DNA from: Syntrophales bacterium
GTDB lineage: Bacteria > Desulfobacterota > Syntrophia > Syntrophales > UBA2210
Length of the DNA stretch: 64,000 bases
Direction of reading: 5' to 3'
NCBI GenBank assembly: GCA_963664485.1
Contig: OY761459.1
Location: 709,275 to 773,274 of the forward strand
Shown here: in pieces, positions 1 to 64,000 of the stretch
Layout: every line of letters starts with the position of its first letter
How positions within the stretch are numbered: the stretch's first letter is position 1
Notes under the pieces: generated by a model
What the model saw: the letters and a program-made list of their open reading frames with translations, nothing else
What the model was told of the DNA's origin: nothing
The model's database searches: none
Position numbers and translations under genes: made by a program

Positions 1-500
1 CTACCAACGATCTGGACGGAGAAAGCCTGGAATTGCTGGAAGCCATGCTGGTCGACTACAACGGAACTGTCCTGCTGGTAAGCCACGACCGTGCTTTTCT
101 GAACAATGTCGTCACGTCGACCATGGTCTTTGAAGGATCGGGCCGGATAGAAGAATACGCGGGTGGTTACGACGACTGGCTTCTTCAGAGATCCGAACCG
201 GAACAGGACACGCCGGAGGCTAAACCGAAAAAGGGAAAACCCCGCAACGCGCCCTCCGGCCCTCGTAAACTAACCTTCAAAGAACAGCGTGAACGGGAGA
301 AACTGCCGGATATGATCGAAGATATGGAGACACAAAAACGGCAGCTTTTCACCGCCATGGCCGATCCCGAACTTTACAGGACCGCCGGAAAGGATATAGC
401 GCGACTGCAGGCAAACCTGAACGAACTGGAGGAAAAACTGGCGGCGGCTTATGCCCGCTGGGAAATACTGGAAGACCTGGCACTCAAGGCCGACGGGTAA
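1..500 (+). CDS. ABC-F family ATPase (Uup-like), C-terminal part; 5' end lies outside the window
   Basis: The frame is open from the window edge. 'TNDLDGESLELLEAMLVDYNGTVLLVSHDRAFLNNV' matches the D-loop/H-loop region of an ABC domain. A Lys/Glu-rich coiled-coil tail follows, as is typical of ABC-F/Uup proteins. Confidence 0.85.
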   Translation, partial: TNDLDGESLELLEAMLVDYNGTVLLVSHDRAFLNNVVTSTMVFEGSGRIEEYAGGYDDWLLQRSEPEQDTPEAKPKKGKPRNAPSGPRKLTFKEQREREKLPDMIEDMETQKRQLFTAMADPELYRTAGKDIARLQANLNELEEKLAAAYARWEILEDLALKADG

Positions 501-589
501 TCCTTGCACCGATATTCCTTTTTTGCACAAAGCCGGACAACCCCGCCCTATTCCGCGTATTTTTTTAATTGTTAAATCAATATGTTAAA

Positions 590-620
590 GTCAATATTGA
601 CAACAGTTCACAGTTGTGAA
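590..620. promoter_or_regulatory. Two adjacent palindromes, candidate operator sites upstream of the yjbQ-like gene
   Basis: Read directly. GTCAATATTGAC (590-601) is a perfect 12-bp palindrome. TTCACA-GT-TGTGAA (607-620) is a 6+2+6 inverted repeat. Both lie about 140 nt upstream of the GTG at 762. Confidence 0.2.
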
Positions 621-761
621 TTTTTGTCTTGATAATTATTCGTGCCAATGAATAATTGTCAGGCATGGAATATTCGAAGGAATTGCATTGTTTGAGACAC
701 GTGGAGGTGGCAGGGTAAGATAATGTCCTTGCCGCAGCAGTTTATGAGAGGAGAAAATCAA

Positions 762-1180
762 GTGAAAAATTACAGAAAAGAACTCTGGTTTAATGTCCCC
801 TCCCGGAGGGGTTTCATCAATATAACGCCGCAGGTGAACGAGTGTCTGCGCGAGAGCGGAATCAGGGAAGGCCTCCTGCTCTGCAACGCCATGCACATAA
901 CGGCATCGGTTTTCATCAACGACGATGAGCAGGGACTTCATCAGGACTATGACAGATGGCTGGAAGGCTTGCTCCGCACGAGCCCGTTTCCCAATATCGT
1001 CATAACCGGACCGGGGAAGATAACGGAGACGCTCACCTGAAAAGGCAGGTCATGGGGAGAGAGGTCGTCGTGGCCGTTACGGGTGGAAGTCTGGATTTCG
1101 GTCCCTGGGAACAGATCTTTTACGGCGAATTCGACGGGAGAAGAAGAAAGCGGGTTTTAGTGAAGATAATCGGAGAATAA
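762..1180 (+). pseudogene. YjbQ/UPF0047 family (secondary thiamine-phosphate synthase-like) gene interrupted by a 1-nt frameshift near 966
   Basis: The N-terminal half ([25 protein letters not shown]...DYDRWLEG) is in the frame of ORF 723..1040. The C-terminal half ([70 protein letters not shown]) is in the frame of ORF 956..1180. An AGGAG sits 8 nt upstream of the GTG at 762. Confidence 0.8.
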
Positions 1181-1284
1181 AGACGCTCATGCCCCGGGAA
1201 TATAGAATATAGCCTCTGATCGTTTCACCGTAGACAAGTCGTATTCAGAATCTTATCCTCAAGAAATGCTTGCTGTTTAATGTC

Positions 1285-1318
1285 AAAAGGTGGCGGGAAT
1301 AAATTACCGCCACCTTTT
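1285..1318 (+). terminator. Rho-independent (bidirectional-type) terminator after the yjbQ-like gene
   Basis: AAAAGGTGGCGG-gaataaatta-CCGCCACCTTTT is a perfect 12-bp stem with an A-tract on the 5' side and a T-tract on the 3' side. Confidence 0.7.
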
Positions 1319-2123
1319 CTATATAAACTGAAAGGCACGGATAGAGAAAAAGGGGGGGGGAACCTCTCAGATTATTTGAGGAATGGGCGATCATTGAAAC
1401 GGAGAAATTGGAACGGAGGAAAAGAAAAACCGCCCACCCCTATGAAAACCTGAATCAAGATTGAAATCACCTCTCACGAGGATAGCGATGGAGTTATCCT
1501 AATGTATGCTTTGGAGGCATATTCAGGATCTTGTCCAGATCTATCTCTTTTAAAGAACTATATTGCGTACTATGTCTCATATTGATTATATCAAGAGCAT
1601 CTTTCTCAAGCTGGTGGCCTGTAACTTCACATCTTAGTTTCTTTGAGGCCTTGTCATGATTCATACCGCTATCCCTCGTATCAGTGTTCGAAAAGTGGGG
1701 GGCTGGGAACAAAAACCTGCCGTGCGAAAACCGCATTTCCAATTTGAGGTTTTATTGTCTCCCACCCCCCAATTTGTTCGTCGACAATTTTCGAACCTCC
1801 TTTGCTCCTGCCGACATCAGACCGGTAGTTGCTCGTGCCGTTGACCCCTCACCTCATAATTTCTTTCCTTGCAGTACAGTCAACGGTTGTCTTTTAGTAC
1901 TTCACGAATCGTGCCACCTTGGTTGCCTCTGTATTCAATAAATTATAAATCCCATTGTTTACAGGGCATTGAAGGGTTACTGGTCTTTGGGGGACTGTGG
2001 ATGACTCAAAAGATCTCAGGGGATGGTCAGGGTCACAATGGCATTATAAGGAGTCATTTACAGATATATATGATTTATTACGGGTAGTTAATCGTAGATG
2101 CCAAAACGACATGTACCATGCTA

Positions 2124-3512
2124 TTATGGCGTATGTTCTGTGTCGCCCCATTCCTTCAGTTTTCTCTGGAGGGTTCTCAGCCCTATACCCAGTTTCCTGG
2201 CAGCCTGTGTGCGGTTTCCACCGGTTGCATCAAGGGCTCTGAGTATGTGGTTTTTCTCCACTTCTTCGAGAGTCATTAGGCTATCTTTCCCGCCCTGGAG
2301 AGGATCACAGTGCAAAAGATCATGTACAAAGGAACCGGTCAGTACCTGTTCGCTTTCCAAAAGCACCGCCTTTGCTATGATATTCTCCAACTCCCGAACG
2401 TTTCCCGGAAATGAGTATGCGGCAAGGCATTGCGCGAAGTGGGGATCAAGTGAACGAATGGTCTTGTTGTTTTTTTCCGCGTGGACTTTTAAAAAATGCA
2501 TTGCCAGGGGCACGATATCATCCCTTCGTTCCCTCAATGGCGGTATATTTATATGAAACATATTAAGGCGATAAAAAAGGTCCTCTCTGAAAGTACCTTT
2601 ATCAATCTCTGTTTTGATATCTTTATTGGTGGCAGAGATTATTCTCACATTGATATCCAGTGACTGTGTGCTCCCCAGTCGGTAAAGCTCTCTTTCCTGA
2701 ACGACACGCAGCATTTTTCCCTGCAGCGATGAGTCGAGTTCCGTTATTTCATCCAGGAAAAGAGTCCCCCCCCTCGTCGCCTCGAAGAAACCCTGCTTTT
2801 CAGCAGTGGCGCCGGTGAACGCACCCTTGGCATGGCCGAAGAAATCGTCTTCAAAGAGGGTTTTGCTGAAGGAGGCCATGTTAACGGCGACAAAGGGTCC
2901 TGTGGAACGCGAGCTTAAATTGTGAATAATCCTGGCAAGCATCTCCTTACCCGTTCCGGATTCACCGGTGATCACAATGTTATAGTCGGTGGGCGCCACA
3001 ACCTCGACCTGATGAAATACCAGGGCCATCGCCGGATCTTCAGCGACCATACCCTCAAAAGCAGACAGGTTTCCCAGATCGGAGAATGTCTGGCTCCTCT
3101 CAAAGAGGGCAAGCTTGTTTTTGAGGTTGTACCGTTCAAGCGCCCGATTGATGGTGATTATAAATTTTTCGCCGTTGATCGGTTTAATAAGATAATCGTA
3201 GGCTCCGAATTTCATAGCTTGAATCGCCGAAGAGATATCATCGATGGCAGTTACAATAATACACTCCAGAGAAGGGAATTCTTCCTTTATCTGCTGCAGT
3301 AGTGTCATTCCTCCCGGTTCGGGCATGATGAGATCCAGAATTACCAGATGAAAGTTGTTGGCTCTGATTATTTCCATGACGCGCGAGCTATCCGAAATGA
3401 GTGCGGGTTCGGGCATTCCGGAGCTGACTATTGATACTTTTATGCTCAGCAAGAGACCAAAGTCATCATCAACAACCAGAACTGAGGGACTATTGAGTGG
3501 TATAGATTCCAT
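2124..3512 (-). CDS. Sigma54-dependent response regulator (NtrC family: REC + AAA+ + Fis-type HTH)
   Basis: Receiver domain (VLVVDDD...VILDLIMP). AAA+ Walker A GESGTGKE. The sigma54-contact loop GAFTGA is present (HAKGAFTGATAEKQG). C-terminal HTH (GNRTQAARKLGIGLRTLQRKL). Confidence 0.92.
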   Translation of the reverse strand: MESIPLNSPSVLVVDDDFGLLLSIKVSIVSSGMPEPALISDSSRVMEIIRANNFHLVILDLIMPEPGGMTLLQQIKEEFPSLECIIVTAIDDISSAIQAMKFGAYDYLIKPINGEKFIITINRALERYNLKNKLALFERSQTFSDLGNLSAFEGMVAEDPAMALVFHQVEVVAPTDYNIVITGESGTGKEMLARIIHNLSSRSTGPFVAVNMASFSKTLFEDDFFGHAKGAFTGATAEKQGFFEATRGGTLFLDEITELDSSLQGKMLRVVQERELYRLGSTQSLDINVRIISATNKDIKTEIDKGTFREDLFYRLNMFHINIPPLRERRDDIVPLAMHFLKVHAEKNNKTIRSLDPHFAQCLAAYSFPGNVRELENIIAKAVLLESEQVLTGSFVHDLLHCDPLQGGKDSLMTLEEVEKNHILRALDATGGNRTQAARKLGIGLRTLQRKLKEWGDTEHTP

Positions 3513-3513
3513 A

Positions 3514-6192
3514 TCAGCTGCTCTTGGATTCCTTTTCAGTTATTGCGGGGAATGTGACGGTAAAGATAGTTCCCTCCCCCTCTTTACTGAGGAAGGTAAT
3601 CTTTCCTCCGTTGGCCTCTATGAGATTAAAGGTAATGGAGAGACCGAGGCCCGTTCCTCCTTCGGCCTGCCGTGACGTCACAAAGGGATCAAATATCTTG
3701 TCCGCGATGACGGGATCAACACCCCTGCCGTTATCCGAGATTGAGATGACCGCTCTTCCGGTTTTTTTCTGAAGCCGCGTGGATATGGTTATTTTGCCGT
3801 GATCATGGTTTATGGCCTGGGTTGCGTTGATCGCGATATTCATGATTATCTGTTCGATGCTCTGAAGGTTCCCTTCTATCACCGGCGTTTTTTTAGCCAG
3901 TTCAAGTTCCAGGAAGATATTCGACTTTTTGAGGGTTGTCTCTATGAGCCGCACGGCGGTTGTGACCGCGGTGTTTATTTCGATTGGTGTCTTATCCATG
4001 ACACTCGACTGCCGTGTAAAATTCTTCAAATTGCTTACGGTTTTTGCGACCCGGTTTGCAGCCAGGTCAATATCCGAAAGGAGCTGCGGCAAGTTTTTTT
4101 TGAGAAAATCGCAGGTGAGTCCTCCATACTTCTTGTCGGGATCCGTTTTAGCCTCTTTTTCCAGTACGGGGAGCGTATCGTGCCATACCTTCTGCAGCAG
4201 GGGCATATCGAACATGATCTTATTAATCGGATTATTGATTTCGTGGGCGACACCGGCTACAAGGGTCCCCAAAGCCTCCATCTTCTGCGCGTGCAGCAAT
4301 TGTAGTTCGAGTTGTTTCTTTTCTTGTTCCGATCGTTTTTGATCGGTAATATCTTCAATCATTGCGATAAAATAGAGAGGGTGCCCATTTTCATCATAGA
4401 CGACAGATGCTGTGGTATTTCCCCATATAATCTCTCTATCCTTTCTGATGTAGCGTTTTTGCGTCTTATAGTATGGTATGCGTCTTAGCAATAATTGCGC
4501 CACTTGTTTGAGGTCTTGCTCTCTATGCTCAGGATGGGTAATATCTATAAAGGAACTTCCCACCAATTCCACTTCATCATAACCCAGCAATCTGCAGAAC
4601 ATCGCATTGATGTGCTCAAACCGGGACTCGAGATCAAGAATTGCCATCCCGAGAGCACCCCCCTCAAAGACGGTGCGGAAACGTTCTTCGTTTTCCCTGA
4701 GTGCCTCTTCTGCCTTCTTGCGCTCCGTGATGTCTTCTCCATGGATAATAGTCGCGATCAATATCTTTTTCGGTTCCGCATAGATGTTTGCAGAGGTCCA
4801 CATCCCGATGCGCACCTTTCCATCTTTACGCAGAATCGGCATCTCCTGGACATGTAAATCTCCATCCCCTTTTTGTGCATGTGCGAGTTTCCGTAGTGAT
4901 TCCGAGCTACTGGCATCCGGAAACAATATCCCGAGCGGCTGCCCTACCATTTCCTTCTCGGTCCTCCCGCTCATTCTCTCAAAGGCCTCGTTGAAGATGG
5001 TTGTTTCCCCGTACCGGTCAAGGACAATTATCGGCGCGTTGGCACACCGTATAAGGTTGTTGAGATAATCGGTGGTTTCTCTGAGTTCCCTGGTTCGCTT
5101 TTGGACTTCACTCTTGAGAATGGTGGACCACCGGTAAGCGGAGAGGGATGAAAAAATGCCCGCTATGATGAGGAAGAGGATTATAAAGGCGAAGGTATTG
5201 AGCGCCTGGACTCCCGCCAATCGAATAATTCTATCGATTTCACTCACGGGTGCGACCACTGCAACAGACCAGATCTGATCAAGAACATAGACCGGAGAAT
5301 AGGCAATCAGTTTCTCGATCCGCCCGGCCTTACCCCGGTGCCAGCCGGACATATAGCGACCGATGCCTTCTTTGCCGGCCATAACTTTCTGCTGAATTTC
5401 GTTAATGGACTCATATGACAGTTCCGGGTTCCTTTTCTCCCTTGCCTTGAAGGCATCTTGACCAATGAATTCCTCCACATTGTGGGCGAGGAAATAACCC
5501 TCCTGATCCATCAACCAGGCGTATCCGGATTCACCCGATACAATAGGGGAGATAAAGATCTTTCCCACGGACCGAAGGTCAAAGGAAATGACGAGTATAC
5601 CCGCAAAACGCTTTTTTGAAGCACCCTGGTCGCTTTTCACGTATATAGGGGCGGACATCCGTATACGTTTTTCCCCCTCTTCGTTGGCCGTGATCCCGAA
5701 CATTTTGACGTGTCCCGCTTCCTTTGTGCTTACAAAATAAGGCTCCGCGCCATAGTTTCTGCCAACGAGGTCATCCCGCCAATCGTCGGAAGGGTATATG
5801 AACCGGAGAATGCCATGCTCGTCAAGGCGACGAATGGAGGTCCTCGGTATAAACCCCAGATACATGTTTTGCATATACTCGAGAGAATCGGGGGTCATAT
5901 GCTGGATTGCCGACACCTTCGTTGCCGATACAAGCGACGCCTTAATCTCGCTGAAATAGGTTTCAATCCCGGCAGCTGCCGATCGGGCAAGGATTAACTG
6001 GTGTTCATTGAACTGCTCGAGGGCGGTCTGCCGTGTTACATGAAAGGTTTGAATACCGAGAAAGGCCGTTATGCTTATGGCTACAATGGTTATGCTGAGG
6101 ATGATTATCTGGATCCAACAGGAAGGGTTTTTTACCTTCTCACTAGAAGAATTAACCTCCTGTTGATTGTCTCCGTCTATAGTATCGGTCAT
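3514..6192 (-). CDS. Sensor histidine kinase (TM - Cache-like periplasmic domain - TM - PAS - PAS - HisKA - HATPase)
   Basis: Two hydrophobic segments flank a roughly 290-aa extracytoplasmic region. Two PAS-like repeats are present (..IVLDRYGETTIFNEAFERMSG.. and ..MAILDLESRFEHINAMFCRLLG..). H-box VAGVAHEINNP. ATPase motifs DNGRGV and GGTGLGLS. The stop lies 1 nt from the response-regulator start. Confidence 0.9.
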   Translation of the reverse strand: MTDTIDGDNQQEVNSSSEKVKNPSCWIQIIILSITIVAISITAFLGIQTFHVTRQTALEQFNEHQLILARSAAAGIETYFSEIKASLVSATKVSAIQHMTPDSLEYMQNMYLGFIPRTSIRRLDEHGILRFIYPSDDWRDDLVGRNYGAEPYFVSTKEAGHVKMFGITANEEGEKRIRMSAPIYVKSDQGASKKRFAGILVISFDLRSVGKIFISPIVSGESGYAWLMDQEGYFLAHNVEEFIGQDAFKAREKRNPELSYESINEIQQKVMAGKEGIGRYMSGWHRGKAGRIEKLIAYSPVYVLDQIWSVAVVAPVSEIDRIIRLAGVQALNTFAFIILFLIIAGIFSSLSAYRWSTILKSEVQKRTRELRETTDYLNNLIRCANAPIIVLDRYGETTIFNEAFERMSGRTEKEMVGQPLGILFPDASSSESLRKLAHAQKGDGDLHVQEMPILRKDGKVRIGMWTSANIYAEPKKILIATIIHGEDITERKKAEEALRENEERFRTVFEGGALGMAILDLESRFEHINAMFCRLLGYDEVELVGSSFIDITHPEHREQDLKQVAQLLLRRIPYYKTQKRYIRKDREIIWGNTTASVVYDENGHPLYFIAMIEDITDQKRSEQEKKQLELQLLHAQKMEALGTLVAGVAHEINNPINKIMFDMPLLQKVWHDTLPVLEKEAKTDPDKKYGGLTCDFLKKNLPQLLSDIDLAANRVAKTVSNLKNFTRQSSVMDKTPIEINTAVTTAVRLIETTLKKSNIFLELELAKKTPVIEGNLQSIEQIIMNIAINATQAINHDHGKITISTRLQKKTGRAVISISDNGRGVDPVIADKIFDPFVTSRQAEGGTGLGLSITFNLIEANGGKITFLSKEGEGTIFTVTFPAITEKESKSS

Positions 6193-6241
6193 GCATCATT
6201 ACCTGATGTAGTTCACAAGACGTTGCATCTTCGTAAAAAGA

Positions 6242-6271
6242 AGTATACGCAGAAGGGAATTCCCATGTCAA
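6242..6271 (-). promoter_or_regulatory. Candidate sigma70 promoter for the kinase/regulator pair
   Basis: On the minus strand: TTGACA (6271-6266), an 18-nt spacer, then TATACT (6247-6242). It sits about 45 nt upstream of the kinase ATG at 6192. Confidence 0.4.
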
Positions 6272-6346
6272 TAAAATAGTGGCCACGGGAAATTGAGGAG
6301 GGGGTATAGAACAGACCCGGTCTCAGGGTGCAGGCAGAAGTTGCCA

Positions 6347-6895
6347 TCACATGTGTTCGTCTAACTCCGCAAGACCGTCTGCAACATTGCTTTTGATCAG
6401 GTTCAAGACCTCCATGTGATTGAGGGGCACATCACCGAGACCCTGTCGCAGTTCTCTTGTATCGAGGGAGTACACGTGCGAATTTTTTTTGTGGGTATAT
6501 ACGAAATCAACGACAGGGTTTCCAAGTATCAAGGCCCTTATTACTCCGGCGACATCACCCAGCGGCTGTCGATCGATATGGCTGTGTTTGAATTCGGCAT
6601 AAACCCTGGTGCCTTTCCCTACATCGGATTCAATGACGAATCTGCCGCCGGCTGCCTGCGCGGCCTGCGCAAGCATGGGCAACCCCAGGCCGACACGGCG
6701 GACTTTCTTTGTCGTATAGAAAGGATCCATGGTTCTTTCCAGGGTTTCCTTGTCCATACCGGTTCCATTGTCCCGTATCTCCAGACTGAACACATCATGC
6801 AGCAGATCTTCATTAACGGTTATCTCTACCAGGCTGGCCTCAGCCCTGGTCGAGTTTTCGGCTATATCAAGAATGTGAAGGGCCATTTCCATCAT
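6347..6895 (-). CDS. Stand-alone GHKL (histidine-kinase-like) ATPase with no DHp/His domain
   Basis: N-box HILDIAENSTRA, G1 DNGTGM, G2 GLGLPM. There is no transmembrane, HisKA or DNA-binding region. Length is 182 aa. Confidence 0.75.
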   Translation of the reverse strand: MMEMALHILDIAENSTRAEASLVEITVNEDLLHDVFSLEIRDNGTGMDKETLERTMDPFYTTKKVRRVGLGLPMLAQAAQAAGGRFVIESDVGKGTRVYAEFKHSHIDRQPLGDVAGVIRALILGNPVVDFVYTHKKNSHVYSLDTRELRQGLGDVPLNHMEVLNLIKSNVADGLAELDEHM

Positions 6896-6897
6896 AA

Positions 6898-7635
6898 TTA
6901 TTCGAAAACTTTTCTCCCGTCCTGTTTCATAAATGCCATTTTCAACTCTGCCACCGTAGGCTCCTGCATGCGTATCTTCGTGGATACACCGCCGATATCC
7001 CGAAGATAATGGGCATCGGACGATGTTATAAAGGCATATCGGGCAAGTTCAGGATAAGTTTTTCTCGCACCGGCGATGCTCATCCGGGATGAAATCTCCA
7101 GTGCGTCGAGCGCAACCGTGTCGGGTATAAACCCGAGTTGTCCCAGGACACTGAAACTTTCACGGTCGATATGAGCGGCCGCCGCCAGCCCCCCCAATTC
7201 ATGAATGCGTCGTACAACATCCTCAAGGGTTATATTGGTGGCCCCGATCAGCAATTTTTCGTTAAATCCCTCTACCTCGCCATGTTCGTTGACAACAACC
7301 TGGCATCCGAAAACATCTTCATCGTTGAGTCCTTCGAGGTGGTCGTAGATCGTTTCCTGGAGGGCGCGAAGAGGCTCGATTGTATCAAACCAGGCAAGCA
7401 CATGCGCCTCTTCCCGGGTGGTTACCTCCATTGCCGGCAGTACGACAAGCGGAGTGCCGATCGCCGCGGCCATCACATACTCAACGTTTTCCGAAGCATT
7501 ATGGTCTGATATCGCGATAACATCCAGTCCGCATTGTGTTGCCTCGCGAACAAGGGCCGAGGGGTGCATATCGAAATCGGCACAGGGAGAAAGACAGGTA
7601 TGCACATGAAGATTGCAATTAAAAATTTTCAGCAT
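6898..7635 (-). CDS. PHP-domain phosphoesterase
   Basis: NLHVHTCLSPCA near the N-terminus, then VIAISDHNASEN, ..AAAHIDR.. and ..TSSDAHY.. metal-ligand motifs typical of the PHP (polymerase/histidinol phosphatase) fold. Confidence 0.8.
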   Translation of the reverse strand: MLKIFNCNLHVHTCLSPCADFDMHPSALVREATQCGLDVIAISDHNASENVEYVMAAAIGTPLVVLPAMEVTTREEAHVLAWFDTIEPLRALQETIYDHLEGLNDEDVFGCQVVVNEHGEVEGFNEKLLIGATNITLEDVVRRIHELGGLAAAAHIDRESFSVLGQLGFIPDTVALDALEISSRMSIAGARKTYPELARYAFITSSDAHYLRDIGGVSTKIRMQEPTVAELKMAFMKQDGRKVFE

Positions 7636-7678
7636 GTCGGGAACGTCCGTAAAGCCGTTTGGTCGTGTCAGGCTTTAC

Positions 7679-8020
7679 TTATGCATCGTGGTGCATCAGA
7701 TGACAGATTTTACCAACCAGTTCGAATGCCGGAAGGCTGCTTAGAATAATTGGTATTCCTTCATCTTGAGCTTTTTCGAGAGTTTCTTTCTCCGGACTGG
7801 CATCCTGAACGATTATAATCCCGGCATGCTCTTTCAATGAAGCGACTGCCACGATATTCTGATGTACCTGGCGGGTTATCCAGAGATCCCCTTTTTTACT
7901 GTTGGCCATTACATCACTCAAAAGATCACCCACATAACCGCCGGTGATTTCCTTTTTGAGATTTTCCCAGCAACATTTACATTTCAGATCCAATTTTTCG
8001 ATGAAGAAATCCAGTGTCAT
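7679..8020 (-). CDS. DRTGG-domain protein
   Basis: 113 aa. EITGGYVGDLLSDVMAN...LWITRQVHQNIVAVASL...GIIIV matches the DRTGG-domain pattern. Confidence 0.65.
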   Translation of the reverse strand: MTLDFFIEKLDLKCKCCWENLKKEITGGYVGDLLSDVMANSKKGDLWITRQVHQNIVAVASLKEHAGIIIVQDASPEKETLEKAQDEGIPIILSSLPAFELVGKICHLMHHDA

Positions 8021-8038
8021 GATTCATATCCTCGAAAA

Positions 8039-8479
8039 CTATTGTTTACCATTGATATTAATAATACTTTTCAAGTATGTTCCCTTGCCGACATCGGATT
8101 GAATTTCAAAAACATCGGAGAATTTCCCGATATTCGACAGTCCCATTCCCGCTCCGAAACCCAGCTCACAAACCTCGGCATCGGCGGTCGAGTAACCTTC
8201 CTTCAGCGCCAGTTCAATATCGGCAATGCCTTGACCTTCATCTTTGGCTTCGATAATTATTGAATCAGGGAAAACCTCGAATTTTATAACACCCATTTTC
8301 GCATAAGATATGATATTGATCTCTGCCTCAAAAACAACAATCGATACTTTCCTGACAACCGTTTCTGAAATACCCCGAGCTTTCAATATCTTCTTGATTT
8401 CATTAGATACCCGCCCGGCATTCTGGAAACTGCGCCCTTCAATAATGTAACTGCCGTTATATTCACTCACTGTTTTCAC
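8039..8479 (-). CDS. RsbW/SpoIIAB-like GHKL Ser/Thr kinase ('anti-sigma regulatory factor' type)
   Basis: N-box EAEINIISYA, G1 DEGQGI, G2 GFGAGMGLSN. The start is uncertain. The tracked ORF extends to 8554 but would then overlap the upstream gene by 92 nt. A GTG at 8479 (VKTVSEYNG..) gives a 17-nt overlap instead. Confidence 0.7.
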   Translation of the reverse strand: MKTVSEYNGSYIIEGRSFQNAGRVSNEIKKILKARGISETVVRKVSIVVFEAEINIISYAKMGVIKFEVFPDSIIIEAKDEGQGIADIELALKEGYSTADAEVCELGFGAGMGLSNIGKFSDVFEIQSDVGKGTYLKSIININGKQ

Positions 8480-8852
8480 AAATCGAATCTCTCGCGCAAA
8501 CTTCCTGGATACACCCGGAAACGCCTTTCTGAAAAAGCCTTCCGCATGTCTCAAACATGATATATTTTGTACTCAGAAGCGGTATCCCCAACTCATTGGC
8601 AATTTCGATGCTCTGATCCAGGGGCACCTTGCCGCGACAGAATATAATGGCCACAATATCGAGTGCATAGGCAGTACGCACGCATTGCGGAGTAACAAGA
8701 CCCGTTATAAGCAGACACCCGTGACGGGCAAATGCAAGAACATCACTCATGAGGTCTGCTCCGAAGGCTGTTTTTATATCGATTTGCAACTGATCGTCAG
8801 TCCCAACAATTACCCTAGCATCCAAAGTGTCGCATATTTCAGCCAGTTTCAC
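8463..8852 (-). CDS. DRTGG-domain protein (second paralogue)
   Basis: 129 aa. ..AFGADLMSDVLAFARHGCLLITGLVTPQCVRTA..DIVAIIFCRG fits the DRTGG-like pattern. GTG start preceded by GGGGG. Confidence 0.6.
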   Translation of the reverse strand: MKLAEICDTLDARVIVGTDDQLQIDIKTAFGADLMSDVLAFARHGCLLITGLVTPQCVRTAYALDIVAIIFCRGKVPLDQSIEIANELGIPLLSTKYIMFETCGRLFQKGVSGCIQEVCARDSICENSE

Positions 8853-8881
8853 GAGAACCCCCTCTTATGTCTAATTCGCTG

Positions 8882-8910
8882 TGACTAGCATATGCTATCG
8901 TGCATGTCAA
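8882..8910 (-). promoter_or_regulatory. Candidate sigma70 promoter for the DRTGG/GHKL/PHP gene set
   Basis: On the minus strand: TTGACA (8910-8905), a 17-nt spacer, then TAGTCA (8887-8882). It sits about 30 nt upstream of the GTG at 8852. The -10 element is weak. Confidence 0.3.
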
Positions 8911-9191
8911 CATAATCTGCAGATCGGAATCAAGGTTGGTAGCCTTACCATCTTGTTTTCACTAATCAATTCCTGTCTATGAAAATTTTAAACAAATCAT
9001 AAACCGGCTCGAGAGGGACAGCAATCGCGTGTCATGATACTACCGGGAGAAATATCATCTTTTATCAAGAATCAGTCTGCAAGAGTAATTATTGTTGAGA
9101 CAACGAGTGAGGCTATAATCAAAGGTTTGTCATATATCAGCCCTGCCGGCACCGTTGATAAGCGCCGCGATGCGCACGAACTTTAGAAAAA

Positions 9192-9310
9192 ATTGAATCT
9201 CCCCGCAACAAGTTGCGGGGAATCTCCGACTGTTAAGGAATTTTTCATTTTTTATTCGCTCGCTAACCCCGCCGCAAGCAGCGGGGAATGCGCTCGCTGT
9301 TCAGTTCAGG
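9192..9310. repeat. Intergenic hairpin-bearing repeat, copy A (composite, with an extra 34-nt module)
   Basis: 9192-9264 matches 26371-26443 at 72 of 73 positions. It contains the hairpin CCCCGCAAC-aa-GTTGCGGGG. 9265-9298 is an insertion carrying a second hairpin (CCCCGCCGC-aa-GCAGCGGGG) + GAAT and ending in a duplicated CGCTCGCT. Homology to copy B resumes at GTTCA. Confidence 0.9.
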
Positions 9311-9542
9311 ATTAACCTGTTTTCCCGATAAGTTATTTGTCGATACAACCGTCTTGCGTTACAGATTTCATCTTCTTTGTACTGCCAGACATAAAGAATC
9401 CAGGCTCAAAACAAGAGCCTGGATTCCGATACATACTCTATTCTGTTCTTATACGCTGATCTAGGGAGCCGGGCTTGCTATAATCCATACCACGGTGTCC
9501 CGAAGTGTTATATTCTTTATTTTTCTATCTGCAAACCATTCC

Positions 9543-12230
9543 TTAAGCTACTTTTTTTATTTTTACCGCACTTATTTTGTATTCAGGAATGTTGGCAACA
9601 GGATCAAACGCCGGGTTTGTAAGGCGGTTAACTGCGGCCTCACTATAATGGAACGGGATGAAGACAATTCCCTCTCCACATCGGTCATTTACCTCAGCAA
9701 AAACTTCGATGGTACCCCTGCGGGAAGTAATCGCAAGTTTATCACCCTGATTGACACCGAGTTTCACAGCATCGCCCGGATTAATTTCCACAAACACCTC
9801 CGGGGTTCTGGAAACGAGACCTCGGGACCTTCTACTCATAGTGGCGGTATGGAACTGATACAGGATTCTGCCTGTAGAGAGTATATATGGATACTCATCA
9901 TCAGGCATCTCGGCGGGTGGCTTATGTTCACAAACACTGAAAAGACCCTTGCCACGAGTAAATGCTGTTGAATGCAGAATCGGTGTCCCGGGATGCTCTA
10001 TATTGGGGCAAGGCCACGGTATACCAACATCTTGAATACGTTCATATGTGATACCCGCATAAGACACCGTTAATTTGTTTATCTCGTCCATGATCTCTCG
10101 TGCATTTGCGTACTTCCAGTCCGCACCTAGCTTGTTGGCTAGCATACTGATCACTTTCCAGTCAGGTTTTGCCTCCCCCGGTGCATCAACAGCCTTCCTG
10201 ATTAGCTGCACCCTTCTTTCCGTATTAGTAAACGTTCCGTCCTTTTCTACCCAGCATGCAGTGGGTAATACCACGTCAGCCAGTTCTCCTGTCTCATTCA
10301 GGAAGATGTCCTGAACAATCAGGAGATCAAGATTCTCGAAGGCCTTTTTCACATGATTTATATCAGGATCAGACATCATAGGGTTCTCACCCATGACATA
10401 CAGAGCTTTCAATGACCTATCGGCAGCAGCGTCGATTATCGCGGGTATTGTAAGACCCGGCTTTTCCGGAAGCGTTACGCCCCACGCATCTTCAAAAGGT
10501 TTCCTGTCAGCTGCCTCGGTTACCTTCTTATATGCAGGCAGATTCCCCGGAAGACATGCCATGTCGCAAGCACCCTGAACATTATTCTGCCCACGCAGAG
10601 GATTCACCCCTGTACCCGGCCGTCCGATATTACCGGTGAGCATAGCCAAGTTTGCACAGGATTTCACATTATCCGTTCCAACAGTGTGCTGCGTGATACC
10701 CATTGCATAAACAATGGCCGCCGCATCAGCTCCCGCGTACATCCGAGCTGCCGCCTTCAAATCTTCGGCAGAAACTCCGGTTATTTCTTCGACATACTCC
10801 GGCGTATATTTACCCACAGTCTCTTTTAAGGCATCAAAATTTTCCGTTCTTTCAGAGATAAAGTCGTTGTCTGCAAGACCTTCTTGAATTATGACATTCA
10901 TCAACCCGTTCAACAAAGCAATATCTGTTCCCGGAGTATGCCTTAGCTGTATTGTTGCAAACTTTGCAATTTCTATATTTCTGGGGTCGGCAAGAACAAG
11001 CTTGGCTCCTTTTTGTGTTACAGCTCTCTTGATAAAGGTGGAAATGACCGGATGATTCTCTGTAGTATTCGTCCCTATAATCAAGAAACAACGAGCCTCC
11101 TCTAAATCTGCGATAGAGTTCGTCATTGCTCCTGAACCGAACGCAGCGGCCAGACCGGCCACTGTTGAGCTATGTCAGAGCCGGGCACAGTGATCGACAT
11201 TGTTTGTTCCGATAACCGCCCGCATAAATTTCTGGAACAGGTAATTTTCCTCATTGGTACATCTTGCTGAGGAGAGGCCCGCAATCGCGTCCGGACCATT
11301 TTCCTGTTTGATCTTATTGAGTTTTTCCGCAACATATCCTATTGCCTCATCCCAACCGACTTCCTTCAGTTCTCCATCAACTCTGATCATCGGCGTTGTA
11401 AGCCTGTCTGGATGATCCACAAAATCGTATCCGAATCGTCCCTTTATACAAAGACTACCGTTATTTGGTGGCGGGGCACCTTCCCTTGGGGTTGTTACCT
11501 TTACTATCTTCCCTTCTTTCACATTCAGATCCATCTGACAGCCGACGCCACAGTATCCACAGGTAGTGCGAACTTTATCAAGATCGTTACCCCTGCCCTT
11601 AAAACGCCCCTGTTTTTCAAAGAGCGCTCCAACCGGACATATACGAACACACTCTCCACAAAAGACACAATCAGAATCTTCATATCGCAACCCAAACGCC
11701 GGGCCGACCGCAGCAGTCGGTCCTCTTCCGGTATAATCGAGCACCTGATTGACCTGTATTTCGTTACAGGCCCTCACACACAGGCCGCATAATACGCACT
11801 TGTTCATATCCCGAACGATCATCTCGTTGGCCTGTTCGTATTCCTTAACAGTCTCAGGCATACCAAAACGGGGAATATCGATGCCGAGTGCATAGACAAG
11901 ATCCTGCAGCACGCACTGTCCGCTGCTTTCGCAGGTAATACAATTATGGTGTCCCTGGGTCAGAAGCAACTCGACAGCCAGTTTACGCGCCTGTAAGACA
12001 CGCTTCGTGTTAGTATGAACGATCATGCCGTTTTCCGCAGGCATCGCACAGGAAGCAACGAGAGCCCTTGTCTTTTCCACTTCAACAACACATACCCTGC
12101 AGGCCCCAACGGGCTTTAATTGCTCATGGTGACACAGAACCGGTATATAAATGCCGTTATCCTTAGCTACTTCATATACGGTCTGCCCAGGTGTAAATTC
12201 AAATTCCCTATCATCTATGATTATACCCAT
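9543..12230 (-). CDS. fdhA: Formate dehydrogenase catalytic subunit, selenocysteine-containing (895 aa; TGA at 11175-11177 read as Sec), with NuoG/HydA-like N-terminal Fe-S domains
   Basis: ORFs 11175..12230 and 9543..11162 share one frame and are separated only by a TGA: ..[30 protein letters not shown]. N-terminus: a 2Fe-2S domain (CHHEQLKPVGACRVCVVEV), an HxxxC..C cluster and two CxxCxxCxxxCP ferredoxin motifs. This is followed by the molybdopterin 4Fe-4S motif (CGYCGVGC) and bis-MGD domains. Confidence 0.9.
11144..11164 (-). other. SECIS-like hairpin downstream of the fdhA UGA
   Basis: The mRNA reads UGA-CAUAGCUCAA-CAGUGGCC-GGUCU-GGCCGCUG. This gives an 8-bp stem (one G-U pair) and a 5-nt loop containing GGUC, starting 10 nt after the UGA. 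Confidence 0.6.
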
Positions 12231-12251
12231 GGGATTAATTCCTCCTTGTCT

Positions 12252-15200
12252 CTATTCTATCTCCGCGTCGCAACGCAAGCATCGGCAAGCTTCTTTGTAA
12301 GCAACTTCCTTCGAGTAACCCAGTTCTACTTCCTTGAAATTCGATGTTCTCTCAACAGTTTTCAATTCCGGCATTTCGGCTCTGGGTGTTTCTATCGTGT
12401 CTTCATCAACTTCAAACGGAATATCAATCTTTTCCTCGGGAGGCTCTTGATAGGCCGGTCCCCCGCTCTTTGCACGGAGATAACTGTCAATATCGATTGC
12501 AGCCTGATGCCCCATGGCAATAGCCTCAACCACCGTGGCTGGTCCGCTGGCTGCATCACCAGCAATAAAAACTCCTTCTGCGGTAGTTGCCGTTTTAGAC
12601 CCCTCGGCGATCTTGATACCGCCCCACTTGTTGCAACCGATTCCGGAATCCTCCGGGATAAAGGAGGTATCCGAATTCTGGGAAATCGCCGGCACTATCG
12701 TGTCTATGCTCAGCACAAATTCACTTCCTTCGATCGGTTTCGGACGGCGTCTGCCTGAACGATCAAATTCGGCCAGTCGCATCCTCTGACACTCGACACC
12801 GGTGACCTTTCCGGTTTCCCCGATAATTCTGACAGGGGCAACCAGATATTCAATCTTGACTCCCTCATGCTCGGCGGCCACTATTTCGTTTTCCCAGGCA
12901 GGCATGTCCTTGCGTTCGCGACGATAAAGTATCGTTACATTATTGGCACCAAGCCGTATCGATGTCCTGGCAGCATCGATTGCGGAATTACCACCACCGA
13001 CAATTGCCACATTGCTGCCGACCTTTACCTTATTGCCCAGGTTGACCTCACGCAGGAATTCGGTAGCCCCCCAGACTCCTTCAAGATTCTCACCTTCAAC
13101 GTCCAGGGCCCAGCTTTTGTGAGCACCGATCGCCAACATTACGATATCGAAATCCTTGCGAAGTTCGCCATAGGTAATTTCCCGTCCAATCCTGATGTTG
13201 GTCTTGATCTCCACCCCCAGGGCTTTAATATCCGCAACCTCACTATCGACGATATCCCGCGGCATACGATATTCGGGGATTGCATAACGCATCATTCCAC
13301 CGGCATACGGTAATTCTTCAAATACCGTAACTTTGTAACCGCGTTTTGCCAGATCCTGAGCGGCTGTCAATCCGGCCGGACCGGCCCCGACAATGGCTAT
13401 TGTCTCATTACGAGTAACCGGGACCCTTTCCACCTTCGGATGATTGCTGTTATCTGCGATAAAACGCTTGATCCAGGCAATCGCCATCGGCTCATCCAGT
13501 TGTCCGCGACGGCATTTGGAGGCACAGAACTGCGGGCATACCCGGCCGCATACACCGGGGAAAGGATTGGTACGTTTCATGACTTTGTAGGCATCGTCCA
13601 GTCTGTCGGCTCTCACGAGCGCGATGTAAGCCGGAACATCCATCTCTATCGGGCAGGCATGCTGACAGGGAGACTTGAACATATCAGAACATACACACGC
13701 CGGACATTTCTTGTCATAGATGTGGGCCTCGTATTCATCCCTGAAATACCGGATAGTCGACAGTATCGGATTCGGCGCCGTCTGACCCAACCCGCACAGG
13801 GCCGAGTCCTTGATCGTTACCGCCAGGTCTTCCAGCATCTCGATATCACCGTGTTTTCCTTCACCCCTGCAGATCCTTTCAAGAATCTCGAGCATCCTTT
13901 TGGTACCTTCACGGCAGGGAGTACATTTACCGCAGGATTCCTCCTGGCAGAACTCCATGAAAAACCGTGCCGTATCAACCATACAGGTGTCTTCATCCAT
14001 AACGATGAGGCCACCGGAACCCATGATAGCACCCATCTTGATAATATCTTCATAATCGGTGAGCGTGTTAAGCCCCTCGGCCGGGATACATCCGCCGGAC
14101 GGACCGCCAAGCTGTGCGGCCTTGAACTGCTTTCCTCCCGGAATACCTCCGCCGATATCGAAAATGATGTCCCCCATAGGCGTTCCCATGGGAACTTCGA
14201 CCAACCCTACATTATTTACCGCACCGGTAAGGGCGAACACCTTAGTTCCCTTGGATCTTTCGGTTCCGATCGAAGAATACCAGTCGCCGCCTTTAAGGAT
14301 TATCTGTGCCACGTTGGCATAAGTTTCAACATTGTTCAGGACAGACGGTTTTCCCCAGAGACCCTTGTTAGCGGGAAATGGCGGACGCGGACGCGGCATC
14401 CCGCGTTTTCCTTCGATGGAATTCATCAAGGCTGTCTCCTCACCACATACAAATGCGCCGGCGCCCTGATAGATCTCTATATCGAGACTGTACCCGGTAC
14501 CGAGAATATCATCGCCCAGTAAACCGTATTCCTTAGCCTGCTTGATCGCAAGTGTAAGCCGCTTAATTGCCAGCGGGTACTCGGCACGGCAATAGATATA
14601 CCCCTTGTGCGCGCCGATGGTATATCCTCCGATGATCATACCTTCCAGTACCGCATGAGGGTCGGCTTCCAGGATGGACCTGTCCATGAACGCTCCAGGG
14701 TCACCTTCGTCGGCATTACAGAGGATGTATTTGACATCACCCTGGGCTTTCTGAGCGAACGACCATTTTAACCCGGTCGGGAATCCTCCGCCACCACGGC
14801 CGCGCAGCCCCGATTTTTTCATCTCTTCGACAACTTCTTCGGGCGTCATCTGAGTCAATACCTTAGCCACTGCCATATAGCCGTCACGTGCGATATATTC
14901 GTCAATCTTCTCCGCGTCGATCAAGCCTCTGTTTTTCAGGGCAATGAGCTTCTGCTTTCCGAAGAATGGGATATCCAGCATATGAGGAATGGCCTCTTCG
15001 GTAATCGGTTCTTTAAACATCAACCGCTCGACCGGACGACCTTTAACGATATGTTCTTCGATAATCTCAGGCACATCTTCCTTTGTTACGTACTGGTAGA
15101 ATGTCCCTTCCGGATATATCACCATTATCGGGCCGGCAGCACAAAAGCCGTTACATCCCGTTTCAACAACCACGACCTCTTCGGTGAGCCCTCTGGTCGC

Positions 15201-15296
15201 AAGTTCTTGCACAAGTGCTGCGTGGATTCCTTCGCTGCCGGTCGCACGGCAACCGGTTCCACCACAGATTAGTATGTGTGCTCGAAAAACCTTCAT
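12252..15296 (-). CDS. NuoF-like (FMN/NADH, 4Fe-4S) subunit fused to a GltD/NfnB-like FAD/NAD(P)H oxidoreductase module (1014 aa)
   Basis: N-terminal thioredoxin-like 2Fe-2S module (ILICGGTGC..GCNGFCAAGP). NuoF motifs GRGGGGFPTGLKW, NADEGDPGAFMDR and ESCGKCTPCREG. Then NPFPGVCGRVCPQFCASKC, IAIVGAGPAGLTAAQDL and VAIVGGGNSAIDAART, which are the GltD-type Fe-S motif plus two Rossmann dinucleotide folds. Confidence 0.88.
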   Translation of the reverse strand: MKVFRAHILICGGTGCRATGSEGIHAALVQELATRGLTEEVVVVETGCNGFCAAGPIMVIYPEGTFYQYVTKEDVPEIIEEHIVKGRPVERLMFKEPITEEAIPHMLDIPFFGKQKLIALKNRGLIDAEKIDEYIARDGYMAVAKVLTQMTPEEVVEEMKKSGLRGRGGGGFPTGLKWSFAQKAQGDVKYILCNADEGDPGAFMDRSILEADPHAVLEGMIIGGYTIGAHKGYIYCRAEYPLAIKRLTLAIKQAKEYGLLGDDILGTGYSLDIEIYQGAGAFVCGEETALMNSIEGKRGMPRPRPPFPANKGLWGKPSVLNNVETYANVAQIILKGGDWYSSIGTERSKGTKVFALTGAVNNVGLVEVPMGTPMGDIIFDIGGGIPGGKQFKAAQLGGPSGGCIPAEGLNTLTDYEDIIKMGAIMGSGGLIVMDEDTCMVDTARFFMEFCQEESCGKCTPCREGTKRMLEILERICRGEGKHGDIEMLEDLAVTIKDSALCGLGQTAPNPILSTIRYFRDEYEAHIYDKKCPACVCSDMFKSPCQHACPIEMDVPAYIALVRADRLDDAYKVMKRTNPFPGVCGRVCPQFCASKCRRGQLDEPMAIAWIKRFIADNSNHPKVERVPVTRNETIAIVGAGPAGLTAAQDLAKRGYKVTVFEELPYAGGMMRYAIPEYRMPRDIVDSEVADIKALGVEIKTNIRIGREITYGELRKDFDIVMLAIGAHKSWALDVEGENLEGVWGATEFLREVNLGNKVKVGSNVAIVGGGNSAIDAARTSIRLGANNVTILYRRERKDMPAWENEIVAAEHEGVKIEYLVAPVRIIGETGKVTGVECQRMRLAEFDRSGRRRPKPIEGSEFVLSIDTIVPAISQNSDTSFIPEDSGIGCNKWGGIKIAEGSKTATTAEGVFIAGDAASGPATVVEAIAMGHQAAIDIDSYLRAKSGGPAYQEPPEEKIDIPFEVDEDTIETPRAEMPELKTVERTSNFKEVELGYSKEVAYKEACRCLRCDAEIE

Positions 15297-15307
15297 CTGA
15301 TCCCCCT

Positions 15308-15688
15308 CTAATCCTGTTCCCTGCCCCGGGCCATTACAAAATCCGACTGGATTTCGTCATTCATAATATGTCTTTTGAAAATCTGCCGCGCCTTGTTAGA
15401 CGTCAGATATTCATAAACAATAGGATCCTTGCCCTGTTCCTCTACTGTCGCAAGCGGCTCCTTGCTACAGATACCGATACATCCAGAGGTGGTAACGATA
15501 ACATCTTCTGAATTACTCTCACCAACCTCTTTTATAAAAGTGTCAAGAATCTCTTTGGCTCCGGAGGCAATCCCGCAGGTTCCCATATGAACGGTAATCT
15601 TGAAGCGTTTATTACCGATCCTGAATTGATCTTCTTTTTCAACCCGTTCTTTTATCTTTTTTAAATCATCAATGGTAAGTTTAGCCAT
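15308..15688 (-). CDS. Thioredoxin-like [2Fe-2S] ferredoxin-domain subunit
   Basis: ITVHMGTCGIASGA...TTSGCIGICSKEP shows the Cys pattern of the NuoE/HydC-type 2Fe-2S fold. I prefer the start at ATG 15688 (MAKLTIDD) because AGGAGG lies 6 nt upstream. The tracked start at 15715 would overlap the upstream gene. Confidence 0.75.
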   Translation of the reverse strand: MAKLTIDDLKKIKERVEKEDQFRIGNKRFKITVHMGTCGIASGAKEILDTFIKEVGESNSEDVIVTTSGCIGICSKEPLATVEEQGKDPIVYEYLTSNKARQIFKRHIMNDEIQSDFVMARGREQD

Positions 15689-15698
15689 TTCATTCCTC

Positions 15699-16205
15699 CT
15701 AGCTGTACTGGGCAAGCAGTTGCTCCAGTTTTGCCGGTTTCACCCTTCCATGAGTATCGTCGTCGACTACCACCACAGGTGCCAGCCCACAGGCTCCCAG
15801 GCACCGCACGGTTTCCAGAGAAAACATCCTGTCCTGTGTACAATGCCCGCTCTCGATGCCGAGAATCCCACTGCACCGTTCCAGACTCCTCTTCCCGCCC
15901 CTGACATAACAGGCGGTTCCGAGACAGACCCTGATAACGTGTTTTCCTCGGGGAACCATCGTGAAAAATGAATAGAAGGTGACAACTCCGTAAACGTTTG
16001 CCACCGGCAGGTTCAAACCTTTCGCGACCCGCGTTTGAATCGCCATGGGAAGATATCCGCATACATCTTGAACCCGCTCCAATACCGGGATTAAAGCGCC
16101 GGGCTTACCTGCGTATTTCTCGATAATTTCATCAACTCGAGCCAATTGCTCCGCAGTAAAATCCGACAGTTCCGCATTTACTTGAGATGCATTTTTATCT
16201 GTCAC
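15699..16205 (-). CDS. NuoE-like (24-kDa type) [2Fe-2S] subunit
   Basis: ..VIRVCLGTACYVRGG...ETVRCLGACGLAPVVVVDD.. matches the NuoE/HydC cluster motif. GTG start preceded by GGGGG. Confidence 0.88.
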   Translation of the reverse strand: MTDKNASQVNAELSDFTAEQLARVDEIIEKYAGKPGALIPVLERVQDVCGYLPMAIQTRVAKGLNLPVANVYGVVTFYSFFTMVPRGKHVIRVCLGTACYVRGGKRSLERCSGILGIESGHCTQDRMFSLETVRCLGACGLAPVVVVDDDTHGRVKPAKLEQLLAQYS

Positions 16206-16252
16206 TTTATCCCCCTTATCTGATAGCTGTTAAGCTGTTATTTTTCAACGGC

Positions 16253-16296
16253 CCTATAACACGCATCGCTGATCCTGGCAAGCATAATTTAAGCCC
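16253..16296 (-). promoter_or_regulatory. Promoter region of the FDH operon, with overlapping sigma70-like and weak sigma54-like candidates
   Basis: Minus strand, sigma70-like: TTGCCA (16281-16276), 17-nt spacer, TATAGG (16258-16253). Minus strand, sigma54-like: GGGCTTAAATTATGCT (16296-16281) has GG-N10-GC spacing but a poor match outside GGC/TGCT. Confidence 0.3.
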
Positions 16297-16459
16297 GTTT
16301 ATAATTGTAATGTGTCTAAATATAATCAGTTACAAAAGCATAAAAGTAAAGTCCGCTCCGTACATCGACACAAGAACACAGCACACCCTTTAACGCGGAC
16401 GGCTATGGAGTACAACAAACCGGAAAAGATCTGAGATTTTATTCTGTTAATGTTAATTG

Positions 16460-16861
16460 CTACTTGCGTTTTCCTCTGAAGGGGGCAATCTCTCCGATAA
16501 AAATACCCACCTGGATTCCCACACATCCGAGAAACAAACCGATTATTGTAGAAACAGCATAGAACGTATCTACCGCAACGGAAGGCACGACGGTAACACC
16601 GGCAAATATGAGCAGAAAAACAAAGATACCGGCCGCCACATAGCTGGGACGTGAAGGTGCAATCTTTACGGCGACAAAGGTGGTTACCGCACCCAGGTAC
16701 AGGTACGCCGCAGCATCCATGATTATCTTCATTAAACCTTCGGGTGGATGGCCCGTGAGCAGATCAACCGAAAAGTTATTAACAGCGCCACCGATGGCAT
16801 ATGCGACATATCCGCAAATAACGGATACCGGAAAAAATAAGATCCAACGAACGATTTGCAT
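16460..16861 (-). CDS. Small integral membrane protein, four predicted TM helices, unknown function
   Basis: 133 aa with four hydrophobic stretches (ILFFPVSVICGYVAYAIGG; AAAYLYLGAVTTFVAV; VAAGIFVFLLIFAGVTVV; IIGLFLGCVGIQVGIFIG). I recognise no family motif. Confidence 0.5.
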   Translation of the reverse strand: MQIVRWILFFPVSVICGYVAYAIGGAVNNFSVDLLTGHPPEGLMKIIMDAAAYLYLGAVTTFVAVKIAPSRPSYVAAGIFVFLLIFAGVTVVPSVAVDTFYAVSTIIGLFLGCVGIQVGIFIGEIAPFRGKRK

Positions 16862-17361
16862 TCACAACCCTCCGCATTTGCTGTATATCGCAAGCAGTAT
16901 TGTAACAACTAACAGAACTTCTATCTTATGAATAAATCTCAGCAAATATAACAAGAAAAAAAATATATACAAAAAAACGGACGTATTATGGCAGAAACAG
17001 GAAGCAGCGTAAAGAATATATTTTTCAGAAAAGCCGATCCTTATGATTGAACAACCTTTTTCCCGGTAAGGTTTTTGCGTATATATAATGACATCATCAC
17101 GTATATGAATTGTGCAAAAGATCCGCACTGAGGCGCGTGCAGGAAAAACATGTGGGCTCCCGATCTTTCCACATTCAACGCCGTAATCCTTGTTTCGCTG
17201 CATGCGTTAAGCCCCTTAATATAAGAAACATTCTCAAGGCATATGTATGCTTCTTATTTTTTCACGGCAATTACACTGGACTGAACAATTGGAACAGGGT
17301 TTTCTAATGATCCGGGAACACCGGGAATACCGGTTGACACGGGAGAAAGATATTTCTCCCG

Positions 17362-18183
17362 TTACTTTCCGGTAAAATGAGGTTTTCTCTTCTCGGCAAA
17401 AGCGGTGAACGCTTCCGTAAGATCGTCCGAGGGGATAATATTGGAACTGATAGCGGCAACATAGCGAAGGCCGTCATCCACGGATTTGCCGACCCCGTAA
17501 TTCAATACCATTTTCGATGCCTGTACCGCCAACGGGGATCCTTCGGCAATCTCCATCGCCAGTTTCTGTGCCCCGCTAATCAATTCTTCGTAACTTCCGT
17601 ATACCTCGTTGACCAGCAGAATCTCCTTCGCGCGCGAGGCGTCTATATCTCTGGCACTGAAGGCAAGCTCCCTTGCAATGCCCTGCCCCACGATGAGCGG
17701 TATCCGTTGCAGTACACCCACATCAGCCACAAAGCCGATGGCGGCTTCTCTCAGCGAAAAGACCGCATCTTCCGCGCACAGCCTGATGTCGCAGGCGGTT
17801 GCCATGTCAAGCCCCGCACCGATGCAATACCCATGAATGGCGGCAATAACGGGTTTACGGCATTTCTCGATGCATGTCATGGTGTCCTGCAGGGGATATA
17901 TCCTTGAAAGAAGGCTCCATTTTATCCCGCCTTTCTGGTTATTATCGACAATCTCCGGCACGGCACCTATCATATCGATGAGATCGATTCCGGTTGTGAA
18001 ACACGACCCCTTGCCGCTTATAACGATCACCCTGATGCCCGGGTCTTTATCGAGATCTTCGAATATCGGGATGGTCTCCCTCCAGGCCGGCTGGTTCATC
18101 GCGTTCTTTTTTTCAGGTCGATTGAGGTATACCCACGCCACGGGCGGTTTCTTTTCCACGAGATAATATTCATACTTCTCCAT
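17362..18183 (-). CDS. Enoyl-CoA hydratase/isomerase (crotonase) family, dienoyl-CoA-isomerase-like
   Basis: ..LNRPEKKNAMN.., ..ISGKGSCFTTGIDL.., ..PVIAAIHGYCIGAGLDMATACDIR.. and ..ADVGVLQRIP.. are crotonase oxyanion-hole and fold motifs. Confidence 0.85.
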   Translation of the reverse strand: MEKYEYYLVEKKPPVAWVYLNRPEKKNAMNQPAWRETIPIFEDLDKDPGIRVIVISGKGSCFTTGIDLIDMIGAVPEIVDNNQKGGIKWSLLSRIYPLQDTMTCIEKCRKPVIAAIHGYCIGAGLDMATACDIRLCAEDAVFSLREAAIGFVADVGVLQRIPLIVGQGIARELAFSARDIDASRAKEILLVNEVYGSYEELISGAQKLAMEIAEGSPLAVQASKMVLNYGVGKSVDDGLRYVAAISSNIIPSDDLTEAFTAFAEKRKPHFTGK

Positions 18184-18327
18184 CCCCGTACCCCCTTTAC
18201 ACTTAAGGCTTCACCCACAGTACCTTTTCTGTTTCATCGGTAAATGGCTTACAGATATAGAAAAAAATCGCAAATCTAACTGATAACCGATCACCATCTT
18301 CCCGTAACTTATGACAGGGAAACTCGA

Positions 18328-19737
18328 CTATTCGCTCCCCCCACCCAGCACCGTGTAAAACATCACCTGGTTGGCGACCTTCGCGAGGCGGAGCAAAACT
18401 AGTCCCTGCTGCGCCGCATAGAGAGACCTTTGAGCATCGAGAACACCCAGGTAGCTGTCGATCCCCTTCGTATAACGTTCGTTTGAGAGACGATATGTTT
18501 CATCAACGGCATGTACCAGTGATTCCTGCGCCGCCAGCCTCTGATTTATCGTACTCCGAACGGCAAGGGTGTCGGCCACTTCCTTGAAGGCCGTCTGAAT
18601 CGCTTTTTCGTATTGAGTCAGAGCGATCTCCCGTTCGACCTGAGTCACATCATATGCCGCCCATGTACGGGCATCGAAAATCGGCATGACAATCTGCGGC
18701 GAGAAACTCCACGTTCCCGATCCGCCCTTAAAGAGTCCCGACAAGTCGGCGCTCGCAGTCCCAACCGTTGTCGTCAAGGCAATCCGCGGGAAGAAAGCCG
18801 CCCGGGCCGCCCCTATATTTGCATAGGCCCCTTTGAGTTGATGCTCCGCCTGAAGGATATCGGGACGAAGAAGAAGAATCTCCGAACTCATGCGGGGAGA
18901 AAATTCTTCTGGAGGAATGACACTGTCCAGATCAACCGGCAGAAGATCTTCCGGTACCGGCGAGCCTAGTAACAGGTCTAAAGTGTTTTTATCTTGCGCT
19001 ACCTGCTGTACATAGCGGGCGAGTTCTTCCCGGGCGGTATAGACCTGCGTCTGTGACTGGCGCAGTGCCAGTTCGTTTACAACTCCGACATCGTAACGCT
19101 TTTGCGTCAAATCAAAGGCGGCCTGTCGTGTTTTCAACGTTGCCTGAGCCAGTTTGAGCGCCTCCCGATCCGCGGCAAGGGTCAGATACGCTCCGGCAAC
19201 CGCGGATATCAGCGAGATCTGAGCACTTCGCCCTGCCTCAGTCGTGGCCAAAAATTCCTGCAACGCCTGATCTTTCAGGTTGCGAATGCGACCAAAGAAG
19301 TCTATTTCCCAGGAGCTGATCCCCAGACTGACACCGTATTCTTCGGCAATTCTCGATTTTCCGGTGGTTGAGAGCTCGGCAGGTATCCGCTTTTTAATCC
19401 CGCTTCCGGCCGCATTTACCGTCGGCAGGAGTTCGGCCCGTTGAATACCGTAAAGCGCCCTTGCTCTCTCTACGTTCAGGGCGGCAAGCCTCAGATCGCG
19501 ATTATTTTCCAGGGCCATTTCGATGACCTTCTTAAGATGCTCATCCGTAAAAAAATCCCGCCATGTCAACTCATGTACAACCTGGGAAACGGCCGAGATA
19601 TCCGAACTTTCAGGGGCGGCAACATCTTCCCAGCCTGCAGGGACCGGTGCCTCGGGGCGCGTATATTCCGGGGCGAGAGAACAGCCGCTCAGGAGAAATA
19701 CCAGCCCAATCAGTATAAAAGACAGTTGCTTATTCAT
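18328..19737 (-). CDS. RND efflux outer-membrane lipoprotein (NodT/OprM family)
   Basis: I prefer the start at ATG 19737 (MNKQLSFILIGLVFLLSGC, a lipobox), which overlaps the RND stop by 8 nt. The body shows the two-repeat TolC-like helical pattern. Confidence 0.88.
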   Translation of the reverse strand: MNKQLSFILIGLVFLLSGCSLAPEYTRPEAPVPAGWEDVAAPESSDISAVSQVVHELTWRDFFTDEHLKKVIEMALENNRDLRLAALNVERARALYGIQRAELLPTVNAAGSGIKKRIPAELSTTGKSRIAEEYGVSLGISSWEIDFFGRIRNLKDQALQEFLATTEAGRSAQISLISAVAGAYLTLAADREALKLAQATLKTRQAAFDLTQKRYDVGVVNELALRQSQTQVYTAREELARYVQQVAQDKNTLDLLLGSPVPEDLLPVDLDSVIPPEEFSPRMSSEILLLRPDILQAEHQLKGAYANIGAARAAFFPRIALTTTVGTASADLSGLFKGGSGTWSFSPQIVMPIFDARTWAAYDVTQVEREIALTQYEKAIQTAFKEVADTLAVRSTINQRLAAQESLVHAVDETYRLSNERYTKGIDSYLGVLDAQRSLYAAQQGLVLLRLAKVANQVMFYTVLGGGSE

Positions 19738-22700
19738 TGACTCGCCCCCCCGATTGATTAGTTGTATTTTGACCGGCGGAACCGCGTCTACTCTGCTTAC
19801 CGAATATCCTCTCGACCAGCACATAGAAAAACGGGGAGAAGATAACCACCAGAACGGTGGCGGTTATCATTCCGCCCAACACCCCGGTTCCGATGGCATT
19901 CTGTGCGCCCGCTCCGGCGCCCTTGGTTATCGTGAGCGGTAAAACCCCGAATCCGAAGGCCAGTGAGGTCATGACAATCGGACGGAATCTCAACTTCGCC
20001 CCTTCGAGCGTGGCTTCGATCAGTCCCATTCCTTTCATCATACCGGCCTTCGCGAATTGTACGATCAGGATCGCATTTTTCGTAGCCAGACCCATCGTGG
20101 TCAAAAGACCGATCTGGAAATAGACATCGTTGGACATACCCCGCATACTGGATGCCATGATTCCTCCTATTACTCCAAGGGGCAGTATCAAAAGGATTGA
20201 AATGGGTATGGTCCAGCTTTCATAAAGAGCCGCCAGGCACAGAAAGATCACGAAAACCGAAAACGCGTACAGCAGGGGTGCCTGAGAACTCGACATACGC
20301 TCCTGATACGAAAGACCGGTCCAGTCGAAACCTACCCCCTGCGGTAATTTTGTAACCGCCTCTTCCATAGCCTTCATCGCTTCACCCGAACTCCTTCCCG
20401 GAGCAGGCTCACCCCAGATATTGATGGAAGGGAAACCGTTGAAACGTTCCAGTCTCGGGGAACCGGATGTCCAGCGACCGGAGGCGAAAGAGGAAAAGGG
20501 AACCATTGTACCCGACATATTGCGGACATTGAGTTTATCTATATCCCTGGGGAGCATACGATAAGGGGCATCCGCCTGTACATAAACACGTTTGACCTCG
20601 CCGCCTTTTACAAAATCGTTGACATATGCGCTGCCGAAGGCCGTAGCGAGTGTGCTGTGAATCGAAGTAATGGGAATCCCCAGCGCTCCCGCCTTTTCCC
20701 AGTCCACATCGACACGGTATTCGGGAACATCTTCCATGCCGTTGGGACGGACGGAGGTCAATCGCGGGTCCTGTGAAGCAATACCCAGGAGCTGATTCCG
20801 GATATTCATCAAGTTTGCATGCCCGAGACCGCCCCGGTCCAGAAGTTCAAAATTAAATCCTTTCGCGATACCCAGCTCCGCAACCGCCGGCGGAGGGAAA
20901 ACAAATATCATGGCGTTTCTTATACTTGAAAGTGCAACGGTTGCCCTGCCGGCTATGGCCTTGGCCTTAAGATCGCTGCGATTTCTGAGTTCCCAGTCTC
21001 TCAATCTCACAAACACCATGCCATTGTTCTGTGACCTTCCGGAGAAGCTTATACCTGTAAGTGTCATACAGGATTCTACCGCTTCTTTCTCATGCTCTTT
21101 GAAGTATTGTTCAATCTTTTTAGCGACTTCTCTGGTCTGTTCCAGGGTAGCTCCCTTGGGCATAATGACCTGGGCAAGTAATACCCCCTGATCTTCCTCG
21201 GGCAGGTAGGAGGTAGGCATCCTCAGATACAGGAAACCCATGACAGCCACGATCATCAAGAAAATGACAAGGTAACGGATTTTTCTGGTAAGGGAGTATC
21301 CCACTAACTTCACATAATAATCTCTGATGCTGAAAAAGACTCGATCGAACCATTTAAAAAACGGCCTCAGGAAAAAAATCGCATTTTCAGCAGGTTCATG
21401 CCCGGCCTCCACCGGCTTGAGCAGAGAAGCGCAGAGAACCGGCGTCAGTATCAGAGCCACGACAACCGACAGCAGCATAGAGGCAATTATGGTTATGGAA
21501 AACTGGCGATAGATTATACCGGTCGAACCAGGGAAAAACGCCATGGGTCCGAAAACCGCCGAGAGCACGAGCCCGATACCTATAAGGGCACTTGTGATCT
21601 GCTCCATCGATTTTGCGGTTGCCTCCTTGGGAGGCAACCCTTCCTCGCTCATTATCCGTTCCACGTTTTCAACCACCACGATAGCATCGTCCACCAGGAG
21701 TCCGATAGCAAGCACCATGGCAAACATGGTCAGCATGTTTATGGAAAATCCGAAAAGTCCCAGCATCGCGAAGGTTCCCAGTATAACAACGGGTACCGCG
21801 ATCGTGGGAATCAAAGTGGCCCTCATATTGCCCAGGAACAGCCACATGACCAGGAATACGAGCAGAATCGCTTCGAAGAGGGTCTTTACGACTTCATTAA
21901 TGGCAACACTGATGAAGGGAGTCGTATCGTACGGGTAAACGACCTTCAACCCCGCAGGGAAGAACCTGCTCAGCTCCTCCATCTTTGCCTTGACCGCATC
22001 GGCAGTATCAAGGGCATTCGCCCCCGCAGCCTGCCGGATTGCCAGACCTGAGGCGGGTCTGCCGTCATATTCGGCCTCTATATCGTACACTTCTGTTCCC
22101 AGCTCTACCGTGCCGACATCACGCACCCTTACAATGGAACCGTCCTGGTTGATCCGTACAGGTACATCGGCAAATTCATCGGGTGTTTTGAGCATGTTCT
22201 GGACTACGATGGAAGCGTTCAGCCGCTGGTCTTCAACTGCGGGGGCACCACCCAGCTGTCCGGCGGAAACTTCCACGTTGTATGATTTCAGTGCGGTTAT
22301 GACATCCGTTATTGTCAACTGGTAATCCGTCAACTTGTCGGGATTGAGCCAGATACGCATGGCGTATCCGCTTCCATAGATCATAACCTCGCCGACACCC
22401 GGGACACGCGCCAATATTTTTTCCAGATTTGATTTTGCGTAGTCCTGAATATCAGACCTGTCCATGCTGCCGTCTTCCGATATAAGGCCGACTACCAGCA
22501 GATAATTATGTGTGGATTTGTTTACCGTTACCCCTCTCGTTCTGACAGCTTCAGGAAGGCTGGCCGTTGCGGTCTGGAGTTTGTTCTGAACCTGGGACCA
22601 TGCAAAATCGGGGTCGGTCCCCGCTTCGAAAGTAAGTTCTATGCGCGAGCTTCCGGATGAATCGCTTGTGGCAGACATGTACAGCATCCTGTCCAGCCCG

Positions 22701-22915
22701 GTCATCTTCTGTTCAATGATCTGCGTTACGCTGTTTTCAACGGTCTCAGCCGAAGCTCCGGGATAGTATGCCTCAACAGATATGGACGGAGGTGCGATGG
22801 GAGGGTACTGGGATATGGGCAGGTTATAGATCGCGAGTCCTCCCGCAGTCATAATGATGATGGCTATGACCCAGGCAAAAACGGGACGATCCAGAAAAAA
22901 TTTAGATAACATCAT
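19730..22915 (-). CDS. RND multidrug efflux permease (AcrB/MexB, HAE1 type)
   Basis: 1061 aa. N-terminus MLSKFFLDRPVFAWVIAIIIM. 12-TM architecture with two large periplasmic loops. ..GLLVDDAIVVVENVER.. motif. Confidence 0.93.
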   Translation of the reverse strand: MMLSKFFLDRPVFAWVIAIIIMTAGGLAIYNLPISQYPPIAPPSISVEAYYPGASAETVENSVTQIIEQKMTGLDRMLYMSATSDSSGSSRIELTFEAGTDPDFAWSQVQNKLQTATASLPEAVRTRGVTVNKSTHNYLLVVGLISEDGSMDRSDIQDYAKSNLEKILARVPGVGEVMIYGSGYAMRIWLNPDKLTDYQLTITDVITALKSYNVEVSAGQLGGAPAVEDQRLNASIVVQNMLKTPDEFADVPVRINQDGSIVRVRDVGTVELGTEVYDIEAEYDGRPASGLAIRQAAGANALDTADAVKAKMEELSRFFPAGLKVVYPYDTTPFISVAINEVVKTLFEAILLVFLVMWLFLGNMRATLIPTIAVPVVILGTFAMLGLFGFSINMLTMFAMVLAIGLLVDDAIVVVENVERIMSEEGLPPKEATAKSMEQITSALIGIGLVLSAVFGPMAFFPGSTGIIYRQFSITIIASMLLSVVVALILTPVLCASLLKPVEAGHEPAENAIFFLRPFFKWFDRVFFSIRDYYVKLVGYSLTRKIRYLVIFLMIVAVMGFLYLRMPTSYLPEEDQGVLLAQVIMPKGATLEQTREVAKKIEQYFKEHEKEAVESCMTLTGISFSGRSQNNGMVFVRLRDWELRNRSDLKAKAIAGRATVALSSIRNAMIFVFPPPAVAELGIAKGFNFELLDRGGLGHANLMNIRNQLLGIASQDPRLTSVRPNGMEDVPEYRVDVDWEKAGALGIPITSIHSTLATAFGSAYVNDFVKGGEVKRVYVQADAPYRMLPRDIDKLNVRNMSGTMVPFSSFASGRWTSGSPRLERFNGFPSINIWGEPAPGRSSGEAMKAMEEAVTKLPQGVGFDWTGLSYQERMSSSQAPLLYAFSVFVIFLCLAALYESWTIPISILLILPLGVIGGIMASSMRGMSNDVYFQIGLLTTMGLATKNAILIVQFAKAGMMKGMGLIEATLEGAKLRFRPIVMTSLAFGFGVLPLTITKGAGAGAQNAIGTGVLGGMITATVLVVIFSPFFYVLVERIFGKQSRRGSAGQNTTNQSGGRVNE

Positions 22916-22931
22916 GTGCCTCCGTAAGTCG

Positions 22932-24137
22932 TTATTGCGTTTTCACATCTGATCCGGCAGCGGGGTCGGCCACGGCCTTATTTTCTCCAAAAGGAACAAC
23001 TTTTACGGAAACCCCGGGTCTTATTTTCTGAATCCCTTCGACGATAACTTTATCGCCGGCGGCAAGACCGGAAGTCACCAGCCACTGATTACCGACAGCC
23101 CGGTCTATGGTGAGCTGCCTTTGCTCAACCTTGTCCTGCGAATCAACGAGCAGCGCGAGAGGATTGCCCTTGGGATCGCGTGATACTGCCTGATGAGGGA
23201 TAAGTATGGCCTGTTTGTCCACTCCCTCCGGCACCACCGCGCGAACGAACATGCCGGGCAGGAGAAGATTGTCAGGATTGGGGAAAACCGCACGCAGGGT
23301 AACGGTTCCAGTCGATTTGTCGACGGTAACATCCTGAAACTCCAGAATCCCCTCTAATGGATACACGGTTCCGCCATCCAGCAGCAGTTTGATTTTTTTA
23401 TGATTATTCCCGTTACTGCTCAAATGGCCGGTTTCCAGACTCCGTCTTAGACGCAACAGTTTTGCCGTCGATTGGGGAACATCCACATATATGGGGTCAA
23501 GCTGTTGCACCGTTACCAACGGAGTAGGCTGACTGGCCGTTACCAGTGCCCCTTCCGTTACATTGGATCTGCCGGTCCTGCCCGGGATCGGCGCGCTTAC
23601 AGAAGTATATCCCAGATTGATGCGTGCGGACTTTACAGCCGCCTCCCAGTATTTAACATCTGCCTCCGCCTGCTTGAGGGCGGATTCGGCATCATCAAGA
23701 TCCTGCCGGCTTACGGCTTTCAAGGAAAGCAGTTCCCGGTAACGTTCAACCCTTGACCGGATGGCAGGCAGATTTGCCTGGGCCCTCGCAAGGGATGCCT
23801 CGGCGCTGTCGTACGCCGCCTGAAAGAGCGCGGGATCGATACGGTATAAGAGCTGCCCCTCTTTTACGACGGACCCCTCTCTGAACAGACGCTCCTTGAT
23901 AATACCGCTAACCTGAGGACGGATTTCGGCTATTCTGAAGGCGGCAGTGCGGCCTGGCAATTCAGTGGTCAAGACAACCTGCTCAGGTTGAACCGTCAAC
24001 ACGGCGACTTCCGGCACGGGGCGCTGCGGTTGTGCACGTTCGGTGCTCTCGCATCCCGCCAGTAAAAAACCGGCCAGCAGGATCACCGGAATTACATTCC
24101 ACGTGATAAATTTGTAATCCTTTCTACTGAATTGCAT
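22932..24137 (-). CDS. RND periplasmic adaptor (AcrA/MexA family)
   Basis: Lipoprotein-like N-terminus (LLAGFLLAGC). Coiled-coil hairpin region and ..GQLLYRIDP.. lipoyl motif. Confidence 0.9.
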   Translation of the reverse strand: MQFSRKDYKFITWNVIPVILLAGFLLAGCESTERAQPQRPVPEVAVLTVQPEQVVLTTELPGRTAAFRIAEIRPQVSGIIKERLFREGSVVKEGQLLYRIDPALFQAAYDSAEASLARAQANLPAIRSRVERYRELLSLKAVSRQDLDDAESALKQAEADVKYWEAAVKSARINLGYTSVSAPIPGRTGRSNVTEGALVTASQPTPLVTVQQLDPIYVDVPQSTAKLLRLRRSLETGHLSSNGNNHKKIKLLLDGGTVYPLEGILEFQDVTVDKSTGTVTLRAVFPNPDNLLLPGMFVRAVVPEGVDKQAILIPHQAVSRDPKGNPLALLVDSQDKVEQRQLTIDRAVGNQWLVTSGLAAGDKVIVEGIQKIRPGVSVKVVPFGENKAVADPAAGSDVKTQ

Positions 24138-24154
24138 TAGACTCTCCTCTTATT

Positions 24155-24188
24155 AATAAAAATCGCCCTGAAGCTTTCGCGTTCAGGG
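24155..24188 (-). terminator. Terminator/attenuator hairpin between tetR and the efflux operon
   Basis: Minus strand: CCCTGAA-cgcgaaagc-TTCAGGG followed by CGATTTTTATT. It lies 17 nt upstream of the adaptor-gene ATG. Confidence 0.5.
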
Positions 24189-24244
24189 ATTACGGCGTAT
24201 AATTACCTTATTCTTTAAATGATTACAAAAAACCTGTTTGTATC

Positions 24245-24880
24245 TTATTGCTTTCTTCTCAATCCTTCCATAAATATACTTATGATCTGTCTTGCGTCTC
24301 GTTCGACATCCCCTGAAATCCCGTCGCGGATCCTCTGCATCACCATTCCCATATTGGCCTCGATGAACATGGCGGCAATCTTCATCGAATCCATAGGAGC
24401 AAAAAGTCCTGTATCTACGCCCTCATTCAGTACCTCGGCAACCTTGCTTAAAAGCGTCAAGTATCTATCGTCGTTGAAGCGATTCTTTTCGGAATGTATC
24501 CTTTCACGGTCATAAAAAAGTATCCGGATCAGATCCTGCTGTTCGTCAAAAAACTGAAGGTTAAGGCGGGAAAAATTTTCAAGCCTTTTATCGGGCGCCT
24601 TATCGGCATCCATTATGCCGGTCAGTTCTACAATCAGAGGTTCAAAGCTGGCTTCGACCGCGGCGTCAAGGATCTCTTCCTTGTTTTTGAAATAGACATA
24701 CAGAGTCCCCTTTGCGACTCCCGCCTCCATTGCCACGCGATCCATTGTAATGCCCTGAACACCGTCACGCATCAGCAACCCTATGACGGCATCGAGGACA
24801 CCCTGGCGCATAAAGGCCCCCATGGCCTTTTTCCGTTCTTGCTTTTTGTGATAACGCATGATAGAAAACTTTCCGGTCAT
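24245..24880 (-). CDS. TetR/AcrR family transcriptional regulator
   Basis: N-terminal HTH ..GVQGITMDRVAMEAGVAKGTLYVYFKNKEEIL... The exact start is uncertain because several in-frame Met codons exist. Confidence 0.9.
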   Translation of the reverse strand: MTGKFSIMRYHKKQERKKAMGAFMRQGVLDAVIGLLMRDGVQGITMDRVAMEAGVAKGTLYVYFKNKEEILDAAVEASFEPLIVELTGIMDADKAPDKRLENFSRLNLQFFDEQQDLIRILFYDRERIHSEKNRFNDDRYLTLLSKVAEVLNEGVDTGLFAPMDSMKIAAMFIEANMGMVMQRIRDGISGDVERDARQIISIFMEGLRRKQ

Positions 24881-24915
24881 TTTCTAGACTGACCAGTTCA
24901 AATATAACCTTTACA

Positions 24916-24932
24916 ATTGCTTGTCAAGCAAT
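24916..24932. promoter_or_regulatory. Palindromic operator candidate overlapping the tetR -35 region
   Basis: ATTGCTTG-T-CAAGCAAT is a perfect 8+1+8 palindrome located 36 nt upstream of the tetR ORF. It contains TTGACA on the minus strand. Confidence 0.45.
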
Positions 24933-25145
24933 ATTTGTCGTACATCGGACTCTGGTTCCAATTCTCCAAGTCACCGGGGAATAATCCCCGATGCTTATCA
25001 GCCTGTCCGCTTTTCCCTGAAGGCGAACGGGTGAGAATGCAACCGTAACGGATATGAATTCAATTTTGGTGTTATTTATACTACTGCACAGGGGAATGCG
25101 AACTGTCCGGAATCATGCACATCAGAGATCAAACCGATACTCCGG

Positions 25146-26282
25146 ATGCGTATATTGCCGGCCATACTCTTTCGATCCTGCTCCGAGGCTGAAAAAACAA
25201 AAAGGAAAAGATTAGTGTCGCACATTCGCAGGACACCATACATTATAATATTATTGTCGATCACAGTGTGGTGTCTGTTTTTTCTCCCCCTGCGAGCCGG
25301 GGCTGACGATGATATCGCGCGACGCATGGGCACCGTTACCCTGTATATGGAGAATGATTTCTTCTACAAGACGGATCGTCAGTACACACACGGCACAAAG
25401 ATCTCATGGATCTCGCCGGATCTTTCATCATATCAAGATGACCCGCACATGCCCTCATGGAGTTATCCGATCGTCAAACATCTGCCCTTTATTAATGATC
25501 CGGGATACCAGCGTTCCATATCCTTTTCACTGGGCCAGAATATATACACACCGGAGGAGATTGAGCGGAGTGATCTCATAAGAGACGACCGGCCCTACGC
25601 CAGCATAACATATCTGGCAATCGGATTTCACAGCAAGAACGACCGCCGGATGGATACCCTCGAGTTCGATGCCGGTATCGTCGGCCCTCACTCATATGCG
25701 GAACATGTTCAGAGGGTCATCCACCAGTGGGTCGCGGCAACCGATCCCCAGGGGTGGAAAAACCAGTTGAACGACGAGCCCTTCATTAATATGTTCTTCG
25801 AGCGTAAATGGCGACTATTCAGAGAAGAATGTGCAGGGGGACTGGGTTTCGATTTTATTCCCCATATAGGCGCAGGTATCGGAAATGCCTTTACCCTTGC
25901 GAGCACGGGAGGGGAAGTACGCCTCGGTTGGCATCTTCCGAATGATTTCGGGACGTATATCATCACACCGGGCTCGGATAATAACGCCCCGCTGGACGAT
26001 GCCGATTCGAAACTCTACAGCATACTTCATCGCGCCGGTGCGCATCTCTTCTTCGCCGTTAACGGATCGGCCGTGGCACGAAATATTCTTTTAGACGGTA
26101 ACACCTTCCGGGACAGCCACAGTGTCGACAAGAAACATTTTGTCGCCTGTTTTGTCGGAGGAATCGGATTTACGGCAGGTGGTTTCAAAATTACATACTC
26201 CCACGTCTATCAGACAAAAGAATTCAAGACTCAGGAGAAAGAACAACAGTACGGCGCGATATCGCTATCCCGTACATTTTGA
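25146..26282 (+). CDS. LpxR-family (DUF2219) outer-membrane lipid A deacylase-like protein
   Basis: Signal-peptide-like segment (IIILLSITVWCLFFLPLRAGA). ..YMENDFFYKTDRQYTHGTKISW.. is the characteristic N-terminal motif of this family. The body is beta-barrel-like and rich in Gly and aromatic residues. The start is uncertain. Confidence 0.7.
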   Translation: MRILPAILFRSCSEAEKTKRKRLVSHIRRTPYIIILLSITVWCLFFLPLRAGADDDIARRMGTVTLYMENDFFYKTDRQYTHGTKISWISPDLSSYQDDPHMPSWSYPIVKHLPFINDPGYQRSISFSLGQNIYTPEEIERSDLIRDDRPYASITYLAIGFHSKNDRRMDTLEFDAGIVGPHSYAEHVQRVIHQWVAATDPQGWKNQLNDEPFINMFFERKWRLFREECAGGLGFDFIPHIGAGIGNAFTLASTGGEVRLGWHLPNDFGTYIITPGSDNNAPLDDADSKLYSILHRAGAHLFFAVNGSAVARNILLDGNTFRDSHSVDKKHFVACFVGGIGFTAGGFKITYSHVYQTKEFKTQEKEQQYGAISLSRTF

Positions 26283-26370
26283 ACTGAGACCGCCTGAATA
26301 CCGCTCCCTTTGCAGTGCCCGGCACGTTCCAAAACAAAACTCGGAATAATAAGAGCTTTGCCTCGACAGG

Positions 26371-26456
26371 ATTGAATCTCCCCGCAACAAGTTGCGGGGA
26401 ATCTCCGACTGTTAAGAAATTTTTCATTTTTTATTCGCTCGCTGTTCATTTCAAGG
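26371..26456. repeat. Intergenic hairpin-bearing repeat, copy B (simple form)
   Basis: 26371-26443 matches 9192-9264 at 72 of 73 positions. The only difference is A at 26417 against G at 9238. It lacks the 34-nt module of copy A. The GTTCATTTCAAGG tail resembles GTTCAGTTCAGG at 9299-9310. Confidence 0.9.
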
Positions 26457-26589
26457 GGAAAAACGCCGGGCGGAGAAACAGTACACGGCTATTATCTTGC
26501 AACAAATCCCAAGGTTTGATAGTGTCCGCGCGTGATGCATTGCAATACGTGTTTTGCACGCATAAGAAATTCCCGGCAGGAGTTGTTTT

Positions 26590-27630
26590 ATGGAATCAAA
26601 TCTTTACATACCGAAGAAATATAAACCGTTACTGGATCTGAGCGAAACAGAAAAAGCTATCGGTCAGATCAAAACCTTTTTCCAGACTAATCTGTCTTTC
26701 GAACTGAATCTTATGCGCGTAACGGCTCCCTTGTTCGTCAGATCGGGCACGGGGATCAACGATGATCTTAACGGTATTGAAAAACCTGTCTCTTTCAAAG
26801 TAAAAGGAGCCGGCGATATGGGTGTCGAAATGGCACAATCCCTGGCGAAGTGGAAGCGTATGATGCTGGCTGATTACAGCGTAAAACAGGGCCATGGTTT
26901 ATGCGCAGACATGAATGCGGTAAGACCCGACGAGGTGCTCGATAACACGCATTCAATATATGTCGACCAGTGGGACTGGGAGCGGGTGATATCGGAAGAA
27001 GAACGAAACCTGGAATTTCTGAAGTGCATCGTCGGGAAGATATATGATGTCATACGGCGGACCGAAAAGTACATCTGTTACCGGCGCAATGTCATCGAAC
27101 CGATACTTCCCGAAGAAATAACCTTCATCCACAGCGAGGAACTGGAAGAAATGTATCCCGACCTTGAACCAAAGGAACGGGAAAACATGGCATGTAAGGA
27201 ATATGGAGCTATCTTCCTCATAGGAATCGGAGCGAAACTGAAAAACGGCAAGCCGCACGACGGCCGAGCCCCCGATTATGACGACTGGTCCACTCCCACC
27301 GCGAACGGGCGAAAAGGACTTAACGGAGACATCCTTGTGTACTACCCGGTCTTCGACTGCGCGTATGAACTCTCCTCCATGGGAATCCGTGTAGATCCCA
27401 ACACCCTTCTTAAACAACTGGAGATCACCGGCAACATGGAAAGACGGGACCTTTTCTTTCACCAGCGTCTGCTCAAAGGGGAACTCCCCCTGTCTATCGG
27501 AGGAGGCATAGGCCAGTCAAGACTTTGCATGTTTTACCTCAGAAAGGCGCATATAGGCGAAATACAGGCCAGTATATGGCCCGAAGACATGATTAAAAAA
27601 TGTCTCAAGAACAAAATCTTTTTACTGTAA
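26590..27630 (+). CDS. asnA: Aspartate--ammonia ligase (asparagine synthetase A)
   Basis: ..SLAKWKR.., ..HSIYVDQWDWERVI.., ..APDYDDWSTP..GLNGDILV.., ..ELSSMGIRVD.. and ..GGGIGQSRL.. are near-identical to the conserved AsnA blocks. Confidence 0.93.
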   Translation: MESNLYIPKKYKPLLDLSETEKAIGQIKTFFQTNLSFELNLMRVTAPLFVRSGTGINDDLNGIEKPVSFKVKGAGDMGVEMAQSLAKWKRMMLADYSVKQGHGLCADMNAVRPDEVLDNTHSIYVDQWDWERVISEEERNLEFLKCIVGKIYDVIRRTEKYICYRRNVIEPILPEEITFIHSEELEEMYPDLEPKERENMACKEYGAIFLIGIGAKLKNGKPHDGRAPDYDDWSTPTANGRKGLNGDILVYYPVFDCAYELSSMGIRVDPNTLLKQLEITGNMERRDLFFHQRLLKGELPLSIGGGIGQSRLCMFYLRKAHIGEIQASIWPEDMIKKCLKNKIFLL

Positions 27631-27645
27631 GAGGACCAGTGGACA

Positions 27646-29028
27646 ATGAAACGCACAAAGATATTCAAACTGCTGGAATCGGACTCACCTGTCGATTCGA
27701 TCTTGATCAAGGGATGGGTTAAGACCAGACGTGATTCAAAGGGTTTTTCCTTTATAGAGGTCAACGACGGATCATGCCTTGCGAATATTCAGGTCATCGC
27801 GGATCAACAACTGACCAACTACAACGAAATTCTGAAGCTTTCGACAGGATCCGCAGTGACCGTGACCGGTAATCTTCTTGCATCGAAGGGTAAAGGGCAG
27901 AAATGGGAGATACAGGCAGACAACATGGAGATAATCAGTATTGCGCCGGAGTCATACCCTCTGCAGAAGAAACGTCACAGCGATGAGTTTCTGCGTACCA
28001 TCGCGCACCTCAGACCCCGGACAAACAAGTACGGGGCTGCTTTCCGCATCAGATCGGAACTGTCATACGCCATACATACATTTTTCAAAGAACGTGCCTT
28101 TACCTATATTCACACTCCCATCGTAACTGCATCCGATTGCGAAGGAGCCGGAGAGATGTTCAGAGTAACAACGCTGGATCCGGATAATCTTCCTAGAACA
28201 GATGGAGTAGCGGACTACTCTCAGGATTTCTTCGGCAGGCAGGCAAACCTGACCGTGTCAGGGCAACTCGAGGCGGAACTGTTCGCGCTGGCACTGGGCG
28301 ATGTGTATACTTTCGGACCCACCTTCAGGGCGGAAAATTCGAACACGCGCAGGCATGCCGCGGAATTCTGGATGGTAGAACCGGAGATGGCGTTCTGCGA
28401 TCTTGAAGGCGATATGGACCTCGGAGAAGAAATGGTCAAATATCTGGTTACGTACGCGATGGACAAATGCAGCGCCGATCTTGAGCTCTTTGCCAAGTTT
28501 GTGGATAAAAACCTGATGAAAACTCTGGAAAACATCGCCTTATCCAACTTCGTAAGGCTTCCATACCGGGAAGCAATGGACATACTAAGCAGGGTCAAAG
28601 ACAAATTCGACTATGATGTGGGATTCGGGAAAGACCTTCAGTCCGAGCATGAACACTACCTGACCGAACAGCACTTCAAAAAACCGGTGATCGTTCACGA
28701 CTATCCCTCAACAATAAAACCCTTTTACATGAGGGTGAGTCCCGACGGGGAAACCGTTGCTGCCATGGATGTGCTTGTGCCGAGCATCGGGGAGATAATC
28801 GGCGGGAGCCAACGCGAAGAACGTCTCGACATCCTGGAGGCGAGGATGGATGAAGCGGGACTGTTAAAAGACAATTACTGGTGGTATATGGATTCCAGAA
28901 GATTCGGGGGAGTTCCTCACAGTGGTTTCGGCTTGGGATTCGAACGGCTGATCATGCTGATCACCGGCATATCCAATATAAGGGATGTCATACCATTCCC
29001 CCGCACACCCAGCAACATAGAATTCTGA
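27646..29028 (+). CDS. asnS: Asparagine--tRNA ligase
   Basis: N-terminal OB fold (GWVKTRRDSKGFSFIEVNDGS). Class II motifs ..FRAENSNTRRHAAEFWMVEPE.. and ..GFGLGFERLIM... Confidence 0.93.
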   Translation: MKRTKIFKLLESDSPVDSILIKGWVKTRRDSKGFSFIEVNDGSCLANIQVIADQQLTNYNEILKLSTGSAVTVTGNLLASKGKGQKWEIQADNMEIISIAPESYPLQKKRHSDEFLRTIAHLRPRTNKYGAAFRIRSELSYAIHTFFKERAFTYIHTPIVTASDCEGAGEMFRVTTLDPDNLPRTDGVADYSQDFFGRQANLTVSGQLEAELFALALGDVYTFGPTFRAENSNTRRHAAEFWMVEPEMAFCDLEGDMDLGEEMVKYLVTYAMDKCSADLELFAKFVDKNLMKTLENIALSNFVRLPYREAMDILSRVKDKFDYDVGFGKDLQSEHEHYLTEQHFKKPVIVHDYPSTIKPFYMRVSPDGETVAAMDVLVPSIGEIIGGSQREERLDILEARMDEAGLLKDNYWWYMDSRRFGGVPHSGFGLGFERLIMLITGISNIRDVIPFPRTPSNIEF

Positions 29029-29053
29029 ACCGGTGGCAGGAAAGGAAACTAGC

Positions 29054-30658
29054 ATGATTACAATAACCTGTATGGGAGCGGCAGGAACCGTGACGGGATC
29101 GAACTATCTCATCGAAGATTCCCTCGGCAAGAAAATACTGCTGGACTGCGGCCTTTTCCAGGGGGGAAAACAGACCGAATGGCGCAACTGGGCGGACTGG
29201 GGATTCGATCCCCGCGAAATAAACACCCTCCTGCTGACCCACGCGCATATCGACCACAGCGGCAGGATTCCCAAGCTTGTCAAAGACGGTTTCCACGGAA
29301 AGATTATTACATCTCCGCCTACAGTGGAGCTGTGCGAAATAATGCTCCTGGACTCAGGGCATGTACAGGAAATGGAAGCGGAGTGGCAGACACGCAAGAA
29401 CAAGCGAAAAGGTAATAAAAAGAGCCTCCAGGCGCTCTATACGCTCGATGACGCCCAGGCAAGCCTTCGCTATCTTTCACCGGTGGAACGGGATCAGATA
29501 ATCGACATAGAACCGGGGATGAAAACACGTTTCAGGAATGCGGGACACATCCTCGGCTCGTCAATCATAGAACTGTGGATAGAAGATGCCGGAACGGAGA
29601 TAAAGATTGTTTTCTCGGGAGATATCGGAAAAAACAGCCAGCTAATCGTTAAAGACCCTTCAGTGATCGAAGATGCCGACTATCTCTTCATAGAATCGAC
29701 ATATGGAAACCGCCTGCATCGTTCTTTCGAGGACAGCGAGGTGGAACTCCTTGAAGCTATTGAGTATGCCACATCAAACAATGAGAAAGTGGTTATCCCG
29801 GCATTTGCGGTGGAGAGAACACAGGAAATACTGTACATCCTGGGAGAATTTCAGCGGGATGGGTCCCTGCCCGACATACCGATCTATCTCGACAGCCCGC
29901 TCGCGATCAAAGCTACCGAGATATTTCGTAAAAATAAAAAATACTATGATGAAGAGGCAATGGCCATCGTTAACCAGGGGTTTGATCCCTTCGACATGCC
30001 GAACCTGAAATTCACGCTCACTACGGAAGAATCCATTGAGATCAATAAGCGGGAAGGTTCGGCAATCGTCATAGCGGGGAGCGGCATGTGCACTGCGGGG
30101 CGGATCAAGCACCACCTCAAGCATAACGTATGGCGCCCGGGGGCCAGTATTGTTATCGTGGGATTCCAGGCCATGGGAACAACAGGAAGAAGAATCGTGG
30201 ACGGAGAAAAGCGGGTCAGGTTATTCGGGGAAGATATCGCCGTGGCGGCAAAGGTCTTTACAATAGGCGGCTTCTCGGCACACGCCGATCAGAAAGGGCT
30301 GCTCGAGTGGGCGGGGCACTTTGCCGAATCAAAACCCCAGGTCTTTGTGACCCACGGCGAACCGACGGCCAGCGAAACCCTCGCGACCAGGATCAAAGAA
30401 GATCTCAACATGGAAGCCTATGTTCCCCGGCTCAGAGAGTCTCTGATACTCGAACCCAAGAGAATGACAAGCACTATGGCGGCTCCCGAGGCGGCACCGG
30501 CAGACCTGCGGCAAGTCATGGGGGACACTATCATCAGCCTGGAGAAAGAACTGGAAGCCGCCAGGAAAAGGCTGGCCGAACGTAGCGGCGTTATCCGGGA
30601 ATCCGATATAGACCGGCTGAAAGAGATCGAGGACGATCTGCGTATGATTTTGCCGTAA
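29054..30658 (+). CDS. MBL-fold beta-CASP family nuclease (RNA-metabolising metallo-beta-lactamase)
   Basis: ..LLTHAHIDHSGRIPKL.. (HxHxDH motif), then beta-CASP region motifs and the C-terminal ..GFSAHADQ... I prefer the ATG at 29054 (MITITCMGAAG), which follows AAGGAAA. The tracked ORF begins at 29033. Confidence 0.85.
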   Translation: MITITCMGAAGTVTGSNYLIEDSLGKKILLDCGLFQGGKQTEWRNWADWGFDPREINTLLLTHAHIDHSGRIPKLVKDGFHGKIITSPPTVELCEIMLLDSGHVQEMEAEWQTRKNKRKGNKKSLQALYTLDDAQASLRYLSPVERDQIIDIEPGMKTRFRNAGHILGSSIIELWIEDAGTEIKIVFSGDIGKNSQLIVKDPSVIEDADYLFIESTYGNRLHRSFEDSEVELLEAIEYATSNNEKVVIPAFAVERTQEILYILGEFQRDGSLPDIPIYLDSPLAIKATEIFRKNKKYYDEEAMAIVNQGFDPFDMPNLKFTLTTEESIEINKREGSAIVIAGSGMCTAGRIKHHLKHNVWRPGASIVIVGFQAMGTTGRRIVDGEKRVRLFGEDIAVAAKVFTIGGFSAHADQKGLLEWAGHFAESKPQVFVTHGEPTASETLATRIKEDLNMEAYVPRLRESLILEPKRMTSTMAAPEAAPADLRQVMGDTIISLEKELEAARKRLAERSGVIRESDIDRLKEIEDDLRMILP

Positions 30659-30979
30659 CAGTGATTCACAGAAGCGGTTCGGTTTTTCTCCAGGGCAGCC
30701 ACGTGTTAACAGATGATCGCCGGAAACGATCTGGATCACCCCTTCCTATCAAATCGATCCGGATTACGAACCGCGGTTTCACGACAGCGCGCGTCTCGCC
30801 CCCCCTCAGACCGGATCGATCATGTTCCAGCCTATCAATTATCTCTATAATCACCCCGGATTTTATAGCTTATTTGAATTTGACCAATCGGTTGTTTTTT
30901 CGTAGTGTCCTTTCATATATAAAACTTTCACGGACCGGAAAAGCCATGGTCACGGAAAACGAGTACCAGGGTTAATTAT

Positions 30980-32152
30980 ATGCGAGATATAATCTACATG
31001 GATAACGCCGCCACCTCATGGCCGAAACCCGGGGAAACCATCAGGGCAATGGAGGAGTATTTTCACTCGATCGGGGCAAGTCCGGGAAGATCGGGACATA
31101 GCATGTCTCTGGACGCCGGGCGGATCATCCTCGACGCGAGGGAAGCCGTCTCGGAACTTTTCGGAATAGAGAATCTTCTCAGAGTCGCTTTTACCAAGAA
31201 TGCTACAGAGTCTCTCAATATAGCCATTTCAGGCCTTTTGAAGCCCGGAGATCATGTGATCACATCTTCCATGGAACATAATTCGGTAATGCGCCCGCTG
31301 CGGCTTATGGAGAAAAGAGGGGTGGAGCTGTCTGTCATGCCCTGTTCATCCTCAGGCGAGATGGACCCGGAAGATATCGCCCGTAACATAAAGAAAAAGA
31401 CTAAAGCAATCTATCTTACCCATGCCTCCAACGTTACGGGCACGATCATGCCCATTTCCGAAACAGGAAAAATCGCCCGTGAAAGAGGAGTGATATTTTG
31501 CGTAGATGCGGCACAGACCGCGGGTGTTATTCCTATAAATGTTGAGGAAATGTCTGTGGATATTCTCGTATTCACCGGCCACAAGTCCCTCTTCGGCCCC
31601 CAGGGGACGGGTGGCATCTACATAGCCAGGGGGCTGGAAAAAGAAATCGATCCCATAATGACAGGAGGCACAGGCAGCAGATCCGAGTGGGAAGAACATC
31701 CTGATTTTCTTCCCGACAAATACGAAGCAGGGACAGCGAATATCATAGGAATTGCCGGACTCAACGCAGGTATCCGGTTCATCCGTTCCGTCGGGATGGA
31801 AATCATACGTGAGAAAGAGGCGTCGCTGACCGCGATGCTTTTGGAAGGTCTCAAATCCATCCCCGGCGTTATCCTGTACGGGTGCACGGATGCGGAGAAA
31901 CAAACGGCTGTTGTGTCTTTCAATATATCGGGATTGGATGCCTCCCAGGTTGCCATGGCCCTCGATGAAGAATTTAATATCATGTCAAGACCGGGGCTGC
32001 AGTGTGCGCCTGCGGCTCACAAGACTATCGGGACCTTTTCAGCGGGAACGGTGAGACTCAGTCTGGGATATTTCCTTGAGAAAAACGATGTTCAATCCGC
32101 CCTTATCGCAGTGGAAAAACTTACCCAAAGAAAAAAAGGGGATTTTTTATGA
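30980..32152 (+). CDS. Class-V aminotransferase / cysteine desulfurase family (selenocysteine-lyase-like)
   Basis: ..IYMDNAATSWPKP.., ..TGHKSLFGPQGTGG.. (PLP-lysine region) and ..RPGLQCAP.. (active-site Cys loop). Confidence 0.8.
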   Translation: MRDIIYMDNAATSWPKPGETIRAMEEYFHSIGASPGRSGHSMSLDAGRIILDAREAVSELFGIENLLRVAFTKNATESLNIAISGLLKPGDHVITSSMEHNSVMRPLRLMEKRGVELSVMPCSSSGEMDPEDIARNIKKKTKAIYLTHASNVTGTIMPISETGKIARERGVIFCVDAAQTAGVIPINVEEMSVDILVFTGHKSLFGPQGTGGIYIARGLEKEIDPIMTGGTGSRSEWEEHPDFLPDKYEAGTANIIGIAGLNAGIRFIRSVGMEIIREKEASLTAMLLEGLKSIPGVILYGCTDAEKQTAVVSFNISGLDASQVAMALDEEFNIMSRPGLQCAPAAHKTIGTFSAGTVRLSLGYFLEKNDVQSALIAVEKLTQRKKGDFL

Positions 32153-32730
32153 AAAAAGAAATAGATGCCAGAGGGCTCGCATGCCCTCAGCCGGTGCTCA
32201 TGACGAAAAAAGCAATCGAAGAGGGCGTTGACTGTGTTGTAATCGTCGATAACGAAGCCGCCAGGGATAATGTGTGCCGGATGGCGAAAAGCCAGGGGTG
32301 TAAAGCGGACGTCGAGGCAAGGGAAGACGATTTCTGCATCAGCATCACACAGGGTAACAACCGGGAAGAAGAAAAAACCGCAGTAACATCCACCGGTCCC
32401 CTGGTTGTCGTATTGCCTTATAACCGCATGGGACACGGAGACGATACGCTGGGAGACATCCTGATAAGGGGATTTTTCCATACATTGGGTGAAATTTCAC
32501 CGAGACCTGATGTTCTGATATTTTTCAATTCGGGAGTAAAGCTCACAACGGAGGGGTCCGAGGTGCTCAAAGACATTCAAACCCTGGAAGATTCAGGAAT
32601 CAGCATTCTGGTATGCGGAACCTGTCTCGACTTTTTCGGGCTCAAGGAAAAAATCCGGGCAGGTATAATATCGAACATGTACGATATCGCGGAAACCATG
32701 CTGTCAGCAGGCAAGGTTGTCAGAATATGA
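32149..32730 (+). CDS. yedF: YedF-type sulfurtransferase-like selenium metabolism protein (SirA/TusA-like N-domain + DsrE-like C-domain)
   Basis: ..IDARGLACPQPVLMTKKAI.. is the TusA/SirA CPxP motif. The C-terminal ..VLIFFNSGVKL...ILVCGTCLDFFGL.. resembles a DsrE-like fold. An ATGA start/stop overlap links it to the upstream gene. Confidence 0.8.
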   Translation: MKKEIDARGLACPQPVLMTKKAIEEGVDCVVIVDNEAARDNVCRMAKSQGCKADVEAREDDFCISITQGNNREEEKTAVTSTGPLVVVLPYNRMGHGDDTLGDILIRGFFHTLGEISPRPDVLIFFNSGVKLTTEGSEVLKDIQTLEDSGISILVCGTCLDFFGLKEKIRAGIISNMYDIAETMLSAGKVVRI

Positions 32731-32957
32731 CCGATATGAAAGGTTGTCTTATCCTTCTTTTCGACTCGACAAGCGAAGCGCTGCTTGCCGAGAAACTCTT
32801 GAAAAGAGCGGAGATTCCTTACAAAATGATTCCCGTGCCGCGTCATATCAGTTCGGATTGCGGTGTCTGCATACGGTTCTTCGCCCCCGACAGAGAACAC
32901 GTTTGCGACATTCTCGACGGCAAAGTGGATATTCGAGACATCCGTGCCATCGATTAG
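32727..32957 (+). CDS. DUF3343-like small protein (putative Se/S carrier commonly next to yedF)
   Basis: 76 aa: MTDMKGCLILLFDSTSEALLAEKLLKRAEIPYKMIPVPRHISSDCGVCIRF... An ATGA overlap links it to yedF. The tracked ORF 32613..32957 has a spurious 5' extension. Confidence 0.65.
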   Translation: MTDMKGCLILLFDSTSEALLAEKLLKRAEIPYKMIPVPRHISSDCGVCIRFFAPDREHVCDILDGKVDIRDIRAID

Positions 32958-33344
32958 CCCTTTCCATTGCATTACAATCCGGCGGCGTTATTACTACGGC
33001 AACAATATATTTCAAAGCCGGCATTCCGGCAAAAGCCGGGGCTGGATGCCCCCGTACTCAATACGTTAGAATCCGGGAACTGCCTTATAACACTGGATTC
33101 CGTGTTGTGCTTCGCGTGCACGGAATGACATATTGGTCCGGGTGACATTCGATATGTTTTAATTGCCGCGGTAATATGACAGCAGTTCCTTGGACCCTCG
33201 GCCCCTTGGACCCTTGAACCCTGCCTTTAACCTCCTTAATTCCCGTACTAATAATCCACCCTCGACGAATGATTATAAGCCTTGAGCGCACGGTTCGATA
33301 CACAGAATCGGGGACTTTCTTTTACAGCGGCCGCCTGTTTTGCA

Positions 33345-33373
33345 TTGACATTGGCGGGATATTGTTCTATCAA
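33345..33373 (+). promoter_or_regulatory. Candidate sigma70 promoter for fabD
   Basis: TTGACA (33345-33350), 17-nt spacer, TATCAA (33368-33373). It lies about 50 nt upstream of the fabD ATG, which has a GAGGAGG ribosome-binding site. Confidence 0.45.
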
Positions 33374-33421
33374 TGCCGGTCGTTATTAAATAACGTTAAT
33401 TTTAACATGAGGAGGTAAATT

Positions 33422-34348
33422 ATGGCTAAATATGCGTTTCTGTTTCCGGGTCAGGGATCCCAGTATGTGGGGATGGGAAAAGACCTTAAAGATAATTTCA
33501 AGGTAGCCGCCGATGTATTCGCGGAAGCCGATGAAGCTCTGGGTGAAAGCTTATCCAAACTTTGTTTTGAGGGTCCGGAAGATGATCTTAAATTGACGAT
33601 GAACACACAGCCTGCCATTCTGACGGTCAGTGTCGCGGCGTTGCGTGTCTTGCAGCAGGAAAGCAATATTACCCCTGAAGTAGTAGCCGGTCACAGCCTG
33701 GGCGAATTCAGCGCCCTGGTAGCTTCAGGAACCCTGAAATTCGCTGATGCGGTTCGCATCGTGCGCAAAAGAGGCACGTTCATGCAGGAAGCCGTTCCTG
33801 TAGGAGTCGGTGGTATGGCAGCCGTTCTGGGAATGGATACCGCCGCGGTTGAGAAAATATGCGAAGAAAGCGCTCAGGGACAGTTTGTAGCCCCGGCCAA
33901 TTATAACGCCCCGGGACAGATCGTCATTTCCGGTCATACGGAAGCGGTTAAACGGGCCGCCGAGAAGGCCGAAGCCGAAGGCGCCAAGCGGGTCGTAATA
34001 TTGGCAGTCAGCGCTCCGTTCCACAGCAAGCTCATGAAACCGGCCGCCGACCGGCTGGGCGAAGCCCTGAAATCCATCGAGATCGGAGACTTGGATATAC
34101 CCGTATTGTCCAACGTCGAAGCCGACTTCTATCCGTCAAAAGACGCGGTAAGACAGCTCCTGACTCAGCAGGTCAACAATCCGGTAAGATGGATCGAGGA
34201 AATGGAAAAAATGATGCAGGCCGGAATCGACAACGCTCTGGAGCTCGGCCCCGGAAAGGTACTGTGCGGCCTTATGAGAAAAATCAGTCGAGATGTCAGT
34301 ATGAAAAATATCGGGGACATGGAATCTCTCAAAGACGCGCTTGCATAA
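33422..34348 (+). CDS. fabD: Malonyl-CoA:ACP transacylase
   Basis: ..FLFPGQGSQYVGMG.., ..AGHSLGEFSAL.. (active-site Ser) and ..VSAPFHS... Confidence 0.93.
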   Translation: MAKYAFLFPGQGSQYVGMGKDLKDNFKVAADVFAEADEALGESLSKLCFEGPEDDLKLTMNTQPAILTVSVAALRVLQQESNITPEVVAGHSLGEFSALVASGTLKFADAVRIVRKRGTFMQEAVPVGVGGMAAVLGMDTAAVEKICEESAQGQFVAPANYNAPGQIVISGHTEAVKRAAEKAEAEGAKRVVILAVSAPFHSKLMKPAADRLGEALKSIEIGDLDIPVLSNVEADFYPSKDAVRQLLTQQVNNPVRWIEEMEKMMQAGIDNALELGPGKVLCGLMRKISRDVSMKNIGDMESLKDALA

Positions 34349-34394
34349 TCAGCGAATTTCGAGAGGTTCTAAGCACGCACATCATCAGTAATTG

Positions 34395-34428
34395 AAAAGG
34401 GGCAGGTCCTTAAGGACCTGCCCCTTTT
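34395..34428. terminator. Bidirectional rho-independent terminator between the convergent fabD and carrier-protein genes
   Basis: AAAAGGGGCAGGTCC-ttaa-GGACCTGCCCCTTTT is a perfect 15-bp stem with A and T tracts on its two sides. Confidence 0.85.
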
Positions 34429-34454
34429 GCAACTCTTCATGCTAATGAAACAGC

Positions 34455-34694
34455 TTAGGCAAGCGCCCTTTCTACCATATCAATAGCGTCATTCAGGGTT
34501 TTCACTCCATCAGTCTCATCTTCGTCAAGCATCAAGTCCCATTCATCTTCGATCATGGTAAATAGTTCGAGGCGACCGGAAGAGTTCAGTCCCTGATTAA
34601 CGAGAGAGGCTTCAGGATCAATCTGTGCGTCCTTCTTGGCCAACGCTTTTCTCACGAAGGCCAATACCTTATCGGCAATTTCCTGTCTTTCCAT
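34455..34694 (-). CDS. Small acyl/peptidyl carrier protein-like protein (atypical Ser motif)
   Basis: 79 aa, acidic, four-helix-like. ..LVNQGLNSSGRLELFTMIEDEW.. aligns with the ACP DLGLDSLDTVEL region, with Ser retained at the phosphopantetheine position. Confidence 0.6.
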   Translation of the reverse strand: MERQEIADKVLAFVRKALAKKDAQIDPEASLVNQGLNSSGRLELFTMIEDEWDLMLDEDETDGVKTLNDAIDMVERALA

Positions 34695-34821
34695 TTATGA
34701 TCTCCTATTCTCATTAATATGCAAAAGCAAACAATCGCACGACTACCCGGCGAACTCCCGGTGCCGTTTAACTATGATACTTTCGGATACAGCATCTCCG
34801 GCATACATGCCGACCGGATAG

Positions 34822-36222
34822 CTATTTCCCATATTTATCCCAGTGTGCTTTAAAAAGTTTATCCTCATCAAGTTTATATTCCGGAATCGGCCGTGAAACC
34901 CACGTATGATTAACCATATGTTTCCATGTTATGTTATCCGACGAACCGTTATTACCCCAGGTACCACATGCAAGTGTCATGGACCAGGGCATACCGTTGG
35001 TGGTTGCTCCGCTGTTTGCCAGGCACTGCGGCTGGTTGACCATCAGGCGGCTGACCTTTGCCTGCTCGGCAAGCTCGTAGATACGTTCTTCATTGGTGGT
35101 ATGGATACCACAGCAGTGACCGATTCCACGAACAAGGTGAATTCTCTTAAGATAATCGAGAGCATCACTGAATTCTTTGTATTTCCAAAGCGTAACGATC
35201 ACGGAGAGTTTCTCATCGGCAAATTTGTCGGTTTCGACCGGATCATCGCCGAGTACCATGATAAACCTGGTGTCCTCGGGGACATTAAGACCGGCAACAT
35301 TATTGGCGATTCTGAGAGGGGAACGGGCCACGACCTGGGCGTTTATATGCACGCCGTCCGGCCATACCGCTTCTTTAAGCTTGGCTTTCTCTTCGGCATT
35401 ACAAAGATATCCGCCATAAGACTTGAGCTCCGCGAGCGTCTGATCCCACACCGACTCCTGGATAACGAGGTTATTTTCTGCTGAGCAGGAAGTGGCGTTA
35501 TCAAACGTCTTGCTCATAAAGATCTTTTTGGCTGCATCCTTGATATCGGCTGTTTCATCAACGATCATGACCGAATTTCCGGCTCCGACGCCTAATGCCG
35601 GTTTTCCGCTTGAGTAAGCTGCGATAACGGACTGGGTGCCGCCGGTGGAAATAACGATATCACACACCTTCATCATTTTCTGAATATCTTCGATGAACGG
35701 TTTATCCATTACCTGTATCAGGTCTTCCGGAGCGCCGACCTTTTTAAGACCTGCTCTCAGGAACTCAACGGTTTTATTGGCACAACGACGCGCGATCATA
35801 TGGGGTGCAAAGATAATTGCATTACGGGTTTTCAGCGCGAGAATACCCATGACTCCTGGAGTTGCCGTCGGGTTTGTGCAGGGTGTAGGTGCAAAAATAA
35901 CACCCATGGGTTTAACGACTTTGAAAAGTCCCTTCTCGGGGTCTTCATCAACAACACCACATGTTTTAGCACCTTCCATATCGCGAAGAACACCCAAAAC
36001 TTTGTTTCGGTGTTTAGGAAGTTTGTTTTCAAAAATACCCATTTTAGTTTCTTTGGCAGCTAGCTCGGCACATTCCTTGGCGTGTTCCGGTTCGATAGCT
36101 TCCCAGGCCGCAGCCAGCACCATCTCGTCAACCTTATCCTGCGACCAATGTTCGACGATCGCCTGCGCTTTTCTGGCCTTATCAAGCATTTCCTGTAATT
36201 CCTGACCTAATTCTACACTCAT
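34822..36222 (-). CDS. CoA-acylating aldehyde dehydrogenase (AdhE-N/EutE/SucD-like)
   Basis: ..GVGAGNSVMIVDETADIKDAAKKIFMSKTFDNATSCSAENNLVI.. is the catalytic-Cys block of acylating ALDHs. ..TGGTQSV.. is also present. Length is 466 aa. Confidence 0.8.
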   Translation of the reverse strand: MSVELGQELQEMLDKARKAQAIVEHWSQDKVDEMVLAAAWEAIEPEHAKECAELAAKETKMGIFENKLPKHRNKVLGVLRDMEGAKTCGVVDEDPEKGLFKVVKPMGVIFAPTPCTNPTATPGVMGILALKTRNAIIFAPHMIARRCANKTVEFLRAGLKKVGAPEDLIQVMDKPFIEDIQKMMKVCDIVISTGGTQSVIAAYSSGKPALGVGAGNSVMIVDETADIKDAAKKIFMSKTFDNATSCSAENNLVIQESVWDQTLAELKSYGGYLCNAEEKAKLKEAVWPDGVHINAQVVARSPLRIANNVAGLNVPEDTRFIMVLGDDPVETDKFADEKLSVIVTLWKYKEFSDALDYLKRIHLVRGIGHCCGIHTTNEERIYELAEQAKVSRLMVNQPQCLANSGATTNGMPWSMTLACGTWGNNGSSDNITWKHMVNHTWVSRPIPEYKLDEDKLFKAHWDKYGK

Positions 36223-36243
36223 GGCTCCTCCTTCTTAAGGTAA

Positions 36244-36267
36244 TAATTCATAGTGTTAATTCATAGT
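36244..36267. repeat. Two 11-nt direct repeats (TAATTCATAGT) with a 13-nt period in the ALDH leader
   Basis: 36244-36254 and 36257-36267 are identical. They begin 22 nt upstream of the ALDH ATG (36222, minus strand). Confidence 0.8.
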
Positions 36268-36423
36268 CCTGCCTGCTTTGCAAATGCACATGGTCATATG
36301 CCAAAAATATTACTGCGTGTCAAGAAGATAATAGAAAAGATAATAACGGCGGTTCTCAACAGTATGTATTCAAAGATTCAAGATTGCTGCTCACGTCAAT
36401 AATGAGTTGTTTGTATCCGACGA

Positions 36424-36570
36424 CTAAATCAATACATTTAGGAAATTAACAAGATACCCGGCCACAATGGCCACCACAAAGACGTCTAACATAAAAACCA
36501 TGATTAACTTCCTTTTGAATATGGAGACGAGGATAATGAGATCAGGAATGCTTGCCCCGGCACCACTTAT
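36424..36570 (-). pseudogene. Remnant: C-terminal ~48 codons of a DUF318/ArsP-type permease
   Basis: Translation ..ISGAGASIPDLIILVSIFKRKLIMVFMLDVFVVAIVAGYLVNFL* parallels the C-terminus of the intact permease at 38814..39992 (..LLAGPALSLPNMIVIGSVMGVKKTATFCGIIVIMSTIAGLIYG..). It is bounded upstream by an in-frame TAA and has no start codon. Confidence 0.45.
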
Positions 36571-36859
36571 TCGGCTGACTGCTTAATTTGTCCAATAAGC
36601 ATCGGGAGAGCTGTCCTCACTCGATCTGGCGGCATAAGAAACAGATCTGAGCAATGTTAGTAGCATCCCAATTTCTTACTCAGCCTCCGGCCTTCATTTT
36701 TCGCTATACAAAATTTCCCGTCAAATTTTTTCATTATCGTCGATCATCCGCTAAAGTAACATTTCTTTTGACGAGATCGAATCCTTCGTCGCTTCCGGCT
36801 GCAACCTCTAACGCTGAAACCGTTATCCATCAACCCGAATTCGGCCAATTTAAGGTTCA

Positions 36860-37105
36860 TCACGGCTTGCAGGACACGTGGCACACCCCGGTCGGCATCT
36901 CTACGGCATAGGGGAAGTATCTACGTTTGAGGCGGAGAGCCACGTTGACCAGGCCGATCAGGACAGGGACCTCGATCAGGGGTCCTATCACTGCGGCGAA
37001 GGCCTGCCCGGTAAAGATCGGATACAGGTAAGACAGGGGAAACAGCGTCATCATCATACCCACGGCAAGTCCCCCTATGGTGCCAACTGCCATGGGCTGA
37101 AGCAT
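36860..37105 (-). pseudogene. Remnant: C-terminal ~80 codons of an ACR3-type arsenite efflux transporter
   Basis: ..[32 protein letters not shown].. is the conserved ACR3 C-terminal block. The roughly 270 N-terminal residues of a normal ACR3 are absent. Confidence 0.6.
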
Positions 37106-37194
37106 GTCCCGGCTGTCTTTAAATTCTCCATCACGTCAAGCACTGACATGGAAGATTCGGAAAAATCGGTCGGGTATAATAAATTTGCAAACAT
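37075..37194 (-). pseudogene. Remnant: N-terminal ~29 codons of a universal stress protein, running out of frame into the ACR3 remnant
   Basis: AGGAG-N7-ATG (37194), then [29 protein letters not shown], the typical Usp N-terminus (..PTDFSE.S..AL..). Unrelated sequence follows, with a stop after codon 39. Confidence 0.5.
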
Positions 37195-37227
37195 GGTTTT
37201 TCTCCTTTTTCTGTAATAGATTAATCC

Positions 37228-38058
37228 TTACAGGGGAAGATTGAGCCATGAAAAGACACCTATCATTTTGAGGCCCATATAAAACATCACCACAATAAAA
37301 ATGTGCTTGAGCTGCTTGGAGGGCAGAAGATGCGCCACCTTGGCGCCGACAATAGCCATGGGAATGCTGCATCCGACCAGCAGGATCCACTGCAGCCAGT
37401 TGATATATCCGGTTGAATAAGGAGGCAAACCGGGCACGCCCAAGCCGTTAATCATATACGAGAGCGATCCGCCGACGGCCGTAAAAATCATCAATGCCGT
37501 GGATGTGCCTACCGCCTGATGCATTTTGAATTTCAGAAAATAAATCATGATCGGAATCATGATCACGCCGCCGCCGATTCCGATAATGCCAGACAGAATA
37601 CCCAGTGGAATGCCCCACAGAATAAACGCAACGATGTTGTTGGACGGTTCATCCGTGATTTTCGGCGGCTTTGCCGTGAGCATGCGAATGCCGCCGAGGA
37701 TTACGACAACACCGAACGCTGTCGTAAGAATTTTTCCGGGTAAATGAGAGGTTATAAATGCGCCGAAGAATGCGCCAATGGCGCCGGCAATGCCGAAGGC
37801 AACAGCCGCCTTCCACAAAACGGCGCCTTTTTTGTTATGGGTTAAAGCGCCGCTCAAGGCTGTGGGAAGCACCACCAGAAGGTTTGTGCCGAAGGCAATC
37901 CGAATGGCTAGCGTGGGATCAACGCCAATGGCCTGAAGCACCCAGAACTGTACCGGAACCATGATGAAACATCCCCCGACCCCCAGAAGGCCGGAGGCAA
38001 ATCCCACGCCGATACCTGTAATCAGTAATGCGATGATATGTATTGCCTGCATTTCCAT
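37228..38058 (-). CDS. TauE/SafE (DUF81) family anion exporter
   Basis: Multi-TM protein with ..GVGFASGLLGVGGCFIMVP.. and a second ..GILSGIIGIGGGVIMIP.. repeat typical of TauE/SafE. I prefer the ATG at 38058 (MEMQAI), preceded by AAGGGG, over the TTG at 38079. Confidence 0.8.
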   Translation of the reverse strand: MEMQAIHIIALLITGIGVGFASGLLGVGGCFIMVPVQFWVLQAIGVDPTLAIRIAFGTNLLVVLPTALSGALTHNKKGAVLWKAAVAFGIAGAIGAFFGAFITSHLPGKILTTAFGVVVILGGIRMLTAKPPKITDEPSNNIVAFILWGIPLGILSGIIGIGGGVIMIPIMIYFLKFKMHQAVGTSTALMIFTAVGGSLSYMINGLGVPGLPPYSTGYINWLQWILLVGCSIPMAIVGAKVAHLLPSKQLKHIFIVVMFYMGLKMIGVFSWLNLPL

Positions 38059-38162
38059 TGTTCTAACCCCTTTTCCCAATCAATTAGCCGCACCGCCGAA
38101 AGCGGCACGGTATTATCATTAATCCTTAAGATGCCCCGCGAGAACAAAGCCATGCGCGTCCG

Positions 38163-38396
38163 TCAGGGTCTCAGCCACCCCTTGACCTCATCCTTGCCGG
38201 GGACCTTCCCGACGCTCTTGACCTCGCCGTCGATCACCACTGCCGGCGTCCCGAAGACTCCGTACCCGGCTATCTTCATAAAATCGGTGACTTTCTCGAT
38301 ATCAGCATCAACGCCGGTTTCCGCCACCACTTCCCTCACTATCTTTTCCGTTTGTCCGCATTTCGGACAGCCCGGTCCCAGTATTTTGATTTCCAT
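38163..38396 (-). CDS. Thioredoxin-fold 'redox-active disulfide protein 2' type small protein
   Basis: MEIKILGPGCPKCGQTEK... carries a CxxC motif. ..GVFGTPAVVIDGEV.. is also present. 77 aa, preceded by AAGGAG. Confidence 0.8.
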   Translation of the reverse strand: MEIKILGPGCPKCGQTEKIVREVVAETGVDADIEKVTDFMKIAGYGVFGTPAVVIDGEVKSVGKVPGKDEVKGWLRP

Positions 38397-38802
38397 CTCT
38401 ATTCTCCTTTATTTGTCGTTTGTTTGTTTTTATCAATCTGCGTGCGGATTCCCAGATCAGGTATGCGGGGATCGCTTCGTATGTCCGGCCTTCCTGTTGG
38501 AGGGTCCGGCACAGGACGGGCACACCGAGCAAATCACCGCAGGAGGCACAGCAGTTTTCCGACGCGCGTGCATCGGGGAGCAGTTCCTCAATGGGGATAC
38601 CGTTCAGCAGAATCATGTTCGACTCTTGGATTTCCACGTCAGTGAGAAACGTCTCCTTCAACCGAACCTCCCAGCCCGCCGGTTCCAGTTCCTCGGCGAG
38701 TATGCGGTAAGCCTCTCGAACCGAATCTCCCGTATCCGAACACCGGTCGCAGGTCTTTCCGTCCTTCTCCAGGTGGCGCCATTCTATTTCCAGACGTTTC
38801 AT
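38308..38802 (-). CDS. DUF2703-like protein with an unusually long C-terminal extension overlapping the next gene
   Basis: MKRLEIEWRHLEKDGKTCDRCSDTGDSVREAYRILAEELEPAGWEVRLKETFL.. fits the DUF2703 pattern. The frame stays open for 89 nt into the thioredoxin-like gene. The tracked ORF's 145 upstream codons overlap the permease gene and are discounted. Confidence 0.6.
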   Translation of the reverse strand: MKRLEIEWRHLEKDGKTCDRCSDTGDSVREAYRILAEELEPAGWEVRLKETFLTDVEIQESNMILLNGIPIEELLPDARASENCCASCGDLLGVPVLCRTLQQEGRTYEAIPAYLIWESARRLIKTNKRQIKENRDGNQNTGTGLSEMRTNGKDSEGSGGGNRR

Positions 38803-38813
38803 TATCTTTATTT

Positions 38814-39992
38814 CTATCCGGCAAAACTGCCGTAAATTAAACCCGCGATAGTGGACATAATAACTATGATACCGCAGAATGTAGCTGTTTTTTTTACACC
38901 CATAACACTGCCTATCACTATCATATTCGGTAATGACAATGCGGGCCCGGCCAGGAGCAGGGCCAGAGCGGGCCCCTTGCCCATACCTGCCCCCAGGAGT
39001 CCCTGAAGTATGGGAATTTCCGTCAGAGTCGCAAAATACATCAGCGCTCCCGCGACCGAGGCAAACAGGTTGGCCCATACCGAGTTTCCGCCTAATAGCG
39101 ATTGAACATACTGTTCCGGAATAAGAGCCGGGTGTCCGGGTCTTCCCAGCAGAAAGCCGGCTACAAGAACGCCGACGATCAAGAGCGGGAATATCTGCTT
39201 CATGAACCCCCAGGTAGATTCGACCCATGTAATACATTCATCCTTCGTGAACCATGCCCTGAGCATTAAAACCAGGATGACCAGCAGAAAGGCTGTAACG
39301 TACCACTTGTACGCGAAGATCATCGACCATAGACCGCTCGCCCCGGGAGCAGGACTGGCAAAGGCGGCGAATACCAGAATCAGAACCATGGTCAATAAAT
39401 AAAGGCTGTCCTGCAGCAGAGTCCGCTGATCGGCGTTGGCATCAGGCACATATATCTGCCCCTTGTTACGCGTCGCGTCATCTTTCCGGAAGATCAGTGC
39501 CATAAGCAACCCCGTAATGACGGCAAAGATTATCGCACCGACAGCGCGGGCAAGTCCCATTTGCCAACCCAACACTTTTGCAGTAAGTGTAATGGCCAGA
39601 ACGTTTATAGCGGGCCCGGAATAAAGAAACGCCGTCGCCGGCCCGATACCGGCTCCACGCGTGTAAATACCGGCAAAAAGAGGCAGCACCGTGCATGAAC
39701 ATACCGCGAGAATCGAACCGGATACGGAGGCCACGGAATAGGAAAGCACCTTTTTAGCCTGAGCGCCGAAGTACTTCAGCACGGAAGCCTGGGACACGAA
39801 GACCGAAATGGCACCGGCGATGAAGAACGCCGGGATCAGGCATGTCAGAACATGCTGCCGGGCGTACTCCTGAAGCATCATGAAAGCTTCAAGCCCCGAC
39901 CGACGGATAACCGGCTCGCTCCACGGGATATAATAAGCCGCCAGGAAAACTCCGGCTATTAATAATAATTTGGTTCGTTCCTTCATCAACAA
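38814..39992 (-). CDS. DUF318/ArsP-type permease
   Basis: 392 aa with about 8-10 TM helices. ..ILAVCSCTVLPLFAGIY.. matches the conserved CSC..P motif of this permease family. Confidence 0.75.
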   Translation of the reverse strand: MLMKERTKLLLIAGVFLAAYYIPWSEPVIRRSGLEAFMMLQEYARQHVLTCLIPAFFIAGAISVFVSQASVLKYFGAQAKKVLSYSVASVSGSILAVCSCTVLPLFAGIYTRGAGIGPATAFLYSGPAINVLAITLTAKVLGWQMGLARAVGAIIFAVITGLLMALIFRKDDATRNKGQIYVPDANADQRTLLQDSLYLLTMVLILVFAAFASPAPGASGLWSMIFAYKWYVTAFLLVILVLMLRAWFTKDECITWVESTWGFMKQIFPLLIVGVLVAGFLLGRPGHPALIPEQYVQSLLGGNSVWANLFASVAGALMYFATLTEIPILQGLLGAGMGKGPALALLLAGPALSLPNMIVIGSVMGVKKTATFCGIIVIMSTIAGLIYGSFAG

Positions 39993-40099
39993 TATCCTCT
40001 AATATCTTCCATAATCTTCAGGAACCCAGGGACAGCAAGTTCCGCCACATGGTTTCATGTTTAGCGATATAGCAATATATACATTGCAAAAAAACCACA

Positions 40100-40444
40100 C
40101 TAAACTCCGCAGATGTCTTCCCTTCGAATGTTTGGCAGTCGTTTCGATAACGCCATAATCTCCGGATCATCGTTCAACCAGTGTTTCAAATTGCCCATCA
40201 GACTGGCTGCATAGGGACTGCTTATACCATCCGCCAGTGTATAGTTGACCCACAGACCATCTTTATAAAAGGTAATCAAACCGGCTTGTTCGAGAATCTT
40301 AAGATGCTTGCTCGCAGTTGATTGCGCCATGCCGAGCGCTTCTTTGATCTCACATACGCACATGACTCGTTTTTGCAGCATCTTCATGATCTTGACACGG
40401 CTCGGATCGGACAGGGCTTTCATCACTTCAAGGAACGTTCTCAT
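40100..40444 (-). CDS. ArsR/SmtB family metalloregulator
   Basis: ..LSDPSRVKIMKMLQKRVMCVCEIKEALGMAQSTASKHLKILEQAGLI.. is a winged HTH carrying a CVC motif. I prefer the ATG at 40444 (MRTFLEV), which has GGAGG 8 nt upstream. The tracked start at 40501 falls inside the predicted promoter. Confidence 0.85.
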   Translation of the reverse strand: MRTFLEVMKALSDPSRVKIMKMLQKRVMCVCEIKEALGMAQSTASKHLKILEQAGLITFYKDGLWVNYTLADGISSPYAASLMGNLKHWLNDDPEIMALSKRLPNIRREDICGV

Positions 40445-40472
40445 AAGCACGACCTCCATATCGTATTTTTGG

Positions 40473-40501
40473 AATATAGTGTCCGAATTCGCCTTTGTCA
40501 A
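40473..40501 (-). promoter_or_regulatory. Sigma70 promoter of the arsR-led operon
   Basis: Minus strand: TTGACA (40501-40496), 17-nt spacer, TATATT (40478-40473). The spacer contains the palindrome CGAATTCG. Confidence 0.55.
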
Positions 40502-40764
40502 ACAATTTTTTTAATTTGAATCGTCAATACGACTATCCTATGCATGTCTCCGCCATAACCGCTGGCGCCCCACCACAACGTCATGTTCATTATTCCGTTG
40601 ACTCATGCTAACGCTTCTCCTATATTGACTCCGTCAGGAAAAGAGTCGTTACCGGAATCAGACAAAAACCGTGTTAAAGAATGCCCGCTTGATACCGGCT
40701 TTCGGCGACACTACAGTAAGCCGGTCGGCAGGTGATTCCCTCCGGCCTCTGAAGCGGGTGTATA

Positions 40765-41661
40765 ATGTCCAGAGATGAAATAATCGGGATCATCAGCCTT
40801 ATTGCCGGAGTCGGGCTGTTCAGTACCGTAGAGGTGACAAGCAAATTCATCGGAAACGCTGTAGATCCCGTTGTTTTAACGTTTATCCGTTTTTTCGTCA
40901 CGGGTATAGTGTTGCTCTGCATCTCGATACCCCTTCTCAGTCTAAGAATTAGTTCGCTCACCCTGACCGATATGGGGATTTTTCTGCTCAACGCTTTTAT
41001 CGGGATCGCCCTGTCGATACCGCTCTTTCACCTGGCGATTCTGGTACTGGAAAAGGCTGCGTCTGCGGCGGTGGTATTCAGCGTCAACCCGGTCTTTGTT
41101 ATCGTGCTTGCGCGGTATATCAACGGCGAATCCTGGACCCTTCGAAAGTGGCTCGCCGTATTCCTGGGCGTCGCAGGGGTGATATTCTTTGCCTTCGAGT
41201 CGGGCTCCCTTACATACCGTTCGGTCGGAGGACTGGCGATTATGATTCTATCGGCCATTTTATTCGCCACGAGCATATGCATTTCCCGCAGGGTAGTGGC
41301 CCGATACGGGGCAACTATACTCATGGGCTTTTCAGCTCTCTTCGGCAGTCTGATGCTTTTCCCCTTTGCCTGTATGAAGATTTCTCCGGAAAATCTCGCG
41401 GCGATGGGAAATCTCTGGCTTCCCATCCTGTATCTTTCCATAATGGGCACAGCTATGGCATACGCATTTTATTATTTCGGCATACTCAACACCTCGGCCC
41501 AGAAAGCCGGTATGGCCTTTTTTCTCAAGCCCGTGCTGGCATCCATACTGGCGGCGCTCTTGCTTGGCGAATCGTTCAACATGTATATGACCATCGGAAC
41601 CCTCCTGATCCTTGCCGGACTCGTGCTTGTCCTTACACAACCGAAACGGATTTTACAGTGA
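40765..41661 (+). CDS. DMT-superfamily (EamA-type) transporter
   Basis: 298 aa with about 10 TM helices arranged as two EamA-like halves. It is divergent from arsR. Confidence 0.8.
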   Translation: MSRDEIIGIISLIAGVGLFSTVEVTSKFIGNAVDPVVLTFIRFFVTGIVLLCISIPLLSLRISSLTLTDMGIFLLNAFIGIALSIPLFHLAILVLEKAASAAVVFSVNPVFVIVLARYINGESWTLRKWLAVFLGVAGVIFFAFESGSLTYRSVGGLAIMILSAILFATSICISRRVVARYGATILMGFSALFGSLMLFPFACMKISPENLAAMGNLWLPILYLSIMGTAMAYAFYYFGILNTSAQKAGMAFFLKPVLASILAALLLGESFNMYMTIGTLLILAGLVLVLTQPKRILQ

Positions 41662-42339
41662 TCCTGTACAGCCGGACAATTTCCGAAAACTGCAGCACCA
41701 TCTTTTGTCATATCCGTTATGCAACACCCTTAGCGAATTTCACACTTGGAACATTCACAACCTGCCGAACATCACATATAACATATTGTGATCGCAGGCA
41801 AAACTGACATACAAAGCCGTCTTACCTATATAACCTCTTGTGAAAGCGATTTTTCATTAATCTTTCGGTACCGTGAAGGTACAAAATGTCAGATAAGAAT
41901 ACGGCATAAAAACCGGTCGAGCGTTCCCAGGACAAGGATATGCATCAGACAGCCAAAATAATTTTTCTCCTCGAGCAATCTAAGTAACCGGAACAAAAAC
42001 ATAAACGTTTTTACAGGAGACCGGTTAGCATATTTCATCATGACTCAAGAATAAAAACAAAAGCCGGTTTACAAGGCAAGACTACTATATACCGAACCAT
42101 GCAAGATATCTCTCGCTTAGTGTCCTCCTTATAAGATTATCCGGGATAATTCCTGCCTTTGATCCGGCGACGCTGACCGCCGAGTATAAAGCATGTGCCG
42201 TTACGATTGAAAAACTGTAACAATGATGATATAAAGCGTGGCCTCTGACTAGTTGTCCTTGGTTGGGGGTCACGCTTGTTTTGTTTTTTACGTAGCGATA
42301 TCGACTCCTTATATAAAAACCATTCCATATGTTTTCATT

Positions 42340-43689
42340 ATGCTGGTATTGGCTTCCATGATCGATAAACTGAATAGATTTTTTTCCTCTATACGACTCA
42401 CCATCTTTTTGTTTCTGTCTCTCGCGGTTACTTCTATCATAGGTACAATAATTCAGCAGGGACTGCCGACGGAACGGTATAAAGCTTTATATAGTTCAGG
42501 TTTGTTCTCCACCTTAAAATTCTTCAATATATTCGACATGTACCACTCATGGTGGTTTACGACCCTGCTGGGTCTGTTGGCAATTAATATTATTGCCTGT
42601 ACCTACAAACAGATTCCCCGCATTATCAGGTTAATCTTCCCAAAGAAAAAAGAGTTCGACGAAACGATTTTCAGATCGTCCCAGATCCGGAAAACATTCC
42701 TGAGTTCTAAAAATATATCGTATCTTGAACGACAATCGGAGGCACTGATACAATCCCTCGCAGGAAACCCGGTAAAGATAACGAAGGATGGATCACGTTA
42801 CTTTTTCGCGGAAAAGGGGAAATTTTCAAGGACGGGAATGCTCATGGTGCATATCAGTATTCTCCTGATACTGGCAGGCGGGTTAGCAGGAACCATAGGA
42901 GGATTTACCGGCCACATGAATATTATCGAAGGAGAAAAATCGGATACGGCCACACTGTTTGGAGAAAAAAAAGCCAGGAAGCTGGGGTTTGCCGTTCGAT
43001 GTGATGATTTCAGCGTCGATTTTTATGAAACAGGCATGCCCAGAGAATACAAGACCGATTTAACGATAATAGATAATGGGAAGGAAGTTGTATCCGGCGT
43101 AATAAGAGTAAATCACCCCTTTGTTTATAAAGGGACAAAATTATGTCAGGCGACATACGGGATCGCAGGTAGTGGAGGGTTCCTGATCGGAGCAACGAAT
43201 AAAAACACAGGAGAAGAAACCGTTTTTAATCTGGACACGATGAAAAAGGTTCCGCTGCCGGGCGGCAATTCTTTTTTTGCGATAGCAAGGTTCCTACAAG
43301 ATGCCGGCGGTATGGGACCCGCGGTATTGGGTGTTTTGCTTGAACCGGGCAAAGAGCACGATATATTCTGGATATTCCAAAACGACCGTGGCGTTAATCA
43401 GCAGCAGAAAGGCGGATTCACCTTTATCCTTAAGGATTTCAACGAGTTGTATTATACTGGAATCCAGGTCAGCAAAGACCCGGGAATTTCTATCGTATGG
43501 AGCGGATTCTGCCTTATTATCATAGGTTTTATTTTAAGCCTTTTCTTTGCACACACAAGAATATGGCTGAGAATTTCATCAGGTCCACAGGACAAATACG
43601 AAATTTCCGTTGCCGCCAGCGTCAGTAAAAACAGAAAATCTTTTGAGGAAAAGCTGGAGACCCTAACCAGGGAAATCGAATCAGAGTAA
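42340..43689 (+). CDS. resB: Cytochrome c biogenesis protein ResB/Ccs1 (system II)
   Basis: ..FFSSIRLTIFLFLSLAVTSIIGTIIQQG.. is the ResB N-terminus, followed by a large extracytoplasmic domain and a C-terminal TM helix. The start is ambiguous (42253, 42340 or 42358). Confidence 0.85.
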   Translation: MLVLASMIDKLNRFFSSIRLTIFLFLSLAVTSIIGTIIQQGLPTERYKALYSSGLFSTLKFFNIFDMYHSWWFTTLLGLLAINIIACTYKQIPRIIRLIFPKKKEFDETIFRSSQIRKTFLSSKNISYLERQSEALIQSLAGNPVKITKDGSRYFFAEKGKFSRTGMLMVHISILLILAGGLAGTIGGFTGHMNIIEGEKSDTATLFGEKKARKLGFAVRCDDFSVDFYETGMPREYKTDLTIIDNGKEVVSGVIRVNHPFVYKGTKLCQATYGIAGSGGFLIGATNKNTGEETVFNLDTMKKVPLPGGNSFFAIARFLQDAGGMGPAVLGVLLEPGKEHDIFWIFQNDRGVNQQQKGGFTFILKDFNELYYTGIQVSKDPGISIVWSGFCLIIIGFILSLFFAHTRIWLRISSGPQDKYEISVAASVSKNRKSFEEKLETLTREIESE

Positions 43690-43696
43690 AAAAATA

Positions 43697-44515
43697 ATGA
43701 ACGACACCTTTCTTATCAGTATAGTAACATTTGTATATTTCTTCGCCGCTTTTCTTTTCCTCGTCTCCACCATCATTAAGAATAAACCGGCAGAGAGATT
43801 GGCCTTCCTGATCACCTTTGCCGGATTAGGGCTCCAAACGGCAGCGATAATTATGCGCTGGATTCATTCGTACCAGCTGGGCATCGGGCACGTGCCTCTG
43901 TCGAATTTCTATGAGTCCCTTGTGTTCTTTTCATGGTCCATCATCTTTGTCTATTTAATAATGAGAAGGCGTTACAGCAACAATCTCTTCGGTATCTTCT
44001 CCGTCTTCTTCGCATTTTTGATATTAGCGTACGCCTCCCTGTCCGGCAACGTAAACTGCACGATTCAGCCGCTTATTCCCGCGCTGCAAAGCAACTGGCT
44101 CATAAGTCACGTCATAAGCTGTTTCCTCGCCTATTCCTGCTTTGCCATTGCTTTCGGAACAAGTATTCTTTACCTCTTAAAGGTCAAGGTAAATATATCC
44201 ATCATTCCCGATGCATCTTTCCTTAACGAGGTAACCTACAAAATGATATCCATAGGATTTGTGTTATTAACATTGGGCATTATCACCGGTGCAGCCTGGG
44301 CCGACCGGGCATGGGGACGTTACTGGGGGTGGGATCCGAAGGAAACATGGTCTCTCATCACCTGGTTTATCTACGGAGCTTTCCTTCATGCACGCCTCCT
44401 GCGCGGATGGAAAGGCGCAAAAATGTCGCTGGTTTCGATTATCGGCTTTATCGCCGTTATCTTTACTTACCTCGGAGTTAACTATGTGCTCTCCGGGCTC
44501 CACAGCTATCTGTAA
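43697..44515 (+). CDS. ccsA: Cytochrome c-type biogenesis protein CcsA/ResC (system II heme handling)
   Basis: Trp-rich heme-binding motif WGRYWGWDPKETWSLITW, with conserved His residues in the flanking helices. Confidence 0.9.
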   Translation: MNDTFLISIVTFVYFFAAFLFLVSTIIKNKPAERLAFLITFAGLGLQTAAIIMRWIHSYQLGIGHVPLSNFYESLVFFSWSIIFVYLIMRRRYSNNLFGIFSVFFAFLILAYASLSGNVNCTIQPLIPALQSNWLISHVISCFLAYSCFAIAFGTSILYLLKVKVNISIIPDASFLNEVTYKMISIGFVLLTLGIITGAAWADRAWGRYWGWDPKETWSLITWFIYGAFLHARLLRGWKGAKMSLVSIIGFIAVIFTYLGVNYVLSGLHSYL

Positions 44516-44555
44516 CAGGTTAACGCGTGGTTTTTCTTCTACAATTACAGATTAC

Positions 44556-44822
44556 TTACTCATCCAGATCGAGCTGAACGACGCTTTCAAAGCCCCTTTC
44601 CTGAGCCTTGATATCAAGGTGAATCGTAGAGACATTTTCCAGGGGAGGATAGATAATACGCTCGACCTCTCTCGTATCCACTACCTTTACGTATTTTTTA
44701 CATTTGTCGCAAAAATCCAGTTTGTATTCTTTCTCTTCCTCAATTGTGAAGTAGCGGAGCGTATTATTATCCTTATTGTCGCAGAATGGACAGTATATCC
44801 TCTGAACATGCCATTTGTGCCC
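44556..44822 (-). pseudogene. Remnant: C-terminal ~88 codons of an FdhE-like formate dehydrogenase accessory protein
   Basis: ..RIYCPFCDNKDNNTLRYFTIEEEKEYKLDFCDKCKKYVKVVDTRE...LDIKAQERGF.. parallels the last two CxxC pairs and the C-terminus of FdhE. The frame is closed by a TGA at 44823-44825 and no start codon is available. Confidence 0.6.
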
Positions 44823-44834
44823 TCAGAAACGTAA

Positions 44835-45311
44835 ATATACGAAGGATTAGTTAAAGATGGTTTTGAGCCTCTCATACGGGGAAAACTGGAGCGACTGGGA
44901 GCAAAAGCATTTCACTCGCGCGTTGTCCCCGATGACAGAGATGCTATTGTCGAGGCAATCAGGGAACTGATAGCCAGGGATATCGACCTGCTTGTCACGA
45001 CGGGAGGAATGTCGGTGGACCCGGACGATATTACAAGATCCGGATTGGAAGACGCTGGGGCTACCGATATACTCTACGGCGTTCCCATACTGCCCGGGGC
45101 GATGACCCTCCTCGCCCGTATCGGAGACGTCCAGGTTATCGGTGTACCTGCCGGGGCATTGTATTTCAAAACGACCAGTTTTGATCTGCTCGTTCCGCGC
45201 CTCCTGGCCGGCATTAGCATATCCCGGCACGACCTCGCCGGGATGAGCAGTGGTGCTTTCTGTCTCGAATGCCGGAACTGCACATTTCCCATGTGCCCTT
45301 TCGGTCGATAA
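44835..45311 (+). pseudogene. Remnant: 3' part of a MoeA/MogA-type molybdopterin-binding domain gene
   Basis: ..VPDDRDAIVEAIRELIARDIDLLVTTGGMSVDPDDITRSGL...GVPILPGAMTLLARIG..VIGVPAG.. is the MoCF-biosynthesis domain signature (TTGG.S). The frame opens right after a TAA at 44832-44834. The first ATG (45009) lies in the middle of the domain. Confidence 0.6.
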
Positions 45312-45398
45312 AAGCAGCATCGCACCAAGCGCCGGTGCATAGTATTCCAGCATGTATTACAATGCTTAATCTTAACCATGTGCGTTGCGGTTATTACC

Positions 45399-45427
45399 TT
45401 GACTTATAAAACTCTTTTTCCTATAAC
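45399..45427 (+). promoter_or_regulatory. Candidate sigma70 promoter for the ModE-like gene
   Basis: TTGACT (45399-45404), 17-nt spacer, TATAAC (45422-45427). An additional TATAAT is present at 45434-45439. Confidence 0.45.
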
Positions 45428-45473
45428 AAATGCTTATAATTCATTGTAAACTGTTTGGGTGGTTTGAGGAATT

Positions 45474-45857
45474 ATGAAGATACGACATAAGATCTGGCTG
45501 GAAGAAGATGGAAAGGTGCTGTTCGGCTTGGGCCGCTACAAGCTGTTCAAGGCCATCGATGAATTACACAGCCTGAACGCGGCGGCAAAGCAATTGAACA
45601 TGTCGTACCGGGCGGCCTGGGGTCGGGTGAAAGCGTCCGAGGATCGAATGGGTAAAAAACTCGTTGAACGTTCCCAGGGAAAAGGTATGTACCTGACGGA
45701 TTATGCGATATCGCTCCTCGAACAATTTGACCGGCTGGAACAGCAGACATTAACATTCTTACAGGAGACTGGTCAAAGTCTCTCATCATCGATCAAGAAT
45801 AAAACAGGAAGCCGATCGACAAAAAAAACTTCCGGCGAGCCGGACAGCAGAAAATAG
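45474..45857 (+). CDS. ModE-N-terminal-like winged-HTH regulator with no Mop/TOBE domains
   Basis: ..GRYKLFKAIDELHSLNAAAKQLNMSYRAAWGRVKASEDRMGKKLVER.. matches the ModE/LysR-type N-terminal HTH block. The 127-aa protein ends in a low-complexity tail. Confidence 0.7.
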   Translation: MKIRHKIWLEEDGKVLFGLGRYKLFKAIDELHSLNAAAKQLNMSYRAAWGRVKASEDRMGKKLVERSQGKGMYLTDYAISLLEQFDRLEQQTLTFLQETGQSLSSSIKNKTGSRSTKKTSGEPDSRK

Positions 45858-46447
45858 TTAATCCGATCTCTTGCTTTTCTTTTACCTGCCGCTAGTGGTT
45901 GTTTTCCTCTTGGCATGTTAACAAGCAACTCATTTTTTAATTTCCGATTTTAAAAATATCCCTGGAAAATGTCCGGTGGATAATCTTGCCATATAACAAG
46001 TAATTTCCGGTCACATCTAAAAGTACAATGGAACCATACGTGCTCACAACCTTACGCCCCGGGGTTTTGCGGTTACCATAACACTGAAAAGTGGCCATTG
46101 AATAATTACACCGGGCAAGAAATCTGCAAGTTTCCTCAGAGTACGAAATGTCGACTATGCTGATCATAGGATCTGTATCCGTGCCACGCGGTTATTATTT
46201 CATTGACTCACAGAGCCTGTTTTCTTATACTCCCGCCACGAAATACGCATCAGTTCTTATGAGAAAAATCGGCATTCCAGGTGAATCGGGAGCAAATGAC
46301 GTCGAATCCATACGCAAAGGTTATCGCGTATGGAATATACGCGTTCCGCTACCTTCATCTTTAACGGTAACTACATTCTTTTCGTGATAAATCCTTCAGG
46401 GAACGTTAGATGGTTCCCGTGATCATATCACTCTCCATGGCAGGAAT

Positions 46448-46915
46448 ATGAAAAAAGAAAACGAAAAAATTATCGGCGAGTTTCTAAGACATTCCGGAGA
46501 ACTCTCAGAAGAAATCGAAACGGAGACCGAAGCACTACTTGGTACTGTGCCTTTTATTTTCGGAATACTCCGGGAACGCCCGGAGGCGTTTGTACTCTCG
46601 GCGATGGGTGACTACCTGATGCACCGGCCACCGAATCTGGACCCGAAAACGGCCGAATTGATTGCAATCGCAGCGTCCGCCGCTGCAGGTGCGGACAACT
46701 GTCTGAAAACACATATCGGAGCCGCCAGGCGGACAGGGGCTACCCGTGACGAGATACTCGATACCCTCCTGCTAACCTCGATCATCGGAAGGACGAAAAT
46801 GCTCGCCTCCTCACTGCGGGTTTTCAGTGCCGTATTTGAAGCAGACACAGACGCGGCGGGCGGGGAAAAGAAAACCGACGGCAAAAATCCGGGTGAGGCA
46901 ACACCGGAACGGTAA
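46448..46915 (+). CDS. Carboxymuconolactone decarboxylase (AhpD-like) family protein
   Basis: ..DPKTAELIAIAASAAAGADNCLKTHIGAARRTGATRDEILDTLLL.. is the CMD-family helix pair. Only the second Cys of the CxxC motif is present. Confidence 0.75.
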   Translation: MKKENEKIIGEFLRHSGELSEEIETETEALLGTVPFIFGILRERPEAFVLSAMGDYLMHRPPNLDPKTAELIAIAASAAAGADNCLKTHIGAARRTGATRDEILDTLLLTSIIGRTKMLASSLRVFSAVFEADTDAAGGEKKTDGKNPGEATPER

Positions 46916-47121
46916 CAGTGCGGAGCAGTAAGGATACACGCCGGCGATTTTATTTTACAATACTGGGTGTCTATCCTTGTGGCGTTTTCGCATTTCAAAA
47001 GATGACTACCCCGGGCAGTTGTGTTTGAGCGACAAAGGCTTGCCGATCAGGTGATCTTTTTATGAATAAAAATAACCGTAATCCATAAACCGGTGTAACC
47101 AACCAGCCCTTCAATCGTTTC

Positions 47122-47604
47122 TTGAACGATATGATTGTCTTTCAGGATTTTTACCGAAATTACAAGGATAGCCTGCTGGCATATCTGCTACGGATGACAG
47201 GCGAGTATGAGGCATCCCGTGATCTGATGCAGGAGAGCTTTACCCGCTGCCTGGAGCGATACGGCCGGGACGGCTGCAAACCATCGCTGCTGTTTACCAT
47301 CGCGCGCAACGCCGTGTATGACCGGAGTCGGCACATACGGGTTCAGGAGCGTTCAGAACTTCAGCGCCGGGCGGAGTCTGTGCATCCGGAGGAGCACCAC
47401 TTGTTACGTGAAGAATATCGACGGGTTCTGAACGCCATCCAGCAGTTGAATCCTGATGAAAAGGACCTCCTCTCTCTGGCGGCGACCGGCATCTATTCCT
47501 ATCGACAGATCGCACAACATGTCGGCATCAGCGAGGCAAACGTCAAGGTGAAGATCCATCGTTCCCGCATGAAACTTAAGAAGCTGCTTGATGAAGGAGA
47601 ATAA
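47122..47604 (+). CDS. ECF-type sigma-70 family RNA polymerase sigma factor
   Basis: Region 2 (..LLAYLLRMTGEYEASRDLMQESF..) and region 4 (..YSYRQIAQHVGISEANVKVKIHRSRMKLKKLL..). The start is either the TTG at 47122 or the ATG at 47131. Confidence 0.88.
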   Translation: MNDMIVFQDFYRNYKDSLLAYLLRMTGEYEASRDLMQESFTRCLERYGRDGCKPSLLFTIARNAVYDRSRHIRVQERSELQRRAESVHPEEHHLLREEYRRVLNAIQQLNPDEKDLLSLAATGIYSYRQIAQHVGISEANVKVKIHRSRMKLKKLLDEGE

Positions 47605-47605
47605 A

Positions 47606-48193
47606 ATGGACGAAATAATAAGCATGTTCATCGATAACGAATTGAGCATCGACGAAAAACTGTCTTTTATAAAAAAGTTGAAGGTCGATCCCGACTTTTT
47701 CAGCGAAACCGTGGCTCTGCTAGAGCAGGAAAAACTGCTCCGGGCCGAAGGTCTGTATACCGCGCCCCCGCTCGATTGGAAAGTACCGGCAAAAGAACAC
47801 GGCAAGCCGCGCAATTTGCTGAAAGGATTCTTTAGTCCCCTGTTGCAACCCGTCGGAGTCATGGCTGTACTGGCTATCGCCGTGTTGGGGATCATGCTGG
47901 CCGGCTTACCTGACCCCGCTGCCACTGTCTGTCCGAGCCGTTTCGTGGTGTACCAACCGGACGCCAGGGAGGTTGCAGTGGCCGGAGAATTTACCGATTG
48001 GCAACCAATGCCCATGCACGCCGCAGGATCCGGAGGATATTGGGAAATCAATCTCGAAGTTCCCGCCGGTGAATATCGTTTTGTATATATCGCCGATGGT
48101 AAAAAGCGTTTTATCGATCCTACCGTACCGGCGAGGGAACAGGATGATTTCGGCGGGGAGAATGGTATTCTTGTAGTAGGGAAATCGATATGA
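47606..48193 (+). CDS. Single-pass anti-sigma factor with a C-terminal CBM48/AMPK-beta-like (E-set) domain
   Basis: N-terminal anti-sigma helix region (MDEIISMFIDNELSIDEKLSF). One TM helix (VGVMAVLAIAVLGIMLAGL). C-terminus ..VVYQPDAREVAVAGEFTDWQPMPMH..GGYWEINLEVPAGEYRFVYIADGKKRFIDP... GGAG-N7-ATG at 47606. Confidence 0.75.
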   Translation: MDEIISMFIDNELSIDEKLSFIKKLKVDPDFFSETVALLEQEKLLRAEGLYTAPPLDWKVPAKEHGKPRNLLKGFFSPLLQPVGVMAVLAIAVLGIMLAGLPDPAATVCPSRFVVYQPDAREVAVAGEFTDWQPMPMHAAGSGGYWEINLEVPAGEYRFVYIADGKKRFIDPTVPAREQDDFGGENGILVVGKSI

Positions 48194-48513
48194 AGAAGCG
48201 ACTTTTTCTCATCGTATTGCTTTTTCTGATGTTTTGCGGATGTTCACAGCACCGCTGCATCAATAACGGGAAGATTAATCTACACCTTGAAGCACCAGGG
48301 GCCGAATCGGTTGTGTTCGTGTCATCTCTCGACAGCTTTAAGCCGCGTTTAATGCACAGGACACCGGAAGGTACATGGATGATTTCCCTGCCGGCATCGA
48401 GAGAGTTCCGCTATTTTTATCTTGTCGACGGCGAGGCCTGTTGCCCGACTTGCAAGTATCGGGAAACGGACGATTTCGGTGCCTGTAACTGTATTTTCAT
48501 TCCCGAAATGTAA
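48190..48513 (+). CDS. Small lipoprotein with a CBM48/E-set-like domain
   Basis: Lipobox LFLMFCGC. ..INLHLEAPGAESVVFVSSLDSFKPRLMHRTPEGTWMISLPASREFRYFYLVDGE.. has the same fold signature as the anti-sigma C-terminal domain. An ATGA overlap links it to the anti-sigma gene. Confidence 0.65.
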   Translation: MKKRLFLIVLLFLMFCGCSQHRCINNGKINLHLEAPGAESVVFVSSLDSFKPRLMHRTPEGTWMISLPASREFRYFYLVDGEACCPTCKYRETDDFGACNCIFIPEM

Positions 48514-48570
48514 CTTTTAAACGCACTGAACGTTTTCAGGATAAAAAGCAATTCCAAAGGAGACCTTTCT

Positions 48571-49455
48571 ATGAAAAAAATACTTTTCTGCATACTGTTA
48601 CTGCTCCTGTGGGCATCGCCGGCACTGTCCGACGAGGTTGAGGACAGGCTGGGTGCCATGGCTACCGAGCAACAGCGGACCGTCACGCGGGCGATGATCA
48701 ACGCCGGCATAGACCCGGAAGATTCCATCCTGATGACACAGGCCATGATCAGGAACCGGTTCCGTGATCAATATACAGTGAGAGCTCAGCAGCTGGCCAT
48801 AGAAGCTAAAAAAGGAAACCTGCCTGTGGAGCCTGTCATGGACAAGGCCTTCGAAGGTATCGCCAAAAAGGCCCCGGACGAGGCGGTAGTCCGTGCCATG
48901 GAAACGGTGCTTTCGCGCTATGCTTACGCGTACGCACATGCCTTACGTTATACACAGCAAAACACCTATCAGCGAAAGATCGGCAACGCCATCGCAGAGG
49001 CCACTACCGCAGGTTTGGCAAACGGAAATGTCAACCAGTTGATGACTCAACTACAACTCAGCCGGCAGCAGCGGGACCGGTACAGGGACAAGACAGACAG
49101 CGACGAGTTTGCCCTGGAAAGTTTCCAAATGGCGCGCGATATGATGCGGCTGGGTGTTCCGACGGATGAGACGGAAGCAGTAATCAGTCAGGCCATCCGG
49201 CAAACCGGCTTCACCGTTCAAAACATGCAAAAGATGCGCCATCGCTTCAGGGAACAGGCTTCCCTGGTCGATCCCGAACAACTGGCGCTGGAGTACTCCC
49301 GTGCTATCCGCGAGGGAGCCGAACCCGGATCGGACATGTCCGAAAACGCATCCCACGGCAGTTCCGCTGACAATAGCAGCGGCAGTTCAGGCGGAAGCGG
49401 TTCCGGCAATAGCGGCGACTCGGGCGGCGGCGACTCGGGCGGCGGGCGAAAATAG
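48571..49455 (+). CDS. Secreted alpha-helical protein with a Gly/Ser-rich C-terminal tail, unknown function
   Basis: Signal peptide MKKILFCILLLLLWASPALS. Predicted helical body. The tail ..SSADNSSGSSGGSGSGNSGDSGGGDSGGGRK. AAAGGAG ribosome-binding site. Confidence 0.6.
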   Translation: MKKILFCILLLLLWASPALSDEVEDRLGAMATEQQRTVTRAMINAGIDPEDSILMTQAMIRNRFRDQYTVRAQQLAIEAKKGNLPVEPVMDKAFEGIAKKAPDEAVVRAMETVLSRYAYAYAHALRYTQQNTYQRKIGNAIAEATTAGLANGNVNQLMTQLQLSRQQRDRYRDKTDSDEFALESFQMARDMMRLGVPTDETEAVISQAIRQTGFTVQNMQKMRHRFREQASLVDPEQLALEYSRAIREGAEPGSDMSENASHGSSADNSSGSSGGSGSGNSGDSGGGDSGGGRK

Positions 49456-49832
49456 AACTATCCAGGATAATTGTAAACAGGCGCAGCGGTTTGCTCTATC
49501 AGCAACAAACGTTCATGCTCCGATCGTTGCGCCGCTTTCAATCCAACCGGCATAATTTCTCACTTTACTCCAAGACAAACAATCAGCAAGCAACAGGTAC
49601 TTTTTTGTTCCGTTCCAGCCCTGGATAATGCATATGCCCACGAAATTTGAGCCGTAATAACATCCACTCTTGCATTCATAGTGTTCATGATATATTCTCG
49701 GCATGTCTTTGCCGGGGATTACATTGCCTGTTACAGTAAAGCACATGCTGAAGGCAGGCACGATATCCGACCGCGGCGTGCGGATAAACATGAGCCTCAT
49801 GAAAAGACAGGAATATCCGCAAAGGATCACAT

Positions 49833-50606
49833 ATGCGAAAACCCGTTGTAGCTTTTCTGCTCGTACTGCTCCTGTGCTGCTCGGCGTGTTCCGCGACAAC
49901 CGGGAACACCGTCGCTCAAACGTCCACAATCGATGCGCTGCTGGCCGGCGCATACGACGGCAATATGACATGCCGTGAGTTGCTGAAGCATGGCGATCTG
50001 GGTATCGGCACATTCGACCATCTGGACGGCGAAATGACTGTTCTGAACGGAACGGTGTATCAGATCAAGTCCGACGGCAGGGTTTATACCCCCGACGAAA
50101 CTATAACCACTCCGTTTGCCGCCGTCTGCGCATTCGACCCTGACTACACACTGCCCCTGGAAAATGGAATGGATTACGGGGCACTGAAAGCATACGTTGA
50201 CAGTGTAATCGCGAACCGGAATGTCTTTTGCGCCCTCAAGATAACCGGAACATTCAAAAGGATGAAAACCCGCGCTGTCCCGCGGCAGCAGAAACCGTAT
50301 CCGCCCCTGATAGACGTTACCAGAAATCAGCCGGTATTCGATATGGAGAACGTATCAGGTACGATAGCCGGATTCAGGTGTCCACCTTTTGTTCGAGGGA
50401 TCAACGTTCCGGGGTACCATCTCCACTTCATAAGCGATGATTACAAAAGGGGCGGCCACATCCTTGATTTTGAATTGATATCGGGGGTTTCCCAGATGGA
50501 TGTCTGCAATCGATTTCTTTTGATACTTCCGGAGAAGGGCGAAGGGCTGGAGGACCTGGATCTATCAAAGGACCGGAGCAAGGAACTGGAACACGTCGAA
50601 CAATGA
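49833..50606 (+). CDS. Alpha-acetolactate decarboxylase family protein with a lipoprotein-type signal peptide
   Basis: ..STIDALLAGAYDGNMTCRELLKHGDLGIGTFDHLDGEMTVLNGTVYQ.. and ..GYHLHFISDD.. are ALDC signatures. The N-terminus is MRKPVVAFLLVLLLCCSAC. Confidence 0.85.
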   Translation: MRKPVVAFLLVLLLCCSACSATTGNTVAQTSTIDALLAGAYDGNMTCRELLKHGDLGIGTFDHLDGEMTVLNGTVYQIKSDGRVYTPDETITTPFAAVCAFDPDYTLPLENGMDYGALKAYVDSVIANRNVFCALKITGTFKRMKTRAVPRQQKPYPPLIDVTRNQPVFDMENVSGTIAGFRCPPFVRGINVPGYHLHFISDDYKRGGHILDFELISGVSQMDVCNRFLLILPEKGEGLEDLDLSKDRSKELEHVEQ

Positions 50607-50634
50607 AACAGACGGATCGGTAGAAAAGGAAACC

Positions 50635-51744
50635 ATGAGCAAACTATTTGAAAACAGCATAATCAACGGAATGAACCTGTCTAATCGGTTCGTCCGGTCG
50701 GCAACGTGGGAAGGGATGGCTACCGCCGAAGGAGCTGTGACTCGTCAACTGGTCGATGCAACGGCCGCATTGGCAAGAGGCGGCGTAGGTTTGATTATCA
50801 CCGGGCATGCGTATGTCCGGCCGGAGGGACAGGCCAGTCCCTGGCAGATCGGGATTTACAAAGATGAACTCATCCCCGGACTTTGGGAAATGACCGACGC
50901 TGTTCACGCGTGCGAAGGGAAGATTGTAGCGCAAATCAGCCATGCCGGCTGTTTTGCGCTAAGCAGGTTGACCGGACAACCCCCGATGGTTGTTTCGGAT
51001 TTCGATAGTCTGACGGTGAAACCGCCGCGAAAGGAATTAAACGCCCGGGATATCGACGAAATCATCAGTGCCTTTGCAGAAGCCGCCCGGAGAGCGAAAT
51101 CGGCGGGGTTCGACGGAGTCCAGATTCACTCAGCCCATGGATACCTTCTCGATCAATTTCTCTCGCCCGCTTTCAATAAACGCCGGGATGAATATGGAGG
51201 CGATCTGCAAAACCGGGCCAGGATTCACCTCGCTATATACAACGCCATCAGAGAAACCGTCGGAAAAGACTACCCGCTGCTGATTAAAATAAACTGCAGG
51301 GATTATCTGGAGAACGGTCTGGATCTCGAAGAGTCTCTGCAGGTTACGCAACTGCTGGTCGATGCCGGTCTTGACGCGGTCGAGTTGAGCGGAGGAACGT
51401 TTATCAGCGGACCCTTTTCGCCATGCCGTACAAAGATCAATTCTCAGGAAAAAGAGGCATATTTCAAAGAAGAGGCGATCGCCTTTAAAAAGAAAATCCG
51501 CGCGCCCCTGATCCTGGTCGGGGGTATGCGTTCCTTTGAAGTCGCGGAACAACTGGTGGAAAACAGGGTGGCCGATTATATCTCCCTGTGCCGTCCCCTG
51601 ATCAGAGAACCGAACCTGATCAACCGCTGGAAGGCCGGGGATCTGAGAAAATCACAGTGCAAATCGGACAGCCTGTGTTTCGGTCCCGGGCGTGAGGGCA
51701 AGGGGATATATTGCACGGTAAGGAAGGACGAAGAAACATTATGA
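50635..51744 (+). CDS. Old Yellow Enzyme family NADH:flavin oxidoreductase
   Basis: ..LSNRFVRSATWEGMA.., ..IVAQISHAG.., ..GFDGVQIHSAHGYLLDQFLSP..N.R.DEYGG.. and ..LILVGGMR... Confidence 0.88.
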   Translation: MSKLFENSIINGMNLSNRFVRSATWEGMATAEGAVTRQLVDATAALARGGVGLIITGHAYVRPEGQASPWQIGIYKDELIPGLWEMTDAVHACEGKIVAQISHAGCFALSRLTGQPPMVVSDFDSLTVKPPRKELNARDIDEIISAFAEAARRAKSAGFDGVQIHSAHGYLLDQFLSPAFNKRRDEYGGDLQNRARIHLAIYNAIRETVGKDYPLLIKINCRDYLENGLDLEESLQVTQLLVDAGLDAVELSGGTFISGPFSPCRTKINSQEKEAYFKEEAIAFKKKIRAPLILVGGMRSFEVAEQLVENRVADYISLCRPLIREPNLINRWKAGDLRKSQCKSDSLCFGPGREGKGIYCTVRKDEETL

Positions 51745-52187
51745 AAAAAAGGATCAAAGTAGGAATAATCATTTGTGACCGCTACCGGAGGTGCGCAGGA
51801 GGAAAATGTTTCAGATCACTAAGGAACAGAGAAGGCGCGTTCAGCCGGTACAAAGATATGGAAGTTGAAGCCGTCGGCTATACAAGCTGTGACGGATGTC
51901 CCGGCGGCAATATCGAATATGCCGTGGATGAGATGATGAAGAACGGGGCGAATGCGATACACTTTGCCACCGGATTGATTGTGGGATATCCGCCATGCCC
52001 TTATATCAGGTATTTTCATGATTTTATCGAAAAGAGATACGGAATCGATGTCATCTATGGCACCCACCCCATACCGCAGAAGTACCTTATTATGCATAAT
52101 CAACTGGGGACATGGAATGATCCCGAATGGGAAAAGATTATACAACCGACATTGACGGACGAGGAAACCCGTCTCGCCTATGATTAA
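51741..52187 (+). CDS. CGGC-domain protein
   Basis: MKKRIKVGIIICDRYRRCAGGKCFRSL...YTSCDGCPGG.. shows the CGGC-domain Cys pattern. An ATGA overlap links it to the OYE gene. The tracked start at 51711 is discounted. Confidence 0.7.
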   Translation: MKKRIKVGIIICDRYRRCAGGKCFRSLRNREGAFSRYKDMEVEAVGYTSCDGCPGGNIEYAVDEMMKNGANAIHFATGLIVGYPPCPYIRYFHDFIEKRYGIDVIYGTHPIPQKYLIMHNQLGTWNDPEWEKIIQPTLTDEETRLAYD

Positions 52188-52229
52188 TGAACCACCATTG
52201 CCTGCCGTGCCGGATCGCCGCAGTAAACA

Positions 52230-52258
52230 GTCTCATGCCCTGTGAGAGGGCATGAGAC
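52230..52258. terminator. Hairpin between the convergent CGGC and nuclease genes (no U-tract)
   Basis: GTCTCATGCCCT-gtgag-AGGGCATGAGAC is a perfect 12-bp stem. Confidence 0.45.
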
Positions 52259-52263
52259 AGATC

Positions 52264-53754
52264 TTAACCGTCTTTCACCCGTAATTTCCTGACCCCTTCC
52301 AGAAGCACCCTCATCGCGGTACAATCATCTTCGTTATAATCAAGGATTCTCTGCCTGATATCGGGATCGCCGCTTTCCGTCCAGCGATGGTACCACTCTA
52401 TGGACGCGGCTCCCGACGGGTTGGAATCGCGCCATGAGAAACCAAGGTATGAGGCAAGTGTCTTGATTGAAAAATCATGCGTCGGCCATTCGGTTTTCGG
52501 GCGAATAACGTGATGATAAAGATCGACGGACCGACCCGGATCGAATAAATCCTCGACTTCATCTGCGGACATCACACGGGGATATTTTTTCCGAAGCATG
52601 CGCCATACCGTCCTTTCATAGGCTGAATAGTAATAGATCACGCAGGGCCGGCTGCTTTTGATATAGTCCCACGCTCCGGCGAATTGCCTCTCTTCTTCTC
52701 CTTCCGATGGTTCCGACGCGAGAAAAGCGATATAGCGTTCCGTTCGATTGTCTCCGTTGCTTCTTTCTACAAATCCATGTAAATAGCAAATATCCCTCAT
52801 GGGATCGGTCTCGATATCGAAAAATAATTCCCTGTCAGCTTCCGGCAGATACAACCCCTCTTTTAAATAGGGTTTTGCCCCTGGCTGTTTTTGAAGCTCA
52901 GCCCTCTTATGGAATTTCCTCAGCATATCCGGCCCGACCCCGCGAAAATCCGTTTTATTGCCCCTTATGAATGATTCGGGATCGGCATGCGCCAGATCCC
53001 CGATGGTAGGGAAATAACTCATCATTGCATTTCTCCGTGTCCTGCCCAACTCCGGGATGAGAGTCAGATCATCCGACTCTTTTAATCTCCGCCGGCACGC
53101 GGTATACCAGTGACACAGTTTGCATTCGCTTCCATATGCCGGAAGCGTAAGCTCCGTTCGGTCAATCAGCAGGCGGACCGTTTCCAGCGCCGTTTTGTAT
53201 TCATTCCAAAGACTCCTGGGATTTCTCGGCCCCTGAGGTGCATCCAGCTCATACGCGACTTCCCGCCCGTGAACATCCCAGATGAACGGTGTACGTCCCG
53301 CCGCAAATCCCGATCGTTCGAGTATATCCGTGTAGAGAGCGAGCTGGGCGGCGTAATGTTTTTTCGGCTTTCCGTCATGGTCTTCGCCGCCGCCCTCTTC
53401 TCCCGCACCGCTCTTTATATCACCCGCGACATAGCCGGCGGAACCTTGCTTTCTCAGGATATCAGGTTCCCCGGCCAGATCCCCGGCGGTTATCCGCCCG
53501 CCGTATATCAGCTCGTCACCACGTGCAATCGCATCCATGGTACGGCGTTTCTTTTCCTCACCATAATACAGGTGCAGGTCCGTATATGGAACATCGAGGC
53601 CGATAATAACCTCCTCTTCGAAGCAATTTCCCCTCTCCCAGAGCAGTTGCACAAAGGGATTAACAGGATCTTTCAAGGCGGGATTTTCGAACAGATCCAT
53701 CGCGACCCGGTGAGGACACCGGATGAAGTTATAAAGCATGGAAGCGGTTATCAT
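52264..53754 (-). CDS. TM0106-family RecB-like nuclease: Cas4-like PD-(D/E)xK domain with Fe-S Cys cluster, fused to a DEDD/RNase-H-fold exonuclease domain
   Basis: N-terminus: ..NFIRCPHR.., ..GEPDIL..GDIKSG.. and ..CKLCHWYTAC.. (one Cys plus three Cys, the Cas4/AddB pattern). C-terminus: ..LFFDIETDP.. and ..ILDYNEDDC.. (DEDD motifs). Confidence 0.75.
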   Translation of the reverse strand: MITASMLYNFIRCPHRVAMDLFENPALKDPVNPFVQLLWERGNCFEEEVIIGLDVPYTDLHLYYGEEKKRRTMDAIARGDELIYGGRITAGDLAGEPDILRKQGSAGYVAGDIKSGAGEEGGGEDHDGKPKKHYAAQLALYTDILERSGFAAGRTPFIWDVHGREVAYELDAPQGPRNPRSLWNEYKTALETVRLLIDRTELTLPAYGSECKLCHWYTACRRRLKESDDLTLIPELGRTRRNAMMSYFPTIGDLAHADPESFIRGNKTDFRGVGPDMLRKFHKRAELQKQPGAKPYLKEGLYLPEADRELFFDIETDPMRDICYLHGFVERSNGDNRTERYIAFLASEPSEGEEERQFAGAWDYIKSSRPCVIYYYSAYERTVWRMLRKKYPRVMSADEVEDLFDPGRSVDLYHHVIRPKTEWPTHDFSIKTLASYLGFSWRDSNPSGAASIEWYHRWTESGDPDIRQRILDYNEDDCTAMRVLLEGVRKLRVKDG

Positions 53755-53780
53755 CTTATTATACCGGTATTGCCCTGGTT

Positions 53781-55385
53781 CTACTCTTTTCCGGGAACTT
53801 TGATCCCCCGGCGTTCGAGAAGCGATCCTTCGAGCCGGTATAGCTCAATAAACGCGTTAAGGTAATTTGTAATGGCCTGAATCTCGGAAATCCGGCTCGA
53901 CAGAAGATCGCGTTGCGCCTGCGCCACGAGAAGCGTAGTCGATTTGCCGACGCGGAATTTTTCCGCTTCCACGCGTGCCTTCTCTTCCTGGAGAGTTCGA
54001 GTAGCCGCCGTGGCGGCAATCTGTTCCCTGGCGCGCTTCACTTCGATATAGGCGGACCGTACGTCCACCTGGACCAGCAGGGCAAGATTCGCAAGTGCTT
54101 CTTCGGCCTGTTCGCGGCTGAGAAGCGATTTACGTTGCATCGCCCGTGCCTCCCGGTTTACAAATGGATATTCCAGAGATATGCCTGCCAGTATATCATA
54201 TGCTTCTCCGTCAATATCGTCGACGGAACTGCCGAAAGAACCGGCGTATCCCGATCTCCCGAGATTTATGAAAAAATCCATCCTGGGAAGAAGTCCGTTC
54301 TTTGTCTTCATTAACTCCAGGTCACCACGCTCAACCTGTAACCGGGCCTGATTGATATCCGGCCTCATCCTTAACGCCACACCGACGTGAGATTCAACGT
54401 CATCCAGTTTAACCTCCGGAACAGCGGGTTGGTGAAGCAGGACAACATCGCGCTGCCATAGATTCGAACCGGTGGGATTCAATAATCGCAGAAGCTGGAG
54501 ACGGGTCTTTTCCAGATTGCTTCGCGCATTTATCAGGCCTTCGCGTCTCAAGGCTATCTCAGCCTCGGAGGCCGTCAACTCCGATTCGGCCAGGTAACCT
54601 ATTTTTATCATTTCCTCCGTTTCGTTTTTCTGCTGCTGCGCGAGTTTCAGCGACTCGAGAAAAATTTCGATCTGTCGCTGCATCAGGGCATAGTGCCAGT
54701 ATGTTTCTTCCACCTGCGCAATCAGCGCCTCCGAGAAACCACGCAGTTCGTACCGTGTCGCACGCGTGTCCAGGCGTGCCTGGCGGAGACTGGCGAGGTT
54801 GTAATCCAGGCTGTTGCCCCTGAGAAGTGCCTGTGTGACACTGATACCGATACGCGACTGATGGAGATCATCGCTGTAGAGATCAGACCATTCCTGTGTC
54901 GTGGACAGATCGACAGCGACACCGGTCCCCGTGGGTAAATATACCGAAACGCCCAGGCCAGCATTGATTTCGTTCGCCAGATATGTCCCCCCTGAAAGTT
55001 GTTCGCCCTTCGCGCGTTCTCCGGAGTATTCACCCCTCAGCACCGGATCGAACGCGGCCCGCTCTTTTTCCTCCTCCGTCCGTTTGATCTCGGGCTGTAA
55101 CGATTCCACTTTCAGGGCCCGGTTATTTTCCAGCGCCAGCAAAATGGCATCATTTATCGTCACCGCTATCGGACCTTCGGGCTTAATCACAGGAAATGCT
55201 TCACCACTGTCTTCGGCTGTCACTACATTTCTGTGCGTACGGGACGGAATAGACGACACACTGCTTTGACCGGTATCGCCCTCTTTTATGTTTTCATTCA
55301 TGGACACACAGGACGAAAGAAAAAACAACAATCCGGCGAAGAAAAATAGTATCGTTATAGTTCGTTCTAATTGCTTCGCTGCCAT
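53781..55385 (-). CDS. TolC-family outer membrane efflux protein
   Basis: 534 aa. Signal/lipoprotein-like N-terminus (FFFAGLLFFLSSC). Duplicated helical-repeat pattern. Confidence 0.85.
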   Translation of the reverse strand: MAAKQLERTITILFFFAGLLFFLSSCVSMNENIKEGDTGQSSVSSIPSRTHRNVVTAEDSGEAFPVIKPEGPIAVTINDAILLALENNRALKVESLQPEIKRTEEEKERAAFDPVLRGEYSGERAKGEQLSGGTYLANEINAGLGVSVYLPTGTGVAVDLSTTQEWSDLYSDDLHQSRIGISVTQALLRGNSLDYNLASLRQARLDTRATRYELRGFSEALIAQVEETYWHYALMQRQIEIFLESLKLAQQQKNETEEMIKIGYLAESELTASEAEIALRREGLINARSNLEKTRLQLLRLLNPTGSNLWQRDVVLLHQPAVPEVKLDDVESHVGVALRMRPDINQARLQVERGDLELMKTKNGLLPRMDFFINLGRSGYAGSFGSSVDDIDGEAYDILAGISLEYPFVNREARAMQRKSLLSREQAEEALANLALLVQVDVRSAYIEVKRAREQIAATAATRTLQEEKARVEAEKFRVGKSTTLLVAQAQRDLLSSRISEIQAITNYLNAFIELYRLEGSLLERRGIKVPGKE

Positions 55386-55388
55386 ATT

Positions 55389-58300
55389 TTACTCTTTTTC
55401 TCCCGAACGGGAAATTCCCGTACTTCTCTTCCAGACCACCCATTTATCAAAAAAGAGGTAAACCACGGGCACGATCAGCAACGTAATCAGTGTCGAACTC
55501 ATTAATCCTCCGATAACTGCGCGGGCCAGCGGTGCCTGAACTTCTCCACCTTCACCGAGACCGATAGCCAGTGGCGACATGGCGAGTATCGTTGTCATCG
55601 CAGTCATCAGTATGGGGCGCAGCCGTCGCCTGCCGCCCTCTTCGATAGCCTCCCTGAGGGGCATACCATCCCTGCGGCGGAGCAGGTTTATATGGTCCAC
55701 CAGGAGTATGGCATTGTTTACCACAATCCCGCCAAGCATGATACAGCCGATATAAGATTGAACATTGAAAGTAGTGCGGGTAATAAACAGCATTAGGATA
55801 ACCCCGATAGCGGCAAAGGGCACTGAGAACATAACAACTATCGGGTACCGTATCGATTCATACAGAGATGCCATTACCATATACACCAGCAGCAACGCCA
55901 GGATAAGACTGATCAGCAGTTCCCTGAATGCTTTCTGCTGTTCTTCATAGTCGCCTCCGAAGACGACACTGAAATTCCTCGGTATCGGGATCGAGCCAAG
56001 CCCTTCCCGAACATCGGCCAGAATAGAACCCATATCCCGGCCGCTTATATTGGCGGAAACCGTTACAACCCGCTCCTGATCCTTTCGTTCGATACGAACG
56101 GGACCGGTTTTCGACTGCACGTTTACGACGTTCCTAAGAATAACCGGTTCGCCTGCCATGTTAACCAGGGTCATATCAAGGATTTCCCGAATGTTCATTT
56201 TTTCCGCATTATCGATCTTAACACGGATATCGTACTCATCACCGCTCTCCCGGTAGCTGCCTGCCTTTGTTCCCGACAGAACTGTCTGCAGCATACCGGC
56301 AATTCCGGAAACGGTGAGCTTCATATCCGCGGCTTTGGCCCTGTCGACAAAAACAAGTTCTTCCGGACTTCCCGATTCCCTGCTGATAAGTGCGTCTGTG
56401 ACTCCCTTAACATTTTCGACAATCTGCTTTACCTGCTTTGCAATGATATCCGCAGTCTCCAGATCGTATCCCCTGATTTCGATCTGCACCTTTTCAGTGT
56501 CTTCACCGCTGAATATCCGCAGGAGAAACAGTCCCTGACCGGCACGGGTCCTTATGGTAACACCGGGCATATTCATAAGTTTCGTTCGAAGATCGGCAGC
56601 GATCTGTTCGCTGGAGCGCGTTCTGTCGGCCTTCGGCTTCAGGGCGATTTGCATTCTGCCCGTGTGGGGCCCCTGGGAACGCCCGTCCGATCCGCCTATG
56701 CTCGCTACAATATTCTTCGCTTCGGGAACTTCCCTGTTCACAACAGTTTCAATCTGCTTGAATTTTTCCCCGAGAATTTCGAGACGGGTACCCACTTCCA
56801 TTTCCGCATCTATCCGAACCTCGCCTTCGTCGGCCGAGGGCATAAACTCGACTCCTACCAGGGGGATCAACATCAGACTTGCCGCCAGGAGCAAAATCAC
56901 CGAAAGAATGACAAGCCCCGGATGATAGAGACAGCGGTGCAAGAAACGCTTGTATCCGTTTTCCATGCCTGCGAAGAAACCGGTACTCATGGCATAAATC
57001 TTTTTAAATAATAAATTCCCCGAACCAGCACCCCGCAGGTGGAGCAGCCGGGAGGACATCATGGGAACAAGGGTCAGTGCAACCAGGAGCGCGCACAACA
57101 AAGCAAAGCTGACGACAAAGGCGAGTTGTTTGAACATCACGCCGGACATGCCGCGGACAAAGACAAGGGGCAGGAAAACCGCCAGTGTCGTCAACGTGCT
57201 GGCAATAATCGCGGCCGTAACTTCGCCTGTTCCCTGCAGTGTCGCTTCTTCAGGATCCTGTCCCGATTCCCGCAACCGGTAGATATTTTCCAGCACCACG
57301 ATGGAATTATCCACCAGCATGCCAAGTCCCAGCGCCAGACCGCCCAGAGTCATGATGTTGAGAGTCAATCCTCCGAAATACATAAGGGCAAATGTAGCGA
57401 TAATTGAAATGGGGATAGACGTCGCGATAATGAATGTACTGACGATGTTACGAAGAAAAAAGAGCAGCACAAGCACGGCGAGAATGCCCCCGTACAGCGC
57501 CATGGAACCCACATTGGTAATTGAATTACGGATATAGTCAGACGTATCGATAATCGGAGTCAGGGTGATCTGCGGAATATCCCTGTTGATCCTTTCCGTC
57601 TCTTCCAACGACAGCCTTGCCACTTCCACGGTGTTCATACCGGATTGTTTTCGTACCCCGAGGCGAACCCCCGGCTTACCGTTCACAAAAATCAGGCGGG
57701 AAATCTTTTTCCAGGTATCGTCAATCCGCGCTATATCGCGAAGCTTGACTGGCGCACCTTCCCGGATGGCGACAACGGTCTCGGCAAGCTGATCGATGCT
57801 GGTATATTCGCCCAGGGTGCGCATGGTAATCTCCAGATCTCCCTGTTCTATCGTCCCCGCGGGCAATGTAACGTTGCCTTCTTCTATCCGGGAAAGGATC
57901 TGATTGATCGGCAATCCCATGGCCTTGATTTTATCGGCATCTAGGTTTACCTGGATTTCCCGTTCATAGCCGCCCCATACATCCAGTGTTGCCACACCGG
58001 GAATTCGTTCGAAACGATACTTTACCTGGTCGTCTATTATTTTGCGCATCTGCAGGGGGCTGAGTTTGCTCGAAGCGCCTAAGATAAGAATGGGAAAATT
58101 CGCGAGATCGAATTTGAGCAGCGTGGGCCTTTCGGCATCATCGGGCAACCGGGAGATGACACGGTCGAGCCGGTCACGCATATCGTTGGAGGCCGTATCG
58201 AGATCCGTCCCCCAGGAAAAGGATACACGAACGCGGCTGACCCCTTCCGAGGAAGTCGAATAAACGCTCTCGACACCGGGAACGGCGCTCATCGCCTCCT

Positions 58301-58505
58301 CGATGGGACGGGTAATAAGCTCTTCAATCTCCTGCGGGCTTGCGTCTTCATAATTGGTGCGAACCGTCAGGGTGGGATAGGTTATGTCGGGCATTAAATC
58401 GATGGGAAGGTGTGCGAGAGAAATCCCGCCAAGGACTATTACGATGAGTATCACCATTACGGTAAAAACAGGTCTGTGAACAGCAAACCGTGGGAGATTA
58501 ATCAT
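55389..58505 (-). CDS. RND efflux permease (AcrB superfamily), second system
   Basis: 1038 aa. MINLPRFAVHRPVFTVMVILIVIVLGG.. and ..GMLVDNSIVVLENIYR... 12-TM organisation. Confidence 0.92.
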   Translation of the reverse strand: MINLPRFAVHRPVFTVMVILIVIVLGGISLAHLPIDLMPDITYPTLTVRTNYEDASPQEIEELITRPIEEAMSAVPGVESVYSTSSEGVSRVRVSFSWGTDLDTASNDMRDRLDRVISRLPDDAERPTLLKFDLANFPILILGASSKLSPLQMRKIIDDQVKYRFERIPGVATLDVWGGYEREIQVNLDADKIKAMGLPINQILSRIEEGNVTLPAGTIEQGDLEITMRTLGEYTSIDQLAETVVAIREGAPVKLRDIARIDDTWKKISRLIFVNGKPGVRLGVRKQSGMNTVEVARLSLEETERINRDIPQITLTPIIDTSDYIRNSITNVGSMALYGGILAVLVLLFFLRNIVSTFIIATSIPISIIATFALMYFGGLTLNIMTLGGLALGLGMLVDNSIVVLENIYRLRESGQDPEEATLQGTGEVTAAIIASTLTTLAVFLPLVFVRGMSGVMFKQLAFVVSFALLCALLVALTLVPMMSSRLLHLRGAGSGNLLFKKIYAMSTGFFAGMENGYKRFLHRCLYHPGLVILSVILLLAASLMLIPLVGVEFMPSADEGEVRIDAEMEVGTRLEILGEKFKQIETVVNREVPEAKNIVASIGGSDGRSQGPHTGRMQIALKPKADRTRSSEQIAADLRTKLMNMPGVTIRTRAGQGLFLLRIFSGEDTEKVQIEIRGYDLETADIIAKQVKQIVENVKGVTDALISRESGSPEELVFVDRAKAADMKLTVSGIAGMLQTVLSGTKAGSYRESGDEYDIRVKIDNAEKMNIREILDMTLVNMAGEPVILRNVVNVQSKTGPVRIERKDQERVVTVSANISGRDMGSILADVREGLGSIPIPRNFSVVFGGDYEEQQKAFRELLISLILALLLVYMVMASLYESIRYPIVVMFSVPFAAIGVILMLFITRTTFNVQSYIGCIMLGGIVVNNAILLVDHINLLRRRDGMPLREAIEEGGRRRLRPILMTAMTTILAMSPLAIGLGEGGEVQAPLARAVIGGLMSSTLITLLIVPVVYLFFDKWVVWKRSTGISRSGEKE

Positions 58506-58564
58506 ATGGCACCCATCATCAGGACTGGCATCCTTCGCATGATTTCCAGCTATGGCAGTAACTT

Positions 58565-59731
58565 TTATAAGGGTTCTTTTTTCTGTTGCATTGTAATTGC
58601 AGCCCCGTCCTCGAGAAGATGCTGCCCGACGGTCACCACATATCCCGTAACGACCGGTTCAACGATTTCCGCCATATCCCCGTTGACGATACCCACCTTA
58701 ACCCGGACGAGTCTGACTTTCATCGTTTCCTTATCCGCCAGAAAGATGCTCCTCTGTCCATTGTTTTTAACCAGGGCGTTAACCGGGACAACGGTAACAT
58801 TATCATGCCGGTCAAACTCGATTTCAACACGGGCGAACATGCCGGGCTTGATAAGTTTATCCGGATTGGGAATTTCGACCTCAACCCTTGCCTGACGTGC
58901 CGCTTCCTTTAAAACAGGCGCGACCCGCCGGATAGTTCCGGTAAAGGTCCTGTCGGGATAGGCGTCGGTGATAATGAAAGCATCCTGTCCGGTCTTTACA
59001 CGAGGGTAGTCGCGTGCAATAACATGAATAATCGCGTTAAGTGTGTCGATATCAACGATCGAAACAATCGGGGCATTGGCGGCCAGCATGGATCCCTCAT
59101 CAGCGAAACGTTCACCAACGACCCTGGGTTTGCCGCCGTTCTGCCATGAAGCCCTGATGCGCGTATATTCAAGCCTGACCTGGGCGGTTTTAAGCTCCGC
59201 TTCCTTCTGAGCGACCTGGGCCTCGGCAACCTTTTGCTTGGCGAGAGCCGCTTTGTACTGAGCGTCAGCAGTATCGAGTTCCGCCTCGGAAACAATCTTC
59301 TTCTCCCTAAGGGTATTTGCCCGTTTAAACTCACGCTCCGCCAGCCCCAAGGCACTGCGGTTTTCCTCTCTGTTAGCCCGCGCGACATCCAGTTCGGCCT
59401 TCGCCTGATCGACCTGCTGGATGTATTCATCGTCGTCCAGAACAGCGATTAACTGGTCCTGTTTGACTTCATCACCGATATCGACAAATATCTTTTCCAG
59501 CCTTCCTCCGATTTTAGGAGCAACAATGAACTGGGACCCTGGTAACAGCGTGCCGCTGAAAGTCCCGACTTCTCTGATAGTCGCATTCCTGACGGGTGTC
59601 ACCTCTACCGCGACTGAAAAGTTGCTCCGGCGCACCGGATCCTTTACTGAAGAAGAAATCTTGACATACAACTGCCAACCGATCAGCGCCGTTACGATGA
59701 AGAGGATCGCAATAAAGTACTTTTTATTCAT
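58565..59731 (-). CDS. RND periplasmic adaptor (membrane fusion protein), second system
   Basis: N-terminal TM anchor, coiled-coil segment (..AKAELDVARANREEN..AQVAQKEAELKTAQVRLE..) and beta-barrel region. Confidence 0.88.
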   Translation of the reverse strand: MNKKYFIAILFIVTALIGWQLYVKISSSVKDPVRRSNFSVAVEVTPVRNATIREVGTFSGTLLPGSQFIVAPKIGGRLEKIFVDIGDEVKQDQLIAVLDDDEYIQQVDQAKAELDVARANREENRSALGLAEREFKRANTLREKKIVSEAELDTADAQYKAALAKQKVAEAQVAQKEAELKTAQVRLEYTRIRASWQNGGKPRVVGERFADEGSMLAANAPIVSIVDIDTLNAIIHVIARDYPRVKTGQDAFIITDAYPDRTFTGTIRRVAPVLKEAARQARVEVEIPNPDKLIKPGMFARVEIEFDRHDNVTVVPVNALVKNNGQRSIFLADKETMKVRLVRVKVGIVNGDMAEIVEPVVTGYVVTVGQHLLEDGAAITMQQKKEPL

Positions 59732-60084
59732 CCTGGAATTCTCATGAGTCCGGAAACAGTATTCCTATCCACAACGGTAAAGTCGTATATATCTAAGTCA
59801 TTTTCTACCAAACAGCAATCAATTTTATCCTGCCTTCATATAAAAGAAAAGAATGTTTCCAAATGATCATCATCAGGTAGAACAATGCCCGGTCCTTTGA
59901 GAAGCATCAATGATGTGACATGAATACGGGCATAGATTATAAAACCCACAATCGCCGATGGAGGGAAACATTCTCAGTGTGATATGTCGGGAAAGATTAT
60001 CAAGACAAAACAGCCATTGCAGTTCCGGTGTCGACTCCGCACGGCTGAAACATATGTAACTATGCGTTTAACATCCCGGTCATC

Positions 60085-60921
60085 TCAGTGACACGCGAAA
60101 ATCGGAATCGTCCCGGTTTCCATCAGTTTTGTTGTCCGTTTCCCGAAAATATAACGCCCTTTATCTACATAGCGACCCAGTACCACCAGCGGATGGGGAT
60201 CATATTTGCTGGCCTTCTCGAAAATAACTTCGTCGGGTTTTCCCCTGCTCCATACTTTCTCCGGATGAATTCCGTAAGTATTCAAATATTTTTCGCCGCG
60301 GTTAAGAATATATTCCCCTTCCTCCATGGAATCGGATACATTCAGGAGTACGACCTTGTATGTTTTCGGTATGTTGGGTGATAAACGTGCGTATACCCGC
60401 ATCGCCCTGGCGGACGCCGTCGATCCGCTGAAACAAATCATTATTGTTTCATGCGGCCTTACTCCTTCCGGAACAGCTATTACGGGACAGACAGGGTCAA
60501 TCAGCAGCTCCCTGATCAGATCGACACAGGGATCTTTTTTCGTTTCAAATTTGAAATAAGTTCGCAAACCCATAATAATCAGATCGGAGATTTTACCTTC
60601 TTCTTTAAAGACATCTATCGGATTCCCCAGTCTCAGATATGTTTCGTACGGCACACCTTCTTTCGCGCACTGCTTTTCAAAATCCATTATAAAGCCGGTG
60701 GTACGGTTTGAGGCGTTCTCCAGTTTGTAATCGATTGCCTTCTGAGCATAGTAATCACCGCAGACACCATATCCTACCTGGGATTTTTCAATGCCGGGAA
60801 CGTCAACGACCGCTACGCCGATGACGACTCCGCCATAGTGTTTTGCTCTGGTACATGCCCATTTGATAGCACTCATTGAATACGGGGTTCCATCCAACCC
60901 GACGAGGATACGTTGATTCAT
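60085..60921 (-). CDS. Tandem-domain universal stress protein
   Basis: Two Usp halves (MNQRILVGLDGTPYS.. and ..IMICFSGSTASARA..). 278 aa. Confidence 0.75.
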   Translation of the reverse strand: MNQRILVGLDGTPYSMSAIKWACTRAKHYGGVVIGVAVVDVPGIEKSQVGYGVCGDYYAQKAIDYKLENASNRTTGFIMDFEKQCAKEGVPYETYLRLGNPIDVFKEEGKISDLIIMGLRTYFKFETKKDPCVDLIRELLIDPVCPVIAVPEGVRPHETIMICFSGSTASARAMRVYARLSPNIPKTYKVVLLNVSDSMEEGEYILNRGEKYLNTYGIHPEKVWSRGKPDEVIFEKASKYDPHPLVVLGRYVDKGRYIFGKRTTKLMETGTIPIFACH

Positions 60922-61487
60922 TTCTATTACTCCCTTAGAACTGATATTTGACGTACTATATCAGATTATCAAGCTATTTTCACTACCTAAAACAGGAAAG
61001 GCTTTTTATAGGACTGCTGAACGCAGTGTCAAGTTTTTTTCTGCACAAGTGAAAGATGAAGTTTTTAAAATGCCGCCGGATAATGCCACAAAAGATGAGT
61101 CCCGGTGTGTAGTAAGTCTTGCCGGAGACTTTCTCGATGAAATATTCATCGCAACCCTTTTGCCTTCCAGATATGTAATATATGGTTCGTTAAGGCATTT
61201 CTCCCTTAAATATGACATAACCGGACTCTAAACAGGTAAAGTGGTGTTTTATAAATCAGAAAATCTCGTATAAAACAGAAATATCGGGGATGACGACCAT
61301 ACCTTTTGTGAGATCAAATACAGTCTCTAATTGCGGCGTATTAAGAACAATTCATTAATGATCTCTTCCAATAACGGTATTCCAAAGATTTTTTGCATTT
61401 CAGGGTTAAAGAGTTGCCTGTTCACAGTAAATTGTGTTATTAAGGCGGGTCATGTAACTTCAAGCTTATATTATTAAGAGGATGGAA

Positions 61488-64000
61488 ATGGATTATAAAG
61501 ACACGCTCAATCTGCCGAAAACCGATTTTTCAATGAAGGCGAATCTGGCCAGGAAAGAACCGGATTTACTTGCAAAGTGGGAAGATATCGACATTTATAA
61601 AAAAATAAGGTCTGTATCAAAGGGACAGGAACGATATATTCTTCACGACGGTCCTCCCTACGCGAACGGAGATATTCATCTAGGAACGGCATTGAACAAG
61701 ATAATCAAGGACATTGTCATAAAATCGAAAAGCATGAGCGGATTCGACTGTGTGTATGTCCCGGGATGGGACTGTCACGGCCTTCCCATAGAGCATCAGG
61801 TAGACAAGGAGCTGGGCGAGAAACAACATACCATCCCACAGGCGGAGAAAAGAAGGCTTTGCCGATCGTATGCCGGAGAGTATCTCGATATTCAGAGAAA
61901 ACAGTTCAAGCGTTTCGGTGTGTTCGGCGAATGGGATAATCCATATGTTACAATGGATTACGATTACGAAGCCACAACGATAGAGGAATTCGGGAAACTG
62001 CTGCTCAGCGGCGATGTCTACAAGGGGAAAAAACCGGTCTACTGGTGTGCCTCGTGCAAGACAGCCCTCGCCGAGGCGGAGGTGGAATATAACGATCACA
62101 CGACACCTTCCATATATGTAAAATTTCCGATGATCTCCGACATAACCGGAACACTTCCAAAACTCTCCGGGGAAAAGGTCAGCTTGGTCATATGGACTAC
62201 AACACCCTGGACAATCCCCGCCAACCTGGCCATCGCCCTGCATGAAGACTTCGACTATGTCGCAGTCAAGGTAGAAGGAGAAGTGTTGATCTTCGCGAAA
62301 GAGCTGCAGGACTACTGTCTGGATGCCTTCGGTTTCAGAGAAAAAGGTTTTGAAATCCTTGATGAGTTTAAAGGCGGAGTTTTAGAAGGACTGAAATGCC
62401 GGCACCCTTTCATCGAACGCGAGAGCTTGCTGATACTCGCTCCCTTCGTAACCCTTGACGCAGGAACGGGATGTGTACATATCGCTCCGGGTCACGGTCA
62501 GGAAGATTATGAGATCGGCCTTGAATACGGACTGGACGTCTACGCGCCGGTGGATGATGACGGAAGGTTTACTCCCGATGTGGATTTCTTCGCGGGTGAG
62601 TTCGTATTCGACGCCAACGAAGCGGTGAACAAGAAGCTGAAAGAGGTCGGGGCCCTTCTGAGTACCATCGACATAGAGCACCAGTATCCTCACTGCTGGA
62701 GATGCAAGAATCCCATTATCTTCAGGTCGACGGAACAGTGGTTTATCTCTATGGAGAAGAACGGTCTGCGCGAAAAGGCGCTTAAGGCCATAGGAAGCGT
62801 AAACTGGTTTCCATCATGGGGCCGCGACCGTATATACGGCATGATAGAAAACAGGCCGGACTGGTGTATATCGAGACAGCGCTCTTGGGGGGTACCCATT
62901 ACGGTATTTTACTGCAAACACTGTGGGGAATACCTGGCCACGAAAGAAATTCTGGATCGTGTTGTTGCTCTGGTCAGGGAGCACGGTGCCGACGTATGGT
63001 TCGAGAAAGATGCAAATGACCTTCTTCCCGGCGGAACCGTTTGTCCGGCCTGCGGGGGAAAGGATTTCAAGAAAGAAACCAACATCCTCGACGTCTGGTT
63101 CGATTCCGGTGTAAGTCACGCTGCGGTGTTAGAAAAAAGAGCGGATCTCGGATCACCCTGTGACATGTATCTGGAAGGAAGTGACCAGCACAGAGGATGG
63201 TTCCACTCATCCCTTCTGGAGTCAGTTGGAACCAGAGGCAGGGCTCCCTACAAGAATGTACTCACTCACGGTTTTGTCGTGGACGGTGAGGGGAAAAAGA
63301 TGTCCAAGTCACTGGGCAACTTTATCGACCCCCAGAAAATGGTTGATCAATACGGAGCTGAAATACTGCGCCTGTGGGTTGCCGCCGAGGACTACACTGT
63401 CGATATCAGGATATCCGAGGAAATATTGAAACGTCTCGTTGAGGCTTACAGGCGGATTCGTAACACGAGCAGATACATTCTGGGCAATCTGTACGACTTT
63501 GATTGCAGGCATGATATGGTCTCCGTGGAAAATATGGAGGAGATCGACAGGTGGGCGCTATACCGCCTTCAGGAAATCATCCGCAGAGTAAAGAACGCAT
63601 ATGAGAATTATCAGTTCCATGTTGTCTATTACACACTTTACAATTTCTGCAGTGTCGATCTCAGCGCACTATACTTGGATGTCCTGAAAGACAGGCTGTA
63701 TACTTCGAAGGCCGGGTCAAAAGAGAGAAGATCCGCTCAGAGTGCAATGTATATCATCCTTGACGCCATGACACGGCTCCTGGCGCCGGTGCTTGTCTTT
63801 ACCGCCGAAGAGATATGGTCGAGCATGCCCGGTTATGAAGGCAAAGAAGAAAGTGTTCACATGACGCAATTTCCGGAAGCAGACTCCCGGTATCTCGATG
63901 AGGATCTCGGCAGGAGATGGGAAAGACTTATCGCTGTTAAAGGAGAGATCTCAAAGGCCATCGAAATAGCAAGGCAGAAAAAAGTGGTGGGGCATTCCCT
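61488..64000 (+). CDS. ileS: Isoleucine--tRNA ligase, 5' ~837 codons (continues past the window end)
   Basis: It is absent from the ORF track because there is no stop in the window. MDYKDTLNLPKTDFSMKANL.., the HIGH motif PPYANGDIHLGT, ..GWDCHGLPIE.. and the KMSKS motif (GKKMSKSLGN at about 63291-63320). AAGAGGA ribosome-binding site. Confidence 0.93.
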   Translation, partial: MDYKDTLNLPKTDFSMKANLARKEPDLLAKWEDIDIYKKIRSVSKGQERYILHDGPPYANGDIHLGTALNKIIKDIVIKSKSMSGFDCVYVPGWDCHGLPIEHQVDKELGEKQHTIPQAEKRRLCRSYAGEYLDIQRKQFKRFGVFGEWDNPYVTMDYDYEATTIEEFGKLLLSGDVYKGKKPVYWCASCKTALAEAEVEYNDHTTPSIYVKFPMISDITGTLPKLSGEKVSLVIWTTTPWTIPANLAIALHEDFDYVAVKVEGEVLIFAKELQDYCLDAFGFREKGFEILDEFKGGVLEGLKCRHPFIERESLLILAPFVTLDAGTGCVHIAPGHGQEDYEIGLEYGLDVYAPVDDDGRFTPDVDFFAGEFVFDANEAVNKKLKEVGALLSTIDIEHQYPHCWRCKNPIIFRSTEQWFISMEKNGLREKALKAIGSVNWFPSWGRDRIYGMIENRPDWCISRQRSWGVPITVFYCKHCGEYLATKEILDRVVALVREHGADVWFEKDANDLLPGGTVCPACGGKDFKKETNILDVWFDSGVSHAAVLEKRADLGSPCDMYLEGSDQHRGWFHSSLLESVGTRGRAPYKNVLTHGFVVDGEGKKMSKSLGNFIDPQKMVDQYGAEILRLWVAAEDYTVDIRISEEILKRLVEAYRRIRNTSRYILGNLYDFDCRHDMVSVENMEEIDRWALYRLQEIIRRVKNAYENYQFHVVYYTLYNFCSVDLSALYLDVLKDRLYTSKAGSKERRSAQSAMYIILDAMTRLLAPVLVFTAEEIWSSMPGYEGKEESVHMTQFPEADSRYLDEDLGRRWERLIAVKGEISKAIEIARQKKVVGHS

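What the first reader, a model, noticed from the sequence alone, without database searches (positions are those of the whole stretch)
6347..8852. Five-gene soluble DRTGG / RsbW-like kinase / DRTGG / PHP / GHKL-ATPase module attached to the FDH operon: candidate uncharacterised regulatory system
Seen:
- Five co-directional genes sit directly downstream of fdhA on the minus strand. Their spacings are 2, 43 and 18 nt, and one pair overlaps by about 17 nt.
- The set is two small DRTGG-domain proteins, an RsbW/SpoIIAB-like GHKL kinase (EAEINIISYA, DEGQGI, GFGAGMGL), a PHP phosphoesterase (NLHVHT, SDHN) and a second GHKL ATPase (HILDIAENS, DNGTGM, GLGLP).
- The second GHKL ATPase has no His-phosphotransfer domain.
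- None of the five has a TM segment, a receiver domain or a DNA-binding domain.

From memory:
- The same domain set recurs beside NuoE/NuoF-type [FeFe]-hydrogenase operons in thermophilic Firmicutes and Thermotogae, and has no assigned function there.

Inference:
- This may be a kinase/phosphatase or partner-switching circuit acting post-translationally on NuoEF-type redox complexes. Here it would be recruited to an FDH instead of a hydrogenase.
- A candidate promoter of its own (8882-8910) and the hairpin-rich repeat at 9192-9310 suggest it can be transcribed separately from the FDH genes.
Basis: partly seen in the sequence, partly recalled or inferred. Interest (0 to 1): 0.7.

Follow-up and report, generated by a model that had tools for sequence, protein, structure and literature searches.

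The report
Sensor-less accessory cassette beside NuoEF formate dehydrogenase
Five small soluble genes next to a formate dehydrogenase operon are a real, widely conserved and still uncharacterised accessory cassette that travels with NADH-linked (NuoE/NuoF-type) hydrogenases and formate dehydrogenases, here in a version that has lost its hydrogen-sensor gene.

Summary
All five genes, their motifs and their spacings are as described.

**Linkage.** The gene order DRTGG1, SpoIIAB-like GHKL, DRTGG2, PHP, GHKL is kept in 80 related genome loci. 65 of the 69 loci long enough to judge adjoin a NuoE / 2Fe2S / NuoF(-GltD) operon. That operon carries HydA, FdhA or no catalytic gene.

In more distant relatives the cassette also holds a HydS-like gene, a putative sensory [FeFe] hydrogenase of the M2e / group D type. 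These relatives are Desulfotomaculum, Syntrophorhabdus and three metagenomic contigs chosen without regard to their context. The window carries a derivative without HydS, displaced 690 nt downstream of a selenocysteine fdhA and behind two terminator-like hairpins.

**Fusions elsewhere.** HydS-DRTGG1, DRTGG2-PHP and PHP-GHKL fusions occur in other lineages. They split the cassette into an optional input part and a core part next to NuoE.

**Mechanism is unproven.**
- The upstream GHKL looks like a SpoIIAB-type serine kinase.
- Both DRTGG proteins share an invariant D-L-x-S motif.
- The PHP model resembles EndoQ and RNase AM rather than protein phosphatases.
- The second GHKL model resembles MutL and Topo VI-B over its whole length.

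**Best reading (about 0.45).** An ATP-driven, partner-switch-like circuit acting on the NuoEF flavin module.

**Novelty.** A new variant of a known kind. Interest 0.62.

The parts
8463..8852 (-). DRTGG1: 129-aa stand-alone DRTGG-domain protein with the subfamily motif ADLMSDVLAFA. D33 and S36 are invariant.
   Evidence: - Pfam DRTGG, E 2.6e-9.
- Conservation across 89 sequences.
- D33 and S36 stay invariant when Firmicutes and Syntrophorhabdus homologues and DRTGG2 paralogues are added.
- The domain is fused to the C-terminus of a HydS-like protein in L070/L073.
8039..8479 (-). GHKLa: SpoIIAB/RsbW-like GHKL protein, a putative Ser/Thr kinase. The start is uncertain (GTG 8479, GTG 8470 or TTG 8554). 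It overlaps the 3' end of DRTGG1.
   Evidence: - Pfam HATPase_c_2, 27.5 bits against a cut-off of 27.4.
- Best solved relatives are SpoIIAB chains, E 3.6e-4.
- NCBIfam spIIAB, 41.7 bits, far below its cut-off of 135.
- N-box E-x3-N, G1 D-x-G-x-G and G2 GFGAGMGL are conserved in 74 sequences and in Firmicutes homologues.
7679..8020 (-). DRTGG2: 113-aa paralogue of DRTGG1 with the motif GDLLSDVM. It belongs to the conserved core of the cassette.
   Evidence: - Pfam DRTGG, E 4.7e-5.
- Conservation across 80 sequences.
- Fused N-terminally to the PHP in P0465/L090: 34% identity, E 1e-18.
6898..7635 (-). PHP: 245-aa metal-dependent phosphoesterase. His/Asp/Glu candidate metal ligands are conserved. 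C7 and C18 flank the H-x-H motif.
   Evidence: - Pfam PHP + PHP_C.
- Invariant H10, H12, D44, H45, E70, H78, H155, D207 and H209 in A1.
- AF2 model, pLDDT 86.8.
- Best structural matches: EndoQ (E 2e-11, TMq 0.69), TM0559, RNase AM.
- Family size: 707 clusters at 50% identity with E <= 1e-30.
6347..6895 (-). GHKLb: 182-aa protein made of an NtrB/AtoS-type HATPase_c domain (residues 1-105) and a conserved C-terminal alpha/beta domain. It has no DHp/HisKA. In other genomes it always sits next to NuoE.
   Evidence: - Pfam HATPase_c, E 1.6e-15, with no HisKA.
- AF2 model, pLDDT 86.6.
- Full-length structural matches to PMS2, MutL and Topo VI-B. Histidine-kinase matches cover only about 100 columns.
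- PHP-GHKLb fusion proteins P0382, P0384, P0406 and P0422.
- Adjacent to NuoE even where it is separated from the rest of the cassette (L087, L091-L093).
8853..9542 (-). 690-nt non-coding gap between fdhA and the cassette. It holds two terminator-like hairpins (9427-9395 and 9222-9199), a duplicated palindrome and a weak candidate promoter (8910-8882).
   Evidence: - No ORF of 60 aa or more lies within the gap on either strand (one + strand ORF, 8685-8888, only reaches into its edge).
- Terminator scan and repeats.
- 96% identical to the gap in the closest genome, L082.
- No Rfam family.
- In other loci with this arrangement the gap holds a formate-transporter-like gene.
9543..16205 (-). The linked enzyme operon:
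- NuoE, 16205-15699
- 2Fe2S ferredoxin, 15715-15308
- NuoF-GltD fusion, 15296-12252
- selenocysteine FdhA, 12230-9543 (TGA at 11177-11175)
   Evidence: - Pfam.
- SECIS_3 match at 11180-11122, E 1.9e-6.
- Same layout in GCA_002327865.1.
2124..6192 (-). Neighbouring conventional two-component pair: a dCache-PAS-HisKA-HATPase sensor kinase (6192-3514) and a sigma-54 response regulator (3512-2124). It has its own strong promoter-like site (6271-6242) and is probably independent of the cassette.
   Evidence: - Pfam.
- Promoter scan, 11 of 12 matches.
- Among the nine other loci with the window's arrangement, none has such a pair after the cassette; it follows the cassette only in the window's own lineage (L082-L084), and similar HK/RR genes lie near the cassette elsewhere (e.g. 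L013, L015, L079, L038).
- A sigma-54 regulator also precedes the cassette in L090.

Best explanation
**What it is (well supported).** The five genes are a derivative, without the sensor gene, of a widespread accessory cassette. That cassette accompanies operons for NuoE/NuoF-type enzymes, the HydABC-like, flavin-based, NADH-linked hydrogenases and formate dehydrogenases.

The canonical gene order is DRTGG1, SpoIIAB-like GHKL, HydS (putative sensory [FeFe] hydrogenase, M2e / group D type), DRTGG2, PHP, NuoE, GHKL, 2Fe2S, NuoF, HydA.

**How it most likely works (inferred, not shown).** It is an ATP-driven, partner-switch-like protein circuit.
- *Input part.* DRTGG1 and the SpoIIAB-like kinase receive a signal. 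Where HydS is present, that signal would be H2 or redox state. The kinase binds or phosphorylates a DRTGG protein, probably at the invariant D-L-x-S serine.
- *Core part.* DRTGG2, the PHP phosphoesterase and the NuoE-adjacent GHKL ATPase work as one physical unit. The PHP resets the phosphorylated or nucleotide-bound state.
- *Output.* The GHKL ATPase acts on the NuoE/NuoF flavin module after translation, tuning the flow of electrons to formate or H2.

**In this window.** The cassette is probably transcribed on its own, downstream of the FDH operon.
For: - **Conserved order and linkage.** 80 loci keep the order. 56 place the cassette immediately upstream of NuoE-2Fe2S-NuoF_GltD and 9 place it downstream of FdhA, as in the window. 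Only 4 of 69 informative loci lack NuoEF.
- **Independence from the catalytic partner.** The adjoining operon carries HydA in 16 loci, FdhA in 16 loci, or no catalytic gene after NuoF (L020, L034, L066). This points to the NuoEF module as the common denominator.
- **Canonical cassette with HydS.** It is seen in Desulfotomaculum (L085), Syntrophorhabdus (L087) and three divergent family representatives (L091-L093). The HydS-like protein carries the Cx2Cx4Cx16C motif described for M2e/M2f sensory hydrogenases.
- **Fusions.** HydS-DRTGG1, DRTGG2-PHP and PHP-GHKLb in four clusters.
- **Kinase-like features of GHKLa.** Its closest solved relatives are SpoIIAB, its ATP-binding boxes are intact, and its gene overlaps the end of DRTGG1. 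The comparison with the antagonist-then-kinase order of spoIIAA-AB and rsbV-W rests on my own knowledge.
- **Shared motif.** D33 and S36 are invariant in both DRTGG paralogues across phyla.
- **PHP.** The metal-ligand set is invariant.
- **Literature.** Signal transduction downstream of group C/D sensory hydrogenases is still described as untested in 2026 (PMC13104023). [quoted passage not shown]
Against: - No phosphorylation, binding or activity data exist for any component.
- No STAS domain, PP2C phosphatase or sigma factor is present, so this is not a classical partner switch.
- The PHP model's top 50 structural matches are nucleases, nucleotide phosphoesterases and polymerase PHP domains. 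None is a protein phosphatase.
- GHKLb resembles MutL and Topo VI-B over its full length, which suggests an ATPase clamp rather than a kinase.
- GHKLa is absent from L048, L058 and L062, yet the DRTGG serine is retained there. The serine therefore need not be a GHKLa substrate.
- From my own knowledge, purified HydABC complexes do not contain these proteins.
- Sigma-54 or LuxR-type response regulators lie next to the cassette in several lineages, which is compatible with a transcriptional output instead.
Confidence: 0.45

Rival explanations
1. **Transcriptional signalling.** The cassette senses H2, formate or redox state and controls expression of the adjacent operon.
- Either GHKLa acts as a true anti-sigma factor on an unlinked sigma factor.
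- Or GHKLb acts like NifL, as a nucleotide-bound anti-activator of a sigma-54 enhancer-binding protein.
For: - GHKLa is SpoIIAB-like.
- GHKLb's HATPase domain is closest to NtrB/AtoS/ZraS-type kinases, which pair with sigma-54 regulators, and it also hits NifL.
- Sigma-54 response regulators lie next to the cassette in the window and in L090, where a TGGCAC-N5-TTGC site lies 100 nt upstream of the DRTGG2-PHP gene.
- The literature assumes that HydS regulates expression (PMC10055695).
Against: - None of the five proteins has a DNA-binding domain, DHp or receiver domain.
- No sigma factor gene was seen among the neighbours examined.
- No sigma-54 promoter was found upstream of the cassette or of nuoE in the window.
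- The regulator genes are not conserved neighbours.
- In most genomes the cassette lies in the same orientation and immediately beside the enzyme genes, and GHKLb even sits between structural genes.
Confidence: 0.2
2. **Maturation or repair.** DRTGG2-PHP-GHKLb is an ATP-dependent assembly or repair device for the NuoE/NuoF flavin and iron-sulfur module. Examples would be flavin loading, or removal of a damaged nucleotide cofactor by the PHP. It would not be a signalling circuit.
For: - The core trio is retained with NuoE in every lineage, and GHKLb is embedded among structural genes.
- GHKLb has a two-domain GHL-ATPase-like shape, as in MutL and Topo VI-B, with Hsp90 N-domains among the weaker matches.
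- The PHP's structural neighbours hydrolyse nucleotides (RNase AM, the 3',5'-bisphosphate phosphatase family).
- The trio lies in the same orientation and close beside the enzyme genes, downstream of a sigma-54-type site in L090.
Against: - A SpoIIAB-like kinase and a sensory-type hydrogenase in the same cassette are hard to explain by maturation.
- Four loci carry the cassette without NuoEF nearby.
- From my own knowledge, active HydABC has been produced and purified without any reported need for these proteins.
Confidence: 0.15
3. **Small-molecule sensing.** The DRTGG proteins are ligand-binding sensors for adenine nucleotides, NADH or an alarmone. The PHP degrades that nucleotide signal, and no protein is phosphorylated.
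For: - In other proteins, DRTGG domains sit within nucleotide-regulated modules: CBS-pyrophosphatase (NCBIfam hit; DRTGG literature), Pta and SpxR.
- The DRTGG region of the HydS fusion also hits the PucR sensor domain.
- The PHP hits the 3',5'-nucleoside bisphosphate phosphatase and RNase AM families.
Against: - All of these hits are far below the family cut-offs.
- In CBS-pyrophosphatases, according to the abstracts listed, the nucleotides bind the CBS domains, not DRTGG.
- This reading does not explain the two GHKL proteins.
Confidence: 0.1
4. **Unrelated neighbour.** The cassette is a nucleic-acid enzyme or a defence-type system (an EndoQ-like nuclease plus a MutL-like ATPase) that merely sits beside redox operons.
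For: - Structural matches to EndoQ and to MutL, PMS2 and Topo VI-B.
- Weak NCBIfam hits of the PHP to TrlF and to the anti-phage protein Ppl.
Against: - Linkage to NuoE persists across phyla and through rearrangements.
- PADLOC gives nothing for four proteins and only marginal hits for the PHP.
- There is no Zn-ribbon or DNA-binding domain.
- The NCBIfam scores are far below the cut-offs.
Confidence: 0.03

Closest known systems
Gene clusters of putative sensory [FeFe] hydrogenases (HydS; M2e / group D and group C1 'histidine kinase-linked') upstream of HydABC operons. Examples are Thermoanaerobacter mathranii TamHydS (PMC8163306), the HydDB classes (PMC5037454) and the Halanaerobium hydrogeniformans operon Halsa_1862-1871 (PMC4237134).
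   Same: - The accessory proteins are the same: DRTGG, SpoIIAB-like GHKL, PHP and a small HATPase_c protein.
- They sit next to NuoE/NuoF in the same way.
- The canonical order is seen in L085, L087 and L091-L093.
   Different: - The window has no HydS-like gene, either in the cassette or anywhere in the 64 kb.
- The enzyme is a selenocysteine FDH with a NuoF-GltD fusion, not HydABC.
- The cassette lies downstream of the enzyme operon, behind terminator-like hairpins.
- GHKLb follows the PHP instead of lying between NuoE and the 2Fe2S gene.
- The literature names only 'a histidine kinase-like ATPase'. No paper found by the searches run here links DRTGG or PHP proteins to these operons.
Partner-switching and stressosome modules (SpoIIAA/SpoIIAB/SpoIIE, RsbV/RsbW/RsbU, RsbR/RsbS/RsbT/RsbX).
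   Same: - A SpoIIAB/RsbW/RsbT-type GHKL kinase.
- The kinase gene overlaps the preceding gene for a small alpha/beta protein.
- Two paralogous small proteins, one of which is fused to a sensor domain in other lineages (compare RsbR).
- A co-encoded metal-dependent phosphoesterase that could reset the switch.
   Different: - DRTGG domains stand in place of STAS.
- A PHP stands in place of a PP2C phosphatase.
- No sigma factor was found.
- There is an extra HK-type GHKL protein with a C-terminal domain.
- No phosphorylation has been demonstrated.
The HydS / Ser-Thr kinase / PP2C clusters of Ruminococcus albus and the Thermoanaerobacterium hfsABCD operon (PMC5707799, PMC11837493).
   Same: Both are proposed H2-sensing circuits built around a non-catalytic [FeFe] hydrogenase paralogue that influence fermentation redox balance.
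   Different: [quoted passage not shown]
- The papers read do not mention DRTGG or PHP proteins for them (not verified from sequence).
- They are linked to a ferredoxin-dependent hydrogenase rather than to NuoEF.
GHL ATPases (MutL/PMS2, Topo VI-B) and the PHP nucleases or phosphoesterases EndoQ, TM0559 and RNase AM.
   Same: These are the best structural matches of the GHKLb and PHP models.
   Different: - Sequence identity is only 14-18%.
- By sequence, GHKLb's ATPase domain is an NtrB/AtoS-type histidine-kinase CA domain.
- There are no DNA-binding, Zn-ribbon or endonuclease domains.
- The genomic context is redox metabolism.

Membership tests
HydS-associated accessory cassette of NuoEF/HydABC-type operons | The co-directional set DRTGG, SpoIIAB-like GHKL, DRTGG, PHP and small HATPase_c protein. 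| tested here: met
   Pfam. The same order is found in 80 loci and in distant contexts.
HydS-associated accessory cassette of NuoEF/HydABC-type operons | Adjacent to a NuoE / NuoF operon. | tested here: met
   The window has NuoE, 2Fe2S, NuoF-GltD and FdhA 690 nt upstream. 65 of 69 informative loci adjoin such an operon.
HydS-associated accessory cassette of NuoEF/HydABC-type operons | A HydS-like gene (Fer4 + Fe_hyd_lg_C + C-terminal FeS motif) within the cassette. | tested here: not met
   - phmmer with HydS and with the HydA H-domain finds nothing in the 64-kb window.
- GHKLa and DRTGG2 are only 18 nt apart.
- The gene is present in L085, L087 and L091-L092, and fused to DRTGG1 in L070/L073.
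Partner-switching module (RsbW/SpoIIAB type) | A HATPase_c_2 kinase with intact N, G1 and G2 boxes. | tested here: met
   - Pfam, 27.5 bits against a cut-off of 27.4.
- The boxes are conserved.
- It is not an equivalog of SpoIIAB or RsbW: 41.7 against 135 bits and 16 against 145 bits.
Partner-switching module (RsbW/SpoIIAB type) | A STAS-domain antagonist carrying the phospho-serine. | tested here: not met
   Both small proteins are DRTGG and no STAS hit was found. An invariant serine exists, but its phosphorylation has not been tested.
Partner-switching module (RsbW/SpoIIAB type) | A PP2C-type phosphatase. | tested here: not met
   The only phosphoesterase is a PHP.
Partner-switching module (RsbW/SpoIIAB type) | A sigma factor, or another defined output partner, bound by the kinase. 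| not testable with these tools
   No sigma gene was seen among the neighbours scanned. Binding partners need experiments or multimer modelling.
Two-component histidine kinase | A DHp/HisKA domain with a phospho-accepting His, plus a cognate receiver. | tested here: not met
   - GHKLb has HATPase_c only, with no HisKA or HPt.
- None of the five proteins has a receiver domain.
- The neighbouring 892-aa kinase and the sigma-54 regulator form a separate, complete pair.
PHP metal-dependent phosphoesterase superfamily | Conserved H-x-H, D-H, E, H, H and D-x-H metal ligands on a distorted barrel. | tested here: met
   - Invariant H10, H12, D44, H45, E70, H78, H155, D207 and H209.
- The model matches EndoQ, TM0559 and RNase AM with probability 1.00.
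- The substrate is unknown.
GHL ATPase (MutL / Topo VI-B type: GHKL plus transducer domain) | A second domain that follows the GHKL fold and contributes to the ATP site. | tested here: inconclusive
   - Full-length Foldseek matches, TMq 0.46-0.56 and E 1e-6 to 1e-5.
- By sequence the ATPase domain is of histidine-kinase type.
- The catalytic contribution of the conserved D145, T146, R147 and R150 has not been tested.

The most novel reading that the evidence does not exclude
This would be a previously unrecognised kind of partner-switching or phospho-relay circuit. DRTGG-domain proteins would replace STAS antagonists and a PHP phosphoesterase would replace PP2C. The circuit would carry the signal of the putative sensory [FeFe] hydrogenases, or in HydS-less versions such as this one the redox state of the enzyme itself, directly to flavin-based NuoEF enzymes. 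Hydrogen and formate production would then be switched after translation rather than at the level of transcription.
Probability: 0.25. Interest if true: 0.85.

Novelty: new variant of a known kind. Interest (0 to 1): 0.62.

Why it matters
NuoEF-type hydrogenases and formate dehydrogenases set the H2 and formate levels that govern syntrophy, fermentation balance and acetogenesis. How they are controlled is unknown.

The 'sensory' [FeFe] hydrogenases have been studied spectroscopically for years. Even so, a 2026 paper still calls their proposed role in sensing and signal transduction untested (PMC13104023).

This analysis offers a concrete candidate transduction pathway:
- four protein families with fixed gene order
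- diagnostic fusions
- invariant residues suitable for mutation

It also shows that the pathway persists without the sensor in syntrophs, attached to FDH as well as to hydrogenase. That turns a long-standing question into experiments that can be run directly. It also gives stand-alone DRTGG proteins, and a PHP subfamily with at least 700 clusters at 50% identity, a testable functional context.

Tried and rejected
- **hfsABCD / R. albus HydS system.** Rejected as an equivalent. Those systems are described with a PAS-HydS and a serine phosphatase homologue (plus, in R. albus, a Ser/Thr protein kinase).
- **Sigma-54 promoter.** None upstream of the cassette or of nuoE. At two mismatches the matches are at chance level and none is in the right place. 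A good site exists only in the relative L090.
- **Riboswitch or sRNA in the 690-nt gap.** No Rfam match. The only hit in 6000-17500 is the SECIS element.
- **Hairpin repeat as a locus-specific regulator.** Rejected, because the same palindrome recurs at 26379-26400.
- **Defence system.** PADLOC is essentially negative.
- **Curated family names.** No NCBIfam model reaches its cut-off for any of the five proteins.
- **Placing the D-L-x-S serine on a solved DRTGG structure.** The profile search aligns only the C-terminal half to HprK, CBS-pyrophosphatase and AF_1212. The top hits were spurious repeat proteins.
- **Exact-match look-up of the PHP.** It returned only a 1.6-kb contig.
- **Literature.** Searches for DRTGG or PHP together with hydrogenase found no mechanistic paper.
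- **Rest of the window.** The ten largest ORFs of 17-36 kb are housekeeping genes: RND efflux, enoyl-CoA hydratase, AsnA, AsnRS, a beta-CASP nuclease and a cysteine desulfurase-like protein. None is related to the cassette. The region from 36 to 64 kb was only listed as ORFs, though the phmmer screen covered all 64 kb.

Full report
**1. Observation**

The minus strand of the window carries, in transcription order:
- NuoE (16205-15699)
- a thioredoxin-like 2Fe2S protein (15715-15308)
- a 1014-aa NuoF fused to a GltD-type NAD(P)H/FAD module (15296-12252)
- FdhA (12230-9543)

FdhA appears as two ORFs only because of an in-frame TGA at 11177-11175. A SECIS_3 match lies directly on it, so it is a selenocysteine enzyme.

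After a 690-nt gap that holds no gene come the five genes of the finding. Their coordinates, spacings (17-nt overlap, then 18, 43 and 2 nt) and quoted motifs are all correct.

Pfam assigns DRTGG, HATPase_c_2, DRTGG, PHP+PHP_C and HATPase_c. There is no HisKA, receiver or DNA-binding domain, and no convincing TM segment.

Downstream lies a conventional dCache-PAS histidine kinase with a sigma-54 response regulator, behind its own strong promoter-like site.

**2. Is it more than chance, and is it linked to NuoEF?**

*The PHP family is large.*
- 5331 clusters at 90% identity have E <= 1e-5.
- 707 clusters at 50% identity have E <= 1e-30.

*Gene order.* I mapped the window's proteins onto the 80 best loci with phmmer. 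The order DRTGG1, GHKLa, DRTGG2, PHP, GHKLb is kept almost everywhere.

| Arrangement | Loci |
|---|---|
| Cassette immediately upstream of NuoE-2Fe2S-NuoF_GltD | 56 |
| Cassette downstream of FdhA, as in the window | 9 |
| Too truncated to judge | 11 |
| No NuoEF within the flanks | 4 |

So 65 of 69 informative loci are linked.

*Catalytic partner.* The gene after NuoF is a true [FeFe] hydrogenase HydA in 16 loci (Pfam). FdhA is the partner in 16 (7 upstream-type plus the 9 downstream-type). In several loci with 10 kb of flank there is none (L020, L034, L066).

The cassette therefore follows the NuoE/NuoF module, not a particular catalytic subunit.

*Loci without NuoEF.* Three of the four were inspected (L045, L072, L077). 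All sit next to a beta-carbonic-anhydrase-like gene, and L045 also next to a formate-transporter-like gene.

*The gap.* In the other loci with the window's arrangement, the gap holds a conserved FNT-like or MFS gene that the window has lost.

*Closest genome.* GCA_002327865.1 has the identical layout and a 96% identical gap.

**3.

Two loci (L070, L073) carry a 549-aa protein built of Fer4, Fe_hyd_lg_C, a C-terminal FeS motif and a DRTGG1-type domain. Its C-terminal Cx2Cx4Cx16C motif is the one Land et al. give for M2e/M2f putative sensory hydrogenases.

A search with this protein, followed by a look at gene contexts, showed the canonical cassette.
- *Desulfotomaculum (L085):* DRTGG1, GHKLa, HydS-like, DRTGG2, PHP, GHKLb, NuoE, 2Fe2S, NuoF-GltD, HydA.
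- *Syntrophorhabdus (L087):* DRTGG1, GHKLa, HydS-like, DRTGG2, PHP, with GHKLb located separately beside NuoE.
- *Three divergent PHP representatives, chosen without regard to their context (L091-L093):* DRTGG1, GHKLa, HydS-like, DRTGG2, PHP, NuoE, GHKLb, 2Fe2S, HydB, HydA. L093 shows only the part its 2.5 kb contig covers.

This matches the annotation list published for the Halanaerobium hydrogeniformans operon (PMC4237134). [quoted passage not shown]

The window has no HydS or HydA anywhere in its 64 kb. It carries a version of the cassette without the sensor, which is the norm in Syntrophales and Smithella.

**4. Anatomy and sub-modules**

Fusion proteins in other lineages tie the parts together:
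- HydS-DRTGG1
- DRTGG2-PHP (P0465, in L090)
- PHP-GHKLb, in four separate 50%-identity clusters

GHKLa is absent from L048, L058 and L062. DRTGG2-PHP-GHKLb-NuoE is retained in L060, L069, L074, L081 and L090.

The cassette therefore has two parts:
- an optional input part: DRTGG1, GHKLa and HydS
- a core part: DRTGG2, PHP and GHKLb next to NuoE

**5. The individual proteins**

*GHKLa.*
- Its only solved relatives are SpoIIAB chains.
- Its best NCBIfam hit is spIIAB, far below the cut-off.
- The N-box E-x3-N, the G1 box D-x-G-x-G and the G2 box GFGAGMGL are conserved, including in Firmicutes homologues.

*DRTGG1 and DRTGG2.*
- They are paralogues. Only six positions are invariant across both and across phyla, among them D33 and S36 of a D-L-x-S-[DE] motif.
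- The profile search of solved structures aligned HprK, CBS-pyrophosphatase and AF_1212 only over the C-terminal half, so this motif could not be placed on a solved DRTGG structure.

*PHP.*
- The full His/Asp/Glu ligand set is invariant.
- C18 lies six residues after the H-x-H motif. From memory of YcdX, other PHP enzymes have a histidine ligand at that spacing.
- Its AF2 model (pLDDT 86.8) is closest to EndoQ, TM0559 and RNase AM. No protein phosphatase appears in the top 50.

*GHKLb.*
- By sequence it is an NtrB/AtoS-type CA domain followed by a conserved 75-residue domain.
- Its model (pLDDT 86.6) matches PMS2, MutL and Topo VI-B over the full length. Histidine kinases match only over about 100 residues.

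No curated NCBIfam model and no PADLOC model claims any of the five proteins.

**6. Transcription in the window**

- Two terminator-like hairpins lie between fdhA and the cassette, at 9427-9395 and 9222-9199.
- The palindrome of the second hairpin is duplicated at 9266-9287 and recurs at 26379-26400, so it is a generic element.
- The proposed promoter has a perfect TTGACA but a poor -10 (TG-n-TAGTCA) and was not called by the scan.
- No sigma-54 site or Rfam element lies upstream.

Separate transcription is plausible but unproven. In most relatives the cassette lies in the same orientation, immediately beside the enzyme genes.

**7. Mechanism**

*Shown:* conservation, linkage to NuoEF, fusions, intact ATP-binding and metal-binding motifs.

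*Inferred:* an ATP-driven, partner-switch-like circuit.

The analogy with the RsbR/S/T/X and SpoIIAA/AB systems rests on my own knowledge of those systems:
- a small-protein gene overlapped by the gene for a SpoIIAB-type kinase
- two paralogous small proteins, one of them fused to a sensor domain elsewhere
- a co-encoded phosphoesterase

The defining STAS, PP2C and sigma components are absent, so this is a resemblance in working principle, not membership.

The PHP and GHKLb structural neighbours, the lineages without GHKLa, and the nearby sigma-54 regulators keep three rivals alive: transcriptional output, maturation or repair, and nucleotide signalling. I put the post-translational switch at about 0.45. 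The statement that this is a conserved accessory cassette of NuoEF-type enzymes I put at about 0.9.

**8. Novelty**

- The neighbourhood is known only as annotation lists and as 'histidine kinase-linked (putative)' sensory hydrogenase classes.
- None of the 18 papers in the library that mention DRTGG concerns these operons.
- A 2026 paper still calls the proposed role of the sensory hydrogenases' C-terminal cluster in sensing or signal transduction untested.

New here:
- the two-part architecture
- the three fusions
- the variant without the sensor, attached to FDH
- the invariant D-L-x-S motif
- the unexpected structural affinities of PHP and GHKLb

I rate it a new variant of a known kind, interest 0.62.

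Noticed in passing
window 11122-11180 (-), TGA at 11177-11175: fdhA is a single selenocysteine gene read as two ORFs (351 aa and 539 aa, in frame). A SECIS_3 match of 40.4 bits, E 1.9e-6, lies on the UGA, below Rfam's gathering score of 63.
   Followed up: partly
window 12252-15296 (-): The NuoF homologue is fused to a GltD-type pyridine-nucleotide-disulfide oxidoreductase module with a Fer4_20 domain (1014 aa). This implies a second NAD(P)H/flavin site in this FDH complex, as in Stn/Nfn-like enzymes. The same fusion accompanies the cassette in nearly all Syntrophales loci and in Desulfotomaculum.
   Followed up: partly
window 9200-9221, 9266-9287 and 26379-26400: A 22-nt GC-rich palindrome, TCCCCGCAACAAGTTGCGGGGA, occurs three times in the window against 0.06 expected by chance. 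It looks like a REP-like or terminator element dispersed in this genome.
   Followed up: partly
L004 15309-17138 and L012 15354-17144 (related Smithella loci): The HydA that follows NuoF-GltD has the H-cluster motif TSCSPGW instead of TSCCPxW. From memory, that places a serine at the position of the cysteine ligand of the [4Fe-4S]H subcluster (C300 in CpI). A neighbouring GltD-HydA fusion (L039) keeps TSCCPAW.
   Followed up: no
L045 6737-8797, L072 8032-8760, L077 8058-8723, L002 2088-3676: Where the cassette lacks NuoEF neighbours, and also in L002 and L065, it is preceded by a beta-carbonic-anhydrase-like gene (CxDSR...HxxCG). In L045 and in L002/L065 an MFS oxalate/formate-type or FNT-type transporter gene also precedes it. 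The window has lost the transporter gene that fills the fdhA-cassette gap in other loci.
   Followed up: partly
L090 6318-11475: A metagenomic contig holds a sigma-54 response regulator, then a TGGCACCGGTATTGCC site 100 nt before a DRTGG2-PHP fusion gene, then GHKLb, NuoE and a small protein of unknown family. The hydE/F/G maturase genes are divergent. This is a minimal core cassette, probably under sigma-54 control.
   Followed up: partly
window 3514-6192 and 2124-3512 (-), promoter-like site 6271-6242: A dCache_1 + 2xPAS histidine kinase and a sigma-54 (NtrC-type) response regulator follow the cassette, behind the best sigma-70-like site of the region (11 of 12 matches). Their regulon is unknown and no sigma-54 promoter was found near the FDH genes.
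   Followed up: partly
L039 8065-8610 (-), and the same position in L040, L046, L052, L064, L068, L081: A short, divergently oriented ORF directly upstream of the cassette encodes only a histidine-kinase-type HATPase_c domain (130-180 aa). This would be a third orphan GHKL protein in HydA-linked Smithella loci.
   Followed up: no
window 16460-16861 (-): A 133-aa hydrophobic ORF with no Pfam family lies about 250 nt upstream of nuoE. It is also called as a gene in the closest genome (L082 36-437).
   Followed up: no

What the first reader, a model, noticed from the sequence alone, without database searches (positions are those of the whole stretch)
12252..16205. Soluble FDH whose NuoF-like subunit is fused to a GltD/NfnB-like module: two flavin/pyridine-nucleotide sites in one polypeptide
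Seen:
- The 1014-aa ORF strings together a thioredoxin-like 2Fe-2S module, a complete NuoF core and a second oxidoreductase module.
- The NuoF core has GRGGGGFPTGLKW, NADEGDPGAF and ESCGKCTPCREG.
- The second module has NPFPGVCGRVCPQFCASKC plus two Rossmann motifs, IAIVGAGPAGL and VAIVGGGNSAID.
- It is flanked by a NuoE-like gene, a small 2Fe-2S ferredoxin-like gene and the Sec-FdhA. Intergenic gaps are only 10-21 nt, so this is a single operon.

Established:
- NuoEF-type modules are the NADH/FMN entry point of soluble FDHs and of bifurcating HydABC-type hydrogenases.
- GltD/NfnB-type modules carry the FAD/NADPH site of NfnAB-type transhydrogenases.

Inference:
- This enzyme could couple formate/CO2 to two different nucleotide pools, or run flavin-based electron bifurcation or confurcation.
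- I cannot judge from sequence whether this exact architecture has been characterised biochemically.
Basis: partly seen in the sequence, partly recalled or inferred. Interest (0 to 1): 0.7.

Follow-up and report, generated by a model that had tools for sequence, protein, structure and literature searches.

The report
Formate dehydrogenase with NADH-plus-NADPH flavoprotein fusion
A selenium-dependent formate dehydrogenase operon encodes an electron-transfer subunit whose usual ferredoxin-docking tail is replaced by an FAD/NADPH module. The enzyme probably links formate/CO2 to both NADH and NADPH; the fused subunit has been noted before next to hydrogenases but has never been tested biochemically.

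Summary
Window 12252-15296 (-) is one uninterrupted 1014-aa ORF. It contains a thioredoxin-like [2Fe-2S] domain, a full NuoF core (FMN, [4Fe-4S]) and a GltD-type module (two [4Fe-4S], FAD, NADP(H)). It lies in the operon nuoE-like / hndB-like / fusion / Sec-fdhA, with gaps of 10-21 nt.

The N-terminal half is 66-70% identical to HydB/BfuB of proven electron-bifurcating enzymes. Straight after the conserved Zn-linker motif, the GltD module replaces the ferredoxin-like C-terminal domain (clusters B3/B4). That domain is the ferredoxin port of these enzymes. The module is the circularly permuted StnC type, with a Lys cluster ligand and GxGxxA/YRR NADP(H) motifs. It is not the bifurcating NfnB type.

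The fusion is a conserved family with more than 120 clusters at 90% identity. It pairs with Sec-FdhA in 30 related loci and with [FeFe]-hydrogenase in 21.

A 2024 paper already described this fused subunit as "sub-type I BfuB" in hydrogenase clusters. I found no biochemistry and no description of the FDH-linked form.

Most likely the enzyme couples CO2/formate to NAD(H) plus NADP(H) without ferredoxin. Whether the two nucleotides are obligatorily coupled cannot be told from sequence.

The parts
15699..16205 (-). nuoE/hydC/bfuC-like gene (168 aa). It carries the [2Fe-2S] cluster 'C1' on Cys94, 99, 135 and 139.
   Evidence: Pfam 2Fe-2S_thioredx E 1e-50. The best PDB match is HydC of the bifurcating NiFe-HydABCSL, 7t2r_C, E 2e-48. 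The four Cys are invariant in 71 homologues.
15308..15688 (-). hndB/bfuD-like small thioredoxin-like protein (126 aa from the ATG at 15688; the ORF is listed from a TTG at 15715). Only three Cys are conserved (C38, C70, C74), with Ser at the position of the fourth, so its cofactor is uncertain.
   Evidence: Pfam 2Fe-2S_thioredx E 2e-5. It is most similar to the N-terminal domain of StnB/NfnB (8oh5_B, E 7e-11). Conservation in 54 homologues is.
12252..15296 (-). The 1014-aa fusion: a BfuB/HydB/NuoF-like flavoprotein whose C-terminal ferredoxin-like domain is replaced by a GltD-type FAD/NADP(H) module.
15012..15296 (-). aa 1-95: N-terminal thioredoxin-like [2Fe-2S] domain (Bfu site 'B5'), with Cys11, 16, 48 and 52.
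   Evidence: Pfam. It aligns with 7t2r_B from residue 1.
13719..14912 (-). aa 129-526: NuoF core with the FMN and NAD(P)H site, the SLBB domain and the four-helix [4Fe-4S] domain ('B1'; Cys455, 458, 461, 501).
   Evidence: TIGR01959 nuoF_fam E 7e-154. It is 66-70% identical to the HydB of bifurcating enzymes. Motif residues are invariant in alignment A1.
13689..13724 (-). aa 525-536: the linker motif H-I-Y-D-K-K-C-P-A-C-V-C (His525, Cys531, Cys536). This is the Zn ('B2') site of Bfu enzymes and the point where the domain swap occurs.
   Evidence: The motif aligns with HIKDKRCPAKIC / HIRDKKCPAGVC of 7t2r_B, 7q4v_B, 9bov_B and 8oh5_B. H525, C531 and C536 are invariant. Unfused relatives continue from this point with two CxxCxxCxxxCP motifs.
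13437..13676 (-). aa 541-620: GltD Fe-S domain (Fer4_20) with Cys544, 548, 583, 587, 591 and 595, plus Lys610. Lys610 aligns with the cluster ligand Lys170 of StnC.
   Evidence: Pfam Fer4_20. The role of StnC K170, with Glu in NfnB, is from PMC10482914.
12462..13409 (-). aa 630-945: two Rossmann folds. The FAD site is GAGPAG (637-642). The NADP(H) site is GGGNSA (767-772, the GxGxxA pattern) followed by YRR (791-793). Arg677 aligns with StnC R239 and NfnB R201.
   Evidence: Pfam Pyr_redox_2 E 2e-31. The YRR..MPA motif is shared with five solved NADPH-binding homologues. [quoted passage not shown] This is the only well-modelled part of the AF2 model, with pLDDT mostly 80-94 over aa ~620-950.
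12255..12374 (-). aa 975-1014: the C-terminal tail 'ERTSNFKEVELGYSKEVAYKEACRCLRCDAEIE'. It is homologous to the N-terminus of free-standing NfnB/GltD, so the module is circularly permuted. Cys1006 and Cys1009 complete the eight ligands needed for the two [4Fe-4S] clusters.
   Evidence: HMMER aligns the tail with residues 7-43 of 4ylf_B and 8-48 of 5jca_L as a second stretch. In StnC, Csac NfnA and T. sibiricus NfnA the same segment follows the GltD core. R1005, R1008, C1009 and D1010 are invariant and C1006 is at least 90% conserved.
9543..12230 (-). fdhA (895 codons): a NuoG-like N-terminus ([2Fe-2S] plus four [4Fe-4S] motifs) followed by the molybdo/tungstopterin catalytic domain. It acts as the 'BfuA' subunit.
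   Evidence: TIGR01591 902 bits against a cut-off of 666. It matches FdsA-type structures over its full length (6tg9_A, 9wxb_B).
11175..11177 (-). In-frame TGA, read as the selenocysteine codon (HCARL-U-HSS).
   Evidence: The same codon is TGA in 30 and TGC/TGT (Cys) in 8 of 38 homologous fdhA genes.
11144..11164 (-). 8-bp GC-rich hairpin starting 11 nt after the TGA; a candidate bacterial SECIS element.
   Evidence: strand folding shows the hairpin in both the MFE and the centroid structure. The z-score for the whole 71-nt stretch is not significant (-0.47).
9395..9427 (-). 13-bp terminator-like hairpin about 115 nt after the fdhA stop; the probable end of the operon.
   Evidence: scan_promoters_terminators.

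Best explanation
The 1014-aa protein is the flavoprotein subunit of a four-subunit cytoplasmic, selenocysteine-dependent (W or Mo) formate dehydrogenase/CO2 reductase. The enzyme belongs to the HydABC/Hnd ('Bfu') lineage. Its subunits are FdhA (= BfuA), a NuoE-like protein (= BfuC), an HndB-like protein (= BfuD) and this fusion (= BfuB). The fusion keeps the whole Bfu core: the N-terminal [2Fe-2S] domain, the FMN/nicotinamide site, [4Fe-4S] cluster B1 and the Zn-linker. The ferredoxin-docking C-terminal domain (clusters B3/B4) has been exchanged for a circularly permuted GltD module of the StnC / FDH(NADP+)-beta type, with two [4Fe-4S] clusters, FAD and an NADP(H) site. Proposed working: NAD(H) exchanges a hydride with FMN. 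NADP(H) exchanges a hydride with FAD, which passes single electrons through its two [4Fe-4S] clusters into the B1/C1 region. From there the Fe-S chain of FdhA leads to the Sec-pterin site. The net reaction would be 2 CO2 + NADH + NADPH <-> 2 formate + NAD+ + NADP+, without ferredoxin, with NADP(H) at about -380 mV taking the role of the low-potential partner. What is shown: the domain anatomy, the conserved cofactor ligands, the exact site of the domain swap, the conservation of the family and its two catalytic partners. What is inferred: the nucleotide specificities, the wiring of the GltD clusters into the core, the absence of ferredoxin, and whether the two nucleotides are obligatorily coupled (confurcation/bifurcation) or used independently.
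For: Domains and motifs are established. The N-half is 66-70% identical to the HydB of experimentally bifurcating enzymes up to residue ~543, against 39-40% to the non-bifurcating FdsB. NuoE is closest to bifurcating HydC. Close unfused relatives, 77-79% identical over aa 1-540, carry the canonical 73-aa tail (HIxDKRCPAGIC followed by two CxxCxxCxxxCP motifs) exactly where this protein starts its GltD module. In Bfu enzymes B3/B4 form the ferredoxin site, and deleting them abolishes bifurcation (PMC11829005; PMC10482914). The GltD module aligns from 541 to 1010 with StnC, Csac NfnA and T. sibiricus NfnA (E 1e-105 to 1e-124). It has all eight cluster ligands, including the tail Cys pair and Lys610 (= StnC K170), plus the FAD motif and the GxGxxA and YRR NADP(H) motifs. 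Residues 408-1009 are 41% identical to a ~650-aa family with the architecture NADH_4Fe-4S + Fer4_20 + Pyr_redox_2, which JGI names 'formate dehydrogenase beta subunit'. The purified NADP-dependent W-Se FDH of Moorella has an SfrB-type beta subunit (PMC13040438), and SfrB is GltD-like (PMC7483475). A GltD-type NADP(H) port on an FDH therefore has biochemical precedent. The catalytic subunit looks functional: it exceeds the TIGR01591 cut-off and shows Sec/Cys interchange at the TGA. All cofactor residues are invariant across a family reaching down to about 54% identity. The same module serves FdhA in 30 loci and [FeFe]-HydA in 21.
Against: There are no biochemical data for any member of the family (literature searches). 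The position of the GltD clusters relative to B1, C1 and FdhA is unknown. The AF2 model was poor (pLDDT 69, pTM 0.47) and coordinates could not be inspected. Under standard conditions formate (-420 mV) can reduce both NAD+ and NADP+ without any coupling, so bifurcation is not thermodynamically required. Some Bfu enzymes are reported to use NADP(H) at the FMN site (C. autoethanogenum: title of Wang 2013a as listed; T. kivui from my own knowledge), so 'FMN = NADH' is an assumption. Ferredoxin could still dock on the GltD clusters, as it does on NfnB. More distant homologues (P0151, P0161) retain a di-cluster ferredoxin domain after the GltD module.
Confidence: 0.55

Rival explanations
1. A dual-port, non-bifurcating enzyme. 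The FMN/NAD(H) site and the FAD/NADP(H) site feed the same Fe-S wire independently, so the FDH works with either nucleotide, and possibly has a transhydrogenase side activity. There is no energetic coupling.
For: The ~650-aa family named 'formate dehydrogenase beta subunit' (the [4Fe-4S] domain of NuoF plus the GltD module, 41% identical to aa 408-1009) has no FMN domain. The Moorella NADP-FDH works with an SfrB-type beta subunit. Together these suggest the GltD chain can deliver electrons to an FdhA directly. Formate can reduce both nucleotides exergonically under standard conditions. The Stn-type FAD is non-bifurcating.
Against: All Bfu-specific extras are retained and invariant: the N-terminal [2Fe-2S] domain, the Zn-linker, the C1 cluster on NuoE and the BfuD subunit. 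Known non-bifurcating relatives have lost several of these features. An uncoupled NADH/NADPH link would collapse the cell's NADH/NADPH disequilibrium.
Confidence: 0.25
2. Two bifurcation centres. The GltD FAD acts like the bifurcating FAD of NfnB, and ferredoxin docks on the GltD [4Fe-4S] clusters. The enzyme would then handle formate, NAD, NADP and ferredoxin. This is the suggestion made for sub-type I hydrogenases in PMC11406978 and one of the first reader's options.
For: The module is homologous to NfnB/NfnL (E 1e-100). Arg677 aligns with NfnB R201. Cys583 is present as in NfnB but absent from StnC. The idea is published.
Against: There is no NfnA/NfnS-like partner in the operon. The cluster ligand is Lys610 as in the non-bifurcating StnC, not Glu as in NfnB. 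The module is closer to StnC/NfnA-Bfu than to NfnB and shares their permuted topology. The conserved Arg is also present in StnC, where it does not contact N5.
Confidence: 0.12
3. The GltD module is a structural or vestigial remnant, like the dead FdhF domain of StnC, and the enzyme is an ordinary NAD(H)-only or NAD(H)+ferredoxin FDH.
For: Stn shows that large inactive domains can persist in this family.
Against: Every FAD, NADP(H) and cluster-ligand motif is invariant or nearly so across homologues down to about 54% identity. In the dead domain of Stn, by contrast, the pterin-binding features are lost. With B3/B4 absent there is no other obvious ferredoxin site.
Confidence: 0.05
4. The fused ORF is an assembly or annotation artefact, and is really two genes.
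For: None found.
Against: The ORF is continuous in the window. It is also continuous in more than 120 independent protein clusters and about 55 loci from different studies. Only isolated frameshifts occur, in two MAGs (L025 and L041).
Confidence: 0.01

Closest known systems
[quoted passage not shown]
   Same: It is the same fused subunit, with the B3/B4 domain replaced by a DPD_II (Fer4_20) domain plus an FAD/NAD(P) domain. It often comes with the small BfuD subunit. It is uncharacterised. 21 of the related loci here are exactly this hydrogenase form.
   Different: In this window the catalytic subunit is a Sec-FdhA rather than an [FeFe]-hydrogenase. I did not find the FDH-linked form described in the literature. 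The paper did not note the circular permutation, the Lys ligand or the link to FDH(NADP+) beta subunits.
Stn / NfnABC (Nfn-Bfu) transhydrogenases (S. ovata 8oh5, C. saccharolyticus 9bov, T. sibiricus 9n5u)
   Same: They have the same three kinds of parts: a BfuB/BfuC core, a permuted GltD module with FAD/NADPH and two [4Fe-4S] clusters (40-45% identical, with the Lys ligand), and an FDH-like domain.
   Different: In Stn the GltD module is inserted in the BfuA subunit, on the mid-potential input arm. The FDH domain is catalytically dead, and BfuB keeps its ferredoxin-binding B3/B4 domain. Here GltD sits on BfuB in place of B3/B4, and the FDH is intact with Sec.
HndABCD of Solidesulfovibrio (Desulfovibrio) fructosovorans and HydABC electron-bifurcating hydrogenases
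   Same: The gene order matches (nuoE-like, small thioredoxin-like, nuoF-like, catalytic subunit) and the core is 66-70% identical to HydB. Database names for homologues include 'HndC'.
   Different: HndC/HydB end in a two-[4Fe-4S] ferredoxin-like domain and use ferredoxin. This protein ends in FAD/NADP(H), and the catalytic subunit is an FDH.
Electron-bifurcating FDH HylABC-FdhF2 (Gottschalkia acidurici) and other Fdh-Bfu enzymes (PMC9304861)
   Same: A Bfu core coupled to a Sec/W formate dehydrogenase. FdhA itself serves as BfuA, as in the 'Type 1' Fdh-Bfu.
   Different: Those enzymes have a canonical BfuB with B3/B4 and reduce ferredoxin plus NAD+. They have no FAD/NADP(H) module.
NADP+-dependent W-Se formate dehydrogenase of Moorella thermoacetica (alpha2beta2; beta subunit encoded by sfrB2) and SfrAB of Geobacter
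   Same: A GltD-type NADP(H)/FAD subunit hands electrons to a Sec-FdhA. Residues 408-1009 of the fusion are 41% identical to a ~650-aa family with this domain order, which JGI names 'formate dehydrogenase beta subunit'.
   Different: Those beta subunits lack the FMN/NAD(H) domain and the N-terminal [2Fe-2S] domain, and they have no NuoE or HndB partners. I did not compare directly with the Moorella or Geobacter sequences.
NAD+-dependent FdsABG (Rhodobacter capsulatus 6tg9, Cupriavidus necator 6vw7)
   Same: FdhA matches FdsA over its full length, and a NuoE/NuoF-like diaphorase is present.
   Different: FdsB is only 39-40% identical, is non-bifurcating, and has neither B3/B4 nor a GltD module.
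NfnAB / NfnSL
   Same: The large subunit is homologous to the GltD module (4ylf_B, 5jca_L; E ~1e-100).
   Different: NfnB has a Glu cluster ligand, unpermuted topology and an NfnA partner, and its FAD bifurcates. None of these applies here.

Membership tests
Bfu (HydABC-type) electron-bifurcating enzyme family | BfuB with a NuoF-like FMN/NAD(P)H core and [4Fe-4S] cluster B1 | tested here: met
   Complex1_51K and NADH_4Fe-4S domains are found. Identity to 7t2r_B and 7q4v_B is 66-70%. Cys455, 458, 461 and 501 and the FMN motifs are invariant.
Bfu (HydABC-type) electron-bifurcating enzyme family | BfuC (NuoE-like) with [2Fe-2S] cluster C1 | tested here: met
   The four Cys are invariant, and the best matches are HydC of bifurcating enzymes.
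Bfu (HydABC-type) electron-bifurcating enzyme family | N-terminal thioredoxin-like domain (site B5) and Zn/'B2' linker motif on BfuB | tested here: met
   Cys11, 16, 48 and 52 are present. His525, Cys531 and Cys536 align with the HIxDKxCPAxxC motif of solved BfuB chains. Metal occupancy is not testable.
Bfu (HydABC-type) electron-bifurcating enzyme family | C-terminal ferredoxin-like domain with [4Fe-4S] clusters B3 and B4 (the ferredoxin site, needed for bifurcation) | tested here: not met
   Alignments to all solved BfuB chains stop at residues ~540-543. A GltD module follows instead. Unfused relatives have the canonical domain at this position.
Bfu (HydABC-type) electron-bifurcating enzyme family | BfuA with a NuoG-like Fe-S N-terminus carrying the third-substrate site | tested here: met
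   FdhA has Fer2_4, NADH-G_4Fe-4S_3, Fer4 and Molybdopterin domains and matches FdsA over its full length.
Bfu (HydABC-type) electron-bifurcating enzyme family | Demonstrated coupled reduction of NAD+ and ferredoxin | not testable with these tools
   This needs enzyme assays.
Sub-type I BfuB complexes (PMC11406978) | B3/B4 domain replaced by DPD_II (Fer4_20) plus a C-terminal FAD/NAD(P) domain | tested here: met
Sub-type I BfuB complexes (PMC11406978) | Catalytic partner is a group A3 [FeFe]-hydrogenase | tested here: not met
   The partner in this window is a Sec-FdhA. The hydrogenase partner is found in 21 related loci, e.g. L005, which also has HydG and HydE.
Stn / NfnABC transhydrogenase | Permuted GltD module with FAD, NADPH, two [4Fe-4S] clusters and a Lys cluster ligand | tested here: met
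   Lys610 aligns with StnC K170, and the tail Cys1006/1009 align with the RCLEC motif of StnC.
Stn / NfnABC transhydrogenase | GltD module inserted in the BfuA subunit next to a catalytically dead FdhF-like domain; BfuB has B3/B4 | tested here: not met
   Here GltD is on BfuB. FdhA has Sec and passes the FDH-alpha cut-off. B3/B4 are absent.
NfnAB (NfnSL) | NfnA/NfnS partner (FNR-like, [2Fe-2S], second FAD), Glu-ligated proximal cluster, unpermuted NfnB | tested here: not met
   The operon has no such gene. The ligand is Lys rather than Glu, and the N-terminal segment has moved to the C-terminus. The rest of the genome outside the window was not available.
NADP+-dependent FDH beta subunit / SfrB-like family | Domain order NADH_4Fe-4S, Fer4_20, Pyr_redox_2 with an RCLRC tail, partnered with an FdhA | tested here: met
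   This order is met as a sub-region: aa 408-1009 are 41% identical to P0208. The family's domains are shown and its source names. A direct comparison with Moorella FdhB or Geobacter SfrB was not done.
NADP+-dependent FDH beta subunit / SfrB-like family | No FMN domain and no NuoE partner (a two-subunit enzyme) | tested here: not met
   The fusion has a full FMN core, and the operon encodes NuoE- and HndB-like subunits.
Selenocysteine-containing formate dehydrogenase alpha subunit (TIGR01591) | Score above the curated cut-off, with an in-frame UGA at the Sec/Cys active-site position followed by His | tested here: met
   902.5 bits against a cut-off of 666.25. The sequence reads HCARL-U-HSS. 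The codon is TGA in 30 and a Cys codon in 8 of 38 homologues.
Selenocysteine-containing formate dehydrogenase alpha subunit (TIGR01591) | SECIS hairpin directly downstream of the UGA | tested here: inconclusive
   An 8-bp hairpin starts 11 nt after the UGA, but the folding z-score is not significant and covariation was not analysed.

The most novel reading that the evidence does not exclude
The complex, and its hydrogenase-linked sister complexes, may be a ferredoxin-independent member of the Bfu family. It would use the B1-FMN-C1 site to couple NADH and NADPH obligatorily (1:1) to CO2 or proton reduction. NADPH would replace reduced ferredoxin as the 'driving' low-potential donor. Syntrophic bacteria could then push NADH electrons onto formate or H2 at higher formate/H2 levels than NADH alone allows, without paying for ferredoxin reduction through Rnf. 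This would be a new reaction type for the family.
Probability: 0.3. Interest if true: 0.8.

Novelty: new variant of a known kind. Interest (0 to 1): 0.55.

Why it matters
Bfu-type enzymes set the thermodynamic limits of H2 and formate production in anaerobic food webs, digesters and syntrophic cultures. Their bifurcation mechanism is still debated. This variant replaces the ferredoxin port with a hard-wired FAD/NADP(H) site. It is abundant in Desulfomonilia/Syntrophales-type bacteria, including Ca. Phosphitivorax (locus L014), whose published metabolic models treat the enzyme as an ordinary NADH+ferredoxin HndABCD.

If NADPH really replaces ferredoxin, those models and their energy budgets change. 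The family would also offer a ferredoxin-free system, with soluble and optically trackable substrates only, for dissecting how the B1-FMN-C1 site splits or merges electron pairs. It would be a candidate catalyst for CO2 reduction driven by nicotinamide cofactors. If the two sites turn out to be independent, it is still the first FDH type with both NAD(H) and NADP(H) ports in one polypeptide.

Tried and rejected
- **Structure prediction.** The AlphaFold2 model of the fusion, built from a 27-sequence alignment, was poor (mean pLDDT 69, pTM 0.47; cofactor regions and tail below 50). I used it only for a Foldseek check. That check recovered the two halves separately and found no solved chain covering both. 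Inter-cofactor distances could not be measured.
- **Sigma-54 promoter.** I looked upstream of nuoE because an NtrC-type regulator lies nearby. There is no match in 16206-16460, and the window-wide count is not above chance.
- **Source contig.** The look-up of encoding contigs found nothing on record for the identical protein P0001, so the organism is inferred only from relatives.
- **SECIS.** A hairpin is present, but the z-score is not significant. The Sec assignment rests on the Sec/Cys interchange.
- **Literature.** Nine searches for a described or characterised NuoF-GltD / HydB-GltD / HndC-GltD fusion gave only the 2024 bioinformatic note. The supplement of the Bfu family paper held as text has no entries for the relevant genera. 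Syntrophus aciditrophicus FdhB-2 and FdhB-4 are a different, non-bifurcating type. The Pelobacter carbinolicus paper describes hndA1B1C1 genes next to an FDH gene but mentions no GltD module in HndC.
- **Rejected readings.** I rejected artefactual gene fusion, a vestigial GltD module, and simple membership of NfnAB or of Stn. Defining features of both families were tested and not met.

Full report
**1. The observation**

The region holds four co-directional genes on the minus strand. They are a NuoE-like gene (15699-16205), a small thioredoxin-like gene (ORF 15308-15715, probable ATG at 15688), a 1014-aa ORF (12252-15296) and fdhA (9543-12230). The gaps computed from these coordinates are 10, 11 and 21 nt.

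Translating fdhA shows one in-frame TGA at 11175-11177 in the context HCARL*HSS. With Cys substituted at that position, the protein scores 902 bits against TIGR01591 (cut-off 666).

- 2Fe-2S_thioredx, aa 5-81
- Complex1_51K, aa 159-330
- SLBB, aa 353-402
- NADH_4Fe-4S, aa 441-525
- Fer4_20, aa 535-618
- Pyr_redox_2, aa 633-929

All six quoted motifs are present. A 13-bp terminator-like hairpin follows fdhA at 9395-9427. The operon is therefore nuoE-hndB-fusion-fdhA.

**2. The fusion is real and conserved**

A search of 5.8 billion proteins returned more than 120 clusters (at 90% identity) of full-length homologues. They are 1011-1054 aa long and at least 67% identical. All come from Desulfomonilia, Syntrophales/Syntrophaceae or 'Deltaproteobacteria' MAGs, and are named NuoF, HndC, 'hydrogenase' or 'FAD-dependent oxidoreductase'.

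A scan of one genome per species gave 78 loci. About 55 of them carry the continuous fused ORF. Besides the groups above, these include Desulfobacteraceae, Desulfatiglandales, a Peptococcaceae bin, a Synergistaceae bin and Ca. Phosphitivorax Phox-21 (L014).

An exhaustive HMMER search of 1.84 billion cluster representatives at 50% identity found about ten further full-length fusion clusters, down to 36% identity. It also found many contig-truncated ORFs that cross the junction.

Assembly artefact is excluded. The identical protein sits on a 2.59-Mb contig, but its record could not be retrieved. The organism is inferred to be a Desulfomonilia-like member of the Thermodesulfobacteriota.

**3. 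What each half is**

Against solved structures, residues 1-543 align end to end with the B subunits of proven electron-bifurcating 'Bfu' enzymes:
- A. mobile NiFe-HydABCSL, 7t2r_B, E 2e-255, 70% identity
- A. woodii HydB, 66% identity
- T. kivui and T. maritima HydB
- StnB and the NfnB subunits of NfnABC

The non-bifurcating FdsB is only 39-40% identical. The alignments run through the conserved linker motif (here H525-IYDKK-C531-PACV-C536) and then stop. In the solved enzymes this linker binds Zn (site B2). It leads into a small ferredoxin-like domain with two [4Fe-4S] clusters, B3 and B4. That domain is the proposed ferredoxin-reducing site, and its deletion abolishes bifurcation (PMC10482914; PMC11829005).

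Here residues 541-1010 instead align with the GltD-like, FAD/NADPH-binding region of:
- StnC (8oh5_C, residues 101-566)
- Csac NfnA (9bov_A)
- T. sibiricus NfnA (9n5u_A)
- more weakly, NfnB/NfnL and GltD

Close unfused relatives (L062, L064) are 77-79% identical over residues 1-540. They carry the canonical 73-residue tail, HIRDKRCPAGIC followed by two CxxCxxCxxxCP motifs, at exactly this point. The event is therefore a clean domain replacement after the Zn-linker, not a simple end-to-end gene fusion.

**4. Anatomy of the GltD module**

HMMER aligns the extreme C-terminus of the fusion (ERTSNFKEVELGYSKEVAYKEACRCLRC, aa ~975-1009) with the N-terminus of free-standing NfnB/NfnL (residues 7-48). 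In StnC and both NfnA proteins the same segment follows the Rossmann folds. The module is therefore a circular permutation of NfnB/GltD and has the same topology as the GltD insertion of Stn/NfnABC.

The tail supplies Cys1006 and Cys1009. With Cys544, 548, 587, 591 and 595 and Lys610, that makes eight ligands for two [4Fe-4S] clusters. His525, Cys531 and Cys536 are left free for the linker site. All of these residues are invariant or at least 90% conserved.

Further residue-level points:
- Lys610 aligns with StnC Lys170, an unusual cluster ligand that is Glu in NfnB (PMC10482914).
- Arg677 aligns with StnC R239 and NfnB R201.
- The FAD motif GAGPAG is intact.
- The second Rossmann fold has GGGNSA, the GxGxxA pattern proposed for NADP(H) in PMC7483475.
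- The YRR-x3-MPA motif is shared with five solved NADPH-binding homologues.

By these sequence features and its closest homologues, the module is of the Stn type, whose FAD was shown not to bifurcate. It does not resemble the NfnB type.

**5. A second relative**

Residues 408-1009 cover the [4Fe-4S] four-helix domain of NuoF, the linker and the GltD module. They are 41% identical to a large family of ~650-aa proteins with the domain order NADH_4Fe-4S, Fer4_20, Pyr_redox_2 and the same RCLRC tail. JGI names many of them 'formate dehydrogenase beta subunit'.

The classical NADP-dependent W-Se FDH of Moorella thermoacetica has a beta subunit encoded by sfrB2 (PMC13040438). SfrB is GltD-like (PMC7483475). 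I did not compare those sequences directly, so the equivalence is a lead rather than a test. Still, a GltD-type NADP(H) port on an FDH has biochemical precedent. The fusion can be read as a complete Bfu-type NuoF merged with such a beta subunit at their shared [4Fe-4S] domain.

**6. The other subunits**

- **NuoE-like.** It is closest to HydC of bifurcating enzymes (7t2r_C, E 2e-48) and has four invariant Cys.
- **Small protein.** It resembles the N-terminal domain of StnB/NfnB and has only three conserved Cys, with Ser at the fourth position. Its cofactor is uncertain ([2Fe-2S] or Zn). It corresponds to HndB/'BfuD'.
- **FdhA.** It has the NuoG-like N-terminus and matches FdsA-type structures over its full length. 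It therefore plays the BfuA role, as in 'Type 1 Fdh-Bfu' (PMC9304861). Across 38 homologous fdhA genes the active-site codon is TGA in 30 and TGC/TGT in 8. This is the expected Sec/Cys interchange. An 8-bp hairpin starts 11 nt after the TGA, but its folding z-score is not significant.

**7. Partner survey**

Among loci with the fused subunit and readable neighbours:
- 24 have Sec/Cys-fdhA downstream.
- 6 have fdhA upstream. These form a Desulfobacteraceae/Desulfatiglandales clade with the order fdhA-nuoE-fusion and no hndB-like gene detected except in L042.
- 20 have a gene whose N-terminus matches the Fe-S part of FdhA but which continues differently.
- 1 has both.

In L005 that alternative partner is a 600-aa [FeFe]-hydrogenase with H-cluster motifs TSCSPGW, MPCTAKK and CCPGGCVSGGGQP. 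It is followed by HydG- and HydE-like radical-SAM genes.

FDH-linked and hydrogenase-linked fusions interleave in a neighbour-joining tree. One MAG (JAKPQL01) carries two copies of the fusion (L009, L016). The NuoE-HndB-fusion set is thus a portable electron-handling module that swaps catalytic heads.

**8. What is already known**

A 2024 study of Hydrogenedentota hydrogenases describes 'sub-type I BfuB'. [quoted passage not shown] The authors speculate about a second, FAD-based bifurcation centre. They report related sub-type I BfuABC homologues in Syntrophus gentianae and Desulfotignum balticum (PMC11406978).

No biochemical or structural work on any member turned up in nine literature searches, and neither did any description of the FDH-linked form. 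Papers on Ca. Phosphitivorax treat the hydrogenase as a standard NADH+ferredoxin HndABCD, with 'HndC annotated as NuoF'. No solved chain covers both halves.

**9. How it most likely works**

*Shown:* the protein has intact sites for FMN and a nicotinamide nucleotide, for FAD and NADP(H), for one [2Fe-2S] and three [4Fe-4S] clusters, and for the linker metal. It lacks the ferredoxin-binding domain of its closest relatives. It is co-transcribed with an apparently functional Sec-FDH.

*Inferred:* NAD(H) reacts at FMN. NADP(H) reacts at FAD, which feeds single electrons through the two GltD clusters into the B1/C1 region of the Bfu core. The FdhA Fe-S chain connects this hub to the pterin-Sec site. 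The first GltD cluster ligands begin 8 residues after the last linker Cys, much as B3 follows the linker in HydB. I therefore favour the view that the GltD chain occupies the low-potential exit normally used for ferredoxin. The reaction would be 2 CO2 + NADH + NADPH <-> 2 formate + NAD+ + NADP+.

My own estimate is that at syntrophic formate or H2 levels the CO2/formate and H+/H2 couples lie near -300 to -330 mV. The physiological values given for NADH (about -280 mV) and NADPH (about -380 mV) in PMC9304861 bracket this range. A 1:1 confurcation would therefore be well poised. The strict retention of every Bfu-specific feature argues that the gating machinery is still in use.

*Against obligatory coupling:* the FDH(NADP+)-beta-like family suggests a GltD chain can serve an FdhA without any FMN site. 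Formate can reduce both nucleotides on its own. Some Bfu enzymes are reported to bind NADP(H) at the FMN site.

My confidences are 0.55 for the two-nucleotide, ferredoxin-independent reading overall and about 0.3 for obligatory coupling within it. The rivals get 0.25 for an uncoupled dual-port enzyme, about 0.12 for an NfnB-like second bifurcation site with ferredoxin, 0.05 for a vestigial module and 0.01 for an artefact.

**10. Verdict**

The finding is genuine and was correctly read at the domain level. It is not categorically new, because the fused subunit has been noticed in hydrogenase operons and all its parts belong to well-studied families.

The FDH-linked form adds several points I did not find in the literature:
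- the exact replacement of the ferredoxin port
- the permuted, Lys-ligated, Stn-type nature of the module
- its kinship with FDH(NADP+) beta subunits
- the head-swapping between FDH and hydrogenase

These define a testable, uncharacterised variant with real consequences for models of syntrophic metabolism.

Interest is 0.55. Novelty is 'new variant of a known kind'.

Noticed in passing
window 6347-8852 (-): Five small genes lie just downstream of the operon: DRTGG domain, HATPase_c-like, DRTGG domain, PHP domain, HATPase_c. The same set, in the same order, lies next to the FDH-linked or hydrogenase-linked fusion operon in at least 11 related loci (L001, L002, L006, L017, L024, L030, L031, L042, L058, L059, L061). 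It may be a dedicated regulatory module. In L042 and L059 a gap of 1.3-1.5 kb splits the set and was not examined.
   Followed up: partly
window 2124-6192 (-): A Cache-PAS histidine kinase (892 aa) and a sigma-54-dependent response regulator (462 aa) follow the small-gene set. No sigma-54 promoter consensus was found upstream of nuoE (16206-16460), and the window-wide count is not above chance. Their target is unknown.
   Followed up: partly
window 15308-15688 (-): The HndB/BfuD-like protein conserves only three Cys (C38, C70, C74), and an invariant Ser sits where the fourth Cys of a thioredoxin-like [2Fe-2S] site would be. His34 and His107 are also invariant. Its best structural relatives are the N-terminal domains of StnB/NfnB, for which the literature disagrees between [2Fe-2S] and Zn.
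   Followed up: partly
L005 9392-14115: The hydrogenase partner of the fused subunit has Ser in place of the second Cys of the TSCCP motif (TSCSPGW). It is followed by HydG- and HydE-like genes, and no HydF was seen within the locus. The 2024 paper notes Ser at this position as common in four of its five sub-types.
   Followed up: no
proteins P0161 (1130 aa) and P0151 (1038 aa): Distant full-length relatives keep a 4Fe-4S di-cluster ferredoxin domain after the GltD tail, so there GltD is inserted before the ferredoxin-like domain rather than replacing it. P0161 has also lost the FMN and [4Fe-4S] motifs of the NuoF core. These may be evolutionary intermediates or degenerate forms.
   Followed up: partly
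L029 9367-14817; L073 9557-14101: L029 has two fdhA genes after the fusion. One is a divergent Cys-type gene (FCTRFCH, 60%/48% identity) and the other a Sec-type gene. L073 (Synergistaceae bin) has a HydA-like gene and then a Sec-fdhA after the fusion. One electron module may serve two catalytic subunits.
   Followed up: no
window 8853-9542: The 690-nt stretch between fdhA and the DRTGG gene has no ORF of 60 aa or more on the minus strand. It contains two terminator-like hairpins on that strand (9395-9427 and 9199-9222). In related loci the corresponding gap is about 1.1-1.6 kb.
   Followed up: no
window 18328-24880 and 53781-59731 (-): The window holds two separate RND efflux systems, each with an outer-membrane factor, an AcrB-like pump and a membrane-fusion protein. 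The first has a TetR regulator beside it. They appear unrelated to the finding.
   Followed up: no
window 38308-39992 (-): A DUF2703 ORF (38308-39237) and an ArsP-type permease ORF (38814-39992) overlap by about 420 nt on the same strand. One start codon is probably mis-set, or the upstream part of the DUF2703 ORF is not coding.
   Followed up: no

Follow-up and report, generated by a model that had tools for sequence, protein, structure and literature searches.

A cassette of four co-directional genes in the 64-kb window (the whole stretch of DNA analyzed here) probably encodes a self-contained, positively autoregulated ECF sigma/anti-sigma envelope-signaling system of Desulfobacterota, with a CBM48-like sensor domain, a lipoprotein paralog of that domain and two predicted promoters, P1 and P2. 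The genes encode, in order, an ECF sigma factor, a single-pass membrane protein, a lipoprotein and a secreted helical protein, and all features described below lie on the plus strand. Relatives of the cassette were found in ~290 species genomes of the sulfate-reducer type (Desulfobacterota). Comparison across related loci revealed a conserved neighborhood that consists of these four genes only; all four occurred together in 77 of 82 loci, with no recurrent fifth gene. An initial annotation of this DNA had described the same four co-directional genes and had set their synteny as a check. The gene arrangement was confirmed in the sequence, which also contains exact matches to the peptides quoted at the time, and the synteny holds in the 77 loci.

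The first gene (47131..47604) encodes an ECF sigma factor of 157 residues. Pfam analysis revealed Sigma70_r2 and Sigma70_r4_2 domains and no others, and the score of 79.9 bits against the TIGR02937 sigma70-ECF model (cutoff 42.9) bears out the class to which the protein had originally been assigned. None of the NCBIfam equivalog or subfamily models reached its cutoff, the best being SigM_subfam (82.5 versus 147.95), and the SigI model was absent among the best 25 of 95 NCBIfam matches, all 25 of which were of the ECF type. The nearest solved structure is that of Mycobacterium tuberculosis SigL (E = 3e-9). The reading frame also opens at a TTG codon (47122-47604). Given the conserved 11-nt promoter spacing described below and the 157-residue gene calls on near-identical contigs, the predicted start is ATG 47131, not TTG 47122.

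Upstream of the sigma gene, pattern matching and conservation identified a predicted ECF-type promoter, P1 (TGTAAC-N16-CGTT, 47094..47119). P1 occupies the same place in 72 of 80 orthologous loci (consensus TGTAACcTTtt..CGTTAta). In 40 of these 72 loci, exactly 11 nt separate P1 from the sigma start, and a Shine-Dalgarno-like motif precedes the sigma gene in only 3 of the 72. The AAC-N16-CGT motif noted previously (47097-47118) falls inside a GTAAC-N16-CGTT element (47095-47119) and is part of this conserved promoter. The almost leaderless sigma mRNA that had been envisaged is likewise consistent with the conserved spacing and the scarcity of Shine-Dalgarno-like motifs; P1, with the promoter consensus TGTAACcTT-N-CGTTAt, is thus predicted to yield a near-leaderless transcript. 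There are two exact occurrences of GTAAC-N16-CGTT in the 64-kb window, compared with 0.25 expected. A looser variant at 41984, with N17 spacing and cytochrome c biogenesis genes downstream of it, was put down to chance. Neither a sigma-70 promoter nor a plus-strand terminator was detected in consensus scans of the cassette.

The second gene (47606..48193) encodes a single-pass membrane protein of 195 residues that is presumed, from its homologs and its position after the sigma gene, to be the anti-sigma factor. As originally reported, the gene begins 1 nt past the sigma stop codon (starting at another ATG, 47591, would lengthen the protein to 200 residues and make the two genes overlap) and itself overlaps the lipoprotein gene at an ATGA sequence. 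Full-length homologs were present in 290 species genomes, with a sigma gene always immediately upstream; in every locus, represented by 81 distinct contigs, the two genes abut or overlap by 1-8 nt, and the membrane-protein gene is translationally coupled to the sigma gene. The only hydrophobic segment, VGVMAVLAIAVLGIMLAGL (residues 83-101, 47852..47908), is the top 19-residue Kyte-Doolittle window (mean 2.67) and is richer in Lys and Arg toward its N-terminal side. The resulting topology corresponds to a class I anti-sigma. The cytoplasmic N-terminal segment (residues 1-55, 47606..47770) carries the conserved motif SMFIDNEL...LLxQEKLLR and presumably forms the sigma-binding helices; S6, D10, E12, K18, L39 and Q41 are invariant in the family alignment, and the first helix has a FIDxEL-type motif, which is common among class I anti-sigmas.

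The same segment bears on an alternative in which the 195-residue protein is a co-transcribed envelope protein and the sigma factor is controlled otherwise. Residues 1-55 gave no significant match to an anti-sigma domain in Pfam, and a profile of this segment against the PDB gave no relevant match to any such domain; RsgI_N in Pfam did not match either. The HxxxCxxC zinc motif is also absent, residues 1-55 of the window protein containing neither Cys nor a conserved His, although this motif marks the ZAS subclass and is not needed by non-ZAS class I anti-sigmas. Against this alternative, the gene directly follows the sigma gene in all loci examined, the topology and the highly conserved cytoplasmic segment are those expected of a class I anti-sigma, and zf-HC2 was the Pfam family matched by most members in the N-terminal scan, with weak matches (4 of 27 members, best E 0.021). 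A protein with no anti-sigma role is therefore considered highly improbable, and the presumed anti-sigma assignment is retained below.

Beyond the membrane helix, residues 109-194 (47930..48187) form a membrane-proximal periplasmic beta-sandwich of the CBM48/AMPK-beta-CBM type. This domain scored 39.9 bits against PF16561 (AMPK1_CBM; cutoff 26.8, E = 5e-10) and 28.7 bits against PF02922 (CBM_48; cutoff 22.4), both above threshold and in agreement with the fold first proposed, and a PDB profile search retrieved 1z0n (E = 7e-9). The tether is short, with the transmembrane helix extending to residue 101 and the domain starting at ~109. Invariant residues of the sandwich are G127, F129, W132, G144, Y145, W146, E156, D171, P172, T173, E178, D180, D181, F182, G183 and N186.

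The third gene (48190..48513) encodes a lipoprotein of 107 residues that is a paralog of the anti-sigma sensor domain. Its signal peptide ends in a lipobox (MKKRLFLIVLLFLMFCGC in the window; family consensus L-x-G-C), the Cys18 of which is kept in 97% of 80 lipoprotein sequences. The CBM48-like domain, assigned by paralogy (residues 30-104, 48277..48501), starts at ~30, and the tether from the lipid Cys at residue 18 is again short. A word-indexed homolog search with the lipoprotein gave two matches, and family members were taken from related loci instead. The resemblance to the anti-sigma domain that the initial annotation had pointed out was established by BLASTP (E = 1e-11) and by hhalign comparison of the two families (98.5% probability, E = 3e-15). 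An AF2 model of the lipoprotein (pLDDT 88.3) had AMPK beta CBMs as its top Foldseek matches (TMt 0.82-0.84, rmsd ~2 Å), with TM 0.84 on 1z0n, an AMPK beta CBM; this model leans to the anti-sigma fold because its input alignment consisted mostly of anti-sigma paralogs. Pfam analysis of the lipoprotein alone remained below threshold (12.7 bits), and the family profile gave nothing significant against PDB sequences. Given that direct profile searches found none, the link to CBM48 is made via the anti-sigma paralog and the structure model. The "several Cys" noted earlier amount to eight, but the family conserves only Cys18, C88 and C101, the other five being species-specific. C88 and C101 are present in 99% of the 80 sequences, are invariant in a 30-sequence alignment and are absent from the anti-sigma paralog.

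The fourth gene (48571..49455), recognized through its homologs and an AF2 model, encodes a secreted helical-repeat protein of 294 residues, preceded by a Shine-Dalgarno sequence, AGGAG (48558..48562), that lies 8 nt ahead of ATG 48571. Its length, signal peptide and Gly/Ser tail are as first described. Residues 1-20 form the signal peptide, which is spanned by the first helix of the model (residues 2-30); 11 further helices occupy residues 33-247, and the disordered Gly/Ser tail (~residues 250-294, 49321-49452) includes GDSGGGDSGGG. Sixty-three homologs were found. Pfam and NCBIfam searches with the protein and 54 homologs assigned no meaningful family, and a Foldseek search of the model (pLDDT 88.9, pTM 0.79) against the PDB returned no match at E<=1e-3, the best-ranked entries being repeats designed de novo, with TM<0.3. 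There is a weak internal repeat (residues 39-87 versus 188-237).

A second predicted copy of the P1-type promoter, P2 (48509..48534), was located by pattern matching and conservation over the end of the lipoprotein gene, with the TAA stop codon of that gene contained in its GTAAC -35 element. P2 was present in 53 of 78 loci, and its placement relative to the stop codon, with a 1-nt offset, was identical in 52 of these 53; an exact match was missing in the remaining 25 of 78. As with P1, its designation as a promoter is inferred from conservation and consensus. P2 is predicted to drive the helical-protein gene, which makes the helical protein a predicted direct target of the regulon. Six rearranged loci have the order lipoprotein-P2-helical-sigma-anti-sigma and lack P1, and P2 is the sole promoter copy in the cassette; P2 would therefore also account for autoregulation there. 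In other genomes, extra copies of the promoter precede genes of secreted Gly-rich low-complexity proteins, and these additional predicted regulon members are rich in DG[ST]GD and QHQH repeats.

The initial annotation had suggested that the system may sense glucan or some other polysaccharide, the lipoprotein acting as a second sensor or as a competitor. In AMPK beta1, the K126Q substitution abolishes glycogen binding and W133L weakens it (PMC6274970). The residue equivalent to K126 is never Lys in the cassette domains (0/82 anti-sigma, 0/79 lipoprotein) compared with 294 of 344 related bacterial CBM48 repeats (85%), and the equivalent of W133 is never Trp (0/82 and 0/79) compared with 211 of the 344 (61%). 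In the anti-sigma domain, these positions are taken by Thr/Ser/Ala/Val and Arg/Gln/Lys, respectively; the lipoproteins have Phe/Tyr at the K126 site and a variable residue at the W133 site. A glycogen-like alpha-glucan is therefore an improbable ligand, both paralog families having lost the canonical site's Lys and second Trp. Elsewhere in the site, the W100 equivalent is Trp in 82 of 82 anti-sigma domains and Tyr/Phe in 78 of 79 lipoproteins. Residues matching G147, N150 and the D136-P137 motif are also conserved, and the domains keep the L146-N150 loop, in which an invariant Phe replaces L146 in both CBM48-like domains. Outside the family, the closest relatives consist of CBM48 repeats in tandem, and in one case the array is joined to a GH13 alpha-amylase. 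Given that the W100, G147 and N150 equivalents are kept and that the nearest relatives include such GH13-linked repeats, some glycan ligand is possible.

A polysaccharide sensor, whose CBM48 domains would bind an envelope glucan or other polysaccharide, is consistent with these retained features and relatives and with the above-threshold Pfam matches of the anti-sigma domain. CBM48 modules also occur on feruloyl esterases (Foldseek matches 6rzn and 7b5v), and the fold is therefore not confined to alpha-glucan enzymes; the CBM-bearing anti-sigma RsgI provides a characterized precedent (PMC10328401, PMC6852018). Weighing against it are the loss of the two residues whose substitution impairs glycogen binding in AMPK beta1 and the genomic context, where the conserved neighbors of the cassette and the genes carrying its promoter include no glycoside hydrolase, transporter or glycosyltransferase. 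The original inference of glucan sensing was thus not sustained, no carbohydrate gene being present in the neighborhood or the promoter-defined regulon, and a polysaccharide sensor of any kind appears doubtful.

In a tentative reading for Desulfobacterota, the CBM48 fold may have been repurposed as a non-glycan sensor pair, formed by the anti-sigma and the lipoprotein, which would watch either some envelope component or the trafficking of lipoproteins and control a previously unrecognized secreted Gly-rich regulon that includes the helical-repeat protein. In a specific form of surveillance of envelope integrity or lipoprotein trafficking, comparable to NlpE-Cpx and RcsF-Rcs, the paralogous sandwiches would bind each other, the anti-sigma domain being held at the inner membrane and the lipoprotein ordinarily exported to the outer one; a mislocalized, accumulating or lost lipoprotein would alter anti-sigma stability, and the helical protein, once induced, would serve in the periplasm as a protector or CpxP-like feedback inhibitor. 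The duplication of the sensor domain as a lipoprotein always co-encoded with it, the very short tethers of both paralogs and the separate predicted promoter of the main target, a secreted helical protein, are in line with such a scheme, and the lost canonical sugar site fits a protein-binding role. None of the lipoprotein sequences listed has Asp immediately past the lipid Cys, which also agrees with the scheme, although the sorting rule for this position comes from Escherichia coli and may not hold in Desulfobacterota. The loop shared invariantly by the two domains could equally mean a common small ligand, and this particular scheme is considered unlikely.

That loop, [RK]ExDDFGxEN, is acidic, family-specific and located at the sugar-binding loop position. 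Its invariance in both paralogs suggests a further alternative, in which E178, D180, D181 and E185 and their lipoprotein equivalents, together with C88/C101, would bind a metal ion or other cation, and the Gly/Asp/Ser/His/Gln-rich secreted proteins would buffer or sequester periplasmic metals in a system functionally like CnrYXH. The DG[ST]GD and QHQH repeats of the additional regulon members and the GDSGGGDSGGG sequence in the helical protein's tail would suit such a function. Ordinary bacterial CBM48 repeats, however, often have a similar loop, (D/E)DG[FLM]GGxNS, and the acidic loop may therefore be structural; moreover, the two invariant Cys residues are confined to the lipoprotein, and the neighborhood comparison revealed no metal transporter or resistance gene conserved beside the cassette. 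Metal sensing is accordingly regarded as very unlikely.

For the ECF sigma/anti-sigma system as a whole, the following minimal model can be proposed. The N-terminal helices of the 195-residue protein would hold the sigma factor at the membrane, and the beta-sandwich would read an envelope signal, with the lipoprotein paralog as partner or competitor. The signal would lead to loss of the anti-sigma, by analogy through regulated proteolysis as in RseA, RsiW and RsiV, and the released sigma factor would fire P1 and P2. The main output would be the helical protein and, in other genomes, also the secreted Gly-rich disordered proteins.

ECF sigma/anti-sigma pairs are major bacterial signaling devices, and most groups lack a known stimulus. 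To our knowledge, very few envelope stress systems have been characterized in sulfate reducers. The cassette provides a well-defined case that is widely conserved in Desulfobacterota (~290 species genomes) and has an unusual duplicated sensor, and its promoter motif allows the regulon to be predicted from sequence alone. If the ligand is not a glycan, the system would clearly illustrate the recruitment of a CBM fold to envelope signaling and would suggest a function both for the Gly-rich disordered proteins that are secreted and for a helical-repeat fold with no solved relative.

In common with RpoE-RseA of E. coli and SigW-RsiW and SigV-RsiV of Bacillus subtilis, the cassette pairs a sigma factor of two domains, sigma-2 and sigma-4, with a single-pass partner that is translationally coupled to it, has its N terminus inside and carries an extracytoplasmic sensor domain; the predicted promoter for autoregulation combines a -35 element of the AAC type with a -10 element of the CGT type. 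Unlike RseA, RsiW and RsiV, its partner has an N-terminal segment with neither a significant anti-sigma-domain match nor a zinc motif. The cassette also differs from these three systems in encoding a sensor paralog as a separate lipoprotein and in having a second predicted promoter over a stop codon within the operon. In Cpx (CpxP) and Spy-type systems, the direct target that responds most strongly is a small all-helical secreted protein, with its gene beside the regulator, and in Streptomyces sigE-cseABC an accessory lipoprotein, CseA, is encoded in the sigma operon. The cassette resembles these in its secreted helical target beside the regulator and its lipoprotein in the operon; no similarity in sequence or fold was detected, however, its helical protein showing no Pfam match and only TM<0.3 to PDB entries by Foldseek, and a feedback or chaperone role for it is only an analogy.

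The sensor domains share their fold, with detectable sequence homology, with the AMPK beta CBM and bacterial CBM48 repeats (1z0n, 4yef), but are single, tethered to the membrane in the periplasm and carried on no enzyme or kinase. Such a CBM48-like sandwich distinguishes the sensor from those of the characterized anti-sigmas in the literature searched. No paper on such a system was found in literature searches on anti-sigmas with CBM48 or glycogen-binding domains and on AMPK1_CBM, and the main text of the ECF reclassification paper (Casas-Pastor 2021) makes no mention of AMPK, CBM48 or glycogen domains. The earlier statement that no characterized example was known does not extend to the general idea, which has precedents in RsgI (PMC10328401, PMC6852018). 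The RsgI/sigma-I systems of Clostridium thermocellum employ polysaccharide-sensing membrane anti-sigmas bearing extracellular CBMs (PMC10328401, PMC6852018, PMC4711584), and the extracytoplasmic end of the membrane anti-sigma is likewise a carbohydrate-binding-module fold in the cassette. By contrast, RsgI proteins are Gram-positive surface sensors with CBM3, CBM42, PA14 or GH modules rather than CBM48, the sigma factor paired with them is sigma-I and not one of the ECF type, and their regulons comprise cellulosomal enzymes, whereas the cassette has neither a linked carbohydrate-active gene nor the key sugar-binding residues. The cassette is an uncharacterized variant of the familiar ECF sigma/anti-sigma theme.

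Four co-directional open reading frames were found in the window, as the initial annotation had described, and the peptides quoted there match the window translations exactly. These encode a sigma factor (47122-47604), a single-pass membrane protein of 195 residues presumed to be its anti-sigma factor (47606-48193), a lipoprotein of 107 residues (48190-48513), the gene for which shares an ATGA overlap with the preceding one, and a signal-peptide-bearing helical protein of 294 residues (48571-49455) with the C-terminal end GSSGGSGSGNSGDSGGGDSGGGRK. The sigma factor has the Pfam domains Sigma70_r2 and r4_2 only and scores 79.9 bits against the ECF superfamily model TIGR02937 (cutoff 42.9), which supports its assignment as an ECF protein. 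It passes no subfamily or equivalog NCBIfam model, and its nearest solved structure is M. tuberculosis SigL (E = 3e-9). Given that near-identical contigs carry 157-aa gene calls and that the promoter precedes ATG 47131 by the conserved 11 nt, this codon is most likely the start (157 aa), rather than TTG 47122.

The 195-aa protein consists of a cytoplasmic N-terminus, one transmembrane helix (residues 83-101) and a periplasmic domain. The latter exceeds the thresholds of both PF16561 AMPK1_CBM (39.9 bits, cutoff 26.8) and PF02922 CBM_48 (28.7 bits, cutoff 22.4), and the family profile matches the AMPK beta1 carbohydrate-binding module (CBM) 1z0n with E = 7e-9. The CBM48/AMPK-beta-like fold proposed from sequence is therefore supported, and the domain genuinely belongs to this superfamily. 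The N-terminus carries a conserved SMFIDNEL...LLxQEKLLR pattern with invariant S6, D10, E12, K18, L39 and Q41, and gave no significant match to any anti-sigma domain in Pfam and PDB profile searches. An anti-sigma role is therefore presumed from position, coupling and topology. Such an N-terminus would accord with a membrane protein of some other function, but the same three properties fit an anti-sigma factor and make this alternative function very improbable.

Although the lipoprotein alone falls below the Pfam threshold (12.7 bits), it is clearly a paralogue of the sensor domain. BLASTP aligned 74 aa of the two at 36% identity (E = 1e-11), and hhalign of the two families gave 98.5% (E = 3e-15). 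An AF2 model (pLDDT 88.3), for which the input alignment comprised mostly anti-sigma paralogues, matched the structures of AMPK beta CBMs most closely (1z0n: TMt 0.84, rmsd 1.9 Å, prob 1.0). All three results agree with the related pattern noted earlier. The several Cys residues also remarked upon are present, eight in all, but family-wide conservation is limited to the lipobox Cys18, C88 and C101. The remainder (C16, C23, C84, C85 and C99) are missing even in 60%-identical orthologues, and C85 replaces a Tyr/Phe common at that position.

The anti-sigma family has 290 protein-database matches, for which the fullest name given is "glycogen-binding domain-containing protein", and relatives were detected in 290 of the species genomes scanned. 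Almost without exception, those listed belong to the Thermodesulfobacteriota (Desulfobacterales, Desulfatiglandales, Syntrophales, Desulfobulbales and Desulfuromonadales) and include the cultured Desulfosarcina variabilis. The four-gene set, the synteny of which the initial annotation had left to be checked, is complete on one strand in 77 of 82 fetched loci, the exceptions being mostly contig ends. Flanking genes vary: all-against-all clustering of every ORF in 81 loci revealed no family beyond these four that recurs in more than 11 of them, and no carbohydrate-related family among recurring neighbours. The order lipoprotein-helical-sigma-anti-sigma was observed in six loci, mainly Desulfobulbales-like, and in a seventh (L068) that retains its own promoter copies.

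In the window, the cassette is followed by an alpha-acetolactate decarboxylase homologue (49833-50606) with a lipoprotein-like signal peptide at its N-terminus (MRKPVVAFLLVLLLCCSACS). Secretion would be unusual for this normally cytoplasmic enzyme. An Old Yellow Enzyme-type flavin oxidoreductase and a CGGC-domain protein lie 3' of it, and the same trio follows the cassette in the close relatives L083-L085.

The AAC-N16-CGT motif reported upstream of the sigma gene (47097-47118) is present as part of GTAAC-N16-CGTT (47095-47119). DNA alignment revealed this predicted promoter, P1, in 72 of 80 testable loci, with the consensus TGTAACcTTtt-N-CGTTAta. The distance from CGTT to the sigma start is exactly 11 nt in 40 of the 72 and 8-12 nt in 59, and a Shine-Dalgarno-like sequence precedes sigma in only 3. 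Thus, the near-leaderless arrangement suspected previously is a conserved property. A second predicted copy, P2, occupies 48510-48534; P1 and P2 are the only exact GTAAC-N16-CGTT matches in the 64-kb window (0.25 expected). P2 lies 36 nt before the helical-protein ATG, with an AGGAG Shine-Dalgarno sequence between, and recurs in 53 of 78 loci. GTAAC begins one base ahead of the lipoprotein TAA stop (window 48509-48514) in 52 of these 53, such that the -35 element incorporates the stop codon and the promoter constrains the end of the lipoprotein coding sequence. The last lipoprotein residue is almost always Met or Leu in P2-bearing loci. In rearranged loci P1 is absent, P2 is retained and sigma follows ~120 nt after the helical gene, where P2 can also serve autoregulation. 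At L018:4400-4480, a duplicate of the lipoprotein gene 3' end (…FGSENCIYVLSM, then stop) with its P2 lies directly upstream of P1 and sigma, and appears to be left over from a tandem duplication or from the alternative gene order. A GTAAC-N17-CGTT sequence (41984-42009), ~270 nt ahead of ResB/CcsA-type cytochrome c biogenesis genes (42253-44515), has a spacer one base too long and was rejected as a probable chance match.

Given that P2 precedes its gene, the helical protein is a predicted direct, and probably the principal, target of sigma. It belongs to no Pfam or NCBIfam family. Its AF2 model (pLDDT 88.9, pTM 0.79) comprises twelve helices, of which the first spans the signal peptide, and then a disordered G/S tail; residues 39-87 and 188-237 form a weak internal repeat. 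Foldseek returned no PDB relative, the best matches being designed helical repeats with TM < 0.3. In other genomes, extra promoter copies (TGTAAC-N16-CGTT) adjoining the cassette precede small secreted proteins that are almost wholly Gly/Asp/Ser, sometimes Gln/His, low-complexity sequence, among them L081:7165-7593, L052:7221-7556 (-), L011:3613-4191 (-), L032:8886-9137 (-) and L017:7116-7523. In many, LLLA[RK]GGG follows the signal peptide and GPGDGTGN-type repeats occur. These proteins match no Pfam family, and none was found in the 64-kb window. In one rearranged locus (L055:3147-4349), a promoter copy lies ahead of the gene for a secreted protein of 400 aa in which two CxxCH haem-binding motifs (CQTCH, CATCH) occur; this gene lies between the helical-protein gene and sigma.

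The initial annotation had proposed a glucan or polysaccharide sensor, consistent with the superfamily assignment. Of the 5438 representative relatives returned by an exhaustive search, the nearest that belong to neither cassette family are tandem arrays of 3-17 CBM48/AMPK1_CBM modules. The closest are the long arrays P0186 (Candidatus Epulopiscium viviparus, 1812 aa) and P0187 (1409 aa); one Epulopiscium protein contains 17 modules, and 7 are fused to a GH13 alpha-amylase, which favors glucan sensing. These arrays also carry a (D/E)DG[FLM]GGxNS loop, and the cassette's [RK]ExDDFGxEN is therefore one version of a widespread feature rather than unique. Here, 82 anti-sigma domains, 79 lipoprotein domains and 344 related bacterial repeats were mapped onto AMPK beta1. 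The W100 equivalent is Trp in 82/82 anti-sigma domains and 323/344 repeats, and Tyr/Phe in 78/79 lipoproteins. Lys at K126, found in 294/344 repeats, occurs in 0/82 anti-sigma domains (Thr/Ser/Ala/Val) and 0/79 lipoproteins (Phe/Tyr); Trp at W133 (211/344) is likewise absent from both (0/82, Arg/Gln/Lys; 0/79). G147 and N150 are retained in both families and in 223 and 234, respectively, of the 344 repeats, in copies covering the loop. L146 is an invariant Phe in anti-sigma domains, Phe in 76/79 lipoproteins and Phe/Tyr/Leu in repeats where the loop is covered. Glycogen binding by AMPK beta1 is lost in the W100G and K126Q variants and weakened in W133L (PMC6274970); both paralogue families have thus replaced two of the three main sugar contacts throughout. 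Given also that no carbohydrate gene was found in the neighbourhood or promoter-defined regulon of the loci examined, alpha-glucan sensing is unlikely, and with it the proposed glucan sensor. The same face may bind another glycan, or a ligand that is not a glycan.

Taken together, these features probably describe an ECF/anti-sigma envelope-signalling system. The 195-aa protein would sequester sigma through its N-terminal helices, and the membrane-proximal beta-sandwich would read a periplasmic signal, with the lipoprotein paralogue as partner or competitor. The signal would remove the anti-sigma factor, presumably by regulated proteolysis, as occurs with RseA, RsiW and RsiV. Released sigma may then fire P1 (positive autoregulation), P2 (helical protein) and, in other genomes, the Gly-rich protein genes. 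Pairing of the paralogous domains for lipoprotein-trafficking or envelope surveillance, with a CpxP-like role for the helical protein as its output, is slightly less probable even than glucan sensing; that the acidic loop senses a cation or metal, which the regulon sequesters, is more remote still.

In outline, the cassette is an ordinary ECF sigma/single-pass anti-sigma pair with familiar signalling logic. The earlier remark that no example is characterised holds in part: CBM-bearing anti-sigma factors are known, namely RsgI/sigma-I of C. thermocellum (PMC10328401, PMC6852018, PMC4711584), but no anti-sigma factor with a CBM48/AMPK-CBM domain was found in the searchable literature. Given that the cassette sigma is ECF-type, that the 195-aa protein has no RsgI N-domain and that the CBM family differs, the cassette lies outside the RsgI family. 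What is new is the type of sensor domain, its second occurrence as a lipoprotein, the placing of a promoter over a stop codon and a secreted regulon that is uncharacterised, the conserved promoters being the main addition to the original finding.
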